Virus record (IMG/VR): IMGVR_UViG_3300025732_000034
Length of the DNA: 64,000 bases
Origin: an uncultured virus (IMG/VR IMGVR_UViG_3300025732_000034)
Taxonomy: Duplodnaviria; Heunggongvirae; Uroviricota; Caudoviricetes
Strand: one strand, 5' to 3'
In this document: piece by piece, positions 1-64,000 of the stretch
Numbering within the stretch: position 1 is the stretch's first letter
Layout of the letters: each line of letters starts with the position of its first letter
Position numbers and translations under genes: made by a program
Notes under the pieces: model-generated
Database searches by the model: none
Told to the model about the DNA's origin: nothing
Seen by the model: only the letters and a program-made list of their open reading frames with translations

Positions 1-29
1 AAAAAAAAAAAAAAAAAAAAAAATAAAAA
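1..29. repeat. Poly-A run at window start
   Basis: A23 then TAAAAAT. Positionally equivalent to the A-rich run at 37,408-37,421. Confidence 0.8.
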
Positions 30-150
30 TGGTTCGCGGACCCTACGGCGCTGGACCTTTGGGCCGTCGGCCCTCCCCCGCCCCCTCGACCCAAATCGGC
101 CCTCCAAATCCGCGGCAACCTGGGCGCGGGGCGACCGCGGGCGCAGCGCG

Positions 151-569
151 ACCCAGCGGGCACGATGCACCCGGCGAACCCGAGGCGCAGCAAAACCCAG
201 CGGGTGCCCAGTGCCCGGGTCAATTGCCCCCGCGAATCCGCGACCCGCTGGGTTCACTGGGCCGGTTCATGGATTCGAGGGGGCACGGGCGCAGGGCGAC
301 CCACTGGGCCATGAAAAGCGAGGGAAAGGTTGACCCAGCGGGTTAAAAAGGGCCGGTGTGACAAAGTGCCCTTTCGCGCAGGCGACCCCCTTGATAGAGT
401 ACTTTTCGAAAAGCACTTATTTTTCAGAATCTCGAGAATCTACCCCCTGAGATAAAAGGGCGCATTGTCGCCACTTGATCCGCATGCAACCCAGCGGGGC
501 GGGAAACCTAATAACCCCGCGACCCAGTGGGTTATTATTGAAGGGTTTGACAATTTGAACCCACTGGGT
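151..569. promoter_or_regulatory. Cluster of 8 quasi-palindromes ACCCA(G/C)(C/T)GGGN (putative operators)
   Basis: Copies at 151, 195, 243 (reverse orientation), 299, 333, 489, 522 and 559. Confidence 0.7.
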
Positions 570-576
570 TGATAAT
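547..576 (+). promoter_or_regulatory. Early sigma70-type promoter
   Basis: TTGACA (547-552), 18 nt spacer, GATAAT (571-576), upstream of the first early gene. ACCCACTGGGT lies in the spacer. Confidence 0.75.
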
Positions 577-634
577 GGCGCATCGGCACACAAAACCGAT
601 GCACTGTAACCCGTAACCCCGAAAGGATGTAACC

Positions 635-781
635 ATGAACCGCCACCGTTTAACCTACGTCGATTTACACCCCGAGGCCCTGGGCCGTGAAAAGGCCCCG
701 CACCCTCTCGCCTTGATTGCGGGCGCGATTGTCGCGGCCCTCGCCTTTTATCTCGCAACCGTTTTTCTTTTCTCACTGTAA
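635..781 (+). CDS. Small early membrane protein, 48 aa (MNRHRLTY...VFLFSL)
   Basis: Translated by hand. Follows the start repeat, has a C-terminal hydrophobic helix, and has a homologue at 38,160-38,294. Confidence 0.75.
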   Translation: MNRHRLTYVDLHPEALGREKAPHPLALIAGAIVAALAFYLATVFLFSL

Positions 782-807
782 CCCGTAACCCCCGAAAGGA
801 TGTAACC

Positions 808-1104
808 ATGAAAACCGAAACCCTCGTTTTATCCGCAACCGTTGACCGCCTCGCAACCTTGAAGGCCGAAATTGCCCGATTGAAGGCCGAAGAGGATGCA
901 CTGAAGGATGTATTGATTGAAGCGGGCCTTGAAGTGATTGAAGGCACCCAGCACCGGGCCGCAATCTCGCATTGTGCGGGCCGTGAATTGATCGACTGGA
1001 AAACGATTGCAGCGAAATTCTCGCCCTCTCGGCAATTGATCGCAGCGCATACGTCGCAGGGTGAACCCTATGCAACCGTGCGCCTCTCGGCCCGTAAAGC
1101 GTAA
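808..1104 (+). CDS. Early hypothetical protein with N-terminal coiled coil
   Basis: 98-aa ORF directly after the start repeat. Confidence 0.8.
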   Translation: MKTETLVLSATVDRLATLKAEIARLKAEEDALKDVLIEAGLEVIEGTQHRAAISHCAGRELIDWKTIAAKFSPSRQLIAAHTSQGEPYATVRLSARKA

Positions 1105-1130
1105 CCCGTAACCCTTGAAAGGATGTAACC

Positions 1131-1379
1131 ATGAATGCAACCGAAACCCGCACCCTTTGGGCAATTGCCCGCGATATCCGCGCCCACTGGGTGAAACCTT
1201 ATTTTGGGGCCGTGCCCTATCTTGAGGCCCTTGATTCACTTTCGCATATTGAGGATTCGTACGGATTTGACGATGCCGAGAGCATTGTGCGTTATTTTCT
1301 CGCCAATGCGGGCACGTGGCGGGGCGAGGATGCCCGCCGAATCAAGGCCGAATTAAAAACCATGCTGGGGGATAAATAA
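1131..1379 (+). CDS. Early hypothetical protein
   Basis: 82-aa ORF after the start repeat. Its stop overlaps the next start (TAATG). Confidence 0.8.
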   Translation: MNATETRTLWAIARDIRAHWVKPYFGAVPYLEALDSLSHIEDSYGFDDAESIVRYFLANAGTWRGEDARRIKAELKTMLGDK

Positions 1380-2056
1380 TGCGATATCACTTTATCCGCG
1401 AATCTAGCAACCGTAAAACCGGCCCAATACCCGTTACTTATTCGCAGCGCGAAACGTGCCCGCCTTCATGCCCGCACTATCGGGCCGATTGCTACGCCGA
1501 GGATTTTTACACCCGTATGGCATGGGACAAGGTACCCGTGAGAGGGGGCACCCTCGGCGCATTGTGCGAGGCCGTCGCAGGGTTGCCCGAGGGGCAATTA
1601 TGGCGCATGAACGTCGCGGGGGATTTACCGGGCGAGGGTGAAACGGTTGACCCCGTCGCCCTGGGCGAGATTGTGCGGGCGAATATCGGGCGCAGGGGGT
1701 TCACGTACACCCATAAGAAAAGCCCCGAGGCCGTGCACTGGGCGCAGCATGCGACCCGCTGGGGGTTTACCGTAAACCTTTCGGCCGATGATGCGGGCGA
1801 GGCCGATACCCTGGCCGAAACCGGGTTACCGGTTTGCGCCATTGTGCCCAGTGATACCCCCGAGAAAACCGAAACCCCCGCGGGCCGCACAATCATTGTC
1901 TGCCCCGCACAATCTCGCGAGGATATCGATTGCGCGACGTGCGGCCTATGCGCCCGTGCCGATAGGCGCGTGATTATCGGATTCCGGGCGCACGGCACCC
2001 GTGCCCGCGTTACCGATGCAAAGGCCCGTCGCGTTATTCCAATTTTGAAAGGATGA
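1379..2056 (+). CDS. Cys-rich early protein, GP88/radical-SAM-like (tentative)
   Basis: Motifs CPPSCPHYRADCYA, WRMNVAGD, FTYTH, VNLSAD and a C-terminal CPAQ-x5-CxxCxxC. Confidence 0.6.
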   Translation: MRYHFIRESSNRKTGPIPVTYSQRETCPPSCPHYRADCYAEDFYTRMAWDKVPVRGGTLGALCEAVAGLPEGQLWRMNVAGDLPGEGETVDPVALGEIVRANIGRRGFTYTHKKSPEAVHWAQHATRWGFTVNLSADDAGEADTLAETGLPVCAIVPSDTPEKTETPAGRTIIVCPAQSREDIDCATCGLCARADRRVIIGFRAHGTRARVTDAKARRVIPILKG

Positions 2057-2060
2057 AACC

Positions 2061-2252
2061 ATGCCCCTCGATTTAATGACGTTACCGGCCCATGAGGCCG
2101 AGGCCCTCGCCTATGCCGAGGGATTCGCGGGCACGGCCCGCCTTTTCGCACGGATTGCGGATTTACAAAAGGCCCTCGGCGAGGCCGTCGCCGAGAATGA
2201 GATTCTGCGCGAATCCCTGCGCGACCTTGAAAGGGAAAGGTTGCGCGAATGA
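2061..2252 (+). CDS. Early coiled-coil protein
   Basis: Follows a partial start repeat. The LAYAEGF motif is shared with 39,286-39,597. Confidence 0.75.
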   Translation: MPLDLMTLPAHEAEALAYAEGFAGTARLFARIADLQKALGEAVAENEILRESLRDLERERLRE

Positions 2253-2323
2253 TAACGGCCCTTTTAATTGCGGCCCTCGGGGCCGTTTTATTGCCCTTAA
2301 TTGCCTGGATTCTCGATTTATAA
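2249..2323 (+). CDS. 24-aa hydrophobic peptide MITALLIAALGAVLLPLIAWILDL
   Basis: ATGA overlap with the upstream gene. Conserved homologue at 39,594-39,668. Confidence 0.7.
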   Translation: MITALLIAALGAVLLPLIAWILDL

Positions 2324-2328
2324 ACCCT

Positions 2329-2355
2329 GCCCCCGGTAACCCCGGGGGCCTTTTT
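2329..2355 (+). terminator. Intrinsic terminator
   Basis: GCCCCCGG-TAACC-CCGGGGGC stem followed by CTTTTT. Confidence 0.75.
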
Positions 2356-2376
2356 AACCCTTGAAAGGATGTAACC

Positions 2377-2685
2377 ATGAAACCCAGTAAACCCGCCGAG
2401 GCGGGCCTTTTTGCGGCCCGTATCCGCGAAACCGTCGCCCGCCTCGCCCTCGATGAACCCCGCGCAGCGGATTATCTCGGGGTGCCGGTGTACACCCTGC
2501 GAAAGTGGGCGACGGGCGAGCGGGTGCCCTCGGCCTCGGCCATTCGCTTGCTCGATGTCCTGGGCACCATTGAAGCCCTTGCGCCTGCGCTTCACGCAGC
2601 ATTTTTGCCCGCAGAATCGAGTCATGTCCGAAAATCCAGATCGAAAAGGTCAACCGATTCGGTCATGTCAGAAAATCCACTTTGA
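2377..2685 (+). CDS. XRE-type helix-turn-helix regulator
   Basis: AADYLGVPVYTLRKWATGERVP HTH signature. Homologue at 39,743-40,042. Confidence 0.8.
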   Translation: MKPSKPAEAGLFAARIRETVARLALDEPRAADYLGVPVYTLRKWATGERVPSASAIRLLDVLGTIEALAPALHAAFLPAESSHVRKSRSKRSTDSVMSENPL

Positions 2686-2702
2686 AGGAGTCAACCATCA
2701 TG
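2621..2702 (+). repeat. 41-bp-period tandem duplication (GTCATGTC(C/A)GAAAATCCA...GTCAACC)
   Basis: Units start at 2621 and 2662. Almost identical copy at 39,978 and 40,019. Confidence 0.8.
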
Positions 2703-2951
2703 AACAGAGAAGATATTATCCGCATGGCAGACGAGGCGGGTATTACGCCATGGGAAAAACTTGAATACATCGGTGACAAAAAATTCTCATCAACAGATGA
2801 GGGGCTTGACGGCGATCTTACTTGCCTGATTCAATTTGCCACCCTTGTCGCCGCCGCTGAATGTGAGGCGTGTGCGAAATTGTGTTTGGAAACTGAGCCG
2901 TTTTACGGGGTGATGTTTGCCGAAGCCATCCGAGCAAGGGGACAAGCATGA
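2700..2951 (+). CDS. Hypothetical protein (MNREDIIRMA...AEAIRARG type), copy 1 only
   Basis: GAAGGAG RBS, ATG at 2700. Absent from copy 2. Confidence 0.75.
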   Translation: MNREDIIRMADEAGITPWEKLEYIGDKKFSSTDEGLDGDLTCLIQFATLVAAAECEACAKLCLETEPFYGVMFAEAIRARGQA

Positions 2952-3172
2952 ACGCCAATGACCACTACGAACGCCTCTATGGCGACCTGGGGCTGCACCC
3001 CAAGGACGCGGCCCGCTGGGTCTTCGCCTCGGGCTGGAACGCTGCCCTCGAGGAGTTTATGAAGCGCGTGAAAGAGATGCCCCTGGAGAGGGACACCCGC
3101 GCTGGGTTCCTGGTTTACCTGGGTCAGATGATGCACGTCGACCCGTCCGAGATCGAAGGGAGAATGCAATGA
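2948..3172 (+). CDS. Conserved hypothetical protein (left anchor of the cassette array)
   Basis: 74 aa. Close homologue at 40,057-40,281. Confidence 0.8.
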   Translation: MNANDHYERLYGDLGLHPKDAARWVFASGWNAALEEFMKRVKEMPLERDTRAGFLVYLGQMMHVDPSEIEGRMQ

Positions 3173-3606
3173 CCATAGAAGCAATGAAACAGGCGCTGGA
3201 GGCGTTGGAGTGCATTTTTGCATCGACACATCCGTATCGTGGAGATGAATCAACCTTCACGGATGAGGCATCAGTACTTGGCGACAAAGCCATCACATCC
3301 CTACGCCAAGCCATAGAGCAGGCTGAGAAGCTGGAGCCTGTGGCGTGGTGTGTTACATACAACGGTGAATTAACTGGAAACGTTTTCGAGAACAAGCGTA
3401 TCGCTGATTTATGCAAGCGAAATCTTGAAGCGAAATATGGGTCGGAAGAAGATCGAAAAGTGGTGGCAATCTACGCCGCCCCACAACCACAGCATGAATG
3501 GGTTGGGCTGACGGATGAGGAAGTGGATTACATCGCCGATGAATACTCCACTTTGCAAGGCGCAATCCGCGCCATTGAAGCCAAATTAAGGAGCAAGAAC
3601 ACATGA
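3169..3606 (+). CDS. Modular cassette protein (MKQALEALE / LRQAIEQAEK / WVGLTDEE / AKL..KNT)
   Basis: Carries all four shared repeats, with ATGA overlaps at both ends. Confidence 0.8.
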   Translation: MTIEAMKQALEALECIFASTHPYRGDESTFTDEASVLGDKAITSLRQAIEQAEKLEPVAWCVTYNGELTGNVFENKRIADLCKRNLEAKYGSEEDRKVVAIYAAPQPQHEWVGLTDEEVDYIADEYSTLQGAIRAIEAKLRSKNT

Positions 3607-3713
3607 GCGACTGGACTACTCTTGAGCGAATAGCTTTTGTCCTTTTTGCTTTTGGGCTTGGCTTTATTTTTGGTTTTGCTTTTTGTTTACACGGATTGGG
3701 AGGTGACAAATGA
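3603..3713 (+). CDS. 36-aa membrane peptide (MSDWTTLERIAFVLFAFGLGFIFGFAFCLHGLGGDK)
   Basis: Translated by hand. ATGA overlaps on both sides and an internal GGAGG RBS for the next gene. Confidence 0.7.
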   Translation: MSDWTTLERIAFVLFAFGLGFIFGFAFCLHGLGGDK

Positions 3714-4186
3714 CTGAACAATCCTTAGCACTGCAACTGGCTGATTCGGCTGATGCCTGTCAACTCACTGTACACGATTGCTTTTTAGTTGCCAAAGAAT
3801 TACGCCGCCTGCATGACCTGCTAGGTAAAGCAAATGCGCTGGCGCGTATTCGTGCTAATAAAATTGACGAATTAGAACAACAAATAACTAAGACCGAGGC
3901 GCAACTTGGGGAATCAGTATGGAACTATGGCGAACTTAAAAGGGAGCAATTGGCGAACCAACAAAAAACTTCTGGTTCGCCAGTGGTTTCAGAGCTGCAT
4001 TGCATTTGCGGAGCAGAGTGGGAATGGCACAACCATGATTGGGAACTTGTCACCACCCCACAACCACAGCGTGAATGGGTTGGGCTGACGGAAGATGAAG
4101 TCATCGAATGCACGCCGACTTGGGGAGGTACTGTTGAAGATGTTGCCCGACTCATCGAAGCCAAACTCAAGGAGAAGAACACATGA
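3710..4186 (+). CDS. Modular cassette protein with C-terminal WVGLT...KLKEKNT module
   Basis: 158-aa ORF with shared C-terminal repeats. Confidence 0.8.
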   Translation: MTEQSLALQLADSADACQLTVHDCFLVAKELRRLHDLLGKANALARIRANKIDELEQQITKTEAQLGESVWNYGELKREQLANQQKTSGSPVVSELHCICGAEWEWHNHDWELVTTPQPQREWVGLTEDEVIECTPTWGGTVEDVARLIEAKLKEKNT

Positions 4187-4332
4187 GCAAAGACGAACTG
4201 CTGGCGATCCTGCGCCTGTGTAACGCTGACTCGTCAGCCATCGATGCTGTTGAGTTGGCCTACGAGTTGGGTTTCAAAGCGGGTCAAGCGGAAAAATCCG
4301 ATGACCCTCAGTCCATCGACTCAGGGTCGTAA
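4183..4332 (+). CDS. 49-aa conserved protein (right anchor of the cassette array)
   Basis: MSKDELLAILRLCNADSS... Near-identical ORF at 42,094-42,243. Confidence 0.7.
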   Translation: MSKDELLAILRLCNADSSAIDAVELAYELGFKAGQAEKSDDPQSIDSGS

Positions 4333-6800
4333 CCCTTCACCAATTTGCGCTCTTTGCCCTGGGCAGTGGCATAGCGGTAAATGTAGTCCGCATGCCGCTG
4401 CTTGGCCTTGATCACCTTCTCGCGGTACTCGCGGAACATGGTCGAGATGCTGGGGTTGATCGCCCAGACCACATGGTGCTTGGTCATCTTTTCCTCAATC
4501 TGCATGGCCCAGCCAGCCTTCTCAAGCGTGTACATGGCATCGAGCACCATCTGATCCTTCTGCCACTCGGTTTTGCCCTCGAGCCGCCTTCTGGCTGACC
4601 GCTTGAGGCTTCTCAGGTCCACCATCTGCGTGTCCCCGCTCACTTGGATGATGTAGTCGGTCATCCACTGATCGAACGAGTCGTCAAGCACCCCGGCCAA
4701 CTCACCCAGGGCATAGCGGAACGCGGGGATGATGTAGCCCCGCACGATGTGGACAACTTTGTGGACAATCTCAACATCGACCTGCGGGCTGAACGGGTTC
4801 TCCATCAGGTGCATCAACAGAATCAAGCGGCCCGCGGTGCCCTCGAGCTTACCGAAGGCCGTCATATATTCGCTGGATGCGTTCAAGAGCCGCTCGTCCT
4901 GCTTGGCCCCTTCGTACCATGATTGGAAATCCCGATACGCATGGTATGCGTCTGGGGATAACTTGTACGTCTGGGGCGGCAGGGCGTAGATCAAGCGCAG
5001 CGTGTTCTCCCACGCCTGGGCGCTTGTCATGTACTCGGGCACAGGGTTACCCAAGCGCGTCTTGCTACCGCGCAGGATCGCTGGTATAAATCGCTGGAGT
5101 AGACCATCGCTTGCGAGGGAGGCCAGGTTTTGCTTAAAAACTTGTGGCTGGATGTTGCCGTAGATGCTGACGGCCAAGTTCTCGCAGTGGATCGACCCCG
5201 CGCCCACGCGATCCATCTCGTACCGTTCTGCCTCGTATGACACCACCCACGCTGATCGATCCTCGCCGCTTTGCTTGTCGGTCAGTTTGCGAATCCATGA
5301 GTTCATCTCATCGAGGTGGCACAGCAGCCCCCGTGGCCGCTCGGCAGCAGACCGCACGAGTTTCTGGCTGGTGATGTCACTCACCGTGATCTTGAGCGGC
5401 ACAGGCTGCGGTGGCATCTCGGGCACGGCTGGTGGCTGGCCCCCGAGCAGGGCATCGGGCGAGGCTGAGAACTCGAGGAATGACTTCTTGGCGCTGGCGT
5501 ATGCGGCCTCCTTACCCTCCCAGTCCAGCAGTTCCTTCTGGTATCGTGGCCGGTCCTCGGCCTCGATGTCTTTGAGCGGTGAGAGCATGGGGCGCGATCC
5601 GGGTGACTTCTTGTCCGCTGGGTCACCGAGGGTCATCAACCAGAGCACCGGCGGCACTCTGAACCCTGGCATCAACTCGAGCCGGATGCGGGCATCAACC
5701 ACCCCGCAGACAGCGCTCAATCCAGCGAACAAAGGGACCAAAGGGTCGCACCCAACGCTGTCGGATATCTCCAGCGCCCGTGTTTGCAAAACCGAGGGCC
5801 AAAGCCCCATGTCCATCTCTGGTGGCGGTGGCCGCAGCCCTTGCAGCACATCGACCGGGGCCATCGGTGGGGCATCCACCTTGCTGAACAACTCGTGCGC
5901 GTCAGGCGTGGGGCGCTGCCACCCGTGCTGCTTGGCAATGTGAAAGAGTGTCCCCAACTTGACAGCGGTGGCCTTGTCCGGCTTAAAGCTGACCCACTGC
6001 GTCACGATGCCGCGCTCACCAGGGTACTTGGCTGCGGACTGCGCGGACCACTCGTTCCACAGTTGCAGGGCTGCGTCAAGCTGCTCGGTCTGGGTGCCTG
6101 CCCAGTGCAGGGCCATGCCGACGTTGATCCACTCCTCGCGGGCGCAGTCGGCAGGGATGGCCTCGAGCGCCTGCCTGATCTCCTCCCAGGATGCGTCAAC
6201 CTGCTCACCGGTGGCGATGGTGCGCTCTTTGTCTTGCGCCAGCAGTTCGTGCCAGATGTCCAGCAGTTGCTGGGGGATCACGGGCAGGCGCATCCAGTGG
6301 CCCAGGCCAGCCCAGTGATAGGGTTGCTTGGTGTCAGGATGGATGCTTGGGGGCAGCACATCCTGCACCGTCAACCCGTTGGCCGTGGCGCAGCGCAACT
6401 CGTAAGCTGTCACCCCACCGACCAGAATCTTTTTACTCGGCAGCGCGAGGCCAAAGGGCATCGTGTACAGTAGCTTGCCGTGCCCAGGGCGACCACTGTT
6501 GATGATCACAGCATCGGGTGCGTCGTAGAGCGCTTGCAGATCGATCCCCTGCGCCAGCGTAGCGTCCCAGTTGTCGATGTCAAAGGCCATCGTGCCGCTG
6601 TACGCATGGGCCAGTCCAATGCCGTAGCCCTGGGGTAGTTGCGTCTGGTCCTTGAGGCAGCGCTCACGCTTGTTCCAGCCCACCGCAGCAGCACCTGTCG
6701 GACCCTTCGTGCCTGGGGGGATTGGCACAAGGCTCCAGCCATGTCGGATGTACGCATCAACGGATGCGGGATGTTGTTGCACTGATTGGACTGCTGTCAT
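4308..6800 (-). CDS. Bifunctional primase-polymerase with PriCT-2 and DUF3987-like helicase domain
   Basis: N-terminal YIRHGWSLVPI..GTKGP, FDID, GHGKLLY, VLPPSIHP. PriCT-2 WINVGMALH...WNEWS...KY. C-terminal G.PADKKSP, DEM, DGLLQRF. Start set at 6800 by comparison with copy 2. Confidence 0.85.
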   Translation of the reverse strand: MTAVQSVQQHPASVDAYIRHGWSLVPIPPGTKGPTGAAAVGWNKRERCLKDQTQLPQGYGIGLAHAYSGTMAFDIDNWDATLAQGIDLQALYDAPDAVIINSGRPGHGKLLYTMPFGLALPSKKILVGGVTAYELRCATANGLTVQDVLPPSIHPDTKQPYHWAGLGHWMRLPVIPQQLLDIWHELLAQDKERTIATGEQVDASWEEIRQALEAIPADCAREEWINVGMALHWAGTQTEQLDAALQLWNEWSAQSAAKYPGERGIVTQWVSFKPDKATAVKLGTLFHIAKQHGWQRPTPDAHELFSKVDAPPMAPVDVLQGLRPPPPEMDMGLWPSVLQTRALEISDSVGCDPLVPLFAGLSAVCGVVDARIRLELMPGFRVPPVLWLMTLGDPADKKSPGSRPMLSPLKDIEAEDRPRYQKELLDWEGKEAAYASAKKSFLEFSASPDALLGGQPPAVPEMPPQPVPLKITVSDITSQKLVRSAAERPRGLLCHLDEMNSWIRKLTDKQSGEDRSAWVVSYEAERYEMDRVGAGSIHCENLAVSIYGNIQPQVFKQNLASLASDGLLQRFIPAILRGSKTRLGNPVPEYMTSAQAWENTLRLIYALPPQTYKLSPDAYHAYRDFQSWYEGAKQDERLLNASSEYMTAFGKLEGTAGRLILLMHLMENPFSPQVDVEIVHKVVHIVRGYIIPAFRYALGELAGVLDDSFDQWMTDYIIQVSGDTQMVDLRSLKRSARRRLEGKTEWQKDQMVLDAMYTLEKAGWAMQIEEKMTKHHVVWAINPSISTMFREYREKVIKAKQRHADYIYRYATAQGKERKLVKGYDPESMD

Positions 6801-6901
6801 ACACTCAACCCGTTGGTAATTGCAGTTGCCGACAGTCTCCTCATGGGTATTCCTCTTGCGCCTCGGCTGACCCCCGAGGCGTTTCTTTTTCCGCTTGTCA
6901 T
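6797..6901 (-). CDS. 34-aa leader ORF upstream of primase
   Basis: MTSGKRNASGVSRG... conserved at 44,708-44,812. Its stop overlaps the primase ATG. Confidence 0.4.
   Translation of the reverse strand: MTSGKRNASGVSRGARGIPMRRLSATAITNGLSV
6859..6890 (+). terminator. Terminator-like hairpin antisense to primase
   Basis: CGCCTCGG-CTGACCC-CCGAGGCG followed by TTTCTTTTT. Conserved at ~44,770-44,801. Confidence 0.6.
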
Positions 6902-6931
6902 TTATTGCTCCAAAAATATTTTCGCTTGACC

Positions 6932-6970
6932 TGTTGCACATCGTACAGCAACCGTGTTACGATTGCAACA
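6932..6970 (+). promoter_or_regulatory. Putative promoter of the replication operon, bracketed by an inverted repeat
   Basis: TTGCAC (6934), 18 nt spacer, TACGAT (6958). TGTTGCA (6932) and TGCAACA (6964) form an inverted pair. Confidence 0.5.
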
Positions 6971-6990
6971 TCAAACGGAGATTTTTCTAA

Positions 6991-7194
6991 ATGCCCGCAC
7001 TTAAATCATTCGACACGCACATGACTCTACGAGTCACAAACCGTGTCCGTACCGCGTTCAATCGCAAGGCAGAGCGATACGGGAAACCGTCCGATGTCTT
7101 GCGTGAACTCATCGAGGCTTTTCTTGATGATCGACTTGTAATCCAACCCAACCCCCGTAAGGAGTCACTGTATGTCCCTCGAATCCAAGATTGA
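6991..7194 (+). CDS. Ribbon-helix-helix DNA-binding protein
   Basis: THMTLRV beta strand, then AF..KA..YG..SDVLRELIEAF helices. Confidence 0.7.
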   Translation: MPALKSFDTHMTLRVTNRVRTAFNRKAERYGKPSDVLRELIEAFLDDRLVIQPNPRKESLYVPRIQD

Positions 7195-7573
7195 AGCCCT
7201 CACCGCCGCCGTCATTGCCTTGACCGCGAAACTGGAATCTACGAATGTAGCGCCAGCCGCGCCTGTGGTAAACCCTACCCCCGCACCCGTGGCTGCACCG
7301 GCACCCGCTCCAGCCCCTGCACCGGTGGCTGCTGCCATGCCCGCGCCTCCCACGTTTCAACCCGCCCCCGCCGCGCCTGCCGCCACTGGTGCTCCGTTCA
7401 GCGATCCGAAGGGGCTGATCGACTACGTGATGAGCGCATACAAGGCGCTTGGCCCGCAGAAGGGTGCCGAGATTCAGAAGGTCTTGACCGGCTTGGGCTA
7501 CGGCAATATCAACGATGTCAAGCCTGAGCACTACGGCGCTTTGCATGCTGGCGTTGAAGCGCTGAAGGGTTAA
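7172..7573 (+). CDS. Pro/Ala-linker protein of the replication module
   Basis: AAGGAG RBS. MSLE..IE.LT.AV N-terminus, PA-rich linker, G..I.DV.PE.Y C-terminus. Confidence 0.75.
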   Translation: MSLESKIEALTAAVIALTAKLESTNVAPAAPVVNPTPAPVAAPAPAPAPAPVAAAMPAPPTFQPAPAAPAATGAPFSDPKGLIDYVMSAYKALGPQKGAEIQKVLTGLGYGNINDVKPEHYGALHAGVEALKG

Positions 7574-7575
7574 CC

Positions 7576-8874
7576 ATGAGCACCCACGCTAACCTGTCCC
7601 CGAGCAAGCGCCACCGCTGGGCGCTGTGTCCGGGCAGCGTTCGTGAGGAAGCCAAGTACCCAGAGGAGCGCACCAGCGAAGCCGCGATTGACGGCACCCA
7701 TAGTCACACACTGCTTGAGCACTGTCTGAGCGAGGGCGTTGAGCCTGAGACAATGATCGGTCAAGTCCTGAGTGATGACGATGGGGCTTTCAAGGTGGAC
7801 GCTGACCGCGCTGCTAGGGTCAAGGTCGCCACGGACTATGTGAAACACCGCATCGCGGAGCAGTTCGGCATGTGCGAGGTCATCGCGGAAACGCGAGTCA
7901 ACCCTCAGCACCTGCTTGGCCGTGACGACATGAGCGGCACAGTGGACATCCAGATTCGCGGCACTGAAGTGCTCGAACTGGTGGACTACAAAGACGGCAT
8001 GGGTGTGGTGGAGGCCGAGGGCAACTACCAACTCGAACTGTACGCGATGGGCTGCTTGGCTGAGTTGAAGCTGCCCGTCAACGGCCAGTACCCGTGGAAG
8101 CGGGTCCGCATGACCATCATCCAGCCCAAGCTGGCGCTGAAGGGCATGAAGCCAATCACATCGCATGAGGTGCCGGTTCAGGCAATTCTTGATATGATTG
8201 GCAAGATGGTCATCGAAGGCGCTGCCTGCGATGCACCGGACGCACCACTGGTGCCGGGTGACAGTCAATGTAAATTTTGCCGCGCTAAAGGCTCCTGCGC
8301 CGCGCTGGCAAGTAACGTAATGAAGGAGGTAGGAATCATGTTCCAGCCAGCAGTAATGAACCCGATGGATGTCGCGCAGCAAAGCGCTGACAAAGACCCC
8401 ACGACAATGGACGATGCCCAGATCAGACAGATCATGGAGGCGGCTCCGCTCATGCGCCAGCTACTCGAGGGCGTGGAGAAGGAAGCCCTGCGCCGTCTGG
8501 AGGCCGGTCAATCAATCCCTGGACTCAAGTTGGTCAACGGTCGCGGCTCACGCGCCTGGGCGCTGCCCGAGGAGCAGATGGCCGAGAAGCTGGTCAAGAT
8601 GGGCATCCCCAAGACCGCAGTCTACGAAACCAAACTCGTCACCCCCGCCAAGGCTGAGAAGCTGACCTGGGAGAAGCGTGACGGAACCAAGATGCAACTG
8701 TCCGACCGCCAACTCAAGACGATGGAAAACGAGTACGTCGTCAAGATGGCTGGCAAGCTGACTGTTGTCCCTGAATCCGATGGCCGTCCCGCTGTCGTAC
8801 TGAATGCTGCGCCGATGTTCGGTGCAGTTGAAGCAGCACCCGCTGCCGAATCCCTGCCCTCGTGGCTAACCTAA
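7576..8874 (+). CDS. DUF2800-like PD-(D/E)xK (Cas4-like) nuclease
   Basis: HANLSPS..HRW..CPGS, GT..H, GTVD, VDYKDG, QL.LYA.G, IIQP, CKFC...C. Confidence 0.85.
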   Translation: MSTHANLSPSKRHRWALCPGSVREEAKYPEERTSEAAIDGTHSHTLLEHCLSEGVEPETMIGQVLSDDDGAFKVDADRAARVKVATDYVKHRIAEQFGMCEVIAETRVNPQHLLGRDDMSGTVDIQIRGTEVLELVDYKDGMGVVEAEGNYQLELYAMGCLAELKLPVNGQYPWKRVRMTIIQPKLALKGMKPITSHEVPVQAILDMIGKMVIEGAACDAPDAPLVPGDSQCKFCRAKGSCAALASNVMKEVGIMFQPAVMNPMDVAQQSADKDPTTMDDAQIRQIMEAAPLMRQLLEGVEKEALRRLEAGQSIPGLKLVNGRGSRAWALPEEQMAEKLVKMGIPKTAVYETKLVTPAKAEKLTWEKRDGTKMQLSDRQLKTMENEYVVKMAGKLTVVPESDGRPAVVLNAAPMFGAVEAAPAAESLPSWLT

Positions 8875-8889
8875 ACTGGAGTAACTGTA

Positions 8890-9546
8890 ATGTCCGATAT
8901 CATTTTTCTGTCAAACGTCCGTCTGTCTTTCCCGCACCTTGCGGAGCCACAGCGTCAGATCAACGAGGCCACTGGTAAGGAGCGCGTCAGCTACAACTGC
9001 GAGTTCATCATGCCCCAGGATCATCCTGGCTTCACGCAGTTCATGCAGAAGTATGGTGCGCTGGCGCTTGAAAAGTGGAAAGAACACGCCCAGACCGTCA
9101 TGGGCATGATCCAAGGCGACCGCAAGACTCGCTGCTACGGTCGTGGTGAGGAGAAGGTCAACAAGAAAACCTTCCAACCTTATGACGGCTACGCTGGTCA
9201 TGTGTTTATCACCGCTGGCCGCGACTCGCAGCCCCAGGTGATTCAGGCTGATGGTCAACCCATCGACCCGACCAACACGATGGCTTACCAGCAACTGACA
9301 CGCAAGATGTACGGCGGTTGCCGCGTCAACGCTGCTGTCAAGCCCTGGTTGCAAGACAACAAGCATGGCCGTGGTATCCGTTGCGACCTGATTGCCATCC
9401 AGTTCGCTGCTGACGACAAAGCGTTTGGCGAGGGTGCAGTCGATGCGTCCAGCCTGTTCGCGCCTGCCGCCGCACCCGCTGGTATGTTTGCCCCCGCTGC
9501 CGCCCCAGCGATGCCCCTGCCACCCTTTATGACTGGAGCACAGTGA
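8890..9546 (+). CDS. DUF2815-like single-stranded DNA-binding protein
   Basis: NVRLSFP.L, Y.GC.VNA, G..C.L.AIQF..D..FG. Confidence 0.8.
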   Translation: MSDIIFLSNVRLSFPHLAEPQRQINEATGKERVSYNCEFIMPQDHPGFTQFMQKYGALALEKWKEHAQTVMGMIQGDRKTRCYGRGEEKVNKKTFQPYDGYAGHVFITAGRDSQPQVIQADGQPIDPTNTMAYQQLTRKMYGGCRVNAAVKPWLQDNKHGRGIRCDLIAIQFAADDKAFGEGAVDASSLFAPAAAPAGMFAPAAAPAMPLPPFMTGAQ

Positions 9547-9728
9547 TGCAACTCGACCTTCATGTGAGCGAGATCAACGCTGCCATCGCCCTATTCAGTG
9601 GCTTGGCTGAGAAGATCAGGGAGCAGGCGATTGCACAGTCGCAGCCGCCCCAGCCCCCTATGCCCGATCCCAACATTCCAGACAATGCTGAGATTATTCC
9701 AGTAGAAAACGCTGGCGGCACTGACTAA
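9543..9728 (+). CDS. Small hypothetical protein, copy 1 only
   Basis: 61-aa ORF overlapping the SSB stop. No counterpart in copy 2. Confidence 0.55.
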   Translation: MMQLDLHVSEINAAIALFSGLAEKIREQAIAQSQPPQPPMPDPNIPDNAEIIPVENAGGTD

Positions 9729-9736
9729 GTGATAAA

Positions 9737-9873
9737 GGGACCGGTGCCGGGCAAACGAAGTGAAACCCCGCCAAGACGCAAGTCGAATGGGGTTTGCAGA
9801 AAGTGGGCGTCGAGATGCTTGGTGAAAGCGCCCCCTCGGTACTGTACAGCCAGTCTCCGGTCCCCCCTTTTTT
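9737..9873 (+). ncRNA. Candidate structured RNA or leader upstream of DNA polymerase
   Basis: Outer stem GGGACCGG/CCGGTCCC, inner stems AAACCCC/GGGGTTT, GAC-GCAA-GTC (GNRA loop) and GGGCG/CGCCC, then a U-tract. Confidence 0.45.
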
Positions 9874-9884
9874 GAGTAACTGTA

Positions 9885-11735
9885 ATGAGTAACGACTATG
9901 TGTACGACATCGAAACCTATCCCAACGTCTTCACGCTGGCGGTGGAGCATGCGGAAGCACCACTGTGCTGGCTGTTTGAGATCAGCGACTGGCGCAACGA
10001 CTCACGCGAGATCATCGCGTTCCTTCAGTATCTCAAGGATACAAACGCTCGCATGGTCGGGTTCAATAACCTGGGGTTTGACTACCCCGTCCTGCACACC
10101 CTGATCCGCATGGGCCGCTCAGACGCGCCCACGCTGTATCAAAAGGCTCAGGCCATCATCAACTCGCAAGATGATGGTGACGACAAGTGGGCACACCAAG
10201 TCAACCCATCAGACCGGTTTGTGCCGCAGATCGACCTGTTCAAGATTCATCACTTCGACAACAAGGCCCGCGCCACCAGTCTGAAGGTATTGGAGTTCAA
10301 CATGCGTAGCGACAACATCGAAGACCTGCCGTTCAAGGTAGGCACCACGCTGACGCAAGGACAAGTGCCCGTGCTCAAGAAGTACAACAAGCACGATGTG
10401 GCGCAAACCAAGGCGTTTTACAAACACACGTTCGACATGCTCAAATTCCGCGAGGAGTTGACGCACAAGTACAACCGCGACTTCATCAACCACAATGACA
10501 CGAAGATCGGCAAGGACTACTTCGTGATGAAACTGGAGGAGGCTGGGGTCGCCTGCTACGACTACGGTGACAAGGGGCGCACACCCCGGCAGACCAAGCG
10601 CCCTACCATCGCGCTCAAGGATGCCATTCTGCCGTGGATCGCATTCGAGCAGCCCGAGTTCAATCGGGTGCTCAACTGGCTCAAGGGCCAGATCATCACC
10701 GAGACAAAGGGTGTCTTCACGGACCTCATCGCTCGGGTCAACAATTTTGATTTTGTATTTGGATTAGGCGGTATTCATGGATCAGTGGAGTCGGAAGTCA
10801 TTGAGTCAGACGATGAGTTCGTCATCGTGGACCTCGATGTCACTTCATACTATCCAAACTTGGCAATCACGAATGGGTTCTATCCCGCGCATCTCGGCAA
10901 GACCTTTGTCACCATCTACAAGCACCTCTTTGAGCAGCGCAAGCAATACCCCAAGAAGTCCGCAGAATCAGCCATGCTGAAGCTGGCGCTCAACGGCGTG
11001 TACGGTGACAGCAACAATCAGTTCAGCGTGTTTTATGACCCGCTGTTCACCATGAGCATCACGCTCAACGGGCAACTGCTGCTGTGCCTGCTGGCCGAGG
11101 GGCTGATGCACATCCCCGGCCTGCGCTTGATCCAGGTGAACACTGACGGCCTGACCGTGCGGGTGCCCAGGTCAAACAAGTGGCTGGTGGACATGGCCCG
11201 CGCAGCATGGCAAACGCGCACCGGCTTGAATCTCGAGGAGGCCGTCTACAAGCGCGTCTTCATTCGTGATGTGAACAACTACATCGGCCAGTACGAAGAC
11301 GGCTCCGTCAAGCGCAAGGGCGCATACGAGTGGAACGCCCTGTGGCATCAGAACGCTGGTGGCCTCGTGATCCCCAAGGTGGCCGAGAAGGTGCTGGTTG
11401 AGGGTGCGCCCATCCGGCAGACCGTGGAGCAGTGGCCCGACATCATGGACTTCATGCTTCGCACCAAGGTGCCCAGGAGCAGCTACCTTGGCCTGGAGCA
11501 CGATGGCGTGACCACGCAGTTGCAGAACATCACGCGCTACTACATCGCCGTGGGCGGTGGCCGACTATTCAAGTGGATGCCGCCCCTCAAGGGCAAAGCC
11601 GAGTGGCGCAAGATCGGTGTCGAGAGCGGCTGGGGTGTCCAGCCTTGCAACGACATCAAGGATGCTGGCAAGTTGCCGGTGGACTTTGAATACTACGTGA
11701 GGGAGGTGGAGAAACTCTGCCTCGGGCTGGCGTGA
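9885..11735 (+). CDS. Family B DNA polymerase with 3'-5' exonuclease
   Basis: Exonuclease motifs YDIE, GFNN..FD, YN.HDV. Polymerase motifs DVTSYYPN, KLALNGVYG, QVNTDG, KRKG. Confidence 0.9.
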   Translation: MSNDYVYDIETYPNVFTLAVEHAEAPLCWLFEISDWRNDSREIIAFLQYLKDTNARMVGFNNLGFDYPVLHTLIRMGRSDAPTLYQKAQAIINSQDDGDDKWAHQVNPSDRFVPQIDLFKIHHFDNKARATSLKVLEFNMRSDNIEDLPFKVGTTLTQGQVPVLKKYNKHDVAQTKAFYKHTFDMLKFREELTHKYNRDFINHNDTKIGKDYFVMKLEEAGVACYDYGDKGRTPRQTKRPTIALKDAILPWIAFEQPEFNRVLNWLKGQIITETKGVFTDLIARVNNFDFVFGLGGIHGSVESEVIESDDEFVIVDLDVTSYYPNLAITNGFYPAHLGKTFVTIYKHLFEQRKQYPKKSAESAMLKLALNGVYGDSNNQFSVFYDPLFTMSITLNGQLLLCLLAEGLMHIPGLRLIQVNTDGLTVRVPRSNKWLVDMARAAWQTRTGLNLEEAVYKRVFIRDVNNYIGQYEDGSVKRKGAYEWNALWHQNAGGLVIPKVAEKVLVEGAPIRQTVEQWPDIMDFMLRTKVPRSSYLGLEHDGVTTQLQNITRYYIAVGGGRLFKWMPPLKGKAEWRKIGVESGWGVQPCNDIKDAGKLPVDFEYYVREVEKLCLGLA

Positions 11736-11902
11736 ATCGGTTTGAAGCCTGGGAGCGTGACAACCTTGCGCGGTTCTCGCAAGACTGCTACCAGAGGATG
11801 AAGGACCAAGAAAAAGAGATCGAGGCGCTGCGCGAAGACCTTCGCACAGTGCTGGACGCATACAGAAAACTGGTGGTGGACCATGCTCGAAAAACAAATT
11901 GA
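11732..11902 (+). CDS. 56-aa coiled-coil protein
   Basis: Translated by hand (MNRFEAWERDNLARF...). GTGA overlap with the polymerase. Conserved at 49,444-49,614. Confidence 0.7.
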   Translation: MNRFEAWERDNLARFSQDCYQRMKDQEKEIEALREDLRTVLDAYRKLVVDHARKTN

Positions 11903-12179
11903 AGCCAAGGTTTGCAATTACGCCAAAGAACTCGGGGTGTTGGTTTACAAGTTCACCAGCCCCAATCGCATGGCAGTACCCGACCGCATGTTCATCTACA
12001 AGGGGCGCATGTTCTTCATCGAGTTCAAACGCAAGGGGCAAAAACCTACGGCTGCACAGGATCGTGAGCATCAAAGACTGCGCCAGCACTTGATCAGCGT
12101 GTTCGTGGTCGACAGCGTAGATGATGGCAAGTCAACCATCAACACGATGCTGCAACTTATCGAGGCCCGCTTATGTTAA
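11883..12179 (+). CDS. VRR-NUC domain nuclease
   Basis: EK.IE...KFTSP....VPDR....FFIEFK..G.KP...Q. Confidence 0.9.
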   Translation: MLEKQIEAKVCNYAKELGVLVYKFTSPNRMAVPDRMFIYKGRMFFIEFKRKGQKPTAAQDREHQRLRQHLISVFVVDSVDDGKSTINTMLQLIEARLC

Positions 12180-12421
12180 TTGCTCTTGATTACGACAACA
12201 CCTACACCGCCGATCCGAAACTATGGAATCGGTTCGTAAGAGATGCTCAATCCAGCGGACACACCGTAAAGATTGTGACGATGCGGTATCCGCACGAGGT
12301 GATCATTAATCCACCGTGTGAAGTCATTTACACCAGTCGCAAGGCCAAAGCGAAAACCGTCAAAGCCGACATCTGGATTGATGACTCTCCGCATTGGATT
12401 TTTCAGGATGCTGTATGCTGA
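12173..12421 (+). CDS. Minimal HAD-like hydrolase, copy 1 only
   Basis: IALDYDNT (DxD), IVT.R, K.K, IWIDD. Confidence 0.7.
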   Translation: MLIALDYDNTYTADPKLWNRFVRDAQSSGHTVKIVTMRYPHEVIINPPCEVIYTSRKAKAKTVKADIWIDDSPHWIFQDAVC

Positions 12422-13821
12422 CACCTGACTTACTCCACGGCTACCAGCAAAAAGCTGTCAACTTCCAATGCACCCACCCGGCCTCGATGCTGTGGCTGGA
12501 CATGGGCCTAGGCAAGACGGTCATCACGCTCACCAGCCTCGCGCATCTGCTTCGCACGGGCTTCCTGCGTGGCGTGATCATTGTGGCTCCGATCCGTGTC
12601 ATTCGGCTGGTCTGGAGGCAAGAGGCGACGAAGTGGGAGCACACCAAGCACCTCAAGTTCAGCATGGTCACGGGCACCAAGGATCAGCGCACCAGGGCGC
12701 TGCTGCGGCCTGCTGACGTTTACCTGATCAACTACGAGAACCTCGGCTGGCTTGCTGAAACCTTACAGACCTACTTCGTCAAGAAAGAGCGCCCGCTGCC
12801 GTTCAACGGCATCATCTGGGACGAGATCAGCAAGATGAAAAACTCCGCGACCAACCGGGTCAAGGCGTTTCGCAAGATCGCTGACAAGTTCGACTGGACC
12901 ACGGGCCTCACCGGAACACCGGCCAGCAACGGCTACAAAGACCTGCACGGCCAGTTTCTTGTGGTGGACAGGGGTGAGCGCTTGGGCACCAGCAAGACGG
13001 CCTTCAGGACGCGGTTCTACAAGAAGGTGGGGCCGTACAAAGAGGTGCCCTACGAAGACACCGAGGACACCATCAAGAAGCTGATCGGCGACATCACACT
13101 CGAGATGTCAGCGGAGGACTACAACCCGCTGCCTGACCTCATGGTCAACAACATCGAGATTGAGATGCCTGACGACCTGCGGGCCAAGTACGAGAAACTG
13201 GAGCGCGAGTTCTTCCTGGTGCTCGACAGCGGGAAAGAGGTCGAAGCATTCAACCAGGCGGCGCTGACCAACAAATGCTTGCAGTTCTCCAACGGGGCCA
13301 TGTATCCCATCGCAGGCATGCCACTGTGGGAGCCAGTGCATGACCTGAAACTCGAGGCGCTCGAGGAGATTCTGGACGAGGCGCAAGGCAGTCCGGTGCT
13401 GTGTGCGTATGCGTACAGATCAGACGCGCAACGCATCATGGACAAGTTCAAGCACCTGGACCCGATTAACTTGACCGAGTGCAAGAGCGAAGCATCGTTG
13501 ACCAACGCCATGCACCGGTGGAAGACTGGCGACTGTTCGCTGATGATCGGCCACCCGGCATCGATGGGTCACGGGATTGACGGCTTGCAAAAGAACGGCC
13601 ACATCCTTGTCTGGTACGGCCTCAACTGGAGCCTGGACCTGTACGAGCAGTTCAATGCTCGGGTGCGTCGTCAGGGCCAGGGAGCGCCCGTGATCTGCCA
13701 TCGCATCCTCATGCAAGCCACACTGGATCAGGCGCAGGCGATGGCGCTTGACGAGAAGGCAACCACGCAAGCAGGGCTTCGCAACGCAGTCAAACAATAC
13801 CGCTTGACAAAGGGCGCATAA
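12415..13821 (+). CDS. SNF2-family helicase
   Basis: DMGLGKT, INYEN, WDEIS, LTGTP, GHGIDGLQ, Q..AR..RQGQ. Start set by comparison with copy 2. Confidence 0.9.
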   Translation: MLTPDLLHGYQQKAVNFQCTHPASMLWLDMGLGKTVITLTSLAHLLRTGFLRGVIIVAPIRVIRLVWRQEATKWEHTKHLKFSMVTGTKDQRTRALLRPADVYLINYENLGWLAETLQTYFVKKERPLPFNGIIWDEISKMKNSATNRVKAFRKIADKFDWTTGLTGTPASNGYKDLHGQFLVVDRGERLGTSKTAFRTRFYKKVGPYKEVPYEDTEDTIKKLIGDITLEMSAEDYNPLPDLMVNNIEIEMPDDLRAKYEKLEREFFLVLDSGKEVEAFNQAALTNKCLQFSNGAMYPIAGMPLWEPVHDLKLEALEEILDEAQGSPVLCAYAYRSDAQRIMDKFKHLDPINLTECKSEASLTNAMHRWKTGDCSLMIGHPASMGHGIDGLQKNGHILVWYGLNWSLDLYEQFNARVRRQGQGAPVICHRILMQATLDQAQAMALDEKATTQAGLRNAVKQYRLTKGA

Positions 13822-13863
13822 TTTGTGTTACACTGTGTCACACCAACCAAAGGAGTAAATGTA

Positions 13864-14070
13864 ATGATCCGTGAATCAATTGAATGGCTGAAGACTGTTT
13901 ACAAGATACCCAGTGCCGAAGTGCTGGCGCTGCGTGAACTTGAGGAGGCCAAGCGCAAGTTGCTCGAGGCGCAGTCAGGCCGCGACTACGCCATATCAAT
14001 GTGCAACTATTACGAAACCAAGATCAAACGCTTGACCGCGTATTTACACAACGCAACGGAGGTGAAATGA
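13864..14070 (+). CDS. Hypothetical protein
   Basis: AAGGAG RBS. Conserved at 51,334-51,540. Confidence 0.75.
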   Translation: MIRESIEWLKTVYKIPSAEVLALRELEEAKRKLLEAQSGRDYAISMCNYYETKIKRLTAYLHNATEVK

Positions 14071-14258
14071 AATGCCCCGTATGCGGAACTTGGACAATAG
14101 TGCTCGAGACTCGGAATGGTCGCCGACGCAGGGAATGTGCGAACCTGCACCGGTTTGTTACCCTCGAAAGCGTCGTGAAAATTGGCCCTTCCGAATCTAC
14201 GAAGAAGGTGGCCGGATGTACCAAAACGTCGCCCCTCGGCGACGTAAGGCTAACTTAG
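14067..14258 (+). CDS. NrdR-N-like zinc-ribbon protein
   Basis: MKCPVCG...VLETR..RRRREC..LHRF.T.E with a GGAGG RBS. Confidence 0.7.
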   Translation: MKCPVCGTWTIVLETRNGRRRRECANLHRFVTLESVVKIGPSESTKKVAGCTKTSPLGDVRLT

Positions 14259-14289
14259 ACGACGTAGAAGATGCACCGTGGTAACCACG

Positions 14290-14463
14290 TTACTCTGATG
14301 CTTTTTTCTTATCATACAGCGACCAAGCAACACCGGCCAACGTGGACACTGCGCCCACCACGGCATCCAAAGTGCCACCGGTGATGCCAAACGACATCAG
14401 AAAACCGCCGCCCACCGTCGTCAACAAGTGGCGCACGATGGCTTGAACAATAGTTGCGTTCAT
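14290..14463 (-). CDS. Putative holin (two hydrophobic helices, basic tail)
   Basis: MNATIVQAIVRHLLTTVGGG...WSLYDKKK, next to the endolysin. Confidence 0.65.
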   Translation of the reverse strand: MNATIVQAIVRHLLTTVGGGFLMSFGITGGTLDAVVGAVSTLAGVAWSLYDKKKASE

Positions 14464-14840
14464 GGATAGTCCTTCCAAGGTAATTGAAAATGCGGCCCGT
14501 CTGGAAATTTTTTCCAATCGACCCCGCACTCGATAGGGATGTTGAGTTCCTGCGCTGCCGTCTTCATGGCGGTGGCGATCTTGGAGTATAGGGGCCACGA
14601 CCAGTCCACCTGACCATCGACCCAGGCTCCCAGATCGACGGCATGGCCGTCAAGATGGCGGCTGTTCATGGTCTGACTCGCGCCAGCATCGAACATGGCT
14701 TTCTGACGCTCGATGGTCCGCAGTCCCTCGAGCACCGTGAAGTCCACGAGGCTGATCTCAATCGCATGCTTGACGACCTTGACCAGATCGGGGTGGACCC
14801 CCTTGAGTCGCATGATTGATCGTGGGCCAAGTTGGTACAT
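14460..14840 (-). CDS. Endolysin, M15 (L-Ala-D-Glu) peptidase
   Basis: GVHPDL, EGLRT.ERQ, SRHL.GHAVD, DGPHFQL. Confidence 0.9.
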   Translation of the reverse strand: MYQLGPRSIMRLKGVHPDLVKVVKHAIEISLVDFTVLEGLRTIERQKAMFDAGASQTMNSRHLDGHAVDLGAWVDGQVDWSWPLYSKIATAMKTAAQELNIPIECGVDWKKFPDGPHFQLPWKDYP

Positions 14841-15052
14841 CAGTGTTTACCGAAAAAGAATCCAGCAATTCCTGTGAGCATCGACCACAGACCAATACCG
14901 ATCCATAGAGCACCCTTGGAACGACTCGCCATGTCAAGCAGTTGCTCCATTTGTTTTTCCATGCGATCCATCTTTTTGTCCATGTTTTGTACGCGTTCCC
15001 ACAGAACACCGTACTTCACTGGATCAATCTCCGCGCTTCCCTCTAACGCCAT
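14840..15052 (-). CDS. Small coiled-coil plus transmembrane protein (lysis-associated)
   Basis: 70 aa with a C-terminal hydrophobic helix, translationally coupled to the endolysin. Confidence 0.65.
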   Translation of the reverse strand: MALEGSAEIDPVKYGVLWERVQNMDKKMDRMEKQMEQLLDMASRSKGALWIGIGLWSMLTGIAGFFFGKH

Positions 15053-15054
15053 GA

Positions 15055-17205
15055 TTACTCCTGAGTTTCAATAATTCGTACCGGCTGCTTCGCCAGCGCA
15101 TTGCTGTTGTTTCGCTCAGGTGCAAGCGCGTTGACACCGGCAGCGGTGGTGCCGCGCACTATGGCTTTGGCACCCTGGCTCCATTGTGACGGATCAGAGA
15201 TCAGTTTCAACACGCGGCTGCGCTCCTCAGCAGGTAAACGCTCAAGCAGATTCGCAGCACCCTCGGGTGTCTTGAGCGCATCGGTGAGCGTTGTCATTGT
15301 CTTGGCACCGATCTTGTTTTCCAAGATGTTCAGTGCCTTGTTGGTCGTTGCGGCCACCGCGCTCAGGTACGATGGCAAGCGCAGCTTCGATGTGTTGTCG
15401 AGCAACAGTTGCTTAAGTGCGTCTTGGCCTGCGCTGACCTGACCCTTGACGGCCAGTTCGGTCAGGCGCTTCTGAGCCTGTTCGCGCAGCACTGACAGCG
15501 CGTTGTCGCTGAGTTCGGTGGCGATGTTGTAGTTGCCAGGGCCGAGGAACTTCTCGACTACCTCGGGCGACTCGTTTTGCACCAAACGAACAAAGGCATC
15601 CTTGTCCGTCTTCCACAACTTTGCCGCCTCGCCGGTCAACTTGCGCTCGGCAATCGCTTGCATACCCTTGGCGTAGTCGGTCAGGTACTGGCGATACCCA
15701 GTGCCGCCTGCCGCCTCAATAGCGTCGATCAGTGTGGGCTTGAGTTTTGCCATGACCTCGGCTGCAAGGTTGCGCTGGGTCGTGGCATCCACGCCTGGAC
15801 GCAACTGCTGGATCGCAGCGTTGATCGAGTTTTTGCGAATGGCATCGAGCGCCTTGGCATCGATGACACCACCGCTGCCGGTCCACTTGGCGATGTCATC
15901 GGCCACATTTTTGACCGCACCCAGCAGCAAGTCATTGCCCGCGAACTCGGGATTGTTCGCAATCGCACGGACGCTGCCGATCACTTCATCGCCCTTGAGC
16001 GGCTTGATGCCGACAGAGCGCAGCGCATCAGCCGCACCTTGAGCAAACCGAGCGCCTTGGCCCAGATCAAGCGATGCGTTTGCTGCTTGGCTTGCCCACT
16101 CGTCAGCCATGCGGGCCAGATCGCCCTTGTAGGTGTATTTGGTCAAGCCGACTGGCAGGTTGCCCTTGATTAAATCAAGTCGGGCAGAAGCCTCGGCAAT
16201 CTTGCCAGCATTGATCAAGTCACGAACCTTCTGCACCTCGGCAGCAGCCTCGGCGCTTAACTTGCCTGCCTGCGCCTCGTAGTCGGCCACCGCTTTACCC
16301 AGGTTCGCACGGCTCAAAGCAGCCTCACGCACCGGCCCTTGGGTAGTGTTGAGCGCCTCTTTCATGGCGGTCGTTGTGCCTCGGGCTTCCGCAGCCGTAG
16401 CACCACCGGCAAGTTTTGCCAGGGCGTTCAGGGACACTTCGCCCTGAGATGCCTTGAGCGCCTCGAGGAAACGCGGATCGCGGGCCGTAGCGCGGTCGAT
16501 CAGCGCTTGCCATGTCGGGCTGTTGATGTTGGCCGTGGCCTGGGCTGCGCTGACGTTCTGGCCTTGCGCTGCCTTGAGTGCGTTGAGCACTTCGGGCAGA
16601 TCAGGGCCAAGGGCGTTACGGGCGATGTCAGCAGCCTTGTTGGCCGGGATGTTGCGAATGTCCATGACCTTGCCAGCGACCTTGCCGATCACTGGACCAA
16701 GGACTCGACCACCCGCTTCAAAGGTCGCACCCTCAAGCACGTTACGAGCAGGTTCAGTGACGAGCGCAGCGCCGGTTCTGGGCTGCTTCATCCCCATCGC
16801 CACATCAGCGGCTTCAATGGCTTCTTTGGCGATGCCGTAGCCCAAGCCAGCGCCAGCGACACCACCGGCAGCGGTGCCCACTGGGCCAGCGCCAAACGTG
16901 CCTGCTGTGCCGCCCAGCAATCCGCCACCAATCGCGCCAGCAGCCTCCACCAAAGGCGCAGCGTAGGGGCGCACGGCTTGATAGACGCGCTGACCAGTGG
17001 TCAGGTCTTGACGGTTGCCGGGGATCGCGTCAGGCGATACCTGGGCGACAGATGGCTGCATCGACTGAGGCAATGCAGGTTGGGGCTGGCTGATGCTGGG
17101 CAGTTGGGCCTGAATCAGCGACTGGGCTTGCTCAGGGGTCGTGCCTTCCGGTACTTCAAACCGAGCAACACGGCCATCGGGAAGTTGAAAGCGGGCGACT
17201 GGCAT
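15055..17205 (-). CDS. Large internal virion/ejection protein (P22 gp16 position)
   Basis: 716 aa, Ala/Gly-rich and helical, with a Gly-rich hydrophobic stretch. Assigned by synteny. Confidence 0.65.
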   Translation of the reverse strand: MPVARFQLPDGRVARFEVPEGTTPEQAQSLIQAQLPSISQPQPALPQSMQPSVAQVSPDAIPGNRQDLTTGQRVYQAVRPYAAPLVEAAGAIGGGLLGGTAGTFGAGPVGTAAGGVAGAGLGYGIAKEAIEAADVAMGMKQPRTGAALVTEPARNVLEGATFEAGGRVLGPVIGKVAGKVMDIRNIPANKAADIARNALGPDLPEVLNALKAAQGQNVSAAQATANINSPTWQALIDRATARDPRFLEALKASQGEVSLNALAKLAGGATAAEARGTTTAMKEALNTTQGPVREAALSRANLGKAVADYEAQAGKLSAEAAAEVQKVRDLINAGKIAEASARLDLIKGNLPVGLTKYTYKGDLARMADEWASQAANASLDLGQGARFAQGAADALRSVGIKPLKGDEVIGSVRAIANNPEFAGNDLLLGAVKNVADDIAKWTGSGGVIDAKALDAIRKNSINAAIQQLRPGVDATTQRNLAAEVMAKLKPTLIDAIEAAGGTGYRQYLTDYAKGMQAIAERKLTGEAAKLWKTDKDAFVRLVQNESPEVVEKFLGPGNYNIATELSDNALSVLREQAQKRLTELAVKGQVSAGQDALKQLLLDNTSKLRLPSYLSAVAATTNKALNILENKIGAKTMTTLTDALKTPEGAANLLERLPAEERSRVLKLISDPSQWSQGAKAIVRGTTAAGVNALAPERNNSNALAKQPVRIIETQE

Positions 17206-18569
17206 TATTCAAATCCTAAGAATTTGACACCACCAGCGGCAGCGGGAGCAGCACCAGGAGCGCCGCCTGAGCGAGAAGCACGGGCTTGTGCGTTTGCCAC
17301 ACCTTTACGAACCACTTCTTGCAGATCGCGGGCAGCAGCCATGAACTCTTTTTCGCTTTGCGAAGTGGACATGCGGTTGATTGCATCGGTAGCTTTTGCG
17401 CCTTCTTTTTCCGTGATCGCACCGCCACCCTTGAGCGACTCAAACGCTTCAAGGAACGATGAGCCTTTGATCTGGTCAAAGCGCGACATAAAGTCGGCGG
17501 CATCGGTGCCAGGAACAAACCGAATACCTGGTAGCCAAGTGGTGCCCACGGCGTTCTCGAAACCAGGGTGCGGCTTTGTCGCGGCTTGAATGACCTTGCC
17601 ATTCTTGTCGCGCACTTCTTGTTTGCCGATCATCTCGTCGATCAAGCGCAGGCCATCTTCGGCGCGAGTGATGATCTTTGGCAATGCCTGTTGTGCAGCC
17701 ACATCGCCCTTGGCAATCGCCTCGCCAACGGCCTTTGCGCCAGCCATGCGTTGCTGGAACGCTGGGTCGGCATCGCGGCGTTGGTTTTCCTCGAGCACAG
17801 CAACACGACGACTTTCGAGGCCGATACGCTGGCCTTCTTGCTTGATGCGTTGTGCGTCTGCCGGAGCAATTGTGTTGGCTTCCGTGGCAATCTTTTGCAC
17901 TTTGCCAGTCAACGGCGAGATCAGGCTTGTTTCGGTCGTTGCACCCAAGTTGCGCGTGGACACAGTGGGTTTGTTCAACTCCATGAATTTTTCAGTACCC
18001 AACTTTGACTGGTTCAACAACTCAGCAAAAGCGTCTGGGCCTTGTTGAATTGCCTGTGCAATTCGTGCGCGGGATTGATCGGCTGTAACACCGCGCTTGG
18101 CAAGCAACGGACCAAGAATCGGATCACGGTGGTTTGCCTCGTGCCATGCGATGTATTGCTGAGGCGCGTTTGGGTCAGCGGGGTTGATGTTTTCCAAAAA
18201 CTGACGCGATTGCTTGAGTTTGGAGTCAACCAGTTCAGTCTCAGTTTTTTGCTGAGTTAATTGCTGAGTACGCAGTTCACCTAGTTTCTTTTCGATGTCG
18301 GGCAAACGTGCGCCTGCGCCGCCGCTAATCACAGCGCCACGCAGTTTGTTCATGTCATACGCACCCGTTTCAGGGTTGTATGCGGCCTTGTAGGCTTCAC
18401 TCAGCGCGTTTTGAGCGGCTTCTTCGCGTTGCGCTGCACCCAGTTGATACTGAGCCAATGCGTTTTGATTTTGAGCGCTTTGAATGCTGGCAATCTTGCC
18501 GTACTGAGCCAATGGGTCGGCAAGTTGAAGCGGTTGAACGCCAAGTGCGATTGCGGGATTGATTGGCAT
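17205..18569 (-). CDS. Internal virion/ejection protein (P22 gp20 position)
   Basis: 454 aa, Gln/Ala-rich and helical. Assigned by synteny. Confidence 0.65.
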   Translation of the reverse strand: MPINPAIALGVQPLQLADPLAQYGKIASIQSAQNQNALAQYQLGAAQREEAAQNALSEAYKAAYNPETGAYDMNKLRGAVISGGAGARLPDIEKKLGELRTQQLTQQKTETELVDSKLKQSRQFLENINPADPNAPQQYIAWHEANHRDPILGPLLAKRGVTADQSRARIAQAIQQGPDAFAELLNQSKLGTEKFMELNKPTVSTRNLGATTETSLISPLTGKVQKIATEANTIAPADAQRIKQEGQRIGLESRRVAVLEENQRRDADPAFQQRMAGAKAVGEAIAKGDVAAQQALPKIITRAEDGLRLIDEMIGKQEVRDKNGKVIQAATKPHPGFENAVGTTWLPGIRFVPGTDAADFMSRFDQIKGSSFLEAFESLKGGGAITEKEGAKATDAINRMSTSQSEKEFMAAARDLQEVVRKGVANAQARASRSGGAPGAAPAAAGGVKFLGFE

Positions 18570-18571
18570 TT

Positions 18572-19312
18572 TTAACCTCCACCACCCAAACGAGCGCCAC
18601 CAAACGAGTAGTCGGGCGTAAACGAATAATCAGTCGTGGGCGTGTACCCAGTTGGTATTCCAACTCCACCACCACCACCTCGCAACGCGGCCAGCATATT
18701 CTGACCTTGCGAATAATTCAAATACGTACCCAATCCGCTCGTCAACGCGTTTGCGCCGCCCACATAACCCGAAGCGCGGGCCGCTGCGGCTGATCCGATA
18801 CCTTCGGCGATGTTTGAACCCAATTGGCCCGCAGCATTTGTCAATGTGTTGGCCGATGTTTGACCAACACCTGCCAATGATTGAAGCGGTTGCAACTGAG
18901 CAGCACGTTCAGCCTGATATCGATTGAACGCGTTTTGGTATTCTTGCGAACCCATTTCCTGACCATATCGAGTTAACGCTTTACCCGTTGCACCCGACAG
19001 CAAACCACCTCGAGCAGCAGCCGAACGCTCGAGTGCTTTTTGGCCTTCGGACAAACGGAATGCGTAACCAGGATCGGCCTGGAACTGAGACATGCCGAAT
19101 TTCTGATAGTCCGTAAGAGGAATCAGTTTGTTAAGTGCAGCTTCGCCAGCCTTGCGCCAAGGTTCTTGCAGTTGAACTTGTCGTTCAAACATGCGCTCCT
19201 GCGCGGCAGTGCCTTGTTCGGCAGCAGCGGCTTGCGTACCGGCAGCACTTCTAGAAGCGCTTGCCCCAATTAGAGAACTGCCTACGACGGCACCAGCAAC
19301 CCAAAAAGTCAT
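18572..19312 (-). CDS. DNA transfer protein, P22 gp7-like
   Basis: PW..AG..AL, DPGY.FRL.EG..A...AAARGGL.SG...KAL.RYGQ. Confidence 0.75.
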   Translation of the reverse strand: MTFWVAGAVVGSSLIGASASRSAAGTQAAAAEQGTAAQERMFERQVQLQEPWRKAGEAALNKLIPLTDYQKFGMSQFQADPGYAFRLSEGQKALERSAAARGGLLSGATGKALTRYGQEMGSQEYQNAFNRYQAERAAQLQPLQSLAGVGQTSANTLTNAAGQLGSNIAEGIGSAAAARASGYVGGANALTSGLGTYLNYSQGQNMLAALRGGGGGVGIPTGYTPTTDYSFTPDYSFGGARLGGGG

Positions 19313-19776
19313 GGCTGCACCTCGATTTCTTTGTGTTTAACCTGATTACCGAGACTGTACATCGAATCAGGGTCTGCCTCAACCAGTTCGGCCTCAGCTT
19401 CCTCGACAGTTGTCGCCTCGATTGCGTGAAATGTCATGCAAAGCGTATCGGTTATTGCGTACACCGCCCGCTTTGTCCCGGGTTTACTTTGGAAAAGATG
19501 AGGCCCGGTGACCTCTTGCACATTACCCTCGCCGTCCGTGATTGCCACGGTTCCCGACACGATGAGGTAGAAGTGTTCCTTTTTGTGGACTGCTCCAACA
19601 ACCAGCACTCCGGCATGCCGAAACACCTCACGGCAGTACATACCACCGTGAAAGTAGTGTTTCGTTTCAGGTTCGTATTGTGGCAGCTTTGACAGTTCAT
19701 CCTGCAACGCATCCACTTTTTGCCGCATCATCTCGGGCGGCGCTATCTCAAACCCTTTGCCGTAAGTAATTCGCAT
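19309..19776 (-). CDS. Cupin-fold protein
   Basis: HYF.GGMY.RE....G...VG.VHK.EH...SG, PG.KR.VYA..D. Confidence 0.65.
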   Translation of the reverse strand: MRITYGKGFEIAPPEMMRQKVDALQDELSKLPQYEPETKHYFHGGMYCREVFRHAGVLVVGAVHKKEHFYLIVSGTVAITDGEGNVQEVTGPHLFQSKPGTKRAVYAITDTLCMTFHAIEATTVEEAEAELVEADPDSMYSLGNQVKHKEIEVQP

Positions 19777-20111
19777 TAAGTCACCTCGCGTCCGCTGACT
19801 CGCATGTTGATGGCCGATGCGGTGCCAGCAATCGTGGAAATGAAGTCGCCAGGGTTGAGCACCTGACCCACCAGTTCGGGGAACGTGTAGACCTCGGCAG
19901 GCTGGAGCGTCTTGGTCTTGGTGATCAAGTTCTGGTTGCCAGCCGATCCGGTCACCGTGACGAGGTTGACGCTGATTGTGGCAGCGGCAGTGTTGTAGTT
20001 CGTCGCGGTGAACTTGTCGATGATGGTCGTCACGCCAGTCGCGGTGTACTGGGTGGTTTGGGTGTTCTCGACCGTTTTGGCCGGAACTATATTCTTGACG
20101 GTGACTGTCAT
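19776..20111 (-). CDS. Small beta-rich virion protein
   Basis: 111 aa, Thr-rich, almost identical in copy 2. Confidence 0.7.
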   Translation of the reverse strand: MTVTVKNIVPAKTVENTQTTQYTATGVTTIIDKFTATNYNTAAATISVNLVTVTGSAGNQNLITKTKTLQPAEVYTFPELVGQVLNPGDFISTIAGTASAINMRVSGREVT

Positions 20112-20115
20112 GTCA

Positions 20116-21420
20116 TCACTCCAAAAGTAGGGCGTTGTTCGAGGTGTATTGCGTCATTATCCAGTTTGTGCCATCAGACACAAGGGTTGCGTTTGCACCG
20201 GCCACAGCGGCCAGAATGGCCGTGGTTGCCGCGCCCCCGGCAAGGGGCACCACGTTGCTGGATGCTGACACAAGGGTTTGAGCCTGATAGTTCTGGAAAT
20301 GCAGCGTCCGTCCGCTGTTGGCGCTGGCTGTCGGCAGCGTCACGGTGCAAGACGATCCCGACTTGTTGTTGATTAGCCAAGTCTCGCTGGCCGCAACCGT
20401 AAAATCCGCTGTCTTGGTAACCGGTGCGCCACCAGCGCCTGAGATTACCGACGCAGGGGTGACGTTTTTCCAATACCCCAAAGCACTGTCGTATTGAATC
20501 AGATCACTGTTTGCCAGCGAGGTGAATTGCACGTTGCTGTCCGTGCCGCCCAGCACAGACCCAGGCACGATGCGGATGTGGATCGATCCAGAAGCACCGG
20601 ACCCAGCGTTCGTCACCTCACCAATGTAAGTTTTCTGATTGGGCGCTACCGGCTTTGTTTTTGTAAAACTGCCGACATACGCTGGGTTGTAATACAGCGG
20701 GTCGCCGTCAGCCCATGTCTCACCGACGCTGCTGCCGGTGGTGTTGAAGCCCCGGAGGTCGCCGCTGATCTGGATCAGGCCAAACCCGTTGAGCGCGATT
20801 GTCTCAGCGGCCACGCCAACGATCTGATTAGGATCAGTCAGCGCCAGCGGCGTAGGGGCCACGGTGATCACACCAGACGCGCCCACTGCGCCCGTGTGGT
20901 AGCAGAGTTGCCCTTTGGCCACGGCTGACGATGCCTTGGCGTAAACGTACTCAGCTTCACCGACTCGAATTAAAACGCTGGTCGTGGCCTGAATACCCAT
21001 CGTTGTGCCACCGTCCCAGTACATGCTACCCACAGCAGTGGGTACAGGCGACGGGGCTGTGTTGAACGTGAGCCAGGGCACATTGTCCTGCTCAAGCGGG
21101 GCCATGCTACCCAGTTCAGGCTGGCGCAAGGTTTGCAGTTCCTGGCGCACAGCATCGAGCGCGGCTTGCAACTCGGACGTACCGGGTGCAGGTTGAGTTT
21201 GCAAACCATTGATGTCGATGATGATGTCGGTCAGGTCTTCCTGCTGAGGCGTGGGAGGCCCAAGTTGCAGGTCAGTCAGCGATGTGGTGTTTTGACCGTT
21301 ACCGGTCAACTGAAACAAGTTCAGGAAAAACCGATACCACTCACGCGAGATCAACCCAGTCCGCGCATCTGTTAGCGGAACCCTGGGAGGTGTGATGTTG
21401 GTTAGATCGACGGTTGCCAT
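20116..21420 (-). CDS. Tail fibre/needle-like protein
   Basis: PPRVP....TG.ISREWYRFF N-terminus, heptad segment, beta-rich C-terminus. Follows the gp10-like gene. Confidence 0.65.
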   Translation of the reverse strand: MATVDLTNITPPRVPLTDARTGLISREWYRFFLNLFQLTGNGQNTTSLTDLQLGPPTPQQEDLTDIIIDINGLQTQPAPGTSELQAALDAVRQELQTLRQPELGSMAPLEQDNVPWLTFNTAPSPVPTAVGSMYWDGGTTMGIQATTSVLIRVGEAEYVYAKASSAVAKGQLCYHTGAVGASGVITVAPTPLALTDPNQIVGVAAETIALNGFGLIQISGDLRGFNTTGSSVGETWADGDPLYYNPAYVGSFTKTKPVAPNQKTYIGEVTNAGSGASGSIHIRIVPGSVLGGTDSNVQFTSLANSDLIQYDSALGYWKNVTPASVISGAGGAPVTKTADFTVAASETWLINNKSGSSCTVTLPTASANSGRTLHFQNYQAQTLVSASSNVVPLAGGAATTAILAAVAGANATLVSDGTNWIMTQYTSNNALLLE

Positions 21421-21422
21421 CG

Positions 21423-22862
21423 TTAAGCATTGGTCGGACTGATGATCAGTTCAGCACCCATGATTGCAGTCTTTACGGGGTCGGTCATTGACAACTCGTA
21501 CACCCGGTCGCGCAGTTTCATGGTCATGCCAAGACGACGGTAAAACACGCGGCGGTAATACTGGCCGATCTTGCCAATTGATGCCGTGTGTTCGTTGGAC
21601 CACGTATGACCGCCATCGTCTGACCAGCGCAGCATCAGTTCGGGATCACTGCCTTGCCCAAGGTTCAGGCCAACACCCGACTCCAGATCGATCTGAAGAC
21701 TGTGGTGCGCGGTGCGCTTGAGGTTGTTTTGACCTGTCGGCAACGCCCGCCATGTACGCAGCCACTTTTGAATCTGGCCGTTGTCGGCGTAGGTGTCAAG
21801 GTCGAACGAGTAGATGTTGCCATTCTCGTAGTCGCCCACGATGATCTTGTTGTTGAACGCCATCTGGCAGTTGCTGCGGTGGCGCGTGAACGAGCCATTG
21901 TTCCAGCCTGCCCGCTCATGCCACGCGCCAGTGGCAACGTCGTACACCCAGGTCGTGTTGGCGCTGGGGAAAATGAGCACGTAGAAACTGTGGCCGTCTT
22001 GCTGGTAGGTATAGGCCAGCGAGTCAGTCAGATTGCCGTACTGCTGGATGTGCCACTCGACAGCGTGGGTGCTGATGCGTTGGCCTGTGTAGCCGTTGGC
22101 GCGATAGACAATGCCCTGACCTCGAGCGTCAGCGCCCAGCCAGAAGATGCCGTTGTCCATCTTGGCAATTGTGTAGGCCGAGATGCAACCGATCTCGTTA
22201 AATGCGCCTTGGATGCGCTGAAGCGGAAAGTCCTGAGTGCCTGCGTCGTACCAAACCTCTACGCTGTTTGTGCCGTAGACCCAAACCTCGCGATGGTCGA
22301 TGATCAAACCTACCACGCCGTCAGGAGAACCCTCGGCGCTTGCAAAGTCGAGTGGGTCAACCGACAACCCGTCAAGCAGGCTGGTGATCCAGATTTTCTG
22401 GCTGTTCGGTTCGTTGAACACAAAGTAGCCGTCCAAATAACCCACGCTTACCGCGCCAGGATAGTCTGGGTCGGTGATCTGCGAAAACACGTTGGTTGTG
22501 TTGTTGTAGATGTAGCCGGGGCCGTTGGCAGCAACGAACAACTGGGTGCCGTTGTCGGCCATGCTGACTGGCCCAGTGCCTGCAATTGTGCCCAGCAACG
22601 TGGCGCTGTAACTGGTGTTGATTTTGTACAGGCTGTTGCCCGAGACAACAAACGCCACGGTGTTGTCGGACGAGAAGGCCCACAGCCCTCGGATCGGTCC
22701 GTCACCAACGGTGGCAAGGTTCAGCAGTCCTGGGCAACGTTGCAAGTACGCAGGCTCTTTACCACCCTCGGGAATGACCTCGGGGAAAAGATTGATCATG
22801 CGGGCATCCGCAGCGTTGACGCTGCGAGTCACATACGTCGAGCCAAGGATCGGGGTCTTCAT
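21423..22862 (-). CDS. P22 gp10-like tail hub (packaged DNA stabilisation protein)
   Basis: INLFPE, PGL, V.MADNG, DGYFVF, AEG.PD, YQQ.GH.FY, WSDDGG.TW. Confidence 0.85.
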   Translation of the reverse strand: MKTPILGSTYVTRSVNAADARMINLFPEVIPEGGKEPAYLQRCPGLLNLATVGDGPIRGLWAFSSDNTVAFVVSGNSLYKINTSYSATLLGTIAGTGPVSMADNGTQLFVAANGPGYIYNNTTNVFSQITDPDYPGAVSVGYLDGYFVFNEPNSQKIWITSLLDGLSVDPLDFASAEGSPDGVVGLIIDHREVWVYGTNSVEVWYDAGTQDFPLQRIQGAFNEIGCISAYTIAKMDNGIFWLGADARGQGIVYRANGYTGQRISTHAVEWHIQQYGNLTDSLAYTYQQDGHSFYVLIFPSANTTWVYDVATGAWHERAGWNNGSFTRHRSNCQMAFNNKIIVGDYENGNIYSFDLDTYADNGQIQKWLRTWRALPTGQNNLKRTAHHSLQIDLESGVGLNLGQGSDPELMLRWSDDGGHTWSNEHTASIGKIGQYYRRVFYRRLGMTMKLRDRVYELSMTDPVKTAIMGAELIISPTNA

Positions 22863-23593
22863 TAGTAGTTACCCGCATAGACGTTGAAGCGCTGGCGCGT
22901 TGCGATCAGCGAGTACGGCATCGACATTACATCGTCAGGGTTGTTGATGCGCTTGAGGTCACGCTTGGATGTCATGGCGATACGCACAACCTGGGGCGAT
23001 GGCTCCACGCCAAACTCAGGTGCAATTTCGCATGCGAGGTTGTAGGCAAACGCCCGCAGGTAACCCGGAGGGAACAAAATCTGCGTGGACAGGTTTGCCG
23101 GTTGTGTCAGTTGCTCCACGCTGATGAAGTGAAACTCCAGCAAGCGCGTGGGGCGCGGATAGATGTAAATGTCGATGTCGGGGTAGGTCATGTTGACGAA
23201 CATGACCTGGGGATACGTGGATGTCACGGTCTTGACCGCGATGCCGTCGTACTGTTGCTGATTGATCAGCTTGATGCCGTAGGACACATTGGTCTGCGGA
23301 TCACGGAAATAGGTGGCATCGTCAACCAGAATAGGGCGCTCGGCAGTGCCGTTCAAACGCACCAGCGATCCGGTGGGGCCAAGGGTTGCGTTGATCTGGT
23401 CAACCGGCCAGTTGCAGATTTGGTCGATGGTTGAGAAGACGGACAGGCGCTCAGTGTTCCATGACTCAATCATCTGATTGAGCGCCATCAGGCAGTCTTG
23501 AGACACGGCTGCGGAAGGCGTTTCACCTTCGGCCAGCACACCTAGCAGCCGCAACGCTCGATTGATCTGTTCGCCTGCGGTGTAGGTAGCCAT
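22862..23593 (-). CDS. P22 gp4-like head-tail adaptor
   Basis: T.GE.I.RALR.LGV...ETP......L..LN.M, PPGY..A..YNLA....PEFG. Confidence 0.8.
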   Translation of the reverse strand: MATYTAGEQINRALRLLGVLAEGETPSAAVSQDCLMALNQMIESWNTERLSVFSTIDQICNWPVDQINATLGPTGSLVRLNGTAERPILVDDATYFRDPQTNVSYGIKLINQQQYDGIAVKTVTSTYPQVMFVNMTYPDIDIYIYPRPTRLLEFHFISVEQLTQPANLSTQILFPPGYLRAFAYNLACEIAPEFGVEPSPQVVRIAMTSKRDLKRINNPDDVMSMPYSLIATRQRFNVYAGNY

Positions 23594-23594
23594 G

Positions 23595-23843
23595 TCACTC
23601 TCCTTCGTCTGTCTGCGGTGCCAAAAAGTCGGGCACTGGGGTTTCTACCGATTCATCGGTTTTCTTGCGGCGACCGCGCCGCGCAATCGGAGCCACATCG
23701 GCTTCCGAGGCCACTTCTTCGACAGTCGAAGGCGTGTCAGGATTGTAGCGTGTCCAGCCGTTTTGTTCATCTGCTTCGGCTTCCATGTCGAGCGAGGCGA
23801 CCTTGGTGCCGTGAACCGGGTGTTGCAGGTAAATTATGGGCAT
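23595..23843 (-). CDS. Hypothetical late protein
   Basis: 82 aa, conserved in copy 2. Confidence 0.7.
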   Translation of the reverse strand: MPIIYLQHPVHGTKVASLDMEAEADEQNGWTRYNPDTPSTVEEVASEADVAPIARRGRRKKTDESVETPVPDFLAPQTDEGE

Positions 23844-23873
23844 TTTAAGAACGGGGCCGAAGCCCCGTTTGGG

Positions 23874-24176
23874 TTAAGCAACAACAGCAAATTGCCACTT
23901 CGTGCCATCGGACACAAACAGCTTACCAGCACCAGTTGCGTTAGTCGTGGTGCCAATAGAGCCTTTGGGGGCGGTGGTCGTGGTGGTGTTAGCAGTAATT
24001 GCGGTGGTCAGAAAGTACAGACCAGCGGTGCCGTTTGCAATCGTTGCGTCAGAAGTCGCAGTCGAAGTAAACGTGCCGCTAACTGTGGATGATGTGATCG
24101 TAGCGCCGGAAATAGTGGTGCCCAAAACAAGTTCGGGATCACTATACGCAACGCCAACCGGTTTGGTATTAGGCAT
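23874..24176 (-). CDS. Small Thr-rich virion (decoration-like) protein
   Basis: 100 aa, downstream of the coat gene. Homologue at 61,992-62,288. Confidence 0.65.
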   Translation of the reverse strand: MPNTKPVGVAYSDPELVLGTTISGATITSSTVSGTFTSTATSDATIANGTAGLYFLTTAITANTTTTTAPKGSIGTTTNATGAGKLFVSDGTKWQFAVVA

Positions 24177-24217
24177 GTGGTTGTCCTTTCAAAAACGGGG
24201 ACCGAAGTCCCCATTTA

Positions 24218-24625
24218 TTACATTTGGAATGCAGACCAAGTAGCGTCAGCAGTACGCACCAAACGATAGGTGATCGCGCCCAGGCGGGGCACGGTCACAG
24301 AACCGTAGAACGTAATGCCAGTACCAGCCGTGACCGGCACAGTAGACGACGTGCCGCTGTCATTGTTGTTGCAGATCGTCAGATCAAAGCAAGAACCAAC
24401 TTTTGCGCTGGGGATAGCAGCGTCCAGTTGAGCACCGGTGGCCGTGGTAACGGTCAACGTAGCGTCACTTGCTTTTTTACAAACGATCAAACCAACAGCC
24501 ATTTGAGCAGCGGTAACAGTCGTGTCACCAGTCAAAGTCGTGGGAATGGTTTGAACACCCAGTTTGGCTTCGGTCAAATTGCCGTCGCCGAGTTGATAAC
24601 CACCAGCACCATTAGGGAGAGCCAT
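24218..24625 (-). CDS. Putative capsid decoration protein
   Basis: 135 aa, beta-rich, directly after the coat gene, with an AAGGA RBS. Confidence 0.65.
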   Translation of the reverse strand: MALPNGAGGYQLGDGNLTEAKLGVQTIPTTLTGDTTVTAAQMAVGLIVCKKASDATLTVTTATGAQLDAAIPSAKVGSCFDLTICNNNDSGTSSTVPVTAGTGITFYGSVTVPRLGAITYRLVRTADATWSAFQM

Positions 24626-24679
24626 GATAAATTCCTTTCAAAATTAAGACGTTGAAAGGGGCCGAAGCCCCGTTTCAGA

Positions 24680-25882
24680 TCAGCCCCACAAACGGCAAGC
24701 CATTTGCGGACGAATGACGCTGTAACCGTACAGAACGTCAATACGGCAAGGCATCCGGTCGTTGTTGATATCGTACTGGCGAACCACACGCATGGAGATG
24801 CCGTTGTGGACAGCGCGAGCGGCCATATCGACACCCTGGGGCAGCAACAAGTCAGCCGTAGCAAACGTGATCGCGTCCTTGTGGTAGACCAAGTTCTGAG
24901 CGTAGGCGCTGGCAGAAGAACCGAGCATGGTCACGGCAGCGGTAGCAACCGGGAATGCGTCGATGGTAGCCAGGGCTTGATCAGCGGTGTACATCGCGGG
25001 GCTGACAGTCAGCGTAGCAGTGGACGAGCCAGAAGCGGCAGCGGTCACCACGAACTGCTGGAGCGAACCAGTGGACTCGCGGGTCTGCGGGTTCACTGCG
25101 TACACACCGGCCACGGTGAACACATCGCCGACGTTCCAGGTTTTGCTGGAGCCGGTGAAGCTGATGCCCAGGGTGGTCGAGCCTTGGGTGGTCACAGTGC
25201 TGGTCACGGTGATGCCAGTGCCCCACGAGCCAGTGGTGTGCTGCTTGATCGACTGAGACATGTTGATCTCGTCGAAGCCCAACACGCCCATGCCCATCAT
25301 GCCGTTCTTGAACTGGCGGCTGATGGTGTCGGTGGGGTTGAACAGACCTTTCATGCCTTCGACCAAACCAGCGTTAGCGGCAGGGTTGACGGTGGCATAA
25401 CGGGGCGACATGACAGCAGCGGCTTCGTTCAGCTTCTGCTGCGCTTGCAACAGAACCAAAGAAGTAGCGGGAGTCGTGCCGGGAGTGCCCACGGACTGAT
25501 AGATGCTCTTGAAGCTGTTTGCCACATCAGCGTCGATGGACGATGCCAACTGGCTAATACGAGGCTTCAACACACGCTCTGCGAAGTCGTCCAATTGCAT
25601 GGTCAATTCAGCAGAGGTGAAGTTCACACCGATGTGCTTCTGGCTGGAAACAGTCAGAGTGGTGTACTGTTCGTTGTCGTCCTGAACTTGCAGAGCGGCA
25701 CCGTCAGTCACCAGAGCGCGGTCGGGCAAACGGATACGGAGGGTCGAACCAATCTTGGCACCTTCGACAGCGAAGCTGTCGTCGTACTGACGGTTCACGT
25801 TGCGGGTGAGCACCAGATTGTTCTCGAGAATTTCGAGAGCCTTTCGGGTGATCATGTCAATGGTAAGAATACTATTCGCCAT
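24680..25882 (-). CDS. Major capsid protein, P22 coat (gp5) family
   Basis: MAN..LT...IT..AL..LEN.L....VNR.YD, G.T..IR.P, L.P...QLA..ID, R.DVLYG. Confidence 0.9.
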   Translation of the reverse strand: MANSILTIDMITRKALEILENNLVLTRNVNRQYDDSFAVEGAKIGSTLRIRLPDRALVTDGAALQVQDDNEQYTTLTVSSQKHIGVNFTSAELTMQLDDFAERVLKPRISQLASSIDADVANSFKSIYQSVGTPGTTPATSLVLLQAQQKLNEAAAVMSPRYATVNPAANAGLVEGMKGLFNPTDTISRQFKNGMMGMGVLGFDEINMSQSIKQHTTGSWGTGITVTSTVTTQGSTTLGISFTGSSKTWNVGDVFTVAGVYAVNPQTRESTGSLQQFVVTAAASGSSTATLTVSPAMYTADQALATIDAFPVATAAVTMLGSSASAYAQNLVYHKDAITFATADLLLPQGVDMAARAVHNGISMRVVRQYDINNDRMPCRIDVLYGYSVIRPQMACRLWG

Positions 25883-25903
25883 GATGCGAGTCCTTTCGAA
25901 GTT

Positions 25904-26707
25904 TTAGCGGTTCATCTGTGCTTGCATCTTCCGCAACTGGCGGGCGCGTTCAGCTTCAATCCATTCTGACGTACTCATGGTCTTCGTAGAACGAGGATCA
26001 GTCGTGTCGTATGACGGGTTACCGCTGGTTCGTGCTGTTACAGGTGTGATAGGTGCTGGCGCAGACGTTGTGGGTTTGACAACGGGATTGCTGCCAAGTT
26101 TGGCTTCAATTTTCCCGATCTCTCTTGCCTGCAAAATAGGGGACAAACGAGAAATGCGGTCCGCTTCTTTCGGATTCGATCCAAACCAGTAGGCCAGATC
26201 GGGTCCAATTTCAGAAGCCTGAATCGCTTCGGCCATCGAGTCGGTGATTCTGACGCTGGGGTTGTAGGCGACTTGTTCAAAGTCATCGTACTTATCCCGT
26301 GCGGCTTCTTCACGTTCTTGATACGCGGCTTGCGTCGCAGCCTGTTGCTTCTGGCGTTCACGAATCTCGAGAAGCTGATGGGCCTTGCGCTCGGCCAATG
26401 CGTCAGCATAGGCTTCGTCAGACTCAAAAGCACTGCGATCCAAATCGCCTTTGGGCATTGACTGCGCGGTTTGCACTTCTGCCAACCGTGCTTGCTGCTC
26501 CCGTTCCCATTTGCGCTGTTCTCTTGCGAGGCGCTTGCCGATAGCAGCATCGAGTTCTTCCTGGGTGAATGTCTTCGTCGCAGGTTGTTGCTCGGGCTGA
26601 TTCTCAGCTACTTCCGGCGCATTTTGTGCAATATCCGTGGTGGCCGTCACCTCGGTTGCTGGCGCGGAGTCTACTTCCGCTAAGGCTTGTTGGACTTCTT
26701 CAGTCAT
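25904..26707 (-). CDS. Scaffolding protein
   Basis: Acidic coiled coil with FTQEELD...KRL, GP.LAY..G.NP and a basic C-terminus. Precedes the coat gene. Confidence 0.8.
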   Translation of the reverse strand: MTEEVQQALAEVDSAPATEVTATTDIAQNAPEVAENQPEQQPATKTFTQEELDAAIGKRLAREQRKWEREQQARLAEVQTAQSMPKGDLDRSAFESDEAYADALAERKAHQLLEIRERQKQQAATQAAYQEREEAARDKYDDFEQVAYNPSVRITDSMAEAIQASEIGPDLAYWFGSNPKEADRISRLSPILQAREIGKIEAKLGSNPVVKPTTSAPAPITPVTARTSGNPSYDTTDPRSTKTMSTSEWIEAERARQLRKMQAQMNR

Positions 26708-26755
26708 TTTGTCGATTCTTTAGAATCCCTGGTCAACTGGGCCAGTACAGGTTTT

Positions 26756-26783
26756 ATCTTACACCCAGTGGGCCGGGTGTCAA
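26756..26783 (-). promoter_or_regulatory. Promoter for the scaffold/coat genes with the palindrome in its spacer
   Basis: Minus strand TTGACA-CCCGGCCCACTGGGTG-TAAGAT (16 nt spacer). Confidence 0.6.
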
Positions 26784-26788
26784 GACGA

Positions 26789-28180
26789 TTAACGTTCCAT
26801 GTAAGCTAAAGCAATGTGCAAACCACCGGCTGGTATAGTGACTGCGCCAGCAGATGTATCAACCAACACACCAAAAAAATCACCTGGCTCAAAACTTACT
26901 TCATAAACGGTTGAGGCACTTGCGCCATTAGCATCACTCAAGTTAACCACTAACCCAGTATTTACACCATTTTTGCGAACAGTAACGGTGTAAAGTAATC
27001 CAACTGGCCCAGGCAATGTTGTTGCTTCAGCCCAAATTCTTGATAAAGTGAATCGACTAGCTACTGGCATTCTGGCTGCATTGTTTGATGCAAAAACCAA
27101 TCCAGTAGAAGGTTGAACAACTACACCAGAACCGCCAGCAATGCTTGATGCGTTTGCAATGAACAGTTGAACACCACTGTTTGCGGAAGGACTATAAGCA
27201 GATTTAACCGAATAATCACCTAGAGTGTTTGAAATGTTGCTGCTGTTGATGTTTGAAGGCAACTGGATAAAACGATGCCTTATACCGCCCTGAATACGAA
27301 TAGGAGCACTGCCAGATGTTGCAGTGCCTGAACGATTAAAACCAATTGAAGGGGATTGAACAGTACAAAACAACGAATCAATTAACTCAATTCCATGACC
27401 AGTTGTTGCCGGGTTTGATCCATATCCGTCAACCGTACAATTTCTAAACATGATGGAATCTGCGGCATTTAAGACTATGCCGCTTACGCCACCACTAGTA
27501 GTATGGTTTTGACCTACGCGCTCAACCCAACATTCTTCAAAAGTACTTGATTGAGGAGCATCTGTTGGATTACCAGAGCCATCGCAAACAATGCCTTGTT
27601 CGCCTAATTCTTCAAAATCGCAATTGATAAAGGTGTTTTGACGGCCAGAGGTGTAATACAAACCAATGTAATTGTTGGTAATAATTCGCAAGTCAATGAA
27701 TGTGTTGACGCTTGGTCTGGTTGTTCCACTATCCCCGTTTTTAATGTACAGCGCAATGTCAGAACAGTTGCTGATTTTGATGGTTGAAAAACGGCAATGT
27801 AATACATTCCCTTCGACTAACAATCCTTTTACGCTTGCCGTTCCGGTGTTGCCGTCTAATTGGAAATTCTCATAAACCAAATTTTGTGCCAGCGAACCAA
27901 CATACATCAAATTGGTTCCAGTAAACCCGCTGCCAGCCTTGATGATGGACGCATAAACACCTTCGCCCAAAACTGAACACTGGCTTACATTTAGTTGTTG
28001 TTTAACAATATATGTTCCAGTTGGGATGTACAGCGTGCTTTGACCATTTGCTGTTGCGGCAGCGATTGCGGCTTGCATAGCGGCTGTATCATCTGTTACA
28101 CCATCGCCTATAGCACCATAATCCAAGACGTTAATCAACGCACCTTGGATCATTGAATAAGATACTTTAGTCAAAGACAT
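26789..28180 (-). CDS. Tailspike/depolymerase, right-handed beta helix
   Basis: MSLTKVSYSMI, NVLDYGA.GDGVTDDT.A.Q.AI, LYIP.GTY (pectate-lyase-3-like start). AT-rich DNA. Confidence 0.8.
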   Translation of the reverse strand: MSLTKVSYSMIQGALINVLDYGAIGDGVTDDTAAMQAAIAAATANGQSTLYIPTGTYIVKQQLNVSQCSVLGEGVYASIIKAGSGFTGTNLMYVGSLAQNLVYENFQLDGNTGTASVKGLLVEGNVLHCRFSTIKISNCSDIALYIKNGDSGTTRPSVNTFIDLRIITNNYIGLYYTSGRQNTFINCDFEELGEQGIVCDGSGNPTDAPQSSTFEECWVERVGQNHTTSGGVSGIVLNAADSIMFRNCTVDGYGSNPATTGHGIELIDSLFCTVQSPSIGFNRSGTATSGSAPIRIQGGIRHRFIQLPSNINSSNISNTLGDYSVKSAYSPSANSGVQLFIANASSIAGGSGVVVQPSTGLVFASNNAARMPVASRFTLSRIWAEATTLPGPVGLLYTVTVRKNGVNTGLVVNLSDANGASASTVYEVSFEPGDFFGVLVDTSAGAVTIPAGGLHIALAYMER

Positions 28181-28212
28181 TTTTTATCCTTTACGCAATT
28201 GAATTTAATTGC

Positions 28213-28371
28213 TCATCGGTTGGTTTTTTTTAATGTTGGATGATTCCATTCAAATATGTAATCCCCATTTGCATTGCCATCATTTCTTAAAAGAATTGAA
28301 CCTTTATCTAAGTCAAAATCTTCTGGTTTTAAATCAGGGTATATTGCAAAAGGTTTTTCGTATAAATTCAT
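28213..28371 (-). CDS. XkdW-like small tail-fibre-associated protein, apparently frameshifted at an A8 run
   Basis: MNLYEK..AIYPDL...DF....I.LRNDG..GDYI.EWNHPTL. The expected PTDEQL ending lies in another frame (stop at 28,191). Confidence 0.6.
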   Translation of the reverse strand: MNLYEKPFAIYPDLKPEDFDLDKGSILLRNDGNANGDYIFEWNHPTLKKTNR

Positions 28372-29294
28372 TATGCACCCCTTACTAATACACCAGTTAA
28401 GTAGGTATATTTTTGCCCTGCCGCAATGTCGCTTGTTCCAACAAATGTTCCAAAAGCATACAGTTCAACATAATCTGTTGAACCATTAAAATAAACCAAA
28501 CCTGTAACAGTTACTTGGCTCAAGTTAACACTAGCGTCTTGTCCTCTAAAGTATTCTGAGCCATTTTTGTATATTGAACATAAAATTCTTGTGTTTGTTC
28601 CAGTCAAACCAACAGAGCCTGAAATTTGATAATAGCCAGCAACTGTTGGAGTAAATCTGTAATTGGTCGCTGAATCGAAATTATTGTTAGTATCGTATTC
28701 TTCAGCATTCAACTGAACTTTTGTAAACGTTGCGGTTGTAAGTGATTGATTTGCGCCCGTTCTGTACACGCTAAACGCTGGTCCACCTGTTACCGCAACA
28801 GTAACTGCACCAGGGGCGTTTGTAATACCAATACCAGCACCAGCCGTTAAAGTGGCGGCAACATAATTTGTGCCGTTACCAATTGGAATTTGACCGTTTG
28901 TTGGTGTTGTTGTTATTCCAGTGCCACCGTTACCAACGCCCAAAGTTCCTGAAACGTGCGTTGTAAGGCCAATCTTTCCCCATGAAGGGGCTACACCGAC
29001 ACCACCAGAAATTAGCGCATTTCCAGTTGCAATATCAGCAAGTTTTGACAACGCTGTGGTGGTGCTGGCGTACAGCAAATCACCGACAGCATAAGACGAT
29101 TGGCCTGTGCCACCACTGGTCGCAGCCAATGGGGTTGTGGTCAATGTCAATGATGCGGCACTAACTGCTCGGCCTGCGGTCAGATCAGCAACGCTGACCT
29201 GCTTAGTCACGCCGCTCTGAACAATTGGCAATACCTCAGTACCCGCCAGCGGCGTGGTCGCTGCGGTTAGTGCTGAGATTTTTGTATCGGCCAT
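28371..29294 (-). CDS. Tail fibre protein with C-terminal C1q-like domain
   Basis: MADTKISAL, GGTG repeats, PAFS, E.DT...FD...RFTP.VAGYY, NGSTDYVELY. Confidence 0.75.
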   Translation of the reverse strand: MADTKISALTAATTPLAGTEVLPIVQSGVTKQVSVADLTAGRAVSAASLTLTTTPLAATSGGTGQSSYAVGDLLYASTTTALSKLADIATGNALISGGVGVAPSWGKIGLTTHVSGTLGVGNGGTGITTTPTNGQIPIGNGTNYVAATLTAGAGIGITNAPGAVTVAVTGGPAFSVYRTGANQSLTTATFTKVQLNAEEYDTNNNFDSATNYRFTPTVAGYYQISGSVGLTGTNTRILCSIYKNGSEYFRGQDASVNLSQVTVTGLVYFNGSTDYVELYAFGTFVGTSDIAAGQKYTYLTGVLVRGA

Positions 29295-29305
29295 AATTGT
29301 TTTTA

Positions 29306-29806
29306 TTAGCTATAACACACTTCAATTAAAGATGTATTCGGAGGTGCTTGGGAGAAAGTTAAAGTTGTGTTGGAGACAGAAAACGTGTTTTTGTTTTGAT
29401 ATACGCCGTTAATGTATACGGAAATTGTGTTTTCATTACCTACGCTAGTAGACAATGTAAATGCAACTGTTGTTCCATTGCCGGTAAAATTATCCGGGTT
29501 AATGGTTGAAACACCTACGCCAGTAATGTTGTCGTATGTTGCAATTAAAACATCTGTTGAATCTTTCAAAACAAATTTATATGACGCAGGCGTAATCCAA
29601 ATCTCGCCGCCGTCGGGTACACGGCCAGCAGAATCCAAAATAATCGGATTTGTTCGCGCCACATTTCCCGCATTGGTTGTATAACTAGGCAAAGGAGTCG
29701 TGGTGCCAGCAGCGTAGGTGTACAGCTTGCCGCCAGTCAGCACCGCACCAGAATTGGTGAAAAACTGGGCCGCAACGCCGCCCACTGGGGAGAGAAATAC
29801 GGCCAT
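29306..29806 (-). CDS. Tail fibre/spike attachment protein (head-binding-like domain)
   Basis: QFF...G..L.GGKLYTY.AGTTTP, NPIILDSAGR, F.GNG....F.L, V.INGVYQ. Confidence 0.7.
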   Translation of the reverse strand: MAVFLSPVGGVAAQFFTNSGAVLTGGKLYTYAAGTTTPLPSYTTNAGNVARTNPIILDSAGRVPDGGEIWITPASYKFVLKDSTDVLIATYDNITGVGVSTINPDNFTGNGTTVAFTLSTSVGNENTISVYINGVYQNKNTFSVSNTTLTFSQAPPNTSLIEVCYS

Positions 29807-29823
29807 GTGTTACTCCATCAAGA

Positions 29824-30312
29824 TCAAGCGCTTAGAGCGGCAACTTTGTCTTGGAATGCTTTAACGCGGGCTTCATGGGCTGCAACTTGAGCAGTCAGGT
29901 CGGCGCGTTGCTTGTTGATATCGGCTTGAGTGCTGGCCTGATCGGCCTCTCGTGCAGCCACTTGTTTTTCGCGGACATCTATTGCCTTTTCACGCGCAGC
30001 CACTTGCTTGCCTGCGGCATCAGCGTCCGCCATCATGCGTTTGGCGTTGTCGGCATCGACTTGAGCCGCTGCCTTGATCTCATCAGCCGTGCGCTTTGCG
30101 TCAGCACGGACAGCCAGCGCCTCGGCTTGCGCGGACTCGAGTTCGGCCTTGGCTTTGGCGCGGTCGGCTGCGGCATCTTCAACCGCAGACAGTGAACCCT
30201 GGCGCTTTGCCAGTTCGTCGCGCACTTTCAGCAACTGCACCAAGTCCTTGGGCAACTGCTTGGTGATGTACTCGATGGGATCGGTTGCGGGCGTGTCGTT
30301 GGAAATGATCAT
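29824..30312 (-). CDS. Coiled-coil late protein
   Basis: 162 aa, Ala/Lys/Glu heptads, GAGG RBS. Confidence 0.65.
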   Translation of the reverse strand: MIISNDTPATDPIEYITKQLPKDLVQLLKVRDELAKRQGSLSAVEDAAADRAKAKAELESAQAEALAVRADAKRTADEIKAAAQVDADNAKRMMADADAAGKQVAAREKAIDVREKQVAAREADQASTQADINKQRADLTAQVAAHEARVKAFQDKVAALSA

Positions 30313-30322
30313 GGCAACCTCA

Positions 30323-30628
30323 TCAAGAGTAGTAGGTGATGTTCAGTTTTGCGCCGCCAGTTTGCTCGATGAACTGAATCTGGGAGATGTCGCCATCATA
30401 TTGCAACGTCACGCCAGCAGCCAGGGGCATGCCAACACTTGCGGTCGGGGCCACGCCATCATCACGCCAACGCACGGCCTGAGCCTCGGGAATGATGATT
30501 GCGATGCGGGGAGTGCCAGCAAGACCGTTCAGGTCTTTTTGCGGCACAGTCAGTTTGGTCGCTGCACTCAGACTCGTGATCTGCTGGTAACCCAGCACCG
30601 AGGTAATTGCTTTGAGGTTGATTGCCAT
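30323..30628 (-). CDS. Small virion protein
   Basis: GYQQIT.LS, VRWRDDG..PTA.VG. AAGGAG RBS. Confidence 0.7.
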   Translation of the reverse strand: MAINLKAITSVLGYQQITSLSAATKLTVPQKDLNGLAGTPRIAIIIPEAQAVRWRDDGVAPTASVGMPLAAGVTLQYDGDISQIQFIEQTGGAKLNITYYS

Positions 30629-31512
30629 CAGAATCTCCTTCGTTCAGTGAACGATCTTAACTTAATAAACGGATTTTCGACAGAGGGTGTCGGCGTGCCG
30701 CCAATGACAATCGCTGCCTCATTTCCAACCACCGAGTACGCCCCCGGCAAAGCTGAGATGACTCGATCAACCGAGATTGTGGCCGATTCACCCAAATACG
30801 CGTACACCCCAAATTCGCATGTGATGTTGCGGACATACGCAATTGTCGCATTTTGTCCGGCGACTGCATACGCCCCCGGATCGGCAGACACAACTCGCGT
30901 TTTGAGGATTGATGCTGACTGACCGCTGACAGCATAACTGCCTGGGGCGGCTGTGACCAGTTTTGACCGCAAAAGGTCAGCAGACTGCCCTGTGACGGCA
31001 TAGCTGCCTGACGCGGCTGCGATGTTGTGCCCGCGCCTGAGCGTGGCAGGCTGGCCGTTGATGGTGTAGCTGCCTGAGTCAGCGGTGACCTGCTTGGACC
31101 GGTAGATGCTGGCGCTTTGGCCGGTGACGGCATAGCTGCCCGAGTCGGCTGCAAGCGCTTTGGAGCGCAGGATTGTGGCATCCTGGCCCGTGACGGCATA
31201 GCTACCGGCTGCGGCTGCAAGAGCGCGGCTTCGATAGATGCTGGCAGACTGTCCTGTAACTGCATAACTGCCAGCGGCGGCAGATATGACCTTGCTTCGA
31301 GTGATTGTGGCGCTCTGACCGGTGACCGAGTACGTTCCATAGGCCGCTGTGAGTGAGCGGTTTTTAGCGACAGTTGCAGACTGGCCCGTGACGGTGTACG
31401 TGCCATACGCTGCAACAACAATGTACTGAAGCGGTTCAAGGTCTAGCTTCCCTCCATCTTCCTGAACAAGATAGGAGCCATCCTCGCACAGAAGATAGGC
31501 TACTAATCCCAT
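30628..31512 (-). CDS. Tandem-repeat virion protein (~22-aa repeats)
   Basis: About 11 units of A..GSYAVTGQ.A.(I/L).R. Confidence 0.75.
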   Translation of the reverse strand: MGLVAYLLCEDGSYLVQEDGGKLDLEPLQYIVVAAYGTYTVTGQSATVAKNRSLTAAYGTYSVTGQSATITRSKVISAAAGSYAVTGQSASIYRSRALAAAAGSYAVTGQDATILRSKALAADSGSYAVTGQSASIYRSKQVTADSGSYTINGQPATLRRGHNIAAASGSYAVTGQSADLLRSKLVTAAPGSYAVSGQSASILKTRVVSADPGAYAVAGQNATIAYVRNITCEFGVYAYLGESATISVDRVISALPGAYSVVGNEAAIVIGGTPTPSVENPFIKLRSFTERRRF

Positions 31513-31514
31513 AC

Positions 31515-31913
31515 TTACGTCGCTTGGAAGACCCCGTTAGTGCCATCCAGCGTCACGGTTACGGTTTCACCAGCAGCCACGGCTTGTGAACTGCCATAGT
31601 CCCAATATGCCACGTTGGTGCCCGTTGTCGAGTCAACCAAAACAGCATACTGGAAAGAAAATCCTGCGCCACTGGCGGTCCAAGCGGTCGGGCTTGACAG
31701 CACCAGTTTGTACGTGCCCCCACTTTGGGTGGCACTGACAGTAGCGGCTGCGTTACCACCGGTCGTGTAACCGTTGCCGTTGGCAACCTCGGTAATCGTG
31801 CCAGCAGCTTGGCTGACAGCCGTCGCCAGTTTGATGACCCACGAATCAGAGCCTGCGTTGATGTTCTCAAACAGGTTTTCAATTGCGGGTTGGAATTTGT
31901 TGTAGACGGCCAT
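31515..31913 (-). CDS. Virion structural protein
   Basis: YNKF, E...GNGYT.GG, WTASG, YWDYGS......GET. Confidence 0.7.
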   Translation of the reverse strand: MAVYNKFQPAIENLFENINAGSDSWVIKLATAVSQAAGTITEVANGNGYTTGGNAAATVSATQSGGTYKLVLSSPTAWTASGAGFSFQYAVLVDSTTGTNVAYWDYGSSQAVAAGETVTVTLDGTNGVFQAT

Positions 31914-31924
31914 GACGATCCACC

Positions 31925-32290
31925 TTATGCCAAAAATTTCAACTTGTAAAGTGTCGTCAAATACAGTTCAACGATGTTGTCGATCAACTGTTGCAGTGAC
32001 GTATCTTCCTTTTTTGCCACCTTGTATCGCATCTCCTCAACGTCGGCCAAAGACGACTCGAGGAACTCGATGATGTTGGTGGTTTTCTTGGCCGTCATCA
32101 GGCTGATCGGCCCGATGAGGCCGTGACGACCTTGATACGCCTCGGCAAACGCGTCGGCGTGGTCGATGATGCTGTCGTAGAAGGTATTGAGCGCCATGTG
32201 CTTGGAAAAGCTGCGCGTGTTCAAATGCACCGAGTGAGCCACATCGCGGGCCAAAAACAAGGTGCCTACAAAGTCGGCTGCGGTACTCAT
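31925..32290 (-). CDS. Ferritin/Dps-like four-helix protein (DUF5856-like)
   Basis: H..HL.T.SF..H.AL..FY......D...E.YQG.HG, YKL.FL. Confidence 0.65.
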   Translation of the reverse strand: MSTAADFVGTLFLARDVAHSVHLNTRSFSKHMALNTFYDSIIDHADAFAEAYQGRHGLIGPISLMTAKKTTNIIEFLESSLADVEEMRYKVAKKEDTSLQQLIDNIVELYLTTLYKLKFLA

Positions 32291-34491
32291 TGGGGCATCC
32301 CTTCAGGTTGCATCATGGGCGGTTGCTCGGGAGCCATCTCGGCACCCACGGGCATCTCAGGCATCTCTTGCCCTTCGTGTCCCATGACCAGATCGTTACT
32401 GTGCATGGCTGCGGCCACAACGCCCATCGCAATATCCTGAATCTGTTGCTCAGTCATGCCAGCCTGGACCGCAGCAATGCGCTTGGTTTCGGCATTGTAG
32501 GCTTCGATGTCGGCCTTGAACTCTTTGATCGCAATGTCGCGGGCTTCAATGGACTGCTGCACGTTTTGCAGCATGCCAGCCATCTGTTGCATCTCTTGGT
32601 TCATGGCCTCGATCTGCTGTTTCGCAGCAGCCAGTGCCGGATTGTCCTCGTCGTCGCCAATAATGGCCGGATCGATGACCTTAGCGAAGCGTTTCGCCAT
32701 CTCTTGCGAACCCGGCCAGTCCATGTTTTTGATGAACAGGTCGCCAGCCACTTTCCACAGGTCTGGGTTGCCTTGCAGCAACTGAGCCATCGACTCGAGC
32801 GACTCTTGACGCTTGGTTTGGAAGCCAGGACCGGTGATCACGCGGACATCGTACTTGCCAACGCCAGGGTTGTAGACCTTTTCGATCACGATGCCTTGCT
32901 CGTTCTTGATCTTTTTGACCGGCTCTTGCTGCATCGGGTTAATCTTGACCATGCCCGACTCGCCGTCTTCTTGAATGATGCGGGCGATGCGCTCGGTGTC
33001 GTAAATCTTGGGGATCAGGTCCACAAGTTGACGACCGACGTAGCGGATCATGCGGGCGTAGTTGTCAACGTAGTGGTAGGTGCCGGTGTCGGACTCACGC
33101 TGACGCGCCAGGATGGCCTTGCCAGAGCGTTCGTTGGACGTTTGGCCCAGCGATGCGTTGTACTGACCCGTCGTGCTCTTGATGTCGTCAGAAGCGCCCA
33201 TTTTGGCCTGAATCAGACCCGTTTGAGGCAGAGGTGGGGCCGCACGTTGCGGAAGCGGCAAAACGGCTCCCTGGCCGTCTGTGACATCAGGGTTGACTTC
33301 AAGGTAAGGCCAGTTTTGCGTGTTGGCCGTTTTCCACTGATTCTCATACCCTTCAAACTGACCACCGTAACCGATGAACGGTGCTTTGGGGGCCAGCGCC
33401 AGCATCTCGGCTTCCTGCGAAGTCCAGTAGTTGTACATGCGCTGCGCGTCTTTGGCGTTACGCACAAGGCCACTGACGTACAAACGACCCTCAACCTCGA
33501 ACTCGTTGCCCACGCAGCGGATCACGGGGATGTGAGAACCAGCCCAGTCGGCCCGCTCAAGCACCTCGTAGCCGTTGATCTTGAGCCATTTGATGCGTTT
33601 GCGATCAGATTGGCGCTGCTTCAGGGGCTTGATGAACTGCTTTTTGAGCATCCTGTCTTCAGGAGTGCCCTCAAACGCAGTCACGTTGCCAGGGTATAAA
33701 TTCAGCGTTTCGCGGGTGTTTTCGATGTAGAAATACTCGGCGATACGGACCGTGTTCTCGTTGAGCCACTGGCTGATGGACTGGTCGCCCACGCCCAGGG
33801 TCTGCAAAGTGGTCAGAGGTGAGGCGTTGGGGAACTGGCGTTCGTACTCGTCACGCGGCAGGTCTTCGGTGATGAAGCACCAGCGGGCATCAGCGCCGCA
33901 AGGGTCTTGAATCAGCGGGTCCATGTAGACCGAGAAGCTGTTTCGGATGCGACCGATTTTGATGTCCTGATTGAACGTGGCAGCGTCGCAGTATTCGGTC
34001 AGGATACGCACGTAGCCTTCACCGTAGGCCACTTGGTTCTCGCATGCGGTGTCGTAGGCTACGTCAGCATCGGAGATGTACTCGATGTGACGGATGACAC
34101 CGTTAAAAATCTCGGCCACTTCAACGTCGGCCTTGTCATCGACGGGGATGACTTTGGGCTGCGGGCGATTTTGTCGCTGCTCGTTGGTGACTTGGTGAAC
34201 GTGCTGGGGCAGCTTGTTGATGGTCAGGCAGGGGCGGGCGTTGATGGTCTGCCCTTGCACTGCACCACGGGTCGCCAGCACATCGGCGGGCCACTGCCAG
34301 TGGTTGTCGGGTGAGCCTGCATAGAAACGCAGGTCATCGAGTTCGTCTTCACGCGACTCTGACAACGCAGAAATCGCCATGTCGAGGCGGCTGCGGGCGG
34401 TCGAGAGGACTTGCGCGTCGCTTTTGTCCTTGGCCGAGCCGCCTTCACTGACCGCACCGGCAGCGACGACTCCTGTGTAGTCTTGCGGCAT
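32287..34491 (-). CDS. Portal protein, P22 family
   Basis: 734 aa. DLRF..G..QW, RP.LTINK, G.G..R, GLVR..KD.QR.YNY, SG.AI..RQ, IP..YDT.R, GKYDV....GP...T.R. Confidence 0.9.
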   Translation of the reverse strand: MPQDYTGVVAAGAVSEGGSAKDKSDAQVLSTARSRLDMAISALSESREDELDDLRFYAGSPDNHWQWPADVLATRGAVQGQTINARPCLTINKLPQHVHQVTNEQRQNRPQPKVIPVDDKADVEVAEIFNGVIRHIEYISDADVAYDTACENQVAYGEGYVRILTEYCDAATFNQDIKIGRIRNSFSVYMDPLIQDPCGADARWCFITEDLPRDEYERQFPNASPLTTLQTLGVGDQSISQWLNENTVRIAEYFYIENTRETLNLYPGNVTAFEGTPEDRMLKKQFIKPLKQRQSDRKRIKWLKINGYEVLERADWAGSHIPVIRCVGNEFEVEGRLYVSGLVRNAKDAQRMYNYWTSQEAEMLALAPKAPFIGYGGQFEGYENQWKTANTQNWPYLEVNPDVTDGQGAVLPLPQRAAPPLPQTGLIQAKMGASDDIKSTTGQYNASLGQTSNERSGKAILARQRESDTGTYHYVDNYARMIRYVGRQLVDLIPKIYDTERIARIIQEDGESGMVKINPMQQEPVKKIKNEQGIVIEKVYNPGVGKYDVRVITGPGFQTKRQESLESMAQLLQGNPDLWKVAGDLFIKNMDWPGSQEMAKRFAKVIDPAIIGDDEDNPALAAAKQQIEAMNQEMQQMAGMLQNVQQSIEARDIAIKEFKADIEAYNAETKRIAAVQAGMTEQQIQDIAMGVVAAAMHSNDLVMGHEGQEMPEMPVGAEMAPEQPPMMQPEGMPQ

Positions 34492-34494
34492 GGT

Positions 34495-34680
34495 TTACTT
34501 GATTTTGTTCAAAACTTTGGCAACCGTCGCCTTGACGTTGGTGCCGCTGGGGATGCTACCGTGACAGCCCATACCGGGCATCTTGGAGTAGGTTTCTTTG
34601 TTGCGGTCGGGCATACCAGCGCCGGACATTTTGGGTTCGCGGGCGTTGAGTTTGGCAATGGGTTCGAGTTTGTTGCTCAT
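34495..34680 (-). CDS. Small basic protein
   Basis: 61-aa ORF coupled to the upstream gene. Confidence 0.6.
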   Translation of the reverse strand: MSNKLEPIAKLNAREPKMSGAGMPDRNKETYSKMPGMGCHGSIPSGTNVKATVAKVLNKIK

Positions 34681-34826
34681 TTTTTACCTTTCGGGGATGA
34701 TTTTGCAGCGGCGCGTTTGACACTGTATGCGATGGCGACGGCCTGTTTGACTGGTTTACCAGCCTTGACTTCGGCTTTCACGTTCTTGCGGAACGCTTCT
34801 TTGCCTGTGCTTTTGACGAGTGGCAT
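34677..34826 (-). CDS. Small Lys-rich protein (MPL.K...K.AF..N...E..AGKP.KQAVAIA)
   Basis: 49 aa, start reassigned to the ATG at 34,826. Confidence 0.7.
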   Translation of the reverse strand: MPLVKSTGKEAFRKNVKAEVKAGKPVKQAVAIAYSVKRAAAKSSPKGKK

Positions 34827-34827
34827 A

Positions 34828-34983
34828 TCACTTACCTTTCTTTGCTGTTTTCGCAGACTCGCGGAACGCTTTGTCGGTAGGTGCGCCCTTGGTCCCCGGC
34901 TTACGCATTTTCTCTTTGCTGCCAGCGGCAATTCTTGCCTGTTTAGCGTGAATGTTAGCGTAGAGTCCGGGTTTTGTCGCCAT
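34828..34983 (-). CDS. Small Lys-rich protein (KPGLYANIHAK..RI..GS.EKMR)
   Basis: 51 aa, start reassigned to the ATG at 34,983. Confidence 0.7.
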   Translation of the reverse strand: MATKPGLYANIHAKQARIAAGSKEKMRKPGTKGAPTDKAFRESAKTAKKGK

Positions 34984-34985
34984 GA

Positions 34986-35246
34986 TCAGCACTTCCAGCG
35001 TTTGAGCGATGCTTTGGCGCGTTCCGCGTCGCCTTTGGCGTGTTTGACAACACCTTCCATTCGGGCGCAAAACGAGGCTTTACGACCCGCATCGGCTTTG
35101 GTTTTGGGGTTTGGGGCTGGCGCTTTTAACTTGCTACCAGTCGCAGCGTTGTACTTCTCGCGCCCTTTGGCAGTCAAGCCTGCTCCCTTGGACACGGGCA
35201 GCTTCTCGCCCCGTCCAACGCTGAGAGACACGCTTTTCTTTGCCAT
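34986..35246 (-). CDS. Small basic protein (DUF6321-like)
   Basis: GLTAKGR..YN..TG.KLK.P, RK.SFCARM, L.RW.C. Confidence 0.7.
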   Translation of the reverse strand: MAKKSVSLSVGRGEKLPVSKGAGLTAKGREKYNAATGSKLKAPAPNPKTKADAGRKASFCARMEGVVKHAKGDAERAKASLKRWKC

Positions 35247-36791
35247 TTACGCTCCCATCCAAGAGGTTGTGATACCCTGCATTCCCATCGGTCTGCGGAC
35301 ATCTGTGCGCGGATTGTACTCCCGGTGGGCGACAGGAAACGCGAAGGTAACTGCCAGCGCATCTGCTGCATCTGGTGAAGCCAATCCTCTTGCTTTCATT
35401 TCCTTCTTGCCCTCCAAGAATATGGTGCCAGCGGAGTTGGGCTTCTTCATGGGGCCGGTCAGGTCAGTTTTTAACTGTCTGTCCTGGGGAAGTGCCGCTG
35501 TTTTCAGCCATTCCCGCATCGCGCCCCACATTTCAGCCCGTTTGTTACCCCACATGACAGGGTTCTTCGCTTTCCAGCCAAAGTTTACCCCACGGACTTT
35601 GTACCTCTGCTCGTTCAATCTGTCAAGTATCCCGTAACCCAGGCCACCCTCGTCGATCACGGTCAGCGTGGGCTTGAACTCCTCGATCATGTCGATGACG
35701 TTGCCAACAGTCGTCATGGTGTCGTCACCCTTGAACCGCCGTATCGCCACGATGTCGCGCCCCTGGCGCACCACCATGACTGTGGAGTCCATGCCACCAC
35801 GGGCCGGATCGACACCGAGCACCACGGGTGCGCTCATGTCCTTGTACCTGGGCCGCTTCATGGCATCCTCAACCACTGATGGCATGATGAACTGGTCGTC
35901 CCCAGACTTAGGGAAATCCCCATACACCTCGACGCGGGCTTCGTCGGAGTCTTCACCGTACTCGGCGATGATCTGCTCGTAGATCGACTTGTCGGTGCCC
36001 TCGACGGTCCGTGCGTCGATCTTTCTGCTTCTCCAAAAGTCCCGCTTGTTGCCGTCCACCGCCTCGTAGAAGTACCCAGTGTTGCGACGACCGTTGGAAA
36101 ACGCCAACCAGTAGCGATCCAAAATGTTCTCTGTGAAGAAGCCCGCAGCCACGGACCAGATCGAGTCGGGGATACCGCTGGCCTCGTCGAAGATCACCAT
36201 CATGCCGTCCATGTTGTGAACACCGGCGTATGCGTCTGGGTTCTCCTCGCTCCACAGTTTGCCCTCAGCGCCCCAGTAGCGTGTGCCCTTCTTCAAGTCA
36301 CGCTCAACCAGATCGGTCAACCACGCAGCAGGTGCGAGTTTGGTAGCCGATGGCTCCCACCAGTGCGCGTTGATGCTCATCGTGGCCCACTTGGTCAACT
36401 CACCCCAGGTAACCGTTCGCAACTGTGTCTCGCTGTTGGCTGACACCACGACAGACGAGCCAATGCGAGTTGTCAGCATCCACAGGATCAGCCACGACAC
36501 GAGTGCAGATTTACCGACACCGCGTCCTGACGATACGGCTTCACGCAACGCATCGATCATCTCATCGGCGCTTATCCGTCCTCGGTTGTCTTTGATGAAC
36601 TCGGCAATCTCACGAAGCACCTCGCGCTGCCATTTCCTCGGTCCCTTGAACCTCTCAAGCGGTGTGTTTGGCTGACCCCACGGGAACGCAAACAACACGA
36701 AAGTCTCTGGGTTGTCTGCAATCTGCGGACTCCACAACTGCGTCATCAGCAGTTGCTCCTCCTCGGGTGAGTATCTGAGTCGCTGCATCAC
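35247..36791 (-). CDS. terL: Terminase large subunit
   Basis: Walker A SGRGVGKS, Walker B VIFDEASG, nuclease motifs GVDPARGG.D and SPD.ADALA. Confidence 0.9.
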   Translation of the reverse strand: MMQRLRYSPEEEQLLMTQLWSPQIADNPETFVLFAFPWGQPNTPLERFKGPRKWQREVLREIAEFIKDNRGRISADEMIDALREAVSSGRGVGKSALVSWLILWMLTTRIGSSVVVSANSETQLRTVTWGELTKWATMSINAHWWEPSATKLAPAAWLTDLVERDLKKGTRYWGAEGKLWSEENPDAYAGVHNMDGMMVIFDEASGIPDSIWSVAAGFFTENILDRYWLAFSNGRRNTGYFYEAVDGNKRDFWRSRKIDARTVEGTDKSIYEQIIAEYGEDSDEARVEVYGDFPKSGDDQFIMPSVVEDAMKRPRYKDMSAPVVLGVDPARGGMDSTVMVVRQGRDIVAIRRFKGDDTMTTVGNVIDMIEEFKPTLTVIDEGGLGYGILDRLNEQRYKVRGVNFGWKAKNPVMWGNKRAEMWGAMREWLKTAALPQDRQLKTDLTGPMKKPNSAGTIFLEGKKEMKARGLASPDAADALAVTFAFPVAHREYNPRTDVRRPMGMQGITTSWMGA

Positions 36792-37342
36792 TGCTCCAGT
36801 TGTTTGGGTTCAACGTCAATCACTTCAGCTTCGATCACTCGCATCTGCGCTTGCTGGAGCGCCTCAGTGATCGAGATCGATCCGGCCACCTCGACCTGCT
36901 TGACCTCACCATAGCGCTTTTTGTTCCAAGCGCCCATGAGCCACTTGCGAGTGTCGATCTTTAACTTGGACCGTTGCACATCCTCGATGCTGTCTTCCGC
37001 ATCAGCGATCTCGAGAATCTCACCGGCGATGAACTCGGTCCTGCTTTCTTGCGCTTCTTTGAATCGCTCATGGCGCATCGGGTCACGCTTGATCCAGCGC
37101 AAGAAATCCTCGTAGCTGATCACTCGATAGTCATCTTCGAGAAGTGACTGCAAACTTCGGCCCCGATACACCTGTTCGATGACGCGCTCAAACATCTGCT
37201 GATACTGGGTGTGCAGCAGTTCCCGCGACTCCTGTGGGAGCCGTGGTGGTTTGGGGTCGGGCACGGACAGCCAGTTGGGCAATTCGATGGATTGTTCACT
37301 GGCGACAGCCGTGCCTACGGGATTAGGGTTGCCTTGTTCCAT
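36788..37342 (-). CDS. terS: Terminase small subunit (Sf6-like)
   Basis: GRSL, FLRW, EILEIAD, V.RSKL.IDTRKW.....K.YG. Immediately upstream of terL. Confidence 0.8.
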   Translation of the reverse strand: MEQGNPNPVGTAVASEQSIELPNWLSVPDPKPPRLPQESRELLHTQYQQMFERVIEQVYRGRSLQSLLEDDYRVISYEDFLRWIKRDPMRHERFKEAQESRTEFIAGEILEIADAEDSIEDVQRSKLKIDTRKWLMGAWNKKRYGEVKQVEVAGSISITEALQQAQMRVIEAEVIDVEPKQLEQ

Positions 37343-37354
37343 AGTAGGTGTGAG

Positions 37355-37397
37355 TGTATACGTTTTCTGGGAACGTGTGTCAAGTGACCCACTGGGT
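37355..37397 (-). promoter_or_regulatory. Putative terS/late promoter with the palindrome just upstream of -35
   Basis: Minus strand TTGACA (37,383-37,378), 17 nt spacer, TATACA. ACCCACTGGGT at 37,387-37,397. Confidence 0.55.
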
Positions 37398-37564
37398 TCT
37401 AGGATTCAAAAAATAAAAAAATTCCGTGCGGACCCTACGGCGCTGGACCCTTGGGCCGTCGGCCCTCCCCCACCCCCTCGACCCAAATCAACCCTCCAAA
37501 ATCACGGGCACCGGGAGCGCGGCTCCCGTGGCTCCGGCTCCCGCGTCTCCGTGGCTCCGCGCTC

Positions 37565-37951
37565 ACCCAATGAGCTGGAGCAATTAACCCGATGGGTATT
37601 GATCCAATGGGTTACAGACACACAAAATCTGGGATTCTCGAGCGCTCACCCAGTGAGCGGGAATTCCCTTGAGGCTCTCACCCAATGGGCCACAGAAACA
37701 TAGGAATTCCCTTTCCCATTGGGTCAATTCGAGGGAGTGTGACAATTGTTACTTTCGCGCAGGCGACCCCCCAGATTGATACTTTTTCCATTGGGTCTTT
37801 TTTTTCAGAATCCTTGAATCCTTACCCTTGAGATAAAAGGGCAATTTGTCACAGTTTGCTAACTCATTACCCAATGGGCCACGGATACTCAATACCCATT
37901 GGGTTTACTGGGTTATTTCATCGAATGCTTGACACGGCTCACCCAATGGGC
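37565..37951. promoter_or_regulatory. Cluster of about 10 (A)CCCA(A/T/G)TG(G/A)G quasi-palindromes, copy 2
   Basis: For example at ~37,565, 37,587, 37,603, 37,648, 37,680, 37,714, 37,787, 37,869, 37,894 and 37,941. Confidence 0.7.
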
Positions 37952-37957
37952 CACAAT
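37929..37957 (+). promoter_or_regulatory. Early promoter, copy 2
   Basis: TTGACA, 17 nt spacer containing ACCCAATGGGC, then CACAAT. Confidence 0.7.
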
Positions 37958-38017
37958 GTATCCGTGGCTCAAGTGAGCCGCGCTCTCTGTAACCCGTAAC
38001 CCGTGAGGAGTAAGACT

Positions 38018-38158
38018 ATGACCAAATCCGAATTTGCAGCATTGTGTGAAAAGTACACAATCCCTCCATCATTGGCTCTCGAGAATCCCGCAATTGTGGA
38101 GGCTCTCCGTGAGCGAGATGATGCGGAGGTAGAGCGTGTATTGCGTGAGGAGTATTGA
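38018..38158 (+). CDS. 46-aa early protein
   Basis: Translated by hand (MTKSEFAALCEKY...). GAGGAG RBS after the TAACCCG repeat. Confidence 0.7.
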   Translation: MTKSEFAALCEKYTIPPSLALENPAIVEALRERDDAEVERVLREEY

Positions 38159-38159
38159 G

Positions 38160-38294
38160 ATGAACAATCATCGAGACTATCCATACATGCGTGAGCGTGA
38201 GGAGCGTGAGCCGCATTGGCTCCTCATCATTGGAGGAGCCGCGCTCACGCTCGCGGCTTTGTGGATTGTGTGTGTCTTTCTTTTTTCTCTGTAA
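38160..38294 (+). CDS. 44-aa early membrane protein
   Basis: MNNHR...PHW.LI.G.A...VFLFSL, homologous to 635-781. Confidence 0.7.
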   Translation: MNNHRDYPYMREREEREPHWLLIIGGAALTLAALWIVCVFLFSL

Positions 38295-38311
38295 CTGTGA
38301 GGAGTAACCCA

Positions 38312-38848
38312 ATGAGTAACTTATTTGAACAATTCGAGGGAGCCGATTTGGAGCGGCTCATAGCTTGCCTGAATGAGGTCAAACTGGCCGGAATGAGTGT
38401 AGACAAACACACTCAAGCCGGAGTGAATCAAGGCTCTGGGAATGTCTGGGTTTGGAATGAAGACTGGCCGGGTTGTGTGTATTGCTCTATCGGTTTCGAT
38501 GTTTCGTGGTGCTACTCATGCCCTGATTGTGGTGAGGAGCATGATTTTGAGACTTATGACGAAATGGCCGATTATGCGGAGCGTTATCCCGGAGCGTGTA
38601 AATCATGTAAGCCGCGTTATCTGGCCGGATGGAATTTTCCCGGATATCTCCCAGACGCGGAGCCGGTGGAATTTGAGGAGCCGGATGATGCGCTCGAATA
38701 TGTCCGGGATTTAATGCGCGAAGATGCTCAAGGGAATGGATGGAGCCGCGAAGATGAGGAGACTATCGACACAATCGAGAGCGACAAAGCCGGAGAATTT
38801 GGGGCCACAGTGTATGGCCGTCATTACTTTGTAACTGTGGAGGCTTGA
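38312..38848 (+). CDS. Acidic early protein with CxxC motifs
   Basis: GAGGAG RBS, ATG at 38,312. CVYC, CPDC, CKSC and a D/E-rich C-terminal half. Confidence 0.75.
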   Translation: MSNLFEQFEGADLERLIACLNEVKLAGMSVDKHTQAGVNQGSGNVWVWNEDWPGCVYCSIGFDVSWCYSCPDCGEEHDFETYDEMADYAERYPGACKSCKPRYLAGWNFPGYLPDAEPVEFEEPDDALEYVRDLMREDAQGNGWSREDEETIDTIESDKAGEFGATVYGRHYFVTVEA

Positions 38849-38851
38849 ATC

Positions 38852-38977
38852 ATGACAGCATTGGAAATTTACCAATTGTTAGATGGAGCAGGTATTAAAT
38901 TTGAGGTAATTGAGATATTCGAGGGCTCTCGATTTATCCGAATTGAGGTAATTGAAGAAATAGATGAGGAGGCTTAA
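38852..38977 (+). CDS. 41-aa acidic early protein
   Basis: Translated by hand (MTALEIYQLLD...EEIDEEA). GGAGG RBS. Confidence 0.65.
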   Translation: MTALEIYQLLDGAGIKFEVIEIFEGSRFIRIEVIEEIDEEA

Positions 38978-38980
38978 ATC

Positions 38981-39274
38981 ATGGAAACAGTACAAATTGA
39001 GGTTTATTCATTCGATGAATTGAGCGCGGAGACGCTCGAGCGCATGCGCTCCGATGTATCCGAATTTGTGGAGAGTAACAAAGCCGCGCTCCGTGAATCT
39101 GGGTTATCTGATGAGCAAATTGGCCACGATTTTTGGCTCACCCGTAATGGCCACGGAGCGGGATTCTGGGATCGTGGAATTGGCCCCATTGGAGACACAC
39201 TCACTCGAGCCGCGAAGCACTCCGGGAGCGCGGATTTGTACATCGGAGATGATGGAAACATTCACCAATTTTGA
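38981..39274 (+). CDS. Early protein with GHDFWLTRNGHGAGFWDR motif
   Basis: 97-aa ORF with a GGAGG RBS. Confidence 0.75.
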   Translation: METVQIEVYSFDELSAETLERMRSDVSEFVESNKAALRESGLSDEQIGHDFWLTRNGHGAGFWDRGIGPIGDTLTRAAKHSGSADLYIGDDGNIHQF

Positions 39275-39285
39275 GGAGAAATACT

Positions 39286-39597
39286 ATGTTTGATTCACTG
39301 ACAATTGCAGAGCGTGAGCGTTTGGCATACGCGGAGGGATTCACGGAGACGGCTCGAGTATTGGGCCAAACCGATGATGCACAAACAGAGCGAGACGCGT
39401 TACTCGATGAGGTAGAGCGGCTCCGTGATGAATTGCGGGATTTGCAGCGAGAAACCCAGGATTATGCGGAGTATCGCGCATTTTTTGAGGAGTGTTTCGA
39501 GCATCTGGCCGGACATTATCCGGCTCCGTCTGTAACCTCAGACTATGACAAATCCGTGATTTTCACGGCTATCGATAACGCAGAGGGAGCCGCATGA
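39286..39597 (+). CDS. Early coiled-coil protein (LAYAEGF family) with C-terminal extension
   Basis: GAGGAG RBS. N-terminal half is homologous to 2061-2252. Confidence 0.75.
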   Translation: MFDSLTIAERERLAYAEGFTETARVLGQTDDAQTERDALLDEVERLRDELRDLQRETQDYAEYRAFFEECFEHLAGHYPAPSVTSDYDKSVIFTAIDNAEGAA

Positions 39598-39668
39598 TAA
39601 CGGCTCTCTTAATTGCACTCGCGGGAGCAATTTTGCTCCCGTTAATAGCCCATTTTCTTGATTTGTAG
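39594..39668 (+). CDS. 24-aa hydrophobic peptide MITALLIALAGAILLPLIAHFLDL
   Basis: Homologue of 2249-2323. Confidence 0.7.
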   Translation: MITALLIALAGAILLPLIAHFLDL

Positions 39669-39689
39669 AGCGAGACACGCTCACCCAGT

Positions 39690-39718
39690 ACCCGGAGACA
39701 CGCTCTCCGGGTTTTTTT
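39690..39718 (+). terminator. Intrinsic terminator
   Basis: CCCGGAGA-CACGC-TCTCCGGG followed by T7. Confidence 0.8.
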
Positions 39719-39742
39719 GATCCCGTATTTTGGAGGCTTAAT

Positions 39743-40042
39743 ATGTCACAGTACACACAATCCGCGCTCTCTCATCGGCTCATCGAATTGCGCTCCCGTC
39801 TCAATTTTTCACAGATTCAAATGGCCGATTATTTGGGAGTGTCTGTATTCACGCTCCGCAAATGGGAGAGCGGAGAGCGTAACGCGGGAGCCGCGCTCAT
39901 CCGGCTACTCGATGTTTTGAATTTTTTGGAGGTCTTTGCTCCCGCGCTTCACGCTGGGTTTTTGCCCACAGAATCGAGTCATGTCCGAAAATCCAGATTG
40001 AAAAGGTCAACCGATTCGGTCATGTCAGAAAATCCACTTTGA
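39743..40042 (+). CDS. XRE-type HTH regulator
   Basis: SQ.QMADYLGVSVFTLRKWESGER. Confidence 0.8.
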   Translation: MSQYTQSALSHRLIELRSRLNFSQIQMADYLGVSVFTLRKWESGERNAGAALIRLLDVLNFLEVFAPALHAGFLPTESSHVRKSRLKRSTDSVMSENPL

Positions 40043-40056
40043 AGGAGTCAACCACC

Positions 40057-40281
40057 ATGAACGCCAATGACCACTACGAACGCCTTTATGGCGACCTGGG
40101 CCTGTCACCCAAGGACGCGGCCCGCTGGGTCTTTGCATCAGGCTGGAACAGCGCCCTCGAGGAGTTTATGAAGCGCCTGAACACCATGCCACTGGGTGAC
40201 GACACCCGCGCATCGTTTGCCGTGTATGTCGGGCAGATGATGCACGTTGACCCGTCCGAGATCGAGGGGAGAATGCAATGA
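40057..40281 (+). CDS. Conserved hypothetical protein (array left anchor)
   Basis: Homologue of 2948-3172. Confidence 0.8.
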   Translation: MNANDHYERLYGDLGLSPKDAARWVFASGWNSALEEFMKRLNTMPLGDDTRASFAVYVGQMMHVDPSEIEGRMQ

Positions 40282-40628
40282 GCATAGAAGCAATGAAACA
40301 GGCGCTGGATGCGTTGGAGTACGCCGGCAAGGATGATTTTTGGCGCTATCAAAATGAAGCAATCACATCCCTACGCCAAGCCATAGAGCAGGCTGAGAAG
40401 CAAGAGCCTGTGGCGTGGATTGAGCACCACAAAGGCGGTGATAACTTAGTTTGGGATGAGCCAAACAAAGGAACACCCCTCTACACCCACCCACAACCAA
40501 AGCGTGAATGGGTCGGGCTGACGGATGAGGAAATTGAACAAGGCTGTAAAGAGTCTTGGGTAACTTTACAAGCATGGCAGTCCGCTGTCTGGTGGGCGGA
40601 AGCCAAACTCAAGGAGAAGAACACATGA
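40278..40628 (+). CDS. Modular cassette protein
   Basis: All four shared repeats, with different inserts from 3169-3606. Confidence 0.8.
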   Translation: MSIEAMKQALDALEYAGKDDFWRYQNEAITSLRQAIEQAEKQEPVAWIEHHKGGDNLVWDEPNKGTPLYTHPQPKREWVGLTDEEIEQGCKESWVTLQAWQSAVWWAEAKLKEKNT

Positions 40629-41008
40629 GCATAGAAGTAATGAAACAAGCGCTTGAGGCGTTGGAATTTCATAGTGCTGGCGATGAGGTTGATGAGCAAA
40701 TCATTACATCCCTACGCCAAGCCATAGAGCAGGCTGAGAAGCAGGATGCGTGGAAGCCCAACGACACAGCATACCGACCCGGAGGACTGCCGCAAGACTT
40801 CATCGTGCATGAGGTTGAGAATGAAGGCGACTGGTCAGAGTGGGTCTGCCCTGACCCAGAACAATACTTCATGAAATGCTGCGACTGCGGTCTGGTACAT
40901 GAGATGCAGTTCAAGGTCGTCAAGTACTCAGTGGGTGACGAGTGTGATGGCGTTGACGATCCCGATGTGCGGGGAATTTTTAGAGCAAGGAGAATAAGCA
41001 ATGCCTAA
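40625..41008 (+). CDS. Modular cassette protein with CCDCGLVH zinc-ribbon-like C-terminus
   Basis: Start at 40,625 (ATGA overlap). Carries the two N-terminal repeats. Confidence 0.75.
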   Translation: MSIEVMKQALEALEFHSAGDEVDEQIITSLRQAIEQAEKQDAWKPNDTAYRPGGLPQDFIVHEVENEGDWSEWVCPDPEQYFMKCCDCGLVHEMQFKVVKYSVGDECDGVDDPDVRGIFRARRISNA

Positions 41009-41432
41009 ATACGAACATGGATTAACGTTTAAAGAATGTTACGTATGCGCTTCGCCAAAGCATGCAGCGCAGGCTGAGAAGCAGGAGCCTGTGATTGGCA
41101 CAAAGACTTGGTATGAGGACGGAAAAGTTATCACGCAGAACCTGTACCCGTCTGACGTTTACAAGCAAGAGAAGCAGGAGTCGGTGGCGATCTATCAATA
41201 CCAATTGGCGAGTGGTTCGTGGATTGACCAAACAAAAAACAGTTACGACTACAACGTTCGCCACGGTCAAGCGACTGTTCGGGTTGTCTACACCACCCCA
41301 CAACCACAGCGTGAATGGGTTGGGCTGACTCAGCAAGACATCGACATTGCCTTTGATGACACGCAAGAGGGTGGTGGGTTTAATGAGTTTGCCGAAGCCA
41401 TAGAAGCCAAACTCAAGGAGAAGAACACATGA
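41001..41432 (+). CDS. Modular cassette protein
   Basis: QAEKQEPV and KQEKQESVA partial repeats, plus a WVGLT...KLKEKNT end. Confidence 0.75.
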   Translation: MPKYEHGLTFKECYVCASPKHAAQAEKQEPVIGTKTWYEDGKVITQNLYPSDVYKQEKQESVAIYQYQLASGSWIDQTKNSYDYNVRHGQATVRVVYTTPQPQREWVGLTQQDIDIAFDDTQEGGGFNEFAEAIEAKLKEKNT

Positions 41433-42097
41433 CGCCTTTGGTTTGCAAAGCGGTCAAGTTTGCGCCTGAACCAGAAACAGCCTTGTGGTTTGATGTTGGT
41501 CAAATGGATACAACCCCCGCAATGAAAGTTCCTGCCGAGTTCTTAATGAACTTGCCATCAAAAAGAACTGGCATTGTTGGTTTTGACACTGTAGGTAAAG
41601 ACTTTGCTCTGTGGCTTACTCAGGGCGATGGCTCTGTTACTGTTGGTGGTTGTTCAATGTGGCATGGTGGCAAATATTTCCCGCCATACGCATATATGGC
41701 AACTCCAGATGGTTTTAAGGTTTACCGCAAAGGCCAAGAAATAACCTTAGAAGACATCAAACCAGTGCACCGTATGGTGCTTGCTGTGGTGATCAAATTG
41801 GCTATGCAGTCCGAGGGTTACAGGCCAACACCACGGCGAACCTTCATCAACCAAAAGAGGCAATCCAAAGGCAAATCGGCACTGACATTCGACTGGCACA
41901 CCGTATTGGTAGAACCGCCAAAGCAAAAGAATGATTCACAGGGTGGCACTCACGCAACCCCGCGCAGGCATCAAGTGCGAGGTCATTGGCGCACCTACAA
42001 ATCTGGAAAACGAGGATGGGTAAGTGAATGCTGGAAAGGTGATGCAAGCAAAGGAACTGTTTTCAAAGACTATCAACTCAAGGAGAAGAACACATGA
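41429..42097 (+). CDS. Hypothetical protein with HxxPRRHxVRGHWR motif, copy 2 only
   Basis: 222 aa, ending in the shared LKEKNT repeat. Confidence 0.8.
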   Translation: MTPLVCKAVKFAPEPETALWFDVGQMDTTPAMKVPAEFLMNLPSKRTGIVGFDTVGKDFALWLTQGDGSVTVGGCSMWHGGKYFPPYAYMATPDGFKVYRKGQEITLEDIKPVHRMVLAVVIKLAMQSEGYRPTPRRTFINQKRQSKGKSALTFDWHTVLVEPPKQKNDSQGGTHATPRRHQVRGHWRTYKSGKRGWVSECWKGDASKGTVFKDYQLKEKNT

Positions 42098-42243
42098 CCA
42101 AAGACGAACTGCTGGCAATCCTTCGCCTGTGCAACGCTGACTCGTCAGCCATCGATGCTGTCGAGTTGGCCTACGAGTTGGGTTTCAAAGCGGGTCAAGC
42201 GGAGAAATCCGATGACCCTCAATCCATCGATTCGGGGTCGTAA
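42094..42243 (+). CDS. 49-aa conserved protein (array right anchor)
   Basis: Homologue of 4183-4332. Confidence 0.7.
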   Translation: MTKDELLAILRLCNADSSAIDAVELAYELGFKAGQAEKSDDPQSIDSGS

Positions 42244-44711
42244 CCCTTCACCAATTTGCGCTCTTTACCCTGGGCGGTGGCATAGCGGTAAATGTAGTCC
42301 GCATGCCGCTGCTTGGCCTTGATCACCTTCTCGCGGTACTCGCGGAACATGGTCGAGATGCTCGGGTTGATCGCCCAGACCACATGGTGCTTGGTCATTT
42401 TCTCCTCGATCTGCATGGCCCAGCCAGCCTTCTCAAGTGTGTACATGGCATCGAGCACCATCTGATCCTTCTGCCACTCGGTCTTGCCCTCGAGCCGCCT
42501 TCTGGCTGACCGCTTGAGGCTTCTCAGGTCCACCATCTGCGTGTCCCCGCTCACCTGGATGATGTAGTCCGTCATCCACTGATCGAACGAGTCATCAAGC
42601 ACCCCGGCCAACTCACCTAGGGCATACCGAAACGCAGGGATCACGTAACCCCGCACGATGTGGACAACTTTGTGGACAATCTCGACATCGACCTGCGGGC
42701 TGAACGGGTTCTCCATCAAGTGCATCAACAGAATCAAACGGCCTGCGGTGCCCTCAAGTTTGCCAAATGCCGTCATGTATTCGCTGGATGCGTTCAAGAG
42801 CCGCTCGTCCTGCTTGGCCCCTTCGTACCATGATTGGAAATCCCGATAGGCATGGTATGCGTCTGGGGATAACTTGTAGGTCTGGGGCGGCAGCGCATAG
42901 ATCAAGCGCAGCGTGTTTTCCCATGCCTGGGCGCTTGTCATGTACTCGGGCACAGGGTTACCCAGGCGCGTCTTGCTGCCCCGCAGGATCGCTGGTATAA
43001 ATCGCTGGAGCAGACCATCGCTTGCGAGGGAGGCCAGGTTTTGCTTAAAAACTTGTGGCTGGATGTTGCCGTAAATCGAAACGGCCAAGTTCTCGCAGTG
43101 GATCGACCCCGCGCCCACGCGGTCCATCTCATACCGCTCTGCCTCGTATGACACCACCCACGCTGATCGATCCTCGCCGCTTTGCTTGTCGGTCAGTTTG
43201 CGAATCCATGAGTTCATCTCATCAAGGTGGCACAGCAGCCCCCGTGGCCGCTCGGCAGCAGAGCGCACAAGTTTCTGGCTGGTGATGTCACTCACTGTGA
43301 TCTTGAGCGGCACAGGCTGCGGTGGCATCTCGGGCACGGCTGGCGGCTGGCCCCCAAGCAAGGCATCGGGTGAAGCTGAGAACTCGAGGAACGACTTTTT
43401 GGCACTGGCGTATGCGGCCTCCTTGCCCTCCCAGTCCAGCAGTTCCTTCTGGTATCGTGGCCGGTCTTCGGACTCGATGTCCTTGAGCGGCGACAGCATG
43501 GGGCGCGATCCGGGTGACTTCTTGTCCGCTGGGTCACCGAGGGTCATCAACCAGAGCACCGGCGGCACTCTGAACCCTGGCATCAACTCAAGCCGGATGC
43601 GGGCATCAACCACCCCGCAGACAGCGCTCAACCCAGCGAACAAAGGGACCAAAGGGTCGCACCCAACGCTGTCGGATATCTCCAGCGCCCGTGTTTGCAA
43701 AACCGAGGGCCAAAGCCCCATGTCCATCTCAGGTGGCGGTGGCCGCAGCCCTTGCAGCACATCGACCGGGGCCATCGGTGGGGCTTCCACCTTGCTGAAC
43801 AACTCGTGCGCGTCAGGCGTGGGGCGCTGCCACCCGTGTTGCTTGGCGATGTGAAAGAGTGTCCCCAACTTGACAGCGGTGGCTTTGTCCGGCTTGAAGC
43901 TGACCCACTGCGTCACGATGCCGCGCTCACCAGGGTACTTGGCCGCAGACTGCGCGGACCACTCGTTCCACAGTTGCAGGGCTGCGTCAAGCTGCTCGGT
44001 CTGGGTGCCAGCCCAGTGCAGAGCCATCCCGACGTTGATCCACTCCTCGCGGGCGCAGTCAGCAGGGATCGCCTCGAGTGCCTGCCTGATCTCCTCCCAG
44101 GATGCGTCAACCTGCTCACCGGTAGCGATGGTGCGCTCTTTGTCCTGCGCCAGCAGTTCTTGCCAGATGTCCAGCAGTTGCTGGGGGATCACTGGCAGGC
44201 GCATCCAGTGACCGTCACCGGCCCAGTGATAGGGCTGCTTGGTGTCTGGGTGAATGCTCGGGGGCAAGACATCCTGCACCGTCAACCCGTTGGCCGTGGC
44301 GCAGCGCAACTCGTAGGCTGTCACGCCGCCAACCAGAATCTTTTTGCTCGGCAGCGCGAGGCCAAAGGGCATCGAGTACAGTAACTTGCCGTGCCCAGGG
44401 CGACCACTGTTGATGATCACAGCATCGGGTGCATCGTAGAGCGCTTGCAGGTCGATCCCCTGCGCCAGCGTAGCGTCCCAGTTGTCGATGTCAAAGGCCA
44501 TCGTGCCGCTGTACGCATGGGCCAGCCCGATGCCGTAGCCTGGGGGCAGTTGGGTCTGGTCTTTCAGGCACCGCTCACGCTTGTTCCAGCCCACCGCAGC
44601 CGCGCCTGTCGGACCCTTCGTGCCTGGGGGGATTGGCACAAGGCTCCAGCCGTGTCGGATGTACGCATCAACAGATGCGGGATGTTGTTGCACTGAGGGG
44701 ACTGCTGTCAT
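42219..44711 (-). CDS. Prim-Pol/PriCT-2/DUF3987 primase-helicase
   Basis: Near-identical to 4308-6800. Confidence 0.85.
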   Translation of the reverse strand: MTAVPSVQQHPASVDAYIRHGWSLVPIPPGTKGPTGAAAVGWNKRERCLKDQTQLPPGYGIGLAHAYSGTMAFDIDNWDATLAQGIDLQALYDAPDAVIINSGRPGHGKLLYSMPFGLALPSKKILVGGVTAYELRCATANGLTVQDVLPPSIHPDTKQPYHWAGDGHWMRLPVIPQQLLDIWQELLAQDKERTIATGEQVDASWEEIRQALEAIPADCAREEWINVGMALHWAGTQTEQLDAALQLWNEWSAQSAAKYPGERGIVTQWVSFKPDKATAVKLGTLFHIAKQHGWQRPTPDAHELFSKVEAPPMAPVDVLQGLRPPPPEMDMGLWPSVLQTRALEISDSVGCDPLVPLFAGLSAVCGVVDARIRLELMPGFRVPPVLWLMTLGDPADKKSPGSRPMLSPLKDIESEDRPRYQKELLDWEGKEAAYASAKKSFLEFSASPDALLGGQPPAVPEMPPQPVPLKITVSDITSQKLVRSAAERPRGLLCHLDEMNSWIRKLTDKQSGEDRSAWVVSYEAERYEMDRVGAGSIHCENLAVSIYGNIQPQVFKQNLASLASDGLLQRFIPAILRGSKTRLGNPVPEYMTSAQAWENTLRLIYALPPQTYKLSPDAYHAYRDFQSWYEGAKQDERLLNASSEYMTAFGKLEGTAGRLILLMHLMENPFSPQVDVEIVHKVVHIVRGYVIPAFRYALGELAGVLDDSFDQWMTDYIIQVSGDTQMVDLRSLKRSARRRLEGKTEWQKDQMVLDAMYTLEKAGWAMQIEEKMTKHHVVWAINPSISTMFREYREKVIKAKQRHADYIYRYATAQGKERKLVKGYDPESMD

Positions 44712-44902
44712 ACACTAGCCTCGTTGGTGATTGCAGTTGCCAACAGTCTCCTCATAGTGACCCCTTTACCGCCTCGGCTGACCCCCGAGGCGTTTCTTTT
44801 TCCGCTTGTCATTTCGACGCTCCAAAAATATTTTCGCTTGACCTGTTGCACATCGTACAGCATCTGTGATACGATTGCAACATCAAACGGAGATTTTTTC
44901 AA

Positions 44903-45106
44903 ATGCCCGCACTTAAATCATTCGACACGCACATGACTCTACGAGTCACAAACCGTGTCCGTACCGCGTTCAATCGCAAGGCAGAGCGATACGGGAAACC
45001 GTCCGATGTCTTGCGTGAACTCATCGAGGCTTTTCTTGATGATCGACTTGTAATCCAACCCAACCCCCGTAAGGAGTCACTGTATGTCCCTCGAATCCAA
45101 GATTGA
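44903..45106 (+). CDS. RHH DNA-binding protein
   Basis: Identical to 6991-7194. Confidence 0.7.
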   Translation: MPALKSFDTHMTLRVTNRVRTAFNRKAERYGKPSDVLRELIEAFLDDRLVIQPNPRKESLYVPRIQD

Positions 45107-45485
45107 AGCCCTCACCGCCGCCGTCATTGCCTTGACCGCGAAACTGGAATCTACGAATGTAGCGCCAGCCGCGCCTGTGGTAAACCCTACCCCCGCACCC
45201 GTGGCTGCACCGGCACCCGCTCCAGCCCCTGCACCGGTGGCTGCTGCCATGCCCGCGCCTCCCACGTTTCAACCCGCCCCCGCCGCGCCTGCCGCCACTG
45301 GTGCTCCGTTCAGCGATCCGAAGGGGCTGATCGACTACGTGATGAGCGCATACAAGGCGCTTGGCCCGCAGAAGGGTGCCGAGATTCAGAAGGTCTTGAC
45401 CGGCTTGGGCTACGGCAATATCAACGATGTCAAGCCTGAGCACTACGGCGCTTTGCATGCTGGCGTTGAAGCGCTGAAGGGTTAA
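45084..45485 (+). CDS. Pro/Ala-linker protein
   Basis: Identical to 7172-7573. Confidence 0.75.
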   Translation: MSLESKIEALTAAVIALTAKLESTNVAPAAPVVNPTPAPVAAPAPAPAPAPVAAAMPAPPTFQPAPAAPAATGAPFSDPKGLIDYVMSAYKALGPQKGAEIQKVLTGLGYGNINDVKPEHYGALHAGVEALKG

Positions 45486-45487
45486 CC

Positions 45488-46786
45488 ATGAGCACCCACG
45501 CTAACCTGTCCCCGAGCAAGCGCCACCGCTGGGCGCTGTGTCCGGGCAGCGTTCGTGAGGAAGCCAAGTACCCAGAGGAGCGCACCAGCGAAGCCGCGAT
45601 TGACGGCACCCATAGTCACACACTGCTTGAGCACTGTCTGAGCGAGGGCGTTGAGCCTGAGACAATGATCGGTCAAGTCCTGAGTGATGACGATGGGGCT
45701 TTCAAGGTGGACGCTGACCGCGCTGCTAGGGTCAAGGTCGCCACGGACTATGTGAAACACCGCATCGCGGAGCAGTTCGGCATGTGCGAGGTCATCGCGG
45801 AAACGCGAGTCAACCCTCAGCACCTGCTTGGCCGTGACGACATGAGCGGCACAGTGGACATCCAGATTCGCGGCACTGAAGTGCTCGAACTGGTGGACTA
45901 CAAAGACGGCATGGGTGTGGTGGAGGCCGAGGGCAACTACCAACTCGAACTGTACGCGATGGGCTGCTTGGCTGAGTTGAAGCTGCCCGTCAACGGCCAG
46001 TACCCGTGGAAGCGGGTCCGCATGACCATCATCCAGCCCAAGCTGGCGCTGAAGGGCATGAAGCCAATCACATCGCATGAGGTGCCGGTTCAGGCAATTC
46101 TTGATATGATTGGCAAGATGGTCATCGAAGGCGCTGCCTGCGATGCACCGGACGCACCACTGGTGCCGGGTGACAGTCAATGTAAATTTTGCCGCGCTAA
46201 AGGCTCCTGCGCCGCGCTGGCAAGTAACGTAATGAAGGAGGTAGGAATCATGTTCCAGCCAGCAGTAATGAACCCGATGGATGTCGCGCAGCAAAGCGCT
46301 GACAAAGACCCCACGACAATGGACGATGCCCAGATCAGACAGATCATGGAGGCGGCTCCGCTCATGCGCCAGCTACTCGAGGGCGTGGAGAAGGAAGCCC
46401 TGCGCCGTCTGGAGGCCGGTCAATCAATCCCTGGACTCAAGTTGGTCAACGGTCGCGGCTCACGCGCCTGGGCGCTGCCCGAGGAGCAGATGGCCGAGAA
46501 GCTGGTCAAGATGGGCATCCCCAAGACCGCAGTCTACGAAACCAAACTCGTCACCCCCGCCAAGGCTGAGAAGCTGACCTGGGAGAAGCGTGACGGAACC
46601 AAGATGCAACTGTCCGACCGCCAACTCAAGACGATGGAAAACGAGTACGTCGTCAAGATGGCTGGCAAGCTGACTGTTGTCCCTGAATCCGATGGCCGTC
46701 CCGCTGTCGTACTGAATGCTGCGCCGATGTTCGGTGCAGTTGAAGCAGCACCCGCTGCCGAATCCCTGCCCTCGTGGCTAACCTAA
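45488..46786 (+). CDS. DUF2800-like nuclease
   Basis: Identical to 7576-8874. Confidence 0.85.
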   Translation: MSTHANLSPSKRHRWALCPGSVREEAKYPEERTSEAAIDGTHSHTLLEHCLSEGVEPETMIGQVLSDDDGAFKVDADRAARVKVATDYVKHRIAEQFGMCEVIAETRVNPQHLLGRDDMSGTVDIQIRGTEVLELVDYKDGMGVVEAEGNYQLELYAMGCLAELKLPVNGQYPWKRVRMTIIQPKLALKGMKPITSHEVPVQAILDMIGKMVIEGAACDAPDAPLVPGDSQCKFCRAKGSCAALASNVMKEVGIMFQPAVMNPMDVAQQSADKDPTTMDDAQIRQIMEAAPLMRQLLEGVEKEALRRLEAGQSIPGLKLVNGRGSRAWALPEEQMAEKLVKMGIPKTAVYETKLVTPAKAEKLTWEKRDGTKMQLSDRQLKTMENEYVVKMAGKLTVVPESDGRPAVVLNAAPMFGAVEAAPAAESLPSWLT

Positions 46787-46801
46787 ACTGGAGTAACTGT
46801 A

Positions 46802-47461
46802 ATGTCCGATATCATTTTTCTGTCAAACGTCCGTCTGTCTTTCCCGCACCTTGCGGAACCACAGCGTCAAATCAACGAGGCCACTGGTAAGGAGCGCGTC
46901 AGCTACAACTGCGAGTTCATCATGCCCCAGGAGCATCCTGGCTTCACGCAGTTCATGCAAAAGTACGGTGCGTTGGCGCTTGAGAAGTGGAAAGAACACG
47001 CCCAGACTGTCATGGGCATGATCCAAGGCGACCGCAAGACTCGCTGCTACGGTCGTGGTGAGGAGAAGGTTAACAAGAAAACCTTCCAGCCTTACGACGG
47101 CTACGCTGGTCATGTGTTCATCACCGCTGGCCGCGACTCGCAGCCCCAGGTGATTCAAGCTGATGGTCAACCCATCGACCCGACCAACACAATGGCTTAC
47201 CAGCAACTGACACGCAAGATGTACGGCGGTTGCCGCGTCAACGCAGCCGTTAAGCCCTGGCTGCAAGACAACAAGCATGGCCGTGGTATCCGCTGCGACC
47301 TGATTGCCATTCAGTTCGCTGCTGACGACAAAGCGTTTGGCGAGGGCGCAGTCGATGCGTCGGGCATGTTCGGTACTGTGGCTGCACCTGCTGGCATGTT
47401 TGCACCCGCTGCCGCCCCTGCGCCAGCGATGCCCCTGCCCCCGTTTATGATGGGTCAGTGA
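46802..47461 (+). CDS. DUF2815-like SSB
   Basis: Near-identical to 8890-9546, with a different tail. Confidence 0.8.
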   Translation: MSDIIFLSNVRLSFPHLAEPQRQINEATGKERVSYNCEFIMPQEHPGFTQFMQKYGALALEKWKEHAQTVMGMIQGDRKTRCYGRGEEKVNKKTFQPYDGYAGHVFITAGRDSQPQVIQADGQPIDPTNTMAYQQLTRKMYGGCRVNAAVKPWLQDNKHGRGIRCDLIAIQFAADDKAFGEGAVDASGMFGTVAAPAGMFAPAAAPAPAMPLPPFMMGQ

Positions 47462-47467
47462 TCCTAT

Positions 47468-47557
47468 TGGGGCGGTTAAACCAGCACTCGAGGATGGTGA
47501 CCCACGGAATTTTCTGGTTTTCTTCCGTGGTTCATTGAAGCCCAAATCGACGCCCCA
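47468..47557 (+). ncRNA. Candidate structured RNA or leader upstream of DNA polymerase, copy 2
   Basis: Outer stem TGGGGCG/CGCCCCA and inner stem CCACGGAA/TTCCGTGG. Confidence 0.4.
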
Positions 47558-47575
47558 CCCTACTGAGTAACTGTA

Positions 47576-49447
47576 ATGAGTAACGACTATGTGTATGACA
47601 TCGAAACCTATCCCAACGTCTTCACGCTGGCGGTGGAGCATGCAGAAGCACCGCTGCGCTGGTTATTCGAGATCAGCGACTGGCGCAACGACTCACGCGA
47701 GATCATCGCGTTTCTTCAGTATCTCAAGGATACAAACGCCCGCATGGTCGGGTTCAACAACCTGGGGTTTGACTACCCCGTCCTGCACACCCTGATCCGC
47801 ATGGGCCGCTCAGACGCGGCCACGCTGTATCAAAAGGCCCAGGCCATCATCAACTCGCAAGATGAGGGTGAAGGCAAGTGGGCGCACCAGGTCAACCCAT
47901 CAGATCGCTTTGTGCCGCAGATCGATCTGTTCAAGATTCACCACTTCGACAACAAGGCCCGCGCCACGAGTCTGAAGGTATTGGAGTTCAACATGCGTAG
48001 CGACAACATCGAAGACCTGCCGTTTAAGGTGGGTACCACGCTGACGCAGGCCCAGGTGCCCGTGCTCACGAAGTACAACCAGCACGATGTGGCTCAGACC
48101 AAAGCGTTTTACAAGCACACGTTTGACATGCTCAAGTTCCGCGAGGAGTTGACGCACAAGTACAACCGCGACTTTATCAACCACAACGACACGAAGATCG
48201 GCAAGGATTACTTCGTGATGAAACTGGAGGAGGCTGGGGTTGCCTGCTACGACTACGGCGACAAGGGGCGCACACCCCGGCAGACCAAGCGCCCCACCAT
48301 CGCGCTCAAGGACGCCATCCTGCCGTGGATCGCGTTTGAGCAGCCCGAGTTCAACCGGGTGCTCAACTGGCTCAAGGGTCAGATCATCACCGAGACAAAG
48401 GGCGTCTTTACGGACCTCATCGCTCGGGTCAACAACTTTGATTTTGTATTTGGATTAGGTGGTATTCATGGATCAGTGGAGTCAGAAGTTATTGAGTCAG
48501 ACGATGAGTTCGTCATCGTGGACCTCGATGTCACTTCGTACTATCCAAACCTGGCAATCACGAATGGGTTCTACCCGGCCCATCTCGGCAAGACCTTCGT
48601 CACCATCTACAAGCACCTCTTTGAGCAGCGCAAGCAGTACCCCAAGAAGTCCGCAGAATCAGCCATGCTGAAGCTGGCGCTCAACGGCGTGTACGGTGAC
48701 AGCAATAACCAGTTCAGCGTGTTCTACGACCCGCTGTTCACCATGAGCATCACGCTCAACGGGCAACTGCTGCTGTGCCTGCTGTCCGAGGGGCTGATGC
48801 ACATCCCCGGCCTGCGCTTGATCCAGGTGAACACTGACGGCCTGACCGTGCGGGTGCCCAGGGCAAACAAGTGGCTGGTGGACATGGCCCGCGCAGCGTG
48901 GCAGACACGCACTGGGTTAAATCTCGAGGAGGCGATCTACCAGCGCATGTTCATCCGTGACGTGAACAATTACATTGGCGTGTTTGATCCGGCGTTTGTA
49001 AAGCCCGGTGATCCAACAGTTAAGCGCAAGGGGGCTTATGAATGGAAAACCGGATGGCATCAGAACGCTGGTGGCCTCGTGATCCCCAAGGTGGCCGAGA
49101 AGGTGCTGGTCGAGGGTGCACCCATTCGGCAGACCGTGGAGCAGTGGCCCGACATCATGGACTTCATGCTTCGCACCAAGGTGCCTAGGAGCAGCTACCT
49201 TGGCCTGGAGCACGATGGCGTGACCACGCAGTTGCAGAACATCACGCGCTACTACATCGCCGTGGGCGGTGGTCGACTGTTCAAGTGGATGCCGCCCCTC
49301 AAGGGCAAAGCCGAGTGGCGCAAGATCGGTGTCGAAAGCGGCTGGGGTGTCCAGCCTTGCAACGACATCAAGGATGCTGGCAAGTTGCCGGTGGACTTTG
49401 AATACTACGTGAGGGAGGTGGAGAAACTCTGCCTCGGGTTGGCATGA
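47576..49447 (+). CDS. Family B DNA polymerase
   Basis: Same motifs as copy 1, with a 7-aa longer loop before KRKG. Confidence 0.9.
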   Translation: MSNDYVYDIETYPNVFTLAVEHAEAPLRWLFEISDWRNDSREIIAFLQYLKDTNARMVGFNNLGFDYPVLHTLIRMGRSDAATLYQKAQAIINSQDEGEGKWAHQVNPSDRFVPQIDLFKIHHFDNKARATSLKVLEFNMRSDNIEDLPFKVGTTLTQAQVPVLTKYNQHDVAQTKAFYKHTFDMLKFREELTHKYNRDFINHNDTKIGKDYFVMKLEEAGVACYDYGDKGRTPRQTKRPTIALKDAILPWIAFEQPEFNRVLNWLKGQIITETKGVFTDLIARVNNFDFVFGLGGIHGSVESEVIESDDEFVIVDLDVTSYYPNLAITNGFYPAHLGKTFVTIYKHLFEQRKQYPKKSAESAMLKLALNGVYGDSNNQFSVFYDPLFTMSITLNGQLLLCLLSEGLMHIPGLRLIQVNTDGLTVRVPRANKWLVDMARAAWQTRTGLNLEEAIYQRMFIRDVNNYIGVFDPAFVKPGDPTVKRKGAYEWKTGWHQNAGGLVIPKVAEKVLVEGAPIRQTVEQWPDIMDFMLRTKVPRSSYLGLEHDGVTTQLQNITRYYIAVGGGRLFKWMPPLKGKAEWRKIGVESGWGVQPCNDIKDAGKLPVDFEYYVREVEKLCLGLA

Positions 49448-49614
49448 ATCGGTTTGAAGCCTGGGAACGTGACAACCTTGCGCGGTTCTCGCAAGACTGT
49501 TACCAGAAGATGAAGGACCAAGAAAAAGAGATCGAGGCGCTGCGCGAAGACCTTCGCACGGTGCTTGACGCATACAGAAGACTGGTGGTGGATCATGCTC
49601 GAAAAACAGATTGA
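49444..49614 (+). CDS. 56-aa coiled-coil protein
   Basis: Homologue of 11,732-11,902. Confidence 0.7.
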   Translation: MNRFEAWERDNLARFSQDCYQKMKDQEKEIEALREDLRTVLDAYRRLVVDHARKTD

Positions 49615-49891
49615 AGCCAAAGTTTGCGATTACGCCAAAGAACTCGGGGTGCTGGTTTACAAGTTCACCAGCCCCAATCGCATGGCAGTACCCGACCGCA
49701 TGTTCATCTACAAAGGGCGCATGTTCTTCATCGAGTTCAAGCGCAAGGGGCAAAAGCCCACGGCTGCACAGGATCGTGAGCATCAAAGACTGCGCCAGCA
49801 CTTGATCAGCGTGTTCGTGGTCGACAGCGTGGAGGATGGCAAGTCAACCATCAACACGATGCTGCAACTCATTGAGGCCCGCCTATGCTGA
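49595..49891 (+). CDS. VRR-NUC nuclease
   Basis: Near-identical to 11,883-12,179. Confidence 0.9.
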   Translation: MLEKQIEAKVCDYAKELGVLVYKFTSPNRMAVPDRMFIYKGRMFFIEFKRKGQKPTAAQDREHQRLRQHLISVFVVDSVEDGKSTINTMLQLIEARLC

Positions 49892-51291
49892 CGCCTGACT
49901 TACTCCACGGCTACCAGCAAAAGGCTGTCAACTTCCAGTGCACTCACCCAGCCTCGATGCTGTGGCTGGACATGGGCCTGGGCAAGACGGTCATCACGCT
50001 CACCAGCCTCGCGCATCTGCTTCGCACGGGCTTCCTGCGTGGCGTGATCATCGTGGCTCCGATCCGCGTCATCCGGCTGGTCTGGAGGCAGGAGGCGACG
50101 AAGTGGGAACACACCAAGCACCTGAAGTTCAGCATGGTCACGGGCACCAAGGATCAGCGCACTAGGGCGCTGTTGCGGCCTGCTGACGTTTACCTGATCA
50201 ACTACGAGAACCTCGGCTGGCTTGCTGAAACCTTACAGACCTACTTCGTCAAGAAGGAGCGCCCGCTGCCGTTCAACGGCATCATTTGGGACGAGATCAG
50301 CAAGATGAAAAACTCCGCGACCAATCGGGTCAAGGCGTTTCGCAAGATCGCTGACAAGTTCGACTGGACCACGGGCCTCACTGGGACACCGGCCAGCAAT
50401 GGCTACAAAGACCTACACGGTCAGTTTCTGGTGGTGGACAGGGGTGAGCGCCTGGGCACCAGCAAGACGGCTTTCAGGACGCGGTTTTACAAGAAGGTGG
50501 GGCCGTACAAAGAGGTGCCCTATGAGGACACCGAGGACACCATCAAGAAGCTGATCGGCGACATCACACTCGAGATGTCAGCCGAGGACTACAACCCGCT
50601 GCCCGACCTCATGGTCAACAACATCGAGATCGAGATGCCCGACGACCTGCGGGCCAAGTACGAGAAACTGGAGCGCGAGTTCTTCCTGGTGCTCGACAGC
50701 GGGAAAGAGGTCGAGGCGTTCAACCAGGCGGCGCTGACCAACAAGTGCTTGCAGTTCTCCAACGGGGCCATGTACCCTATCGCTGGCATGCCGCTATGGG
50801 AGCCGGTGCATGACTTGAAACTCGAGGCGCTCGAGGAGATTCTGGACGAAGCGCAGGGCAGTCCGGTGCTGTGTGCGTATGCGTACAGATCGGACGCGCA
50901 GCGCATCATGGACAAGTTCAAACACCTGGACCCAATCAATCTGACCGAGTGCAAGAGCGAAGCGTCATTGACCAACGCCATGCACCGGTGGAAGACTGGC
51001 GACTGTTCGCTGATGATCGGCCACCCAGCATCGATGGGTCACGGGATTGACGGCCTGCAAAAGAACGGCCACATCCTCGTCTGGTACGGCCTTAACTGGA
51101 GCCTGGACCTGTACGAGCAGTTCAACGCCCGAGTGCGTCGCCAGGGTCAAGGTGTGCCTGTGATCTGCCATCGCATCCTCATGCAAGCCACACTGGACCA
51201 GGCGCAGGCAATGGCGCTTGACGAGAAGGCAACCACGCAGGCGGGGCTTCGCAACGCAGTCAAACAATACCGCTTGACAAAGAACGCATGA
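49885..51291 (+). CDS. SNF2-family helicase
   Basis: Near-identical to copy 1. Confidence 0.9.
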   Translation: MLTPDLLHGYQQKAVNFQCTHPASMLWLDMGLGKTVITLTSLAHLLRTGFLRGVIIVAPIRVIRLVWRQEATKWEHTKHLKFSMVTGTKDQRTRALLRPADVYLINYENLGWLAETLQTYFVKKERPLPFNGIIWDEISKMKNSATNRVKAFRKIADKFDWTTGLTGTPASNGYKDLHGQFLVVDRGERLGTSKTAFRTRFYKKVGPYKEVPYEDTEDTIKKLIGDITLEMSAEDYNPLPDLMVNNIEIEMPDDLRAKYEKLEREFFLVLDSGKEVEAFNQAALTNKCLQFSNGAMYPIAGMPLWEPVHDLKLEALEEILDEAQGSPVLCAYAYRSDAQRIMDKFKHLDPINLTECKSEASLTNAMHRWKTGDCSLMIGHPASMGHGIDGLQKNGHILVWYGLNWSLDLYEQFNARVRRQGQGVPVICHRILMQATLDQAQAMALDEKATTQAGLRNAVKQYRLTKNA

Positions 51292-51333
51292 CTTGTGGTA
51301 CGATGTGTCACACCAACCAAAGGAGTAAATGTA

Positions 51334-51540
51334 ATGATCCGTGAATCAATCGAATATGTGAAGTCACTGTACAAGGTGCCCAGTGCCGAGGCGCTGGCGC
51401 TGCGTGAACTTGAGGAAACCAAACGCAAGCTACTCGAGGCGCAGTCAGGCCGCGAATACGCAGCATCGATGTGCAACTACTACGAGGCCAAGATCAAGCG
51501 CTTGACCACATACCTGCACAACGCAACGGAGGTAAAATGA
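51334..51540 (+). CDS. Hypothetical protein
   Basis: Homologue of 13,864-14,070. Confidence 0.75.
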   Translation: MIRESIEYVKSLYKVPSAEALALRELEETKRKLLEAQSGREYAASMCNYYEAKIKRLTTYLHNATEVK

Positions 51541-51728
51541 AATGCCCCGTATGCGGAACCTGGACAGTGGTGCTGGAGACTCGGAACGGTCGCCGACGCA
51601 GGGAGTGTGCGAACCTTCACCGGTTTGTTACCCTCGAAAGCGTCGTGAAGATTGGCCCTTCCGACTCTACGAAGAAGACGGAAAAATGTACCAAAACGTC
51701 GCACCTCGGCGACGTAAAACTGATCTAG
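51537..51728 (+). CDS. NrdR-N-like zinc-ribbon protein
   Basis: Homologue of 14,067-14,258. Confidence 0.7.
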   Translation: MKCPVCGTWTVVLETRNGRRRRECANLHRFVTLESVVKIGPSDSTKKTEKCTKTSHLGDVKLI

Positions 51729-51759
51729 ACGATGTGGAGGATGCGCTGTGGTGAGCGCA

Positions 51760-51933
51760 TCACTCCGAGGCTTTTTTCTTGTCGTAGAGTGACCAAGCAA
51801 CACCAGCCAACGTAGACACTGCGCCCACCACGGCATCTAAAGTGCCGCCGGTGATGCCAAACGACATCAAGAAGCCGCCACCGACTGTCGTCAACAAGTG
51901 GCGCACGATGGCTTGAACAAGAGTTGCATTCAT
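51760..51933 (-). CDS. Putative holin
   Basis: Homologue of 14,290-14,463. Confidence 0.65.
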   Translation of the reverse strand: MNATLVQAIVRHLLTTVGGGFLMSFGITGGTLDAVVGAVSTLAGVAWSLYDKKKASE

Positions 51934-52310
51934 GGATAGTCCTTCCAGGGTAATTGAAAATGGGGGCCGTCTTTGAATGTTTTCCAGTCCCCGCCCCACT
52001 CGATAGGGATGTTGAGTTCCTGCGCTGCCGTCTTCATGGCGGCGGCGATTTTGGAATACAAGGGCCACGACCAGTCCACCTGACCATCGACCCAGGCTCC
52101 CAGGTCAACGGCATGCCCGTCAAGGTGGCGGCTGTTCATGGTCTGACTCGAGCCAGCGTCGAACATGGCCTTTTGGCGCTCGATGGTTCGCAACCCCTCG
52201 AGCACCGTGAAGTCCACGGTGCTGATCTCAATTGCGTAATTGACGACATTGACCAGATCGGGGTGGACCCCCTTGAGTCGCATGAGTGAGCGCGGGCCAA
52301 GCTGATACAT
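51930..52310 (-). CDS. M15 peptidase endolysin
   Basis: SRHL.GHAVD, WGGDW, DGPHF. Confidence 0.9.
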   Translation of the reverse strand: MYQLGPRSLMRLKGVHPDLVNVVNYAIEISTVDFTVLEGLRTIERQKAMFDAGSSQTMNSRHLDGHAVDLGAWVDGQVDWSWPLYSKIAAAMKTAAQELNIPIEWGGDWKTFKDGPHFQLPWKDYP

Positions 52311-52522
52311 CAGTGCTTGCCAAAAAAGAATCCGACGATGCCAGTCAGCGCAGACCAAAGACCGATGCCGACCCACAGAGCGCCTTTGGAGCGGCTTGCC
52401 ATGTCAATAAGCTGCTCCATCTGGCGTTCCATCTTGTCCATCTTTTTGTCCATGTCCTGAACCTTTTGCCACAGGACACCGTATTTCACGGGATCGATCT
52501 CCGCGTTTCCCTCTAAAGCCAT
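52310..52522 (-). CDS. Coiled-coil plus transmembrane protein
   Basis: Homologue of 14,840-15,052. Confidence 0.65.
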   Translation of the reverse strand: MALEGNAEIDPVKYGVLWQKVQDMDKKMDKMERQMEQLIDMASRSKGALWVGIGLWSALTGIVGFFFGKH

Positions 52523-52524
52523 GA

Positions 52525-54720
52525 TTACTCCTGAGTCTCAATAATCCGTACCGGCTGTTTTGCCATCGCGTTGCTGTTGTACCGATCAGGCGCAAGCGCG
52601 TTGACACCCGCGGCAGTTGTGCCGCGCACTACGGCTTTGGCACCCTGGCTCCATTGTGACGGATCGGAAATCAATTTCAATACGCGGTTGCGCTCCTCGG
52701 CAGGCAAGCGCTCAAGCAGATTCGCAGCACCCTCGGGTGTCTTGAGTGCGTCGGTGAGCGTTGTCATCGTTTTAGCACCGATCTTGTTTTCCAAGATGTT
52801 CAGTGCTTTGTTGGTCGTTGCGGCCACCGCGCTCAAGTACGACGGCAAGCGCAGCTTCGAGGTGTTGTCGAGCAGCAGTTGCTTCAGTGCGTCCTGGCCT
52901 GCGCTGACCTGGCCCTTGACGGACAAATCGGTCAGGCGCTTCTGGGCTTGTTCGCGCAGCACCGACAGCGCGTTTTCGCTGAGTTCGGTGGCGATGTTGT
53001 AGTTGCCGGGGCCGAGGAACTTCTCGACCACCTCGGGCGACTCGTTCTGCACCAGGCGAACAAAGGCGTCCTTGTCCGTCTTCCACAGCTTCATGGCTTC
53101 GCCGGTCAGCTTGCGCTCGGCAATCGTCTGCATACCCTTGGCGTAGTCGGTCAGGTACTGGCGGTAACCAGTGCCGCCCGCGGCCTCGATGGCATCGATT
53201 AGCGTGGGCTTGAGTTTGCCCATGACCTCGGCTGCAAGGTTGCGCTGGGTCGTGGCATCCACGCCTGGGCGCAACTGCTGGATCGCGGCGTTAATCGAGT
53301 TCTTGCGAATGGCATCAAGCGCCTTGGCATCGATGACACCACCGCTGCTGGTCCACTTGGCGATGTCGTCGGCCACGTTCTTGACCGCACCCAGCAGCAG
53401 GTCGTTACCTGCAAACTCGGGGTTGTTCGCAATCGCACGGACGCTGCCAATTACCTCGTCGCCCTTGAGCGGCTTGATGCCGACAGAGCGCAGCGCATCA
53501 GCCGCACCTTGAGCAAACCGAGCGCCTTGACCCAGATCGAGCGATGCGTTTGCTGCTTGACTGGCCCACTCGTCAGCCATGCGAGCCAGATCGCCTTTGT
53601 AGGTATATTTGGTCAAGCCGACTGGCAGGTTGCGTTTGATCAAATCAAGACGGGCAGATGCCTCGGCAATGTTGCCAGCGTTGATCAGATCACGAACCTT
53701 CTGCACCTCGGCAGCAGCCTCGGCGCTCAACTTGCCAGCCTGCGCCTCGTAGTCGGCCACCGCTTTGCCCAGATTCGCACGGCTCAAAGCAGCCTCACGC
53801 ACCGGCCCTTGGGTAGTGTTGAGCGCCTCTTTCATGGCGGTCGTTGTACCTCGGGCTTCCGCAGCCGTAGCACCACCGGCAAGTTTTGCCAGGGCGTTCA
53901 GGGACACTTCGCCCTGCGAGGCTTTGAGCGCCTCGAGGAAACGCGGATCGCGGGCTGTGGCGCGGTCGATCAGCGCCTGCCATGTCGGGCTGTTGATGTT
54001 GGCCGTAGCCTGGGCTGCACTGACGTTCTGGCCTTGCGCTGCCTTGAGTGCGTTGAGCACCTCGGGCAGATCGGGGCCAAGGGCGTTGCGGGCAATATCC
54101 GCGGCTTTGTTGGCCGGGATGTTGCGAATGTCCATCACCTTGCCAGCGACCTTGCTGATCACCGGGCCAATCACTCGACCACCTGCTTCAAAGGTTGCAC
54201 CCTCGAGCACGTTACGAGCAGGCTCAGTGACGAGCGCAGCGCCGGTTCTGGGCTGCTTCATGCCCATCGCCACGTCAGCGGCTTCCAGGGCTTCCTTGGC
54301 AATGCCATAACCCAAGCCAGCGCCAGCAACACCACCGGCAGCGGTGCCCACCGGGCCAGCACCAAACGTGCCCGCGGTGCCGCCCAGCAACCCGCCACCA
54401 ATTGCGCCAGCAGCCTCCACCAGAGGTGCGGCATAGGGGCGCACGGCTTGATAGATGCGCTGACCAGTGGTCAAGTCTTGTCGAGCGGCAGGGATCGCGT
54501 CAGGCGACACCTGGGTAGCGGATGGCTGCATCGCCTCGGGCAGCGGTGCTGCTTTGAGACTAGGCACACCGAAGCGGTCACGAATGGCTTCTTGCGTTGC
54601 CGGGTTCGCTTTGGTGAAGTTCGGGTCTTGCGCCGAGAACTTGTCAAAGATGGCCCGCTTCGTTGCCTCGTTGGCGTTGACGTAGTTGGGGTCGGTAAGG
54701 ATCGAGGCGAGGTCTGCCAT
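52525..54720 (-). CDS. Large ejection protein (gp16 position)
   Basis: Near-identical to copy 1 except for the first ~55 aa. Confidence 0.65.
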   Translation of the reverse strand: MADLASILTDPNYVNANEATKRAIFDKFSAQDPNFTKANPATQEAIRDRFGVPSLKAAPLPEAMQPSATQVSPDAIPAARQDLTTGQRIYQAVRPYAAPLVEAAGAIGGGLLGGTAGTFGAGPVGTAAGGVAGAGLGYGIAKEALEAADVAMGMKQPRTGAALVTEPARNVLEGATFEAGGRVIGPVISKVAGKVMDIRNIPANKAADIARNALGPDLPEVLNALKAAQGQNVSAAQATANINSPTWQALIDRATARDPRFLEALKASQGEVSLNALAKLAGGATAAEARGTTTAMKEALNTTQGPVREAALSRANLGKAVADYEAQAGKLSAEAAAEVQKVRDLINAGNIAEASARLDLIKRNLPVGLTKYTYKGDLARMADEWASQAANASLDLGQGARFAQGAADALRSVGIKPLKGDEVIGSVRAIANNPEFAGNDLLLGAVKNVADDIAKWTSSGGVIDAKALDAIRKNSINAAIQQLRPGVDATTQRNLAAEVMGKLKPTLIDAIEAAGGTGYRQYLTDYAKGMQTIAERKLTGEAMKLWKTDKDAFVRLVQNESPEVVEKFLGPGNYNIATELSENALSVLREQAQKRLTDLSVKGQVSAGQDALKQLLLDNTSKLRLPSYLSAVAATTNKALNILENKIGAKTMTTLTDALKTPEGAANLLERLPAEERNRVLKLISDPSQWSQGAKAVVRGTTAAGVNALAPDRYNSNAMAKQPVRIIETQE

Positions 54721-54729
54721 GTCGGCTCC

Positions 54730-56082
54730 TTACTTCAGCAACGGATTGTTTGTGTCTACTGCGCCACCAGCGGCAGGGGCAGCGCCACCTGGACGGGAAG
54801 CGCGAGATTGTGCTCTTGACACACCTGTGCGAATAACTTCTTGCAGGTCACGAGCAGCAGCCATGAACTCTTTCTCGCTTTGAGCCAGAGACATTCGGTT
54901 GATTGCGTCAGTACCCTTCGAGCCTTCTTTTTCCGTGATCGCACCGCCGCCTTTAAGCGCTTCAAACGCCTCAAGGAACGATGCGCCTTTGATCTGGTCA
55001 AAGCGCGAATTGAAGTCGGCAGCATCTGTGCCAGGAACAAACCGAGAGCCGGGTAGCCAAGTGGTGCCCACTGCGTTCTCGAAGCCGGGGTGCGGTTTTG
55101 TCGCGGCTTGAATGACCTTGCCATTCTTGTCGCGCACTTCTTGTTTGCCAACCAGTTCGTCGATCAAACGCAAACCGTCTTCGGCACGAGAAATGATCTT
55201 CGGCAGCGCCTGCTGTGCGGCCACATCGCCCTTGGCAATTGCCTCGCCGGTGGCCTTTGCACCAGCCATGCGCTGTTGGAACACGGGGTCGGCATCGCGG
55301 CGTTGGTTCTCCTCGAGCACGGCCACACGACGGCCTTCAAGACCGAGGCGTTGACCTTCTTGCTTAATACGCTCACGATCACGCTGGTCTTGCAGTTTCT
55401 GCGCTTCGGTGAGCGTAACGGTTCCCGAACTGCCAGGTACGACAGCAGCAGTGCCGCCCATTCCAGGCACTGATGTAATTTGCTTTGTGCCACCGAAATC
55501 TTGCTGGAAATACTGGGGTTTATTCAACTCCATGTACTTGCTCAAACCCAGCGCAGCCTGTTGTTTCCACTGAGCAAACCCAGCGGGGTCAGCGGGAATC
55601 GAACGAGCGGCGTCCATGATGGACACGCTGGCAATTGGAGAACCAACCATGTCAGGGTCTCTTTGTTGCGCTTGCAGCCACTGCAACGCAGATCGCTGAT
55701 CGGTCACGCCAACAAGAGCATCACGGTACAGCGCGGCCTTGTCGATGTGCAACTTTGCACGACGAGCCGCTTCTTCCGTCATCGCCTTCTCAGTCTCGGT
55801 CAGTTTGCCACCAACCGTTTGACCATACTTACCGTAACCCGTGAGCAACGACGCACGGTTCTCCGGCTTGAGCAATTCAGGATTTTTAGCGATGTCGGCA
55901 GCAAGACGGTTCTGTCCTTCAACCTCGCGCTGGTACTCGGCCAGCTTGGCCTCGTTGAGCACGTTTTCCTGCTGCATACCTTTCAGTTTCATCACACCAG
56001 CCAACTGATTGACCGGCGACAAAGCCTGGTAGTCGATTTGTATCGGCTGAACGCCAAGGGAAATGCGGGGATCAATTGGCAT
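54730..56082 (-). CDS. Ejection protein (gp20 position)
   Basis: C-terminal half near-identical to copy 1, N-terminal half diverged. Confidence 0.65.
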   Translation of the reverse strand: MPIDPRISLGVQPIQIDYQALSPVNQLAGVMKLKGMQQENVLNEAKLAEYQREVEGQNRLAADIAKNPELLKPENRASLLTGYGKYGQTVGGKLTETEKAMTEEAARRAKLHIDKAALYRDALVGVTDQRSALQWLQAQQRDPDMVGSPIASVSIMDAARSIPADPAGFAQWKQQAALGLSKYMELNKPQYFQQDFGGTKQITSVPGMGGTAAVVPGSSGTVTLTEAQKLQDQRDRERIKQEGQRLGLEGRRVAVLEENQRRDADPVFQQRMAGAKATGEAIAKGDVAAQQALPKIISRAEDGLRLIDELVGKQEVRDKNGKVIQAATKPHPGFENAVGTTWLPGSRFVPGTDAADFNSRFDQIKGASFLEAFEALKGGGAITEKEGSKGTDAINRMSLAQSEKEFMAAARDLQEVIRTGVSRAQSRASRPGGAAPAAGGAVDTNNPLLK

Positions 56083-56091
56083 GATTATTCC

Positions 56092-56922
56092 TTAACCCAT
56101 AACTGAACTTGCGTCAACGCCAGGGTATCTGATTGTCGGTACTTGCGGGAACATGCGGTTGTACAACTGGTTCTGGTTATACATGCCGTACAAATTGATG
56201 CCTTGACCCAAGGCTTGACTGATGGCGTTTGCACCACCCACGTAACCCGAGGCGCGGGCTGCTGCTCCGCTGGTCAACGCTTCTCCGATATTGCTTGCCG
56301 ATTGGCTTGCAATGTTGCCAGAAGCCGTCGCATAGTTTTGACCAGCGGTTCCAATTTGCTGTGCCGTCGTTTGACCCACGCCAGCAAGAGATGCCAGTCG
56401 GTTGTAGTTGAGGGCGTCTTGTTGAACGTCAGCCTCATACTTTTGAACGTCTGCACCGTACTTCTGGAATGCTCGGTTGTAGGCGTTTTGGTATTCTTGC
56501 GAACCCATTTCTTGACCATATCGAGTCAGTGCTTTACCGGCAGCACCCGACAGCAAGCCACCGCGGGCAGCAGCCGAACGCTCCAGTGCTTTCTGTCCCT
56601 CAGACAATCGGAACGCATACCCGGGGTCTTGCGTTACATCAACTTTGCCCGTAAACGTGGGAAAAAGAAACTTGGTTTCAGGAATGCCTTGCAGCTTCGT
56701 CAGCGCAGTCTTGCCAGCCTCATACCAAGGCTGTTGACGGGCAATGCCTTCTTCGTAAATGCGTTTCTGAAGCGCGAGTTGTTCTTGTGCGGTTTCTCGC
56801 TGAAGTTGTGCCGCGGCATCAGTTGAAGCGGCTTGTGTTTCAGCGGCTTGACTTGCTGCACTAGACCCACGATTTGCGGAATAAACGGTTGCCGCCGCAA
56901 CGGCAGTAAATCCCCATGTCAT
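56092..56922 (-). CDS. gp7-like DNA transfer protein
   Basis: DPGYAFRLSEGQKALERSAAARGGLLSG core shared with copy 1. Confidence 0.75.
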   Translation of the reverse strand: MTWGFTAVAAATVYSANRGSSAASQAAETQAASTDAAAQLQRETAQEQLALQKRIYEEGIARQQPWYEAGKTALTKLQGIPETKFLFPTFTGKVDVTQDPGYAFRLSEGQKALERSAAARGGLLSGAAGKALTRYGQEMGSQEYQNAYNRAFQKYGADVQKYEADVQQDALNYNRLASLAGVGQTTAQQIGTAGQNYATASGNIASQSASNIGEALTSGAAARASGYVGGANAISQALGQGINLYGMYNQNQLYNRMFPQVPTIRYPGVDASSVMG

Positions 56923-57437
56923 AGCGTTTCTCCTTTTGCAGCAATCTGCGCCAGTTTCTCAGTTGAATCAATCAGCCCCATTTCGTCATACGATGGGGAA
57001 ATAACTTCTTGCTCGATTTTATCGAGTTCGGCCTCACTCTCAAACTCTGTCAAGTGAACCGTGGTCCAAAGCGTGTCTTCTTCGGCATAAACCGCACGTT
57101 TCAGGCCAACCTCGGACACAAAAGTGCAAGGGGCTTCAAGGTATTTTGTGCCGAACTCGGTGACAACCTTTACGCGACCCTTACTGATAAAGTTCAAGTG
57201 CTGATGCCGGTGAATCTTGCCAATGATTAAGGTGCCCTTGGGGATAAACATCTCGCGAGCGTAGGTGCAGCAGCCATACTTTTCGTCTTTGGGCGTGAAG
57301 TAATGGGTCAGGGTGCAGTCTTCCAGCGTGGACTCGACCGCGCCCTCGGCAATCATTTGCTGAAGGCCGTCTTGCACCGTCAGGATGTCCTGACGAAATT
57401 GCACTTTGCTCGGAGTGTTTTGGGCTACCAGGTCCAT
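56919..57437 (-). CDS. Cupin-fold protein (different subfamily from copy 1)
   Basis: YAREMFIPKG..IIGKIHRHQH, G.KRAVYA.ED. Confidence 0.65.
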   Translation of the reverse strand: MDLVAQNTPSKVQFRQDILTVQDGLQQMIAEGAVESTLEDCTLTHYFTPKDEKYGCCTYAREMFIPKGTLIIGKIHRHQHLNFISKGRVKVVTEFGTKYLEAPCTFVSEVGLKRAVYAEEDTLWTTVHLTEFESEAELDKIEQEVISPSYDEMGLIDSTEKLAQIAAKGETL

Positions 57438-57772
57438 CAGGTCACCTCGCGTCCGCTGACTCGCATGTTGATGGACGATGCGGTGCCAGCAATCGTGGAA
57501 ATGAAGTCGCCAGGGTTAAGCACCTGGCCCACCAACTCAGGGAATGTGTAGACCTCGGCAGGCTGGAGCGTTTTGGTCTTGGTGATCAAGTTGGCATTGC
57601 CAGCCGATCCGGCGACCGTGACGAGGTTGACGCTGATTGTGGCAGCGGCGGTGTTGTAGTTCGTCGCGGTGAACTTGTCGATGATCGTGGTCACACCAGT
57701 CGCAGTGTACTGGGTGGTTTGGGTGTTCTCGACCGTTTTGGCCGGAACAATGTTTTTGACGGTCACTGTCAT
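57437..57772 (-). CDS. Small beta-rich virion protein
   Basis: Near-identical to 19,776-20,111. Confidence 0.7.
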   Translation of the reverse strand: MTVTVKNIVPAKTVENTQTTQYTATGVTTIIDKFTATNYNTAAATISVNLVTVAGSAGNANLITKTKTLQPAEVYTFPELVGQVLNPGDFISTIAGTASSINMRVSGREVT

Positions 57773-57776
57773 GGCG

Positions 57777-59537
57777 TTACTCCAAAAGTAGGGCGTTGTT
57801 CGGGATGTATTGCGTCATTATCCAGTTTGTTCCGTCAGAAACCAAGGTGCATTGATCTCCGGCACTTGCCAACAGAATAGAAGTGCTCGCGGCACCTCCA
57901 GCCACGGGCACAACATTACTGGACGCTGACACCAATGTTTGCGCCTGATAGTTTTGAAAGCGCAAAACTCTGCCGGAATAGCTGGACGCCGTGGGTAGCG
58001 TGGCTGTACAGGACGATCCCGACTTGTTGTTGATAATCCAAACATCCGTGGTAGCCACGGAAAAGTTGGCTGTATAGGTGACCGGCGCAGCCGTAGGCTG
58101 GTACGGCAGCGTCGGAATATCGGCAGCAACCAAGGCACGAAAGGTCGGTGCGGCAGCGCTTCCCGTAGTGGGTCCGGCAAAAACATAATTTGCCGTGGCC
58201 GTAGCCACACCCGTACCGCCCCGACTGACGGCAAGCTGACCCGTCCAACCCAGTGTCAAAGATGTAGCAGCCAGCAACGATGTGGTCGGTGTGCCACCAA
58301 GCGTCAATGTGACATTGGTGTCGTCGGTCTTGGTCAAGGCAGCGCCACTGACCCACTCGGGAGCCGTAGCACCCGCGTTGACCTTGAGCACTTGCAACGC
58401 GGTGCCAATCGGCAGAAACGTCGTGATGCTGGGAGCGGACTGATACGGTACTGACCCAGCAGCGCCTCCGGCTATGTTGGTGGCCGTGCCAATGACTATC
58501 GACGACGGCGCGACGTTTTTCCAATACTGAAGCGTGCTGTCGTATTGAATCAGGTCGCTATTGGCCAGCGTGCCAAACTGCACGTTGCTGTCCGTGCCGC
58601 CCAGCACAGAGCCTGGCACGATGCGGATGTGCATGGAACCGGAGCCAGCCGAGGCGGCGTTGATGACCTCGCCGATGTACGATTTGATGCTGGGCGCAGT
58701 CGGCTTGACCTTAGTCATCGACCCAACAAAATTTGGGTTGTAGTACAACGGGTCACCGTCAGCCCATGTCTCACCGACGCTGCTGCCTGTTGTGTTGAAG
58801 CCACGCAAGTCGCCGCTGATCTGAATCAGGCCAAACCCGTTGAGCGCAATGGTCTCAGCGGCCACGCCAACAATTTGGTTAGGGTCGGTCAGCCCCAGCG
58901 GTGTAGGCGCGGCAGTAATAACGCCCGAAGCACCCACAGCACCCGTGTGATAGCAAAGCTGGCCTTTGGTGATGGCCGACGAGGCTTTAACGTAGACGTA
59001 CTCAGACTCACCGACTTTGATGAGCACGTTTGCGGTGGCTTGAATGCCCAGCGTAGAGCCGCCGTCCCAGTACATGCTGCCCACAGCCGTAGGCACGGGT
59101 GATGGCGCGGTGTTGAACGTCAGCCAAGGCACGTTGTCTTGCTGAAGCGGGGCCATGCTGCCCAACTCAGGCTGGCGCTGGGTCTGGACATCTTGGCGCA
59201 ACACATCGAGTTGCTGGCGCAATTCATCAACGGCTGCTGACGGTAATGTTTGCAACTCTTGTCGCACAACGTCAAGGGTTGCCTGTAACTCAGATGTGCC
59301 GGATGCGGGTTGAGTTTGCAGCCCCACAATGTCGATGATGATGTCTGTTAGGTCTTCTTGTTGAGCCGTGGGAGGACCAAGTTGCAAATCTGTCAGCGAC
59401 GTGGTGTTTTGACCACCGCCAACCAATTGAAACAGATTCAAGAAAAATCGATACCACTCACGCGAGATCAATCCGGTTCGCTGATCAATGATCGGAACCC
59501 TGGGGGGTGTGATGTTGGTTAAATCGACGGTTGCCAT
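57777..59537 (-). CDS. Tail fibre/needle-like protein, longer variant
   Basis: Homologue of 20,116-21,420 with two insertions. Confidence 0.65.
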   Translation of the reverse strand: MATVDLTNITPPRVPIIDQRTGLISREWYRFFLNLFQLVGGGQNTTSLTDLQLGPPTAQQEDLTDIIIDIVGLQTQPASGTSELQATLDVVRQELQTLPSAAVDELRQQLDVLRQDVQTQRQPELGSMAPLQQDNVPWLTFNTAPSPVPTAVGSMYWDGGSTLGIQATANVLIKVGESEYVYVKASSAITKGQLCYHTGAVGASGVITAAPTPLGLTDPNQIVGVAAETIALNGFGLIQISGDLRGFNTTGSSVGETWADGDPLYYNPNFVGSMTKVKPTAPSIKSYIGEVINAASAGSGSMHIRIVPGSVLGGTDSNVQFGTLANSDLIQYDSTLQYWKNVAPSSIVIGTATNIAGGAAGSVPYQSAPSITTFLPIGTALQVLKVNAGATAPEWVSGAALTKTDDTNVTLTLGGTPTTSLLAATSLTLGWTGQLAVSRGGTGVATATANYVFAGPTTGSAAAPTFRALVAADIPTLPYQPTAAPVTYTANFSVATTDVWIINNKSGSSCTATLPTASSYSGRVLRFQNYQAQTLVSASSNVVPVAGGAASTSILLASAGDQCTLVSDGTNWIMTQYIPNNALLLE

Positions 59538-59539
59538 CG

Positions 59540-60979
59540 TCAAGCCGTAGTCGGGCTAAGAATCAGTTCAGCGCCCATGATTGCGGTCTTTACCGGGTCA
59601 GTCATCGACAACTCATACACCCGGTCGCGCAGCTTCATGGTCATGCCAAGACGACGGAAGAACACCCGGCGGTAGTATTGACCAATCTTGCCAATTGACG
59701 CTGTGTGTTCGTTGGACCACGTATGACCACCATCATCTGACCAGCGCAGCATGACCTCGGGGTCGCTGCCTTGCCCAATGTTAAGGCCAACACCTGACTC
59801 CAGGTCGATCTGAAGACTGTGGTGCGCCGTGCGCTTAAGATCGTTTTGACCTGTCGGGAGCGCCCGCCATGTCCGCAGCCACTTTTGAATCTGACCATTG
59901 TCAGCGTAGGTGTCGAGGTCAAAGGCGTAGATGTTGCCGTCCTCGTAGTCGCCCACAATGATCTTGTTGTTGAACGCCATCTGGCAGTTGCTGCGGTGGC
60001 GCGTGAATGAGCCATTGTTCCAGCCAGCCCGCTCATGCCATGCGCCGGTGGCAACGTCGTACACCCATGTCGTGTTGGCACTGGGGAAAATGAGCACGTA
60101 GAAGCTGTGGCCGTCTTGCTGGTAGGTGTAAGCCAGCGAATCGGTCAAATTGCCATACTGCTGGATGTGCCACTCGACGGCATGGGTGCTGATGCGCTGA
60201 CCCGTGTAGCCGTTGGCCCGGTAGACAATACCCTGGCCTCGGGCGTCAGCGCCCAGCCAGAAGATGCCGTTGTCCATCTTGGCAATCGTGTAGGCCGAGA
60301 TGCAGCCGATCTCGTTAAACGCACCCTGAATGCGCTGGAGCGGAAAGTCCTGAGTGCCCGCGTCATACCAAACCTCGACGCTGTTTGTGCCGTAGACCCA
60401 GACCTCGCGGTGGTCGATGATGATGCCAACCACGCCGTCAGGAGAACCCTCGGCGCTGGCAAAGTCGAGGGGGTCGACCGACAATCCGTCAAGCAGGCTC
60501 GTGATCCAGATTTTCTGACTGTTTGGCTCGTTGAACACAAAGTAGCCGTCCAGATAACCAACGGTCACTGCGCCAGGGAAGTCTGGATCGGTGATCTGTG
60601 CAAACACGTTGGTCGTGTTGTTGTAGATGTAACTGGGGCCGTTGGCAGCGATGAACAATTGAGTGCCGTTGTCGGCCATGCTCACCGGCCCGGTGCCCGT
60701 AATCGTGCCCAGCAGCGTGGGGGTGTAACTGGTGTTGATCTTGTACAGGCTGTTGCCCGAGACAACAAAGGCGACAGAGTTGTCGGACGAGAAGGACCAC
60801 AGCCCGCGGATCGGCCCGTCACCAATGGTTGCAAGGTTCAGCAGCCCTGGGCAGCGTTGCAGGTACGCTGGTTCTTTACCCGCTTCGGGGACAACCTCGG
60901 GAAAAAGATTGATCATGCGAGCGTCCGCAGCATTGACGCTGCGGGCCACATACGTCGAGCCAAGGATCGGGGTCTTCAT
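59540..60979 (-). CDS. gp10-like tail hub
   Basis: Near-identical to copy 1. Confidence 0.85.
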   Translation of the reverse strand: MKTPILGSTYVARSVNAADARMINLFPEVVPEAGKEPAYLQRCPGLLNLATIGDGPIRGLWSFSSDNSVAFVVSGNSLYKINTSYTPTLLGTITGTGPVSMADNGTQLFIAANGPSYIYNNTTNVFAQITDPDFPGAVTVGYLDGYFVFNEPNSQKIWITSLLDGLSVDPLDFASAEGSPDGVVGIIIDHREVWVYGTNSVEVWYDAGTQDFPLQRIQGAFNEIGCISAYTIAKMDNGIFWLGADARGQGIVYRANGYTGQRISTHAVEWHIQQYGNLTDSLAYTYQQDGHSFYVLIFPSANTTWVYDVATGAWHERAGWNNGSFTRHRSNCQMAFNNKIIVGDYEDGNIYAFDLDTYADNGQIQKWLRTWRALPTGQNDLKRTAHHSLQIDLESGVGLNIGQGSDPEVMLRWSDDGGHTWSNEHTASIGKIGQYYRRVFFRRLGMTMKLRDRVYELSMTDPVKTAIMGAELILSPTTA

Positions 60980-61710
60980 TAGTAGTTACCCGCATAGACG
61001 TTGAATCGCTGGCGCGTTGCGATCAGCGAATACGGCATAGACATCACATCATCCGGGTTGTTGATGCGCTTCAGATCGCGCTTGCTGGTCATGGCAATAC
61101 GCATGACCTGGGGCGATGGCTCCACGCCAAATTCGGGTGCGATTTCGCATGCGAGGTTGTAGGCAAAGGCCCGCAGGTAACCCGGAGGGAACAGAATCTG
61201 CGTGGACAGGTTTGCAGGCTGATCCAGCGGCTGCACACTGATGAAATGAAACTCCAACAGTCGCGTGGGCCGCGGGTAGATGAAGATGTCAATGTTCGGA
61301 TAGGTCATGTTGACGAACATGACCTGGGGATACGTGGATGTCACGGTTTTGACCGCGATGCCGTCGTACTGCTGCTGATTGATCAGCTTGATGCCGTAGG
61401 ACACATTGGTCTGCGGATCACGGAAATAGGTGGCGTCATCAACCAGGATGGGGCGCTCGGCAGTGCCGTTCAAACGCACCAGCGATCCGGTGGGGCCAAG
61501 GGTTGCGTTGATCTGATCGACCGGCCAGTTGCAGATTTGGTCGATGGTTGAGAAGACGGACAGGCGCTCGGTGTTCCATGACTCAATCATTTGATTGAGC
61601 GCCATCAAGCAGTCCTGAGACACGGCTGCGGAAGGCGTTTCACCTTCGGCCAGCACACCTAGCAGCCGCAACGCCCGATTGATCTGTTCGCCTGCGGTGT
61701 AGGTAGCCAT
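60979..61710 (-). CDS. gp4-like head-tail adaptor
   Basis: Near-identical to copy 1. Confidence 0.8.
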   Translation of the reverse strand: MATYTAGEQINRALRLLGVLAEGETPSAAVSQDCLMALNQMIESWNTERLSVFSTIDQICNWPVDQINATLGPTGSLVRLNGTAERPILVDDATYFRDPQTNVSYGIKLINQQQYDGIAVKTVTSTYPQVMFVNMTYPNIDIFIYPRPTRLLEFHFISVQPLDQPANLSTQILFPPGYLRAFAYNLACEIAPEFGVEPSPQVMRIAMTSKRDLKRINNPDDVMSMPYSLIATRQRFNVYAGNY

Positions 61711-61711
61711 G

Positions 61712-61960
61712 TCACTCTCCTTCGTCTGACTGCGGTGCCAAAAAATCCGGCATTGGGGTTTCTACCGATTCCTCGGTTTTCTTGCGGCGACCGCGCCGCG
61801 CAATCGGAGCCACATCAGCTTCCGAGGCCACTTCTTCGACAGTCGAAGGCGTGTCAGGATTGTAGCGCGTCCAGCCGTTTTGTTCATCAAAATCGGCCTC
61901 CATGTCCATTGTGGCAATTTTGTTGCCGTGAACCGGGTGCTGGAGATAAATTGAAGGCAT
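61712..61960 (-). CDS. Hypothetical late protein
   Basis: Homologue of 23,595-23,843. Confidence 0.7.
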   Translation of the reverse strand: MPSIYLQHPVHGNKIATMDMEADFDEQNGWTRYNPDTPSTVEEVASEADVAPIARRGRRKKTEESVETPMPDFLAPQSDEGE

Positions 61961-61991
61961 TGTTTAAGAACGGGGCCGAAGCCCCGTTTGT

Positions 61992-62288
61992 TTAGGCAAC
62001 GACAGGATACTGCCACTTGGTGCCGTCCGAAATGAACAGCTTGCCAAGGCCAGTGGCGTTGGTGGTGGTCGCCAACGAACCAACCGGAGCGGAGGTCGTG
62101 GTCGAGTTTGCCGTGATGGCAGAGGTCAGAAAATACAGACCTGCTGTCAAGTTGGCGGCGGCTACGTTGCCGGTAGTGGCGATGGTGTTTGCAATCAGAC
62201 CGCCGTTGACGACAGCAGCACCGCTAACGGTGACGCTCTCGAACTCGGGGTCAGAATATGCAACACCTACTGCTTTGGTATTGGGCAT
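61992..62288 (-). CDS. Small decoration-like protein
   Basis: Homologue of 23,874-24,176. Confidence 0.65.
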   Translation of the reverse strand: MPNTKAVGVAYSDPEFESVTVSGAAVVNGGLIANTIATTGNVAAANLTAGLYFLTSAITANSTTTSAPVGSLATTTNATGLGKLFISDGTKWQYPVVA

Positions 62289-62326
62289 GATGATTCCTTA
62301 AGAACGGGGGCCGAAGCCCCCATTGT

Positions 62327-62734
62327 TTACTTCAAGAATGCCGAGTAAGCAGCATCACCAGTCTTCACGAAACGGTAGGTGTATGCGCCGAAACGGGGCA
62401 CGGTCACCGAACCGTAAATCGTGATGCCAGTGCCAGTCGTGACGGGCACGGTGGACGAAGCGCCGCTGTTGTTGTTGTTGCAAATCGTCAGTTCAAAAGC
62501 CGAGCCGACTTTTGCGCTGGGGATGGCTGCATCGAGCAACGCTGCGGTGGGCAGCGTAACGGTCAATGTAGCATCCGATGCTTTTTGGCAAACAACCAAA
62601 CCAACTGCGACTTGAGCAGCAGTCAGGGTGGTGTCTGCTGTCAAAGTTGCGGGAACGGTTTGTACGGTCAGTTGTGCTTCTGTCAGATTGCCGTCACCAA
62701 TTTGGTAACCGCCTGCGCCATTAGGGAGAGCCAT
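62327..62734 (-). CDS. Putative capsid decoration protein
   Basis: Homologue of 24,218-24,625. Confidence 0.65.
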   Translation of the reverse strand: MALPNGAGGYQIGDGNLTEAQLTVQTVPATLTADTTLTAAQVAVGLVVCQKASDATLTVTLPTAALLDAAIPSAKVGSAFELTICNNNNSGASSTVPVTTGTGITIYGSVTVPRFGAYTYRFVKTGDAAYSAFLK

Positions 62735-62788
62735 GATAAATTCCTTTCAAAATTAAATTGACGAAAGGGGCCGAAGCCCCTTGGCCGT

Positions 62789-63991
62789 TTAGCCCCACAG
62801 ACGAACGCCCATCTGGGGACGGATCACGCTGTAACCGTACAGCACGTCAATACGACACGGCATGCGGTCGTTATTGATATCGTACTGGCGGACCACACGC
62901 ATGGAGATGCCGTTGTGGACAGCACGAGCAGCCATGTCAACGCCCTGGGGCAGCAACAGGTCAGCCGTAGCAAACGTGATCGCATCCTTGTGATACACCA
63001 AGTTCTGAGCGTAGTTGCCGCTGGCAGAACCAAGCATTGTCACGGCAGCGGTAGCAACCGGGAATGCGTTGATGGTAGCCAGAGCCTGATCAGCGGTGTA
63101 CATCGCGGGGCTGACAGTCAGCGTGGCGGTGGACGAGCCGGAAGCGGCAGCGGTCACCACGAACTGCTGGAGCGAACCAGTGGACTCGCGGGTCTGCGGG
63201 TTCACTGCGTACACACCGGCCACGGTGAACACGTCGCCCACGTTCCAAGTCTTGCTGGAGCCGGTGAAGCTGATGCCCAGGGTGGTGGAGCCTTGGGTAG
63301 ACACAGTGCTGGTCACGGTGATGCCAGTACCCCAGTCGCCGTTGGTGTGCTGCTTGATCGACTGAGACATATTGATCTCGTCGAAGCCCAACACGCCCAT
63401 GCCCATCATGCCGTTCTTGAACTGCTTGCTGATGGTGTCGGTGGGGTTGAACAGACCTTTCATGCCTTCGACCAAACCAGCGTTAGCGGCGGGGTTGACG
63501 GTGGCATAACGGGGCGACATGACAGCAGCGGCTTCGTTCAGCTTCTGCTGCGCTTGCAACAGAACCAAAGAGGTGCTGGGGGTCGTGCCGGGGGTGCCCA
63601 CGGACTGATAGATGCTCTTGAAGCTGTTTGCCACATCGGCGTCGATGGACGAGGCCAACTGGCTGATACGAGGCTTCAACACACGCTCTGCGAAGTCGTC
63701 CAACTGCATGGTCAATTCGGCAGAGGTGAAGTTCACGCCGATGTGTTTCTGCGAAGAAACGGTCAGGGTCGTGTACTGTTCGTTGTCGTCCTGAACTTGC
63801 AGGGCGGCACCGTCGGTCACCAGAGCGCGGTCCGGCAGGCGGATACGCAGGGTTGAACCAATCTTAGCGCCTTCAACAGCGAAGCTGTCGTCGTACTGAC
63901 GGTTCACGTTGCGGGTGAGCACCAGGTTGTTCTCGAGGATTTCGAGAGCCTTCCGGGTGATCATGTCAATGGTTAAAATACTATTCGCCAT
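62789..63991 (-). CDS. Major capsid protein, P22 coat family
   Basis: Near-identical to 24,680-25,882. Confidence 0.9.
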   Translation of the reverse strand: MANSILTIDMITRKALEILENNLVLTRNVNRQYDDSFAVEGAKIGSTLRIRLPDRALVTDGAALQVQDDNEQYTTLTVSSQKHIGVNFTSAELTMQLDDFAERVLKPRISQLASSIDADVANSFKSIYQSVGTPGTTPSTSLVLLQAQQKLNEAAAVMSPRYATVNPAANAGLVEGMKGLFNPTDTISKQFKNGMMGMGVLGFDEINMSQSIKQHTNGDWGTGITVTSTVSTQGSTTLGISFTGSSKTWNVGDVFTVAGVYAVNPQTRESTGSLQQFVVTAAASGSSTATLTVSPAMYTADQALATINAFPVATAAVTMLGSASGNYAQNLVYHKDAITFATADLLLPQGVDMAARAVHNGISMRVVRQYDINNDRMPCRIDVLYGYSVIRPQMGVRLWG

Positions 63992-64000
63992 GATGCGAGT

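Follow-up and report, generated by a model that had tools for sequence, protein, structure and literature searches.

A swappable first early operon free of GGAG/CTCC and other short DNA words in an uncultured freshwater podophage: possible selection against words read by host defences

First-step-transfer DNA of phage T5 carries no EcoRI sites, and prokaryotic viruses reportedly avoid restriction sites throughout their genomes (PMC6286503). The immunity regions of lambdoid phages (imm434, imm21 and imm-lambda) are mosaic alternative cassettes found at one locus. Two reports describe motif-free leading regions: that of Autographiviridae Murciavirus, considered against a Type I restriction system (PMC12455610), and the first-step-transfer region of T5 and BF23 (PMC10644984). 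The general principle of motif-free first-entering DNA, which an earlier sequence-only reading of the DNA analysed here had taken as established, is in print (PMC12455610, PMC10644984). The present locus resembles the Murciavirus and T5 leading regions in being a variable region beside a putative genome end that carries the first early genes and lacks words common in the remaining genome, and close relatives differ mainly there. It differs from them in the number of words involved, several of three or four bases being banned together where the known cases concern a single defined site; its ribosome binding sites are recoded too, and its sister cassette over-uses this set of words and excludes others. 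Like the lambdoid immunity regions, the locus has alternatives that cannot be aligned, set between conserved junctions, with their own helix-turn-helix protein and their own palindromic sites overlapping a promoter. Unlike in lambdoid phages, no integrase or lysogeny module was recognised in the window, that is, the whole 64,000-nt stretch of DNA analysed, and the difference in oligonucleotide vocabulary between the cassettes runs through their genes and is not confined to the operators. Genome-wide restriction-site avoidance likewise involves short words under-represented on both strands; however, the effect here is confined to 2.5 kb, concerns non-palindromic tetramers and is not stronger for palindromes.

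The window consists of two related podophage genomes, about 37.9 kb each, in tandem. The phage is an uncultured freshwater phage known from metagenomes alone, and the stretch was present whole or in part in 20 of the 24 listed runs, from 16 studies; among these runs, all assembled as contigs, terS is joined to the cassette in X1, X5 and X14. In copy 1, a stretch of 2585 nt (103..2686, both strands) is free of GGAG/CTCC. A manual scan in the sequence-only reading had reported this absence for 106-2686, and counting bore it out (0 GGAG, 0 CTCC), together with the scarcity there of GAGC/GCTC, put at about three (GAGC n=2, at 1280 and 2518; GCTC n=1, at 2550), the abundance of GCCC/GGGC (80) and GGCG/CGCC (51), and the return of GGAG at 2687, the gap being bounded by 102 and 2687. 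No longer GGAG/CTCC gap exists in the window, where the second longest measures 1722 nt, and the window-wide density predicts 14.2 occurrences in it.

The GGAG-free stretch coincides with a swappable 2.5-kb early cassette of copy 1 (about 130-2578), which begins with a control region, continues with the first sigma-70-type operon and ends inside a helix-turn-helix gene, of which it holds the 5' part. Two conserved junctions flank it (18-129 and 2579-2705; the copy 2 equivalents are 37408-37522 and 39936-40062). The left block (18..129, + strand), common to both copies, is 85% identical to 37408-37522 and holds the last CTCC sites before the gap, at 73 and 102; its homologue in the related GenBank genome DSL-LC05 has three CTCC. 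At the right junction, 2579-2705 and 39936-40062 share 94% identity. From 2579 the copies are homologous again, and the banned words return at 2687, 2703 and 2758. Between the junctions, the cassette could not be aligned with its copy 2 counterpart (37523-39935), whereas the backbones are 78-96% identical. Furthermore, a genome bearing copy 2's cassette, G001, is 98-99% identical to either copy (98% to copy 1 across 4200-12000); two cassettes thus occur on one backbone at one locus, and the replication environment cannot explain the contrast in words. A 120-bp end overlap in G001 (37456-37575) was also seen, which may be an assembly overlap. The early region is hypervariable among close relatives. 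TerS relatives in IMG/VR numbered 210, and the set of early regions comprised 42 distinct ones from the 55 of 80 TerS loci with 2.6 kb or more upstream, plus the two cassettes of the window.

The cassette of copy 1 includes the first promoter-to-terminator operon, next to a conserved segment upstream of terS. Its cassette-specific non-coding control region (130..634, + strand) contains five ACCC-N3-GGGT palindromes (195, 243, 333, 522 and 559), GGGCG-type words, and a predicted sigma-70-like promoter (547-576; TTGACA-18-GATAAT, 11 of 12 matches) with a palindrome in the spacer. The sequence ACCCNNNGGGT is matched eight times in the window (0.78 expected), and every match falls within 195-569 or 37387-37904. 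A short conserved island within the control region (371..469, + strand) is 78% identical to 37752-37850. The first early operon (635..2323) consists of six small genes on the + strand, at 635-781 (a 48-aa membrane peptide), 808-1104, 1131-1379 (phrog_13953 by PHROG match), 1379-2056 (DUF7227; Pfam, E=1.8e-73), 2061-2252 and 2249-2323, and has homologues of its genes in DSL-LC05. An intrinsic-terminator-like hairpin closes it (2329..2349, + strand; eight G-C pairs followed by a T-run). The helix-turn-helix gene (2377..2685, + strand) has a cassette-specific 5' part and a 3' part, from 2579, common to copy 2; it gave a weak HTH_31 match, and its copy 2 homologue matches HTH_3 at 4.4e-7. DUF7227 and the helix-turn-helix protein were recognised in the cassette, the remainder being small proteins without assigned function, and searches of Pfam, PADLOC, PHROGs, Protein Data Bank sequences and the ESM Atlas gave no informative match to an anti-defence family. 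No known RNA family was found in 1-4400, and no tRNA in the window. A 372-aa antisense reading frame (1507-2625) with an Arg/Gly/Pro-rich translation was judged spurious.

We compared the counts with null models that carry local composition. A second-order Markov model of the region itself predicted 8.9 GGAG/CTCC, and a synonymous-codon shuffle of the seven cassette genes predicted 12.3, against none observed; the lowest count in 2000 shuffles was 3 and none of the 2000 reached zero, indicating that neither amino acids nor codon usage accounts for the depletion. By strand, the codon shuffle predicted 7.5 GGAG and 4.8 CTCC, and both were absent (P=0.002 for CTCC). The depletion is also local, since the words occur at 5.5 per kb window-wide. 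Composition does not account for the absence of GGAG/CTCC from a region when the remaining genome has it, and this is also true of AACA/TGTT, AACT/AGTT and, in copy 2, CGCC/GGCG. GAGC/GCTC occurred three times against 9.8-10 under local nulls and 20.6 under core codon usage; this scarcity is mostly part of a general shortage of AGC/GCT.

The GGAG/CTCC depletion is real, but it is neither the sole nor the top one: the word ranked 18th in an unbiased scan of absent words, and 34 of 136 tetramers had |z|>3 in the cassette, as many over-used as under-used. The proposal that GGAG/GAGC is the motif was not supported, because AACA/TGTT, AACT/AGTT and AGC/GCT are depleted equally or more. Specifically, AACA/TGTT is lacking from 1-2702 (23 expected), AACT/AGTT from 1-2757 (20 expected), AGCC/GGCT from 1-1720 and AGC/GCT from 1758-2466, AGC/GCT being 3.6-fold poor in the cassette as a whole. 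Ten of the twelve most improbable word-free stretches of the window lie within or span the two cassettes. Words and their reverse complements have z-scores that correlate more closely in the cassettes (0.52 and 0.50) than in three core controls (0.19-0.30), and the banned words are avoided in coding and non-coding DNA alike, on both strands; this strand-symmetric purge points to an effect at the DNA level. Weak and strong bases showed just a weak, broad rise at lags 11-15 when helical periodicity was considered.

The ribosome binding sites take part in the purge. The sequence-only reading had named GAAAGGATG as the Shine-Dalgarno sequence here, in place of the AAGGAG used elsewhere. In fact, GAAAGGATG lies upstream of five of the seven cassette genes and GGAG within 22 nt of none, which upholds the former part; however, GGAG is used in just 5 of 22 core genes, so that the latter part fails. 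Within 22 nt upstream, GGAG was found for three of the next four early genes and for all eight genes of the sister cassette. A repeated unit, ..AACCC..GAAAGGATGTAACCATG, precedes four cassette genes (starts 635, 808, 1131 and 2377), with the full GTAACCCGTAACCC upstream of starts 635, 808 and 1131, and GAAAGGATGAAACCATG at gene 2061.

In the alternative early cassette of copy 2 (37523..39935, + strand), each of the eight genes has a ribosome binding site of the GGAG type, and a GGCTCC array lies at 37521-37558. GGAG/CTCC (n=63) and GAGC/GCTC are in 5-fold excess there. Its banned word is CGCC/GGCG, which is missing over 2300 nt (37762..40062) where the window density predicts 28 occurrences, and no other word gap in the window is as improbable; the cassette contains one occurrence against 24-31 expected (23.8 under a second-order Markov model), and the codon shuffle gave 12.7 expected against 0. 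The reciprocity between the two dialects is limited to the top words. A global reciprocity was rejected, the residual correlation of -0.17 being unremarkable among all pairs (minimum -0.61), and so was cytosine deamination as the source of copy 2's dialect, because the expected product CCT was not raised.

Relatives indicate that the word contrast persists. In DSL-LC05, whose cassette is about 75% (~70-80%) identical in nucleotides and whose backbone is 79% identical, GGAG/CTCC is missing from the cassette genes (10.1 expected) and AGCC/GGCT occurs in them four times (20.0 expected). Seven sequence-related cassettes, chosen after the fact by their depletion, contain GGAG/CTCC at 0.4-0.8 per kb, where the median of 26 downstream regions is 4.8, and the DUF7227 orthologue has none in GGAG-poor cassettes and two to four in five others. 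Copy 2's cassette and four diverged relatives have 13-26 per kb. Pooling 41 relatives gave observed/expected ratios of 0.83 for early and 0.84 for downstream regions; avoidance across the group was thus rejected, and GGAG avoidance is a lineage trait, not a family trait. The hexamer GGCTCC/GGAGCC occurs at 2.7-5.5 per kb in all five copy 2-lineage members, with an array in the control region, and is absent from all seven members of the copy 1/DSL lineage, which bans all three of its overlapping tetramers (GGAG, GAGC and AGCC). Copy 2, on the other hand, has few GCAC and excludes CGCC/GGCG, two words that are plentiful in the copy 1/DSL lineage. The purge is accordingly local, complete, strand-symmetric and evolutionarily persistent.

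We tentatively favour selection that keeps short DNA words out of the first early operon, which would extend the leading-region rule for restriction motifs to many words at once. We infer both that a defence system is the agent and that the cassette DNA enters first. Words read by DNA-targeting systems would be under purifying selection, the first operon having to be without them; codons, codon junctions and ribosome binding sites would be chosen around the banned words. The leading, first-injected region would be kept motif-free and the remaining genome exempt, while avoidance would bring with it a narrower vocabulary, repeated 7-10-mers and an excess of other words, and the different banned set of the sister cassette (CGCC/GGCG and others) might fit a different defence repertoire. 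The sequence-only reading had likewise suggested evasion of a host defence; a purge that is real, strand-symmetric, local, present in ribosome binding sites and kept in a relative of about 75% identity agrees with it, but GGAG/GAGC is not singled out as the motif. Several observations count against avoidance. The skew is broad and points to no one motif in particular, restriction systems typically recognise sites longer than four-base asymmetric words, and GGCC (40), CGCG (27) and GCGC (26) are plentiful in the cassette. Six-base palindromes number 26 against 55 expected there and 9-15 against about 40 in three core windows, so that palindrome avoidance of the Type II style, no stronger in the cassette than in the core, was rejected. 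CTCC at 73 and 102, at the extreme left, would enter first if the left end leads; the sister cassette, rich in GGAG/CTCC, sits on the 98%-identical backbone of G001; and no anti-defence family was recognised in the cassette. In addition, CGAG is preferred before GAG even among non-G choices, suggesting that word preference may account for some of the GGAG loss.

An unlikely alternative is positive selection for cassette-specific cis words, candidate binding words of the cassette's own DNA-binding proteins such as operator half-sites and array words like GGCTCC, with the absent words as collateral loss. Both cassettes are far richer in repeated 8-mers (404 and 380, with 153-171 in four other regions) and 10-mers (123 and 114 against 10-40), and ATTGTGC occurs seven times over both strands and, judged from its flanks, in three reading frames. 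Words of the non-coding arrays recur inside genes, and GCACCC, AACC and CAATGG, which rank at the top in many cassettes, are fragments of the ACCC-N3-GGGT palindromes. The GGCTCC array and its dispersed copies are conserved in a relative with 62% amino-acid identity (11 against 3.5 expected in L224, reached by none of 200 shuffles; 9 against 3.0 in L221, reached by 1 of 200), and the helix-turn-helix N-terminus and the palindrome centres (AGC, ACT or AGT in copy 1; AAT, ATT or GAT in copy 2) both swap with the cassette. However, enrichment does not predict exact zeros for words expected 9-24 times under nulls that carry local trinucleotides, no regular spacing of the favoured words was seen, and the helix-turn-helix protein is the sole cassette protein with a recognisable DNA-binding domain. 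A further, quite unlikely reading is that the DNA vocabularies of the two cassette lineages, each excluding the other, may serve competing phages as a self/non-self code; a cassette-encoded word-reading protein (a repressor, coating protein or nuclease guide) would then target rival phages but leave its own DNA alone, or do the opposite.

Inherited foreign composition, in which the cassettes would be imported mosaic modules with other oligonucleotide signatures and the gaps passive, appears quite improbable. The cassette does deviate from the rest of the genome in composition and codon usage (GAT 81% against 29% in the core, ATT 63% against 26%, GCT in 0 of 92 alanine codons), has lost the period-3 signal, and shows a weak/strong-base lag-1 autocorrelation of +0.24 against -0.06; moreover, the early regions of 26 relatives are shifted from downstream DNA in the same direction for many words. 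A low-GC tailspike module (26651-29168) also has a 2.5-kb gap, for CGAG/CTCG, but a local dinucleotide shuffle, run on the G001 equivalent, expects just 7.45, so that this gap is mostly compositional. By contrast, nulls with the cassette's own composition still expect 9-24 of its banned words, and the contrast with the backbone is kept in DSL-LC05 despite ~20-25% divergence of both, where drift toward the backbone would be expected. Both cassettes share one backbone and locus, and among the retrieved relatives of cassette genes, which all belong to this phage family, there was no donor lineage with the same word signature. Selection at the level of translation or RNA, with weak AAGGA-type ribosome binding sites and removal of internal GGAG, or with mRNA that avoids RNase sites, seems highly improbable. 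Each cassette has one uniform type of ribosome binding site (GGAG 0/7 in copy 1 against 8/8 in copy 2), sense-strand GCT (5 against 40 expected) and TCA (7 against 42) are rare with TGA, the complement of TCA, normal, and the copy 2 helix-turn-helix protein has a weak MqsA antitoxin likeness (E=3e-4, below the family cut-off). Nevertheless, the loss of CTCC and the strand symmetry of the biases, which hold in non-coding DNA too, argue against it, and RBS-like words are enriched, not avoided, in each cassette's own genes (AAAGG 12 against 3.1 in copy 1; GGAG 37 against 23 in copy 2). RNA secondary structure as the cause was rejected, because codon-shuffle folding z-scores of 0.5 to -3.5 were ordinary, resembling those of two core genes and two of the next early genes (-1.6 to -2.3).

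Hunting for single-motif gaps in mosaic phage genomes needs local nulls, as the tailspike gap looked equally improbable and yet is mostly compositional. If the words proved instead to be binding sites, regulatory or self-marking words would here be dispersed through coding sequence, an unusual arrangement. Selection against defence-recognised words predicts that methylated or targeted motifs of the host contain GGAG, AACW or AGC for the cassette of copy 1, and CGCC for that of copy 2. If this reading is true, the leading-region rule on restriction sensitivity would widen from single motifs to the recoding of a whole operon, including its ribosome binding sites, and, if host defences set the banned words, the cassettes would be a natural readout of defence specificities in an abundant uncultured freshwater phage-host system.

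Each of the two related podophage genomes in the window (copy 1 and copy 2; ~37.9 kb each, head to tail) carries its own early cassette, at ~130-2578 and 37523-39935, respectively. GGAG and CTCC, described as absent from the start of copy 1 in the sequence-only reading, indeed occurred zero times in 103-2686, and this 2585-nt gap was the longest for these words in the window (runner-up, 1722 nt), the density in the rest of the window being 5.5 per kb. GAGC/GCTC were found three times, as had been estimated (GAGC at 1280 and 2518, GCTC at 2550), and the words said to be abundant were so (GCCC/GGGC 80, GGCG/CGCC 51 in the stretch). When synonymous codons were swapped among the seven cassette genes, preserving the proteins and cassette codon usage, 2000 shuffles contained 12.3 GGAG plus CTCC on average (minimum 3) against none observed; by strand, the counts were 0 vs 7.5 for GGAG and 0 vs 4.8 for CTCC (P=0.002). 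A second-order Markov model of the region itself predicted 8.9, and codons drawn from core-gene usage 13.8. Thus, the depletion survived amino-acid and codon control and was not genome-wide, the two objections that the sequence-only reading had itself raised. Depletion of GAGC/GCTC was weaker (3 vs 9.8-10.0 under local nulls and 20.6 under core codon usage), largely because the trinucleotide AGC/GCT was 3.6-fold short in the cassette; the GCT codon was used for 0 of 92 cassette alanines. Note that the 1722-nt gap occupies the homologous place in both copies (15223-16945 and 52693-54415), inside a 716-aa gene (15055-17205) whose positional counterpart in the relative DSL-LC05 is annotated as a putative DNA transfer protein; its significance was borderline under a Poisson null.

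GGAG and GAGC did not stand out as the special motifs that had been proposed, since other words were missing too and the GGAG/CTCC gap ranked only 18th in an unbiased scan. AACA/TGTT was absent from 1-2702 (expected ~23 from window density, 9.7 from a Markov model) and AACT/AGTT from 1-2757 (~20 and 8.9), and AGCC/GGCT was the most depleted tetramer of the copy 1 cassette (2 vs 18.7 by codon shuffle). The copy 2 cassette is the mirror case, being GGAG-rich and purged of CGCC/GGCG. It held 63 GGAG/CTCC and 75 GAGC/GCTC, where the rest of the window predicts 12 and 19, and the enrichment exceeded the codon shuffle in both orientations. CGCC/GGCG occurred once in 2.4 kb (expected 23.8 by Markov model, 28 from window density and 31 from the rest of the window) and 0 times within the genes (vs 12.7), which was the most improbable word gap of the whole window. 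On direct reading, synonymous codons differed between the cassettes at homologous positions with the same residues (GGG GCC vs GGA GCA; GCC C vs GCT C). Tetramers with an absolute z-score above 3 (codon shuffle) numbered 34 of 136 in the copy 1 cassette and 23 of 136 in the copy 2 cassette, vs 5 of 136 in a core control. In the word-gap scan, which covered all 3-5-mers against a Poisson null at window-wide density with composition uncorrected, 10 of the 12 most improbable word-free stretches lay in or spanned the two cassettes.

The tailspike/tail-fibre module (26200-31500), a low-GC island (0.38-0.47), is free of CGAG/CTCG over 2517 nt (26651-29168) and has long gaps for CCTCG, CTCGA, GACCC and CATGC. 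Under the global null, its CGAG/CTCG gap was as improbable as those of the cassettes. In the equivalent locus (L232) of G001, a related phage record, a local dinucleotide shuffle predicted 7.45 CGAG and 3 were found, all at the edges; given this low local expectation the gap is mostly compositional, and the module demonstrates that word-gap claims need local nulls.

Among 48 windows, the first 2.6 kb ranked lowest in tetramer entropy (7.39 vs ~7.7); it also had 2.5-fold commoner repeated 8-mers, clustered weak and strong bases (lag-1 autocorrelation +0.24 vs -0.06) and no period-3 coding signal. The z-scores of words and their reverse complements correlated at 0.52 and 0.50 in the cassettes vs 0.19-0.30 in three core sets, and the same words appeared in non-coding arrays and in all three reading frames, indicating a bias on the DNA itself. 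As for ribosome binding sites, GAAAGGATG did precede five of the seven copy 1 cassette genes, and GGAG was found within 22 nt upstream of none; however, GGAG is hardly the rule elsewhere, preceding just 5 of 22 core genes. AAGGA-type sites also precede capsid and tailspike genes, sites following a conserved TGTAACCCGTAACC element in relatives are mostly AAGGA or AAAGA, and all eight copy 2 cassette genes have GGAG-type sites. The TGTAACCCGTAACC element lies upstream of early-gene ribosome binding sites (603-637, 775-810, 1100-1133 and 37990-38020; loci L090-L169) and was present in at least 129 IMG/VR stretches. It holds the preceding gene's stop codon and two direct GTAACCC units, which resemble the half-site of the control-region palindromes.

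The GGAG/CTCC gap coincides with a swappable cassette, flanked on the left by a conserved block (18-129, 85% identity to 37408-37522) and on the right by a conserved junction (2579-2705, 94% identity to 39936-40062), between which the copies could not be aligned except for a 99-bp island (371-469). It comprises a non-coding control region that holds five of the window's 8 ACCC-N3-GGGT palindromes (0.78 expected; all 8 fall within the two control regions), a predicted sigma-70-like promoter with a palindrome in its spacer (547-576), six small genes including one for a DUF7227 protein (Pfam E=1.8e-73), a terminator-like hairpin (2329-2349) and the 5' part of a helix-turn-helix gene. G001, the closest record to the window, has the cassette type of copy 2, and matches copy 1 at 98% identity over 4200-12000 and copy 2 at 99%, then 94%. 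The backbones are therefore interchangeable, and the two cassettes behave as alleles of a single locus within a single recombining population of phages. Replication-machinery mutation bias does not account for such alleles of opposite word content on one backbone. Further right, 40300-40750 was hypervariable in Logan contigs (more than 15 alternative joints and many loose ends), with a summed depth 8-14x that of its flanks (839 and 1456 vs ~100), and looks like a mosaic junction or a short linker common to many co-occurring phage variants. Between the small early genes of 3169-4193 and 40480-41432, short conserved stretches of 41-158 bp match two different places in the other copy (e.g., 3470-3522 matches 40480-40532 and also 41287-41329), and may mark boundaries at which genes are shuffled.

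The gene content is phage-like. Rightward genes encode a RecB-type exonuclease, a gp2.5-like single-strand-binding protein, a family B DNA polymerase and an SNF2 helicase, and leftward genes a primase-helicase, P22-like structural proteins, portal and terminase; most of 4164-25891 aligned to 42075-64000 at 78-96% identity. The primase-helicase gene (877 aa; 4308-6941, minus strand) faces the rightward early operon, and their transcription may converge on 4186-4308. The closest named relative is DSL-LC05 (GenBank OR003940), a metagenome-assembled freshwater phage with 79% identity over replication genes. The phage family is abundant; IMG/VR held 210 TerS relatives, and the stretch was present, whole or in part, in 20 of the 24 runs listed, from 16 studies. 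Three of four runs examined (X1, X5 and X14) had contigs spanning from terS into the cassette. At its very start (within 1-30) the window has a run of 23 A, and a contig ended at most 300 bp upstream of terS in 13 of the 80 TerS loci analysed (best 80 of 210), so this junction is a contig-break hot spot, for which strain variation, the homopolymer or a real end may be the cause. The 'direct terminal repeat' of G001 in IMG/VR is an exact 120-bp overlap (37456-37575) located on the conserved left block and GGCTCC array; assembling a circular or concatemeric template could leave an indistinguishable overlap, and it is uninformative on ends.

Among relatives, the homologous cassette of DSL-LC05 (~70-80% nucleotide identity) had 0 GGAG/CTCC in its genes vs 10.1 expected and 4 AGCC/GGCT vs 20.0, with normal GAGC/GCTC (16 vs 17.1); GGAG resumed just beyond the cassette. 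GGAG/CTCC depletion reached P<0.01 under each region's own Markov model in 6 of 42 dereplicated early regions (a seventh had P=0.017) and in 0 of 26 downstream regions, and all seven align to the copy 1 cassette over at least 1 kb. Across the family, early regions showed no special avoidance of GGAG/CTCC (observed/expected 0.83 vs 0.84 downstream, 41 relatives pooled). The DUF7227 gene, which the cassettes share, lacked GGAG/CTCC where the cassette is GGAG-poor and had 2-4 of them in five other cassettes. Four relatives of the copy 2 cassette, at 62-76% amino-acid identity in its 178-aa protein, had 13-19 GGAG/CTCC per kb and retained the GGCTCC array in the control region; the CGCC ban was not found in these four. 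These patterns indicate that both the ban on GGAG and its excess are long-standing traits of their lineages, and that the bans on AACA and AACT (copy 1) and on CGCC (copy 2) are recent. The full-length 178-aa protein (38312-38848; loci L221-L231), which is cysteine-rich and has an acidic C-terminal half, was seen in GGAG-rich cassettes only (5 loci), and seven other loci with ordinary GGAG counts encode only its N-terminal ~100 residues; this correlation with GGAG excess follows lineage only.

Words that should occur 9-24 times, judging by local trinucleotide composition, had counts of exactly zero, and this points to selection that targets specific words. The main rival, that putative cassette-specific binding words are positively selected, agrees with the conserved GGCTCC arrays and the half-site words inside genes; it does not predict zero counts, and we consider it unlikely. 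Passive inheritance of a donor's composition is decidedly improbable, fitting poorly with a contrast that persists after ~20-25% divergence of cassette and backbone alike. Explanations at the RNA level have very little in their favour, because the bias is strand-symmetric and the ribosome-binding-site-like word of either cassette is over-represented within its own genes. GGAGCC, the hexamer that typifies the copy 2 lineage, breaks down into three overlapping tetramers, and these (GGAG, GAGC and AGCC) are the three most banned or near-banned in copy 1; since the banned words thus tile the other lineage's hexamer, they could form a self/non-self code distinguishing competing cassettes, an idea that we regard as rather improbable.

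Several observations count against word avoidance: the skew is broad, the banned words are short and asymmetric, extra palindrome avoidance was not found in the cassette, the conserved left block contains CTCC (73 and 102), a GGAG-rich allele exists, and no anti-defence gene was recognised among the cassette genes. The literature searched offered single-motif avoidance only, cassette-wide multi-word bans not having been a dedicated search target. The closest known cases are motif-free leading regions: for Murciavirus facing a Type I restriction system, the first-injected region has to be free of restriction motifs and the genome remainder does not (PMC12455610), and PMC10644984 discusses the same principle for T5/BF23; in our phages, the order of entry is one that we infer. 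Under word avoidance, selection would remove particular short words from the cassette, and the shrunken vocabulary and recurrent 7-10-mers would be expected by-products. The earlier idea of a first-injected segment recoded against a motif-recognising host defence may thus be kept, tentatively and in broadened form, as many-word, cassette-specific bans like those of motif-free leading regions.

Follow-up and report, generated by a model that had tools for sequence, protein, structure and literature searches.

The debate on phage mosaicism sets homologous exchange at short conserved linkers against random illegitimate joins that are filtered by selection. It has been proposed that lambdoid and P22-like phages exchange modules through short conserved sequences, called boundary or linker sequences (Susskind and Botstein 1978; Clark et al. 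2001, for HK620; both as cited in PMC3029335). In the gp38 adhesins of T-even phages, according to the passages drawn on here, hypervariable segments lie between conserved glycine-rich motifs, and exchanges occur in or near these motifs (Trojet et al. 2011, PMC3157838, which cites Tetart et al. 1996 and 1998). Regulatory cassettes called PeSLs have been described in T4-type phages (Arbiol et al. 2010, PMC2839356; Comeau et al. 2014, PMC4122927), and in mycobacteriophage Island3 a stretch of about 50 bp, which gives genes 67 and 68 a common C-terminal coding end of 18 residues, was proposed to underlie gene insertion or deletion (Pope et al. 2011, PMC3029335).

The locus analysed in the present study lies in a stretch of 64,000 nucleotides from an uncultured virus (IMG/VR IMGVR_UViG_3300025732_000034), hereafter the window. 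Most of its small genes belong to one family, built of four conserved coding blocks, R1 to R4, which alternate with three variable segments, V1 to V3. This family looks like a natural case of phage module swapping by recombination at short conserved linkers. It offers a large natural data set with obvious linkers, codon-level measurement and near-independent segment assortment, and since blocks measurable at the codon level are tied there to segment assortment, the linker model becomes directly testable.

Two arrays between the same anchor genes

The window consists of two related podophage genomes of ~37.4 kb placed head to tail (repeat families D2-D12, spacings 37.1-38.1 kb). The block positions given in the initial annotation were reproduced by sequence reading and by a repeat search, all four blocks being in frame, but what it called copy 1 and copy 2 belong to two phages and are not a repeat within one genome, as the D2-D12 spacings indicate. 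The copy-2 array is matched protein for protein in a separate, complete virus record of 38,032 bp with terminal repeats (G001). The phages are of freshwater origin, and the two genomes carry different sets of small genes at the same site. This site is bounded by anchor gene A (copy 1, 2948..3172, + strand, 74 aa, without a family; copy 2, 40057..40281, + strand, repeat family D12) and anchor gene B (copy 1, 4183..4332, + strand, 49 aa, repeat family D3; copy 2, 42094..42243, + strand), with nucleotide identities between the copies of 84% for A and 94% for B. The 3′ end of anchor A in copy 1 (GAAGGGAGAATGCAATGA) provides a Shine-Dalgarno (SD)-like run and an ATGA overlap into the first array gene, and homology between the copies restarts within R4, at 4164, ahead of anchor gene B. 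Relatives carry 0, 3 or 4 genes between the same anchors; at the empty site (L139) A joins B through a one-base TGATG overlap, and in one further relative (L142) anchor B carries an insertion. Most likely, the array is a set of small accessory genes, variable in content and coupled in translation, that lies in the replication/early region of a podophage with a P22-like virion.

The complete protein architecture runs from the helix block R1 through V1, R2 (ending in AEKQEPVAW), V2, R3 (PQPQREWVGLTDEE) and V3 to R4 (AIEAKLKEKNT followed by the stop), and in both copies the ORFs form a chain on the + strand. In copy 1, array gene 1 (3169..3606, + strand, 145 aa) has all of these parts, with R1 at 3169-3210, R2 at 3289-3348, R3 at 3478-3522 and a variant R4 (IEAKLRSKNT) at 3568-3606. 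It is followed by a hydrophobic ORF of 36 aa outside the family (3603..3713, + strand), which has an ATGA overlap at each end, and by array gene 3 (3710..4186, + strand, 158 aa), in which an unrelated N-terminal part precedes the C-terminal module (R3 at 4055-4099, V3, R4 at 4148-4186; + strand).

In copy 2, array gene 1 (40278..40628, + strand, 116 aa) again has the full architecture (R1 at 40278-40319, R2 at 40359-40418, R3 at 40488-40532, R4 at 40590-40628). Array gene 2 (40625..41008, + strand, 127 aa) has R1 at 40625-40666 and, at 40700-40742, an R2 without EPVAW, after which comes a Cys-rich cargo domain (..CPDP..CCDCGLVHE..), R3 and R4 being absent. Array gene 3 (41001..41432, + strand, 143 aa) has a partial R2 (AEKQEPV) at ~41061-41092, R3 at 41295-41339 and R4 at 41394-41432. 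Array gene 4 (41429..42097, + strand) encodes an unrelated protein of 222 aa that matches phrog_10678 over residues 142-217 and whose end is an R4 tail, LKEKNT-stop-ATGA, the partial R4 lying at 42075-42097. Its homologues in GenBank phages, two weak records from one phage that end at residue 217, are consistent with a grafted LKEKNT tail and are too thin to count as evidence for it.

At the DNA level, R1 starts at 3169, 40278 and 40625; R2 corresponds to repeat family D17 (77-100% identity; 3287-3348, 40357-40418 and 40698-40759, with the partial copy at ~41061-41092) and R3 to D13 (81-100% identity; 3470-3527, 4047-4104, 40480-40537 and 41287-41344), and R4 (D15) occurs as an identical 30-mer at 4157, 40599 and 41403, in variant form at 3577 and incompletely at 42075. 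A degenerate peptide-level R4 pattern had 3 matches in the window and 0 in 100 dinucleotide shuffles, and at least 122 IMG/VR stretches contain the R4 tail. The composition read into R4 at the outset, a stop together with the SD sequence and the ATG of the next gene, was found as described: AAGGAG is followed by the stop and by the next ATG in the form ATGA, the overlap is present in 121/130 instances, and an ORF of at least 30 aa lies downstream in 118. With SD, stop and ATGA all within the last codons, the arrangement shows directly that R4 would give translational coupling to any gene joined behind it. Gene junctions throughout the arrays are ATGA stop/start overlaps preceded by an SD-like run, and this chaining suggests coupled translation of one transcript.

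The protein family and the assortment of its segments

A profile search returned 38,343, 15,367 and 235 cluster representatives at E≤1e-3, 1e-10 and 1e-30, respectively, the first figure being an upper bound, as at least one entry of its list, the repeat protein P0123 (4,318 aa, matched through 31 weak stretches), is evidently a false match. More than 2,326 matches occurred among 8,000 scored candidates, and among the 120 matches listed none was named and only 1 had a Pfam domain. Pfam, PHROG and NCBIfam held no model for the array proteins, except for phrog_10678 on the 222-aa cargo protein, and several deposited phage genomes leave members of the family wholly unannotated. A family of this size, tens of thousands of sequence clusters, that lacks a model in these collections should be flagged.

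Alignment of 95 family members resolved four conserved blocks and three segments variable in both length and sequence. An AlphaFold2 model based on this alignment (pLDDT 88.8, pTM 0.50) predicted helices at residues 3-20 and 32-54 (R1, R2), a small beta/alpha V2 unit, and helices at 116-125 and 129-144 (R3 to R4). Judged from the model, the blocks are conserved helices of a real protein family and not bare DNA linkers, and the predicted fold comprises an N-terminal helical hairpin (R1, loop V1, R2), cargo segments or domains (V2) and a C-terminal two-helix module. Foldseek against the PDB gave nothing at E≤0.001; a wide VIA-align search gave only generic helical hairpins over residues 1-55, with Z up to 8.3, within the noise range of helical models; and neither of two Atlas searches returned a named family above the threshold. 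Matches in BFVD were uncharacterised proteins, one of them annotated as Ead/Ea22-like (E 8.3e-4, TMq 0.26). The Ead/Ea22-like profile of Pfam (Ead_Ea22) matched none of the 10 array and anchor proteins at E≤0.1, and DUF551 (PF04448) matched no protein of the window; a family member from phage DSL-LC05 scored 20.3 bits for DUF551, below the gathering cut-off of 22 bits. As a tentative guess, the proteins could be a fast-evolving repertoire for host takeover or against host defence, with the blocks acting as scaffold and V2 supplying specificity or cargo.

Codons in the blocks were compared between 115-130 independent IMG/VR instances per block and background usage. Saturated synonymous sites, which the initial annotation had named as the outcome that would speak against its proposal, were not observed; the same-codon fraction was 0.70-0.78 against 0.36-0.42 expected. 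Codon fixation was position-specific. Among the 118 instances of R3, GGG was used in 99/118 (84%; background 0.21) and CTG in 100/118 (85%; background 0.19), with ACG in 73/115 (background 0.17) and GAT in 73/78 (background 0.48) at further positions, and in R1/R2 separate alanines of one block were encoded by separate codons, GCA in 96/115 and then GCG in 93/115 and 108/115. Of 132 R4 instances, 57 were the exact 30-mer of the window. Paralogous blocks within the window had the same codon at 0.80-0.91 of sites; for orthologous gene pairs between the two genomes the value was 0.74-0.83 in 6/8 pairs, the remaining two being 100% identical. Even between contigs without other DNA in common, the blocks retained 91-93% nucleotide identity, with the neighbouring segments unalignable. 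Those synonymous sites that vary show linkage disequilibrium (r2 0.31-0.39 in R2 and 0.31 in R4), which means a few haplotypes, common by descent, and not a codon preference. Taken at the nucleotide level, the blocks are conserved as sequence in a few circulating haplotypes, with segments between them that are unrelated from gene to gene.

Among 144 distinct proteins of full architecture (10,296 pairs), a single segment was common to 80 pairs for V1, 22 for V2 and 79 for V3. Two segments were shared by 4 (V1+V2), 1 (V2+V3) and 1 (V1+V3) pairs, and all three by 0. The same pattern was obtained for proteins present on 4-10 contigs each. V1, V2 and V3 are spaced by 40-60 nt only, yet they are almost unlinked, and they appear to have been re-assorted almost independently. 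The modularity extends further in P0121, where two units are fused in frame at a hybrid R4/R1 (..AIEAMKQALEALE..), and in P0202 and a 340-aa protein of DSL-LC05, where several cargo segments are strung on repeated (A)EKQEPV / QQEPV linkers. We rejected a diversity-generating retroelement, and likewise targeted hypermutation, as the source of the variation, since the variable segments are of unequal length and turn up unchanged in other proteins; a Pfam scan for reverse transcriptase gave no match among the 26 large ORFs of copy 1.

Breakpoints did not fall at random relative to the blocks, the second outcome that had been named as adverse. In total, 307/1,039 lay in blocks, which make up 7% of the nucleotides, and within family ORFs the figure was 293/488, with blocks accounting for 29% of ORF nucleotides. 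This enrichment is ~2-fold and non-exclusive, with 195/488 (~40%) elsewhere in the ORF, and roughly half of all breakpoints lay outside family ORFs. The breakpoints are non-independent events, so p-values are inflated, and BLAST alignments run on through any conserved block, which biases their ends towards block edges. Both features of conserved-motif-mediated modular shuffling, namely short sequences conserved as nucleotides and breakpoints and re-assortment at them, were found in the family.

Possible origins of the variation

The locus is probably a variable accessory array of a modular family, in which ordinary homologous recombination at conserved coding blocks of 30-60 nt shuffles segments and genes. 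Phages infecting the same cell, and also tandem paralogs, would recombine through crossovers inside the blocks; host RecA or the phage's own pair of nuclease and ssDNA-binding protein could carry this out. In this way V1, V2 and V3 would be swapped, genes fused or split and whole genes gained or lost, and the blocks would stay homogeneous through recurrent exchange and conversion. Candidates for such a pair, a protein of the DUF2800 nuclease family and an Enc34-type ssDNA-binding protein, are encoded by the phage; among the 26 large ORFs of copy 1, none matched a classical family of single-strand annealing recombinases.

An ordinary modular family, in which the helices are conserved, rare illegitimate recombination is filtered by selection, and the shared codons reflect recent ancestry with no role in exchange, is an unlikely alternative. 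The blocks coincide with predicted helices and linkers, and protein-level selection alone explains the amino-acid conservation of structural helices; selection for folded, in-frame products would also drive surviving junctions to the blocks. The breakpoints that lie off the blocks favour this explanation as well. Moreover, an identical run of at least 20 nt was found in only 26-31% of random block pairs, the median run being 14-18 nt, so many block pairs would be poor substrates for homologous recombination. Against it stand the high block identity, the position-specific codons and the haplotype structure, all observed between contigs that otherwise have no DNA in common, and block ancestry without exchange leaves the near-absence of linkage among V1, V2 and V3 unexplained.

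Constraint by expression was judged very unlikely as the main cause. According to this explanation, R4 must encode SD, stop and ATG, R1 belongs to the initiation region, and the internal blocks carry an unrecognised RNA signal. The most fixed third positions of R4 are indeed those that form AAGGAG and ATGA (G 130/132, G 119/132, A 126/132), and the ATGA coupling itself is present in the 121/130 R4 instances given above. However, upstream of the SD the codons GCC (118/132, background 0.23) and CTC (76/132, background 0.07) are also far from background, and R2 and R3 are gene-internal yet equally fixed. Inverted repeats of at least 12 nt within 150 nt numbered 0 in 2900-4400 and 40000-42300, Rfam had no match in the window, and the linkage disequilibrium at variable sites points to descent rather than to site-wise selection.

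Nearly all of the data are short-read metagenome assemblies, and part of the apparent shuffling could consist of assembly chimeras. That the shuffling is largely apparent, with assemblers mis-joining family members at shared blocks of at least 31 nt, was considered highly improbable. Logan contigs break exactly at blocks, and in four freshwater runs the summed contig depth of block bins was ~10-60 times that of the flanks. The family is also almost absent from cultured material, with 5 matching GenBank phage records, all assembled from one spring, and 10 loci in genome contigs, all of them MAG contigs; no host can be named, because these contigs were binned to inconsistent phyla. On the other hand, a four-gene array identical to copy 2 was found in two other IMG/VR samples (L137 and L138), single combinations were found repeatedly, on as many as 38 contigs of several sources, and proteins present on multiple contigs still pair single segments with different partners; in addition, blocks of at most 60 nt are below the usual read length and below the larger k-mers of common assemblers. 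Contigs of the four freshwater runs contained no clean block-to-block deletion or circle junction, apart from one empty-site contig (run X4), rare variants being invisible to contigs; their joints were replacements or content of unknown kind. Short-read assemblies of such arrays should be regarded as prone to breaks and possibly to chimeras.

The initial annotation had proposed an integrase-free, integron-like shuffling system. Recombination at coding repeats agrees with the codons and breakpoints, but integron-like can be used as an analogy only, because the locus has no integrase and no attC-like site: no IntI lies next to the array, the repeats are direct and coding instead of attC hairpins, no recombinase or integrase Pfam family was found among the 26 large ORFs of copy 1 or the 10 array and anchor ORFs, and no ORF listed for the copy-2 left arm had the size of an integrase. 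A dedicated site-specific cassette system with an unrecognised recombinase acting on the blocks would fit the cassette boundaries exactly at ATGA junctions and the coexistence of empty and filled sites, but is scarcely credible given the missing recombinase families among the 26 large ORFs scanned, the missing hairpin-forming sites in the arrays, blocks that are coding direct repeats, and the presence of the family in phages that differ in their replication and recombination genes (DSL-LC05, and a phage that encodes NinB and is annotated as a myovirus).

Homologous recombination at the blocks, the preferred explanation, may be given a bolder form, which we regard as rather unlikely: the blocks would be a pan-phage recombination grammar, a few haplotypes being kept recombination-competent, with the three variable slots and whole genes drawn combinatorially from a shared pool. 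If this were true, thousands of freshwater phages would have access to rapidly re-assortable small early proteins, for example against host defences, and the family would represent a sub-gene, non-structural counterpart of tail-fibre adhesin shuffling and working linkers of the Botstein type.

Comparison with described systems

Neither the family nor its linker grammar was found in print; the principle is known from boundary sequences, gp38 and PeSLs. With respect to the proteins, the Ead/Ea22-like and DUF551 early proteins of enterobacterial phages are similar in being small, in their early-region location and in combining an N-terminal helical part with variable C-terminal domains; they differ in that neither Pfam model is matched by any array protein at E≤0.1, and the structural match has a low TM-score.

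PeSLs, as presented in the cited passages, are likewise integrase-free, with short repeated motifs on either side of ORFs that are non-essential and lie in plastic regions; the motifs also carry expression signals, and recombination between them inserts, deletes and replaces genes, as the exchange proposed here would do. They are, however, intergenic units of a sigma-70-like early promoter and a stem-loop terminator, for which mini-circles were shown experimentally. The present repeats lie inside ORFs, have no inverted repeats, are coding and carry translational (SD/ATGA) and not transcriptional signals, and no circles were seen among contigs of the four runs. In Island3, the repeated C-terminal coding tail of neighbouring genes is a proposed substrate comparable to the R4 tails and to LKEKNT on the 222-aa protein; the account cited concerns a single case in one phage pair, in contrast to the many IMG/VR stretches with an R4 tail.

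The gp38 adhesins, in the part of the literature cited, share with the family a conserved scaffold alternating with hypervariable segments and chimeric proteins with junctions at conserved motifs. Whereas gp38 is a virion receptor-binding protein of known function with glycine-rich motifs, the family comprises small non-virion proteins with helical blocks, cargo of variable length and tandem gene arrays. Finally, the boundary sequences of lambdoid and P22-like phages, as represented in the passages cited, resemble the blocks as short conserved module-junction sequences serving as general homologous recombination sites, and the phage examined here also has P22-like virion genes and small early/accessory ORFs joined by ATGA overlaps. 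Unlike them, R1-R4 lie mostly inside genes and are coding and structural, sub-gene segments are shuffled as well as whole genes, and the nucleotide conservation has been measured over more than 100 instances per block.

Two phage genomes and a variable array site

The window consists of two related ~37.4-kb phage genomes (copy 1 and copy 2) arranged head to tail. A single genome with a duplicated cassette was rejected, since the repeat search paired long stretches at 37.1–38.1 kb spacing with 76–98% identity. Both copies share an A-rich start (16-123 versus 37408-37515, with A-rich runs at 1-22 and ~37,405-37,420), and the junction near 37,390-37,420 may be a true tandem or concatemer, or else an assembly join. 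A 73,419-bp contig on record carries family proteins of both copies. The copy-2 array recurs, protein for protein, in the nearest virus record (G001), a complete 38,032-bp genome with terminal repeats. The virion genes of the two copies are 89–93% identical, and two adjacent genes (133 aa, and a 432-aa DUF2800 protein; 7172-8874 versus 45084-46786) have 100% identical nucleotides, due either to recent exchange or to assembly collapse.

Pfam searches of 26 large copy-1 ORFs identified a P22-like virion module (portal, E 3e-174; coat; tail accessory factor; Sf6-type small terminase) and matched no integrase or other recombinase family; Pfam also revealed a copy-1 replication block (Prim-Pol/DUF3987, DUF2800, Enc34-type ssDNA-binding protein, polymerase-associated exonuclease domain and SNF2 helicase). 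Neither tRNA genes nor Rfam families were found in the window. Copy 1 has a low-GC island (26789-29294; 0.40–0.43 versus ~0.56) that spans a pectate-lyase/beta-helix tailspike-like gene (26789-28180) with the ORF after it and resembles a receptor-binding module gained from elsewhere. The minus-strand 294-aa ORF at 30628-31512, which has no Pfam match, contains a 66-nt repeat in five tandem copies (30914-31284; 62–100% identity) and is a putative repeat-containing structural protein. Five copies of a GC-rich hairpin with GGGGCCGAAGCCCC, followed by T-rich sequence, lie between virion genes (23844-23871, 24649-24676, 61963-61990, 62298-62325 and 62758-62785) and look like terminators.

The array is located between two conserved genes, anchor A (2948-3172 in copy 1, 40057-40281 in copy 2) and anchor B (4183-4332 and 42094-42243, respectively), and comprises genes of 145, 36 and 158 aa in copy 1 and of 116, 127, 143 and 222 aa in copy 2. 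All four short coding blocks (R1–R4) mapped by the initial annotation were recovered in place, in frame along a chain of plus-strand ORFs, and are far beyond chance; a degenerate R4 pattern had three matches in the window against none in 100 shuffles. Homology between the copies stops just past R1 (3211/40320) and restarts within R4 (4164/42075). The role of R4 as a joint to the next gene was borne out: every junction in the window has a stop/start overlap (ATGA, or once ATGCCTAA) behind an SD-like run, and ATGA coupling occurred at 121 of 130 R4 ends among the IMG/VR matches listed. The 222-aa copy-2 protein is unrelated to the family and matches phrog_10678 up to residue 217; its C-terminal end is LKEKNT-stop-ATGA. 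Separately, copy 1 alone carries a second, intergenic linker, TGTAACCCGTAACCC..GAAAGGATGTAACCATGAA, at 605-639, 778-812, 1101-1135 and 2347-2381, ahead of four successive small genes; it includes stop codons, an SD-like run and the ATG that follows (core with ≤ 3 mismatches: three matches versus none in 100 shuffles).

Array size varies at this fixed site in relatives, as seen among the 11 loci returned by an anchor A search of IMG/VR. At L139, the site is empty, with A meeting B through a one-base TGATG overlap, and one contig of freshwater run X4 joins 3173 straight to 4188, the empty form; L137 and L138, from two other samples, carry a four-gene array identical to that of copy 2. Anchor B of L142 has an internal insertion, downstream organisation differs in L140 and L141, and the L136 contig stops after an anchor A identical to that of copy 1. 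The distant loci L143–L146 have 38–53% identity to anchor A. A recurring N-terminal peptide, ..GWRKRQI.., opens small genes after the polymerase gene in these four loci and also the extended anchor B of L142 (4722-4790); among the distant relatives, a form of the C-terminal module with DDDDIQ(E/D)YKKPW.. often comes after it.

A large modular protein family

A search with the 145-aa array protein scored 8,000 candidates, of which more than 2,326 reached E ≤ 1e-3; the 120 matches listed were all unnamed, and only one of them carried a Pfam domain. A 95-member alignment gave the consensus MSIEAMKQALEALE - x(~20) - AITxLRQAIEQAEKQEPVAW - x(~25) - PLYTTPQPQREWVGLTDEEI - x(~17) - RAIEAKLKEKNT, that is, the architecture R1-V1-R2-V2-R3-V3-R4, in which the inter-block segments vary in both length and sequence. 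The profile of this alignment matched 38,343, 15,367 and 235 representatives of 50% identity clusters at E ≤ 1e-3, 1e-10 and 1e-30, respectively, a list in which at least one entry, a repeat protein of 4,318 aa, is a false positive. The array proteins of this family have no model in Pfam, PHROGs or NCBIfam, and none of the four block peptides was found in the literature searched. When AlphaFold2 was run on the family alignment (pLDDT 88.8, pTM 0.50), R1, the V1 loop and R2 were predicted to fold as an N-terminal helical hairpin, V2 as a small beta/alpha unit, and R3, V3 and R4 as a two-helix module at the C-terminus; structure searches returned just generic hairpins or uncharacterised viral proteins.

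Of the ORFs recovered with the R4 peptide, 86 of 191 show the commonest form, in which R3-V3-R4 comes after a variable N-terminal part; in longer members, repeated (A)EKQEPV/QQEPV linkers connect several cargo segments. In the 300-aa protein P0121, two family units are fused in frame through a hybrid R4/R1 junction, ..AIEAMKQALEALE.., around residues 120–135, where the R4 start (AIEA) continues into R1 (MKQALEALE); a short DNA run, CATAGAAGC, is common to R1 and R4 in the window. The cargo is the known domain WDGH in the family protein P0064, and that of the member in phage DSL-LC05 has a sub-threshold DUF551 match. The family is essentially metagenomic: GenBank contributes five matching phage records, all of them assemblies from a single spring, with the family ORF unannotated under the tblastn match in three of them (MW202867.1, MW202879.1 and MW202701.1); 10 MAG contigs match in a search of 185,579 species genomes; and the runs containing the array region are freshwater or aquatic metagenomes.

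Conservation and probable exchange at the blocks

The IMG/VR scans, each with matches in at least 122 stretches, used degenerate peptide-level patterns, so codon choice had no influence on what was found. Among the matches listed, the exact R4 30-mer of the window recurred in 57 of 132, with GCC in 118/132 (background 0.23), CTC in 76/132 (0.07) and nearly fixed SD and ATGA positions. In R3, whose instances were found without DNA-level selection, GGG occupied 99/118 (background 0.21), CTG 100/118 (0.19), ACG 73/115 (0.17) and GAT 73/78 (0.48) of those listed. Separate alanines within one block of R1 and R2 were fixed on separate codons (GCA 96/115, then GCG 93/115 and 108/115), and a few sites were near 50:50, again among the matches listed. 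The same-codon fraction over the blocks was 0.70–0.78 against 0.36–0.42 expected. Polymorphic block sites were linked (r2 0.31–0.39), which indicates a few haplotypes shared by descent rather than site-wise codon preference. Block paralogs in the window used the same codon at 0.80–0.91 of identical residues; of eight orthologous pairs of genes from the two copies, six gave 0.74–0.83 and the remaining two are 100% identical. Saturation, which would have refuted the initial proposal, is therefore not seen at the synonymous sites of the blocks.

The V segments assort near-independently. Among 144 distinct full-architecture proteins (10,296 pairs; sharing at ≥ 60% identity), a single segment was shared in 80 (V1), 22 (V2) and 79 (V3) pairs, two segments in only 4 (V1+V2), 1 (V2+V3) and 1 (V1+V3), and all three in none; the same pattern holds for proteins present on 4–10 contigs each. 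Nor did breakpoints fall at random in an all-against-all blastn of 256 loci (HSPs ≥ 150 nt, ≥ 80% identity): blocks contained 307 of 1,039 homology breakpoints against 7% of nucleotides and, inside family ORFs, 293 of 488 against 29%, an enrichment of only about two-fold in non-independent events, with BLAST extension across conserved blocks favouring alignment ends at block edges.

Block bins stood out by 10–60-fold peaks of summed contig depth in four freshwater runs, and the listed contig joints all begin and finish at blocks, being replacements or of unknown content, with no deletions among them. Logan contigs of runs X1–X4 over window positions 2600-4500 stop at blocks (one, covering 2600-3195, terminates in R1, and others begin in R3 or R4), so the assembly graph branches there. 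Short-read assemblies break at the blocks, and thus some chimeras are possible; no recombination event was seen directly in them. A reading by exchange at the blocks is further weakened in that an identical run of ≥ 20 nt occurred in only 26–31% of random block pairs and that many breakpoints fall outside the blocks.

Proposed working and relation to known systems

The initial annotation had proposed an integrase-free, integron-like shuffling system. An integron was rejected, because no integrase family was matched in the ORFs searched and no attC-like sites were found at the arrays. The observation itself was confirmed, and lies in a large unannotated family; the interpretation is partly supported, as linker grammar and DNA-level block conservation both hold but no dedicated system is evident. 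We infer that crossovers by general homologous recombination would occur in the blocks, either between co-infecting phages or between tandem paralogs, by which segments could be swapped, genes fused or split and gene number changed, and that repeated exchange would keep the blocks homogeneous. R4 would have a double role, serving also as a translational-coupling joint. Our guess, from the early/replication-region context and the scaffold-plus-variable-cargo design, is that the array proteins form a fast-evolving accessory repertoire.

The principle of exchange at conserved linkers is already in print. Short conserved boundary sequences are described as homologous exchange sites (Clark 2001; Susskind and Botstein 1978, as cited in PMC3029335), adjacent mycobacteriophage genes as sharing a ~50-bp C-terminal tail (PMC3029335), gp38 adhesins as having conserved motifs between hypervariable segments, with exchanges at the motifs (PMC3157838), and T4-type phages as carrying integrase-free PeSL cassettes (PMC2839356). 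In contrast to boundary sequences, gp38 and PeSL, the array linkers are both coding and structural, lie in small non-virion proteins and bear translational rather than transcriptional signals, and the family combines sub-gene with whole-gene shuffling on a very large scale.

What the first reader, a model, noticed from the sequence alone, without database searches (positions are those of the whole stretch)
37500..39960. Copy 2 early region shows the opposite motif bias while encoding homologous proteins
Seen: GAGC/GCTC and GGAG/CTCC occur on most lines here. GGCG/CGCC occurs only once between ~37,450 and 40,060 (at 37,762, inside a conserved element). Four genes are clear homologues of copy 1 (VFLFSL membrane protein, LAYAEGF protein, MITALLIA peptide, HTH) but are recoded, for example ATGATAACGGCCCTT versus ATGATAACGGCTCTC. 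The replication and core virion genes of the two copies are highly similar. Inference: sister phages carry interchangeable leading modules, each tuned to a different set of forbidden motifs, which could set host range at the DNA-sequence level.
Basis: partly seen in the sequence, partly recalled or inferred. Interest (0 to 1): 0.8.

Follow-up and report, generated by a model that had tools for sequence, protein, structure and literature searches.

The report
Word-purged early cassette in sister phages
Two nearly identical freshwater phages carry alternative 2.4-kb early-gene cassettes, each rewritten down to its codon choices to avoid its own list of four-letter DNA words, which looks like camouflage against host enzymes that read DNA.

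Summary
In 37,523-39,936 GGCG/CGCC occurs once (20.6 expected from dinucleotide shuffles), GAGC/GCTC 74 times (21.0) and GGAG/CTCC 62 times (20.7). The sister cassette (130-2,580) has 0 GGAG/CTCC and 3 GAGC/GCTC.

The region is the early cassette of a ~37.4-kb phage with a P22-type portal. It holds an operator-rich leader, a sigma-70-like promoter, seven small genes, a terminator and the N-terminal half of an HTH regulator.

Each cassette lacks about 12-20 asymmetric tetramers. The loss is on both strands, in all three frames and in non-coding DNA, with sharp borders at conserved anchors. It is 8-fold (copy 1) and 3.6-fold (copy 2) beyond what the cassette's own codon usage gives. The core is not depleted.

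The GAGC/GGAG excess is mostly a by-product. Recoding the same proteins while avoiding the purged words reproduces about 60% of it; the reverse does not work.

Copy-1-type purging persists across 8-26% divergence in 6 of 6 relatives. The copy-2 set is lineage-specific, on an accelerated branch.

Best reading: selection on DNA words, probably by sequence-reading host defences acting before early products are made. First entry of this DNA is unproven, and the packaging genes look headful-type. This scan had already noted word-purged early operons in other phages.

The parts
37408..37522 (.). Left anchor: conserved non-coding element shared with copy 1 (18-129). It follows an A-rich tract. The purged domain starts at its right edge.
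   Evidence: 85% identity over 115 bp. Set-2 words are dense up to 37,510 and sparse after.
37511..39952 (.). Purged domain of copy 2. About 12-18 asymmetric tetramers are nearly absent on both strands: CGCC, CAAC, CAGC, GAAC, GGCA, ACCG, CGAC, GCAC, CTGC, GGAC, ACCA, ACGA, plus GATC and others.
   Evidence: 12 tetramers are at least 5-fold depleted against the core. Density is 0-12 set-2 words per 250 bp against 35 in the core. Tetramer-entropy z is -14.3 against -1.6 to -3.6 in 17 control windows.
37588..37950 (.). Leader array of operator-like 9-mers CCC-RNY-GGG (6 perfect copies). Central triplets are AAT/ATT (5) and GAT (1).
   Evidence: 25 matches in the window against 5.9 expected. They cluster in the two leaders.
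37752..37850 (.). Internal conserved element shared with copy 1 (371-469). It holds the only GGCG of the cassette and 4 of its residual set-2 words.
37929..37957 (+). Sigma-70-like early promoter (TTGACA, 17 nt, CACAAT) with an operator 9-mer in its spacer.
   Evidence: 10 of 12 consensus positions. This is a consensus match only.
38018..38158 (+). Early gene, 46 aa, net charge -5, no family.
38160..38294 (+). Small hydrophobic-tailed protein (ends VFLFSL), homologue of copy 1 gene 635-781.
   Evidence: 19/48 identical residues, E 6e-9.
38312..38848 (+). 178-aa two-domain acidic protein (net charge -26): an N-terminal CxxC zinc-ribbon-like domain and a C-terminal domain that also occurs alone.
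   Evidence: 142 representative relatives. AF2 pLDDT 94.2. No clear structural match: best Foldseek E 0.16, best VIA Z 5.2.
38852..38977 (+). Early gene, 41 aa, net charge -8.
38981..39274 (+). Early gene, 97 aa, net charge -10, phrog_1915 (unknown function).
39286..39597 (+). Early gene, 103 aa, net charge -15, contains LAYAEGF. Homologue of copy 1 gene 2061-2252.
   Evidence: 25/53 identical residues, E 3e-11.
39594..39668 (+). 24-aa hydrophobic peptide (begins MITALLIA). Homologue of copy 1 gene 2249-2323.
   Evidence: 19/24 identical residues.
39690..39712 (+). Intrinsic-terminator-like hairpin followed by a T-run, closing the early operon.
   Evidence: 9-pair stem, 6 of them GC, then T7. 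The copy 1 counterpart is at 2329-2349.
39743..40042 (+). HTH regulator (HTH_3; weak RstR/DicA/MqsA-HTH-like matches below cut-off). Its N-terminal part lies inside the purged domain and its C-terminal part inside the conserved right anchor.
   Evidence: Pfam HTH_3 E 4.4e-7. NCBIfam matches are below cut-off. 59/88 identical to copy 1 gene 2377-2685.
39936..40062 (.). Right anchor, 94% identical to copy 1 2579-2705. It contains two 35-nt direct repeats 41 bp apart (39978-40012 and 40019-40053).
   Evidence: Set-2 words become dense again from 39,953.
103..2517 (.). Counterpart purged domain of copy 1: leader with 8 operator 9-mers (152-568), promoter 547-576, genes 635-2323, terminator 2329-2349, N-terminal half of the HTH gene. 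Purged words include AACA, AACT, CTCC, GAGC, AGCC, AGTC, ACTC, AGAC, ACAG, CAGA, CTGA, GGAC.
   Evidence: Tetramer-entropy z -7.0.

Best explanation
The stretch is the early cassette of a ~37.4-kb freshwater podophage (P22-type portal, Sf6-type small terminase, prim-pol primase, family-B polymerase). It runs from a conserved left anchor through an operator-rich leader, a sigma-70-like promoter, seven small genes and a terminator into the DNA-binding half of an HTH regulator. It ends at a conserved right anchor.

Shown:
- It is one of several alternative cassettes at this locus.
- Its DNA is written in a restricted vocabulary. About 12-18 mostly asymmetric tetramers are almost eliminated on both strands, in all reading frames and in non-coding DNA, by coordinated choice of neighbouring codons.
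- The rest of the genome is not affected.
- The excess of GAGC/GCTC and GGAG/CTCC is largely what is left once those words are forbidden.
- In copy-1-type cassettes the purge has been held through 8-26% sequence divergence.
- In the copy-2 lineage it arose on an accelerated branch.

Inferred: the constraint is selection by proteins that read short DNA words, most likely host defence nucleases or modification-dependent systems. These must find no target in the DNA whose products (takeover or counter-defence functions) are needed first. This is the logic established for the T5 first-step-transfer region and for T7-like leading regions. On this reading, different cassettes are different solutions for different defence repertoires, exchanged between near-identical cores by recombination at the anchors.
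For: Local and sharp.
- Set-1 words run at 0-4 per 250 bp from 1 to 2,500 and then 15-32. Set-2 words run at 0-12 per 250 bp from 37,406 to 39,905 and then 19-36 (exact borders).
- In the core the same words sit at 0.97-1.03 of max-order Markov expectation.
- 20 of 21 control windows have no tetramer that is at least 5-fold depleted; each cassette has 12.

DNA-level.
- With proteins fixed and core codon usage, a word and its reverse complement are both lost: GGAG 0/7.9 and CTCC 0/4.5 in copy 1, GGCG 0/12.2 and CGCC 0/11.2 in copy 2.
- The non-coding leader bins are depleted too.

Beyond codon usage.
- Permuting synonymous codons within the cassette gives 101+-8 set-1 words against 13 observed, and 122+-8 set-2 words against 34 observed. 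0 of 1000 permutations are as low, and all three frames are affected.
- At 54 conserved residues with different codons, swapping codons between copies would create +24 and +28 purged words.

Enrichment as by-product.
- Gibbs recoding of the copy 2 proteins while avoiding 18 purged words raises GAGC/GCTC from 27 to 44 and GGAG/CTCC from 19 to 38 at matched residual. Observed values are 57 and 49.
- Rewarding GAGC/GGAG up to the observed level still leaves 276 purged words against 57 observed.

Maintained.
- In 6 of 6 copy-1-type relatives (8-26% divergent), set-1 words number 24-51. If the same substitutions fell at random sites the expectation is 77-108; 0 of 500 simulations are as low in each case.

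Acquired.
- In a 735-column three-way alignment the copy 2 branch has 136 private changes, against 42 (L036) and 84 (L017). It holds 16 set-2 words against 60 and 65.

Exchange.
- G001/L002 combines the copy 2 cassette (100% identical) with a terS end identical to copy 1's and a downstream core 98.8% identical to copy 1.

Precedent.
- Sensitivity of T5-like and Murciavirus phages to R-M depends on sites in the first-used region (PMC10644984, passages read; PMC12455610, abstract and Discussion read).
Against: - No reader of these words is identified, and the host is unknown. 0 relatives of the primase were found in one genome for each of 185,579 species.
- Orthodox restriction targets are not avoided. 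6-bp palindromes number 25 and 22 against 13 expected. Among 4-bp palindromes only GATC (both copies) and ACGT (copy 2) are low.
- No known defence is documented here to read a dozen 4-nt words.
- First entry is unproven. The P22-type portal, the Sf6-type TerS and a TerL 38% identical to that of a P22-named Salmonella phage suggest headful packaging. PMC12455610's Discussion states that early-region site avoidance should be irrelevant for headful packagers.
- The early proteins have no recognisable anti-defence family.
- The copy-2 set is not shared by the homologous cassettes L036 and L017: 73 and 71 words against 79 and 77 expected.
- Sets 1 and 2 were chosen post hoc on these same sequences, so overstate depletion somewhat. 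The set-free entropy test and the relatives are the independent checks.
- The mosaics rest on metagenome assemblies, which can be chimeric between strains.
Confidence: 0.5

Rival explanations
1. Self-compatibility. Each cassette avoids the words read by a DNA-acting protein that the cassette itself encodes, for example a host-shutoff nuclease or a DNA-coating silencer. The early DNA then stays usable while host DNA is attacked.
For: The purge covers exactly the cassette and changes when the cassette changes. The T5 literature leaves open how first-step-transfer DNA survives the phage's own host-DNA degradation (PMC10644984, Introduction passage). Gene content differs between cassettes: DUF7227 in copy 1, and the 178-, 41-, 46- and 97-aa acidic proteins in copy 2.
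Against: L036 and L017 carry homologues of the 178-aa gene (76% and 62% identity) but do not share the purge. No nuclease or known DNA-binding domain other than the HTH is detectable in copy 2. The unpurged rest of the phage genome would also be hit unless it enters later.
Confidence: 0.12
2. Foreign compositional origin. The cassettes were acquired from phages of other hosts and simply carry another genome signature or codon adaptation (translational efficiency), with no selection on words.
For: Copy 2 early GC is 0.50 against 0.57 in the core. Both cassettes shift to T/A-ending two-fold codons. All 31 relatives examined have an early window that is compositionally more deviant than any window of their own core, with a continuum of strength. 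Leading regions of plasmids were reported to be codon-adapted rather than consistently motif-depleted (PMC13478746, abstract read).
Against: Depletion is 3.6- to 8-fold beyond the cassette's own codon usage and is present in non-coding DNA. The low-GC island at 26.3-28.7 kb is just as deviant in composition but has normal tetramer entropy (z -2.4). Substitutions avoid recreating the words. The two cassettes choose different codons for the same conserved residues.
Confidence: 0.1
3. Region-restricted mutational signature, for example deamination or error-prone repair of heavily transcribed or first-exposed DNA, destroys certain contexts.
For: On the copy 2 branch strong-to-weak changes outnumber weak-to-strong changes 67 to 26. 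C>T is the commonest class, 25 of 136. AC/GT steps are low and AT steps high in both cassettes.
Against: 80 of the 136 changes are transversions of many kinds. The loss is strand-symmetric. The purged lists differ between sister cassettes at the same locus. No simple context rule describes them.
Confidence: 0.08
4. RNA-level selection. The early transcripts avoid cleavage motifs of mRNA interferases or RNases, or sites of RNA-modifying defence toxins.
For: All early genes lie on one strand. GCT is used for 0 of 92 alanines in copy 1. Some trinucleotides are strongly strand-asymmetric: TCA 11 against TGA 52 in copy 1.
Against: Reverse complements of the purged words are equally depleted with proteins held fixed. 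The leader upstream of the predicted promoter is purged as well.
Confidence: 0.08

Closest known systems
First-step-transfer (pre-early) region of T5/BF23 (Tequintavirus)
   Same: It is a terminal block of host-transcribed pre-early genes of mostly unknown function. The phage resists R-M, CRISPR and Ssp systems provided this block lacks their recognition sites, while sites elsewhere are tolerated (PMC10644984, abstract and passages read).
   Different: T5 has proven two-step injection and ~10-kb terminal repeats. Here the order of entry is unknown and the packaging genes look headful-type. In T5 a few defined 5-7-bp sites matter. Here a dozen or more tetramers are removed wholesale, with codon-context recoding.
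Variable leading region of T7-like phages (Murciavirus versus the Mme2I Type I R-M system)
   Same: Sister phages differ mainly in the early region. Presence or absence of a defence motif there decides infection, and the region is proposed as an evolutionary battleground (PMC12455610, abstract and Discussion read).
   Different: That case concerns one bipartite 7-nt Type I motif in a phage with staged, transcription-driven entry. Its authors predict no such effect for headful packagers. Here the purge is of many short asymmetric words and no host or defence system is known.
Leading region of conjugative plasmids
   Same: It is first-used DNA enriched in anti-defence genes and under defence-driven selection on sequence (PMC13478746, abstract read).
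   Different: In 1751 Enterobacterales plasmids, depletion of palindromic motifs was not consistent and codon adaptation was the main signal (same abstract). Here word avoidance exceeds codon usage, and palindromes are not the target.
Lambdoid immunity cassettes (imm regions flanked by conserved recombination sites)
   Same: These are alternative regulator-plus-operator modules at one locus, with conserved flanks and mosaic exchange. Here the operator 9-mers differ in their central triplet, and the HTH proteins are 59/88 identical, with the C-terminal stretch that lies in the conserved right anchor almost unchanged (26 of 28 residues).
   Different: No integrase or lysogeny evidence was found. 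Immunity cassettes are not known to carry a purged vocabulary.
Whole-genome 4-mer anomaly of pandoraviruses
   Same: A tetramer is almost eliminated by an unidentified stringent selection (bioRxiv 10.1101/712018; search listing and start of abstract only).
   Different: That case is genome-wide, in a giant virus of eukaryotes, and concerns one word. This one is local to a 2.4-kb cassette, involves many words, and the list differs between sisters.

Membership tests
First-injected / leading-region site avoidance (T5 FST, T7-like) | The region is the first DNA to enter the cell (staged entry or a fixed leading end). | not testable with these tools
   Only assembled contigs were available. No molecule starts or ends are visible (table 6: none). 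G001 closes on itself with a 120-bp end overlap. The P22-type portal and Sf6-type TerS point to headful packaging, which argues against a fixed end.
First-injected / leading-region site avoidance (T5 FST, T7-like) | Defence target words are absent from the region but present elsewhere in the same genome. | tested here: met
   Purged words run at 0-12 per 250 bp inside and 15-36 outside. Core observed/expected is 0.97-1.03. That these words are defence targets is not shown.
First-injected / leading-region site avoidance (T5 FST, T7-like) | The region is transcribed by host RNA polymerase and encodes takeover or anti-defence proteins. | tested here: inconclusive
   Sigma-70-like promoters match 11/12 and 10/12 consensus positions, and terminators are present. 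The proteins have no known family. Copy 2 proteins are strongly acidic, -5 to -26. 1 of 63 relatives of the 178-aa protein's C-terminal domain is fused to an ArdA fragment. There is no structural match.
Orthodox Type II (palindromic) restriction-site avoidance | Depletion of short palindromes. | tested here: not met
   6-bp palindromes number 25 and 22 against 13 expected. Of the 16 4-bp palindromes only GATC (3/14.7 and 3/14.5) and ACGT (copy 2, 0/5.5) are clearly low. GGCC, CCGG, CGCG and AATT are at or above expectation.
Lambdoid-type immunity cassette | A divergent repressor DNA-binding domain with matching divergent operators, flanked by conserved DNA. | tested here: met
   The HTH proteins are 59/88 identical, and the C-terminal stretch lying in the conserved right anchor is almost unchanged (26 of 28 residues). 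The operator 9-mers have different central triplets. The anchors are 85% and 94% identical. Binding itself is not shown.
Lambdoid-type immunity cassette | Temperate lifestyle (integrase, prophage copies). | tested here: inconclusive
   No prophage relatives were found among one genome for each of 185,579 species by primase patterns. That search finds close relatives only.

The most novel reading that the evidence does not exclude
The purged lists are read-outs of a still undescribed kind of host defence, or of a shuffling pool of half-site specificities such as Type I target-recognition domains or phosphorothioate-type 3-4-nt motifs. This defence would act on the early operon's DNA whatever the order of entry, even in a headful-packaging phage. 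Early cassettes would then be exchangeable 'passwords' that define infection-compatibility groups within one phage species. Their word lists could be used to infer the specificities of uncultured hosts' defences from viromes alone.
Probability: 0.2. Interest if true: 0.85.

Novelty: new variant of a known kind. Interest (0 to 1): 0.62.

Why it matters
If the purged lists mirror host defence specificities, then host range in this abundant freshwater phage group is set partly by a swappable 2.4-kb cassette and not only by receptor binding. The copy 2 cassette is held by runs from 16 studies of freshwater metagenomes.

Early-region word lists would also become a culture-free read-out of the defence repertoires phages face.

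The case stretches the current model in three ways. The avoided words are short and asymmetric, not palindromic restriction sites. Recoding reaches codon context. And the phage looks like a headful packager, for which the published model predicts no benefit from early-region avoidance.

It also gives a practical caution: striking motif 'enrichments' next to purged words can be pure by-products.

Tried and rejected
- A simple degenerate rule for the purged sets. An exhaustive IUPAC 3-4-mer scan, a greedy cover and N-XY-N context tables gave only partial summaries, such as AGYY/RRCT 3 against 68 and AACW 0 against 39 in copy 1, and CRAC 4 against 58 in copy 2.
- A longer repeated motif behind the GAGC/GGAG excess. 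None was found; the top 6-8-mers are diffuse.
- Rfam. 0 matches at gathering score in the whole window.
- Host assignment. The window's own assembly is not held. There were 0 relatives in genome contigs.
- Function of early proteins. Pfam, PHROGs and NCBIfam gave nothing informative beyond DUF7227, HTH and phrog families of unknown function. The ESM Atlas best score was 0.85, in unnamed clusters. The fold of the 178-aa protein is confident (pLDDT 94.2) but has no clear match: Foldseek best E 0.16, VIA best Z 5.2.
- Physical termini. Laying Logan contigs of 4 runs showed no molecule starts or ends. In 3 of 4 runs the contigs stop 10-50 bp before the A-rich tract at 37,408-37,424 and resume 10-49 bp after it (ends at 37,356-37,412, restarts at 37,434-37,473). 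One run bridges it. This fits assembly trouble at a homopolymer and says nothing about genome ends.
- Yersinia phage fEV-1 shares only replication genes and was not used further.
- Conservation of the copy-2 purge in L036 and L017: not found.


Full report
WHAT THE WINDOW HOLDS

A self-comparison shows two co-linear phage genomes laid end to end. Copy 1 runs from 1 to about 37,405. Copy 2 runs from about 37,406 to 64,000 and is cut by the window end. The cores are 78-96% identical; for example 4,164-9,532 matches 42,075-47,450 at 96.4%.

The first ~2.5 kb of each copy share only three short anchors:
- 18-129 with 37,408-37,522 (85%)
- 371-469 with 37,752-37,850 (78%)
- 2,579-2,705 with 39,936-40,062 (94%)

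Core genes include a P22-type portal, an Sf6-type small terminase, a Prim-Pol/PriCT-2/DUF3987 primase, a family-B polymerase and an SNF2 helicase. The nearest named record is the metagenome-assembled Phage DSL-LC05.

The window's own assembly is not held. The nearest record, G001 (38,032 bp), closes on itself with a 120-bp end overlap. It is 100% identical to the window across the junction between copy 1 and copy 2.

OBSERVATION

They are far outside chance.

| Word pair | Copy 2, 37,523-39,936 | Mean of 1000 dinucleotide shuffles |
|---|---|---|
| GGCG/CGCC | 1 | 20.6 |
| GAGC/GCTC | 74 | 21.0 |
| GGAG/CTCC | 62 | 20.7 |

No shuffle reached any of the three observed values.

Copy 1 (130-2,580) has GGAG/CTCC 0 and GAGC/GCTC 3, each against 14.7. 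Its GGCG/CGCC count is ordinary, 49 against 57.4.

Each cassette has 12 strand-symmetric tetramers depleted at least 5-fold against the core. 20 of 21 control windows of the same size have none, and one has 1.

A measure that needs no chosen word list is tetramer entropy against a first-order Markov model. It gives z -7.0 for copy 1 and -14.3 for copy 2. Seventeen controls give -1.6 to -3.6. These include the low-GC island at 26.3-28.7 kb, which gives -2.4.

ANATOMY

Both cassettes have the same plan.
- A leader with an array of operator-like 9-mers CCC-RNY-GGG. There are 8 in copy 1 at 152-568 and 6 perfect ones in copy 2 at 37,588-37,950. The whole window has 25 against 5.9 expected. Central triplets are AGC/GCT/ACT/AGT in copy 1 and AAT/ATT/GAT in copy 2.
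- A sigma-70-like promoter with an operator in its spacer, at 547-576 and 37,929-37,957.
- Six or seven small genes.
- A terminator-like hairpin, at 2,329-2,349 and 39,690-39,712.
- An HTH regulator gene whose C-terminal part lies in the conserved right anchor.

Four gene pairs are homologous; the others differ. Copy 1 has DUF7227. Copy 2 has strongly acidic proteins, with net charges of -5 to -26.

Even the ribosome-binding sites follow the vocabulary. Copy 1 uses AAAGGA-type sites that avoid GGAG. Copy 2 uses GAGGAG.

NATURE OF THE BIAS

1. It is local and sharp. Purged-word density is 0-4 per 250 bp (copy 1) and 0-12 (copy 2) inside the cassette, and jumps to core level at 2,518-2,550 and at 39,953. 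Several residual words sit in the conserved internal element. In the core the same words are at 0.97-1.03 of max-order Markov expectation.
2. It is strand-symmetric with protein sequences held fixed, and it is present in the non-coding leaders.
3. It is not codon usage. Permuting synonymous codons within each cassette keeps its proteins and its own codon usage. This gives 101+-8 words against 13 observed (copy 1) and 122+-8 against 34 observed (copy 2), in all three frames; 0 of 1000 permutations are as low. Because the word sets were chosen on these same sequences, these ratios are somewhat inflated. The relatives below are the independent test.
4. The targets are not orthodox restriction palindromes. 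6-bp palindromes number 25 and 22 against 13 expected. Only GATC (both copies) and ACGT (copy 2) are low among the 4-bp palindromes.
5. No single degenerate rule describes the lists.
6. The signal sits at the 3-4-nt level. Under a max-order Markov model the strongest copy 2 deficits are AGCT, CGCC, GATC, CAAC, CAGC, ACCG and GGAC, and there is little further signal at 5-mers.

THE 'OPPOSITE' ENRICHMENT

The copy 2 proteins were recoded with core codon usage while avoiding 18 purged words.

| Recoding of copy 2 proteins | GAGC/GCTC | GGAG/CTCC |
|---|---|---|
| Unconstrained | 27 | 19 |
| Avoiding purged words, matched residual | 44 | 38 |
| Avoiding purged words, full avoidance | 48 | 44 |
| Observed | 57 | 49 |

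The reverse does not work. Rewarding GAGC/GGAG up to the observed level still leaves 276 purged words against 57 observed.

So roughly 60% of the excess follows mechanically from the purge. For example, GGC may be followed only by T or C in copy 2, while GGCT is forbidden in copy 1. Over all tetramers the two vocabularies are not opposite (r=0.25).

RELATIVES

143 IMG/VR stretches encode the primase, and 80 loci were kept. 31 of these had at least 3.5 kb on the early side and at least 6 kb of own core; the other 49, and L001, were left out.
- In 31 of 31 the most deviant early window exceeds every window of the locus's own core (chi-square 333-1,894 against 120-709).
- 11 of 31 have at least 5 purged tetramers.
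- The lists differ between loci and the strength forms a continuum. L036 is among the 11 but has an anomalous core.

Copy-1-type cassettes in L003, L018, L023, L045, L054 and L067 are homologous at 69-91% identity. They keep set-1 words at 24-51, where random placement of the same substitutions would give 77-108; 0 of 500 simulations are as low in each of the 6. That null ignores codon position.

The only partial homologues of the copy 2 cassette, L036 and L017, do not avoid set-2 words: 73 and 71 against 79 and 77 expected. In a three-way alignment the copy 2 branch carries 136 private changes against 42 and 84. These are 56 transitions and 80 transversions, with strong-to-weak changes 67 against weak-to-strong 26. 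The copy 2 sequence holds 16 set-2 words against 60 and 65. That looks like a rapid, directional recoding rather than a single mutational signature.

CASSETTE VERSUS CORE

The test used 29 genomes. L036, L058, L059 and L060 were dropped for anomalous or low-GC cores.
- Vocabulary similarity falls with primase distance overall (Mantel r=-0.44, 0 of 999 permutations).
- 5 of 21 close pairs (distance <0.08) have discordant vocabularies (r<0.5). Examples are copy 1 with copy 2, L002 with L003, and L067 with L069.
- G001/L002 carries the copy 2 cassette at 100% identity. It has a terS end identical to copy 1's. Beyond 47,450 its core is 98.8% identical to copy 1 but only 91-94% to copy 2.

These mosaics come from metagenome assemblies and could be partly chimeric. 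Local linkage across both anchors is seen in independent runs' contigs (records 4 and 19). Runs from 16 studies of freshwater metagenomes hold the copy 2 cassette or part of it.

MECHANISM

What is shown is selection-like constraint on short double-stranded DNA words, confined to an exchangeable early cassette.

What is inferred is the agent. The best-supported analogy is the first-used DNA of T5-like and T7-like phages, where sites in that region alone decide sensitivity to R-M and other nucleases (PMC10644984; PMC12455610). The purged words have the size and asymmetry of half-sites or cores of the Type I and Type III systems listed in PMC10644984:

| Word | Known system | Count here |
|---|---|---|
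| GTGC | EcoKI half-site | 4 of 26.6 in copy 2 |
| RTCG | EcoR124I half-site | GTCG/CGAC 3 of 24 in copy 2 |
| GTCA | EcoAI half-site | 8 of 31 in copy 1 |
| AGAC | core of EcoPI AGACC | 1 of 13.7 in copy 1 |

This is a resemblance, not a test.

Three things weigh against the simple model. The packaging genes are probably headful-type. Palindromes are not avoided. The early proteins have no recognisable anti-defence family. The single hint there is that 1 of 63 relatives of the 178-aa protein's C-terminal domain is fused to an ArdA fragment.

The rivals are scored in their own section: self-compatibility with a cassette-encoded DNA reader, foreign composition or codon adaptation (compare PMC13478746), a regional mutational signature, and RNA-level selection.

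NOVELTY

Site avoidance in first-used DNA is known, and this scan has already noted word-purged early operons in about ten other phages.

New here:
- Sister cassettes at one locus have different lists.
- The purge is demonstrably at codon-context level and is held across divergence in one lineage.
- It is freshly acquired on an accelerated branch in the other lineage.
- The conspicuous enrichments are shown to be by-products.
- It occurs in a phage with P22/Sf6-type packaging genes.

My searches found no paper describing multi-tetramer purging of a phage early cassette. The closest are the papers named above, and a pandoravirus whole-genome 4-mer anomaly for which I saw only the search listing.

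LIMITS

- The host is unknown.
- There are no raw reads, termini or expression data.
- The word sets were defined post hoc.
- The relatives are metagenome assemblies.
- Supplementary files of the cited papers were not consulted.

Noticed in passing
window 39978-40012 and 40019-40053; 2621-2655 and 2662-2696: Two 35-nt direct repeats 41 bp apart form the conserved right border of both cassettes (94% identical between copies). They overlap the HTH gene's C-terminus and the ribosome-binding site of the next gene. They may be a cis-acting site or a recombination anchor.
   Followed up: partly
window 40278-42097 (and 2947-4193 in copy 1): Three consecutive small genes end in the same C-terminal tail (…KLKEKNT) and share internal DNA repeats; for example 40599-40628 equals 41403-41432 at 100%. 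This is a small family of duplicated middle genes of unknown function.
   Followed up: no
window 26000-29000: A low-GC island (GC 0.40-0.49) in copy 1's structural arm. Its composition is strongly deviant but its tetramer entropy is normal. It is probably a swapped host-recognition or accessory module.
   Followed up: no
window 1-30 and 37408-37424: A-rich tracts (23 A at the window start) lie between the terminase operon and the early leader. Contigs of 3 of 4 independent runs stop 10-50 bp before the tract at 37408-37424 and resume 10-49 bp after it; one run bridges it.
   Followed up: partly
window 38312-38848: The 178-aa acidic protein folds confidently (pLDDT 94.2) into two domains with no clear structural relative. 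Each domain also exists as a stand-alone small protein. The C-terminal domain follows DUF7249 in 11 of 63 relatives and precedes an ArdA fragment in 1.
   Followed up: partly
window 37762: In run X12 a ~3.5% divergent variant of the copy 2 cassette reads T instead of G at 37,762. That removes the cassette's only GGCG (table 3).
   Followed up: no
L036 (IMG/VR contig of 36,938 bp): Its core side has GC 0.41 and extreme tetramer deviation (core maximum chi-square 6,135 against the pooled background; 709 with 15 purged words against its own core). Its early side resembles the copy 2 cassette. It may be a chimeric contig or a second purged block.
   Followed up: no
window 37385-37397: A copy-1-type operator 9-mer (CCCACTGGG) sits just upstream of the small-terminase gene at the right end of copy 1. 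The regulator may therefore also act on the late or packaging operon.
   Followed up: no
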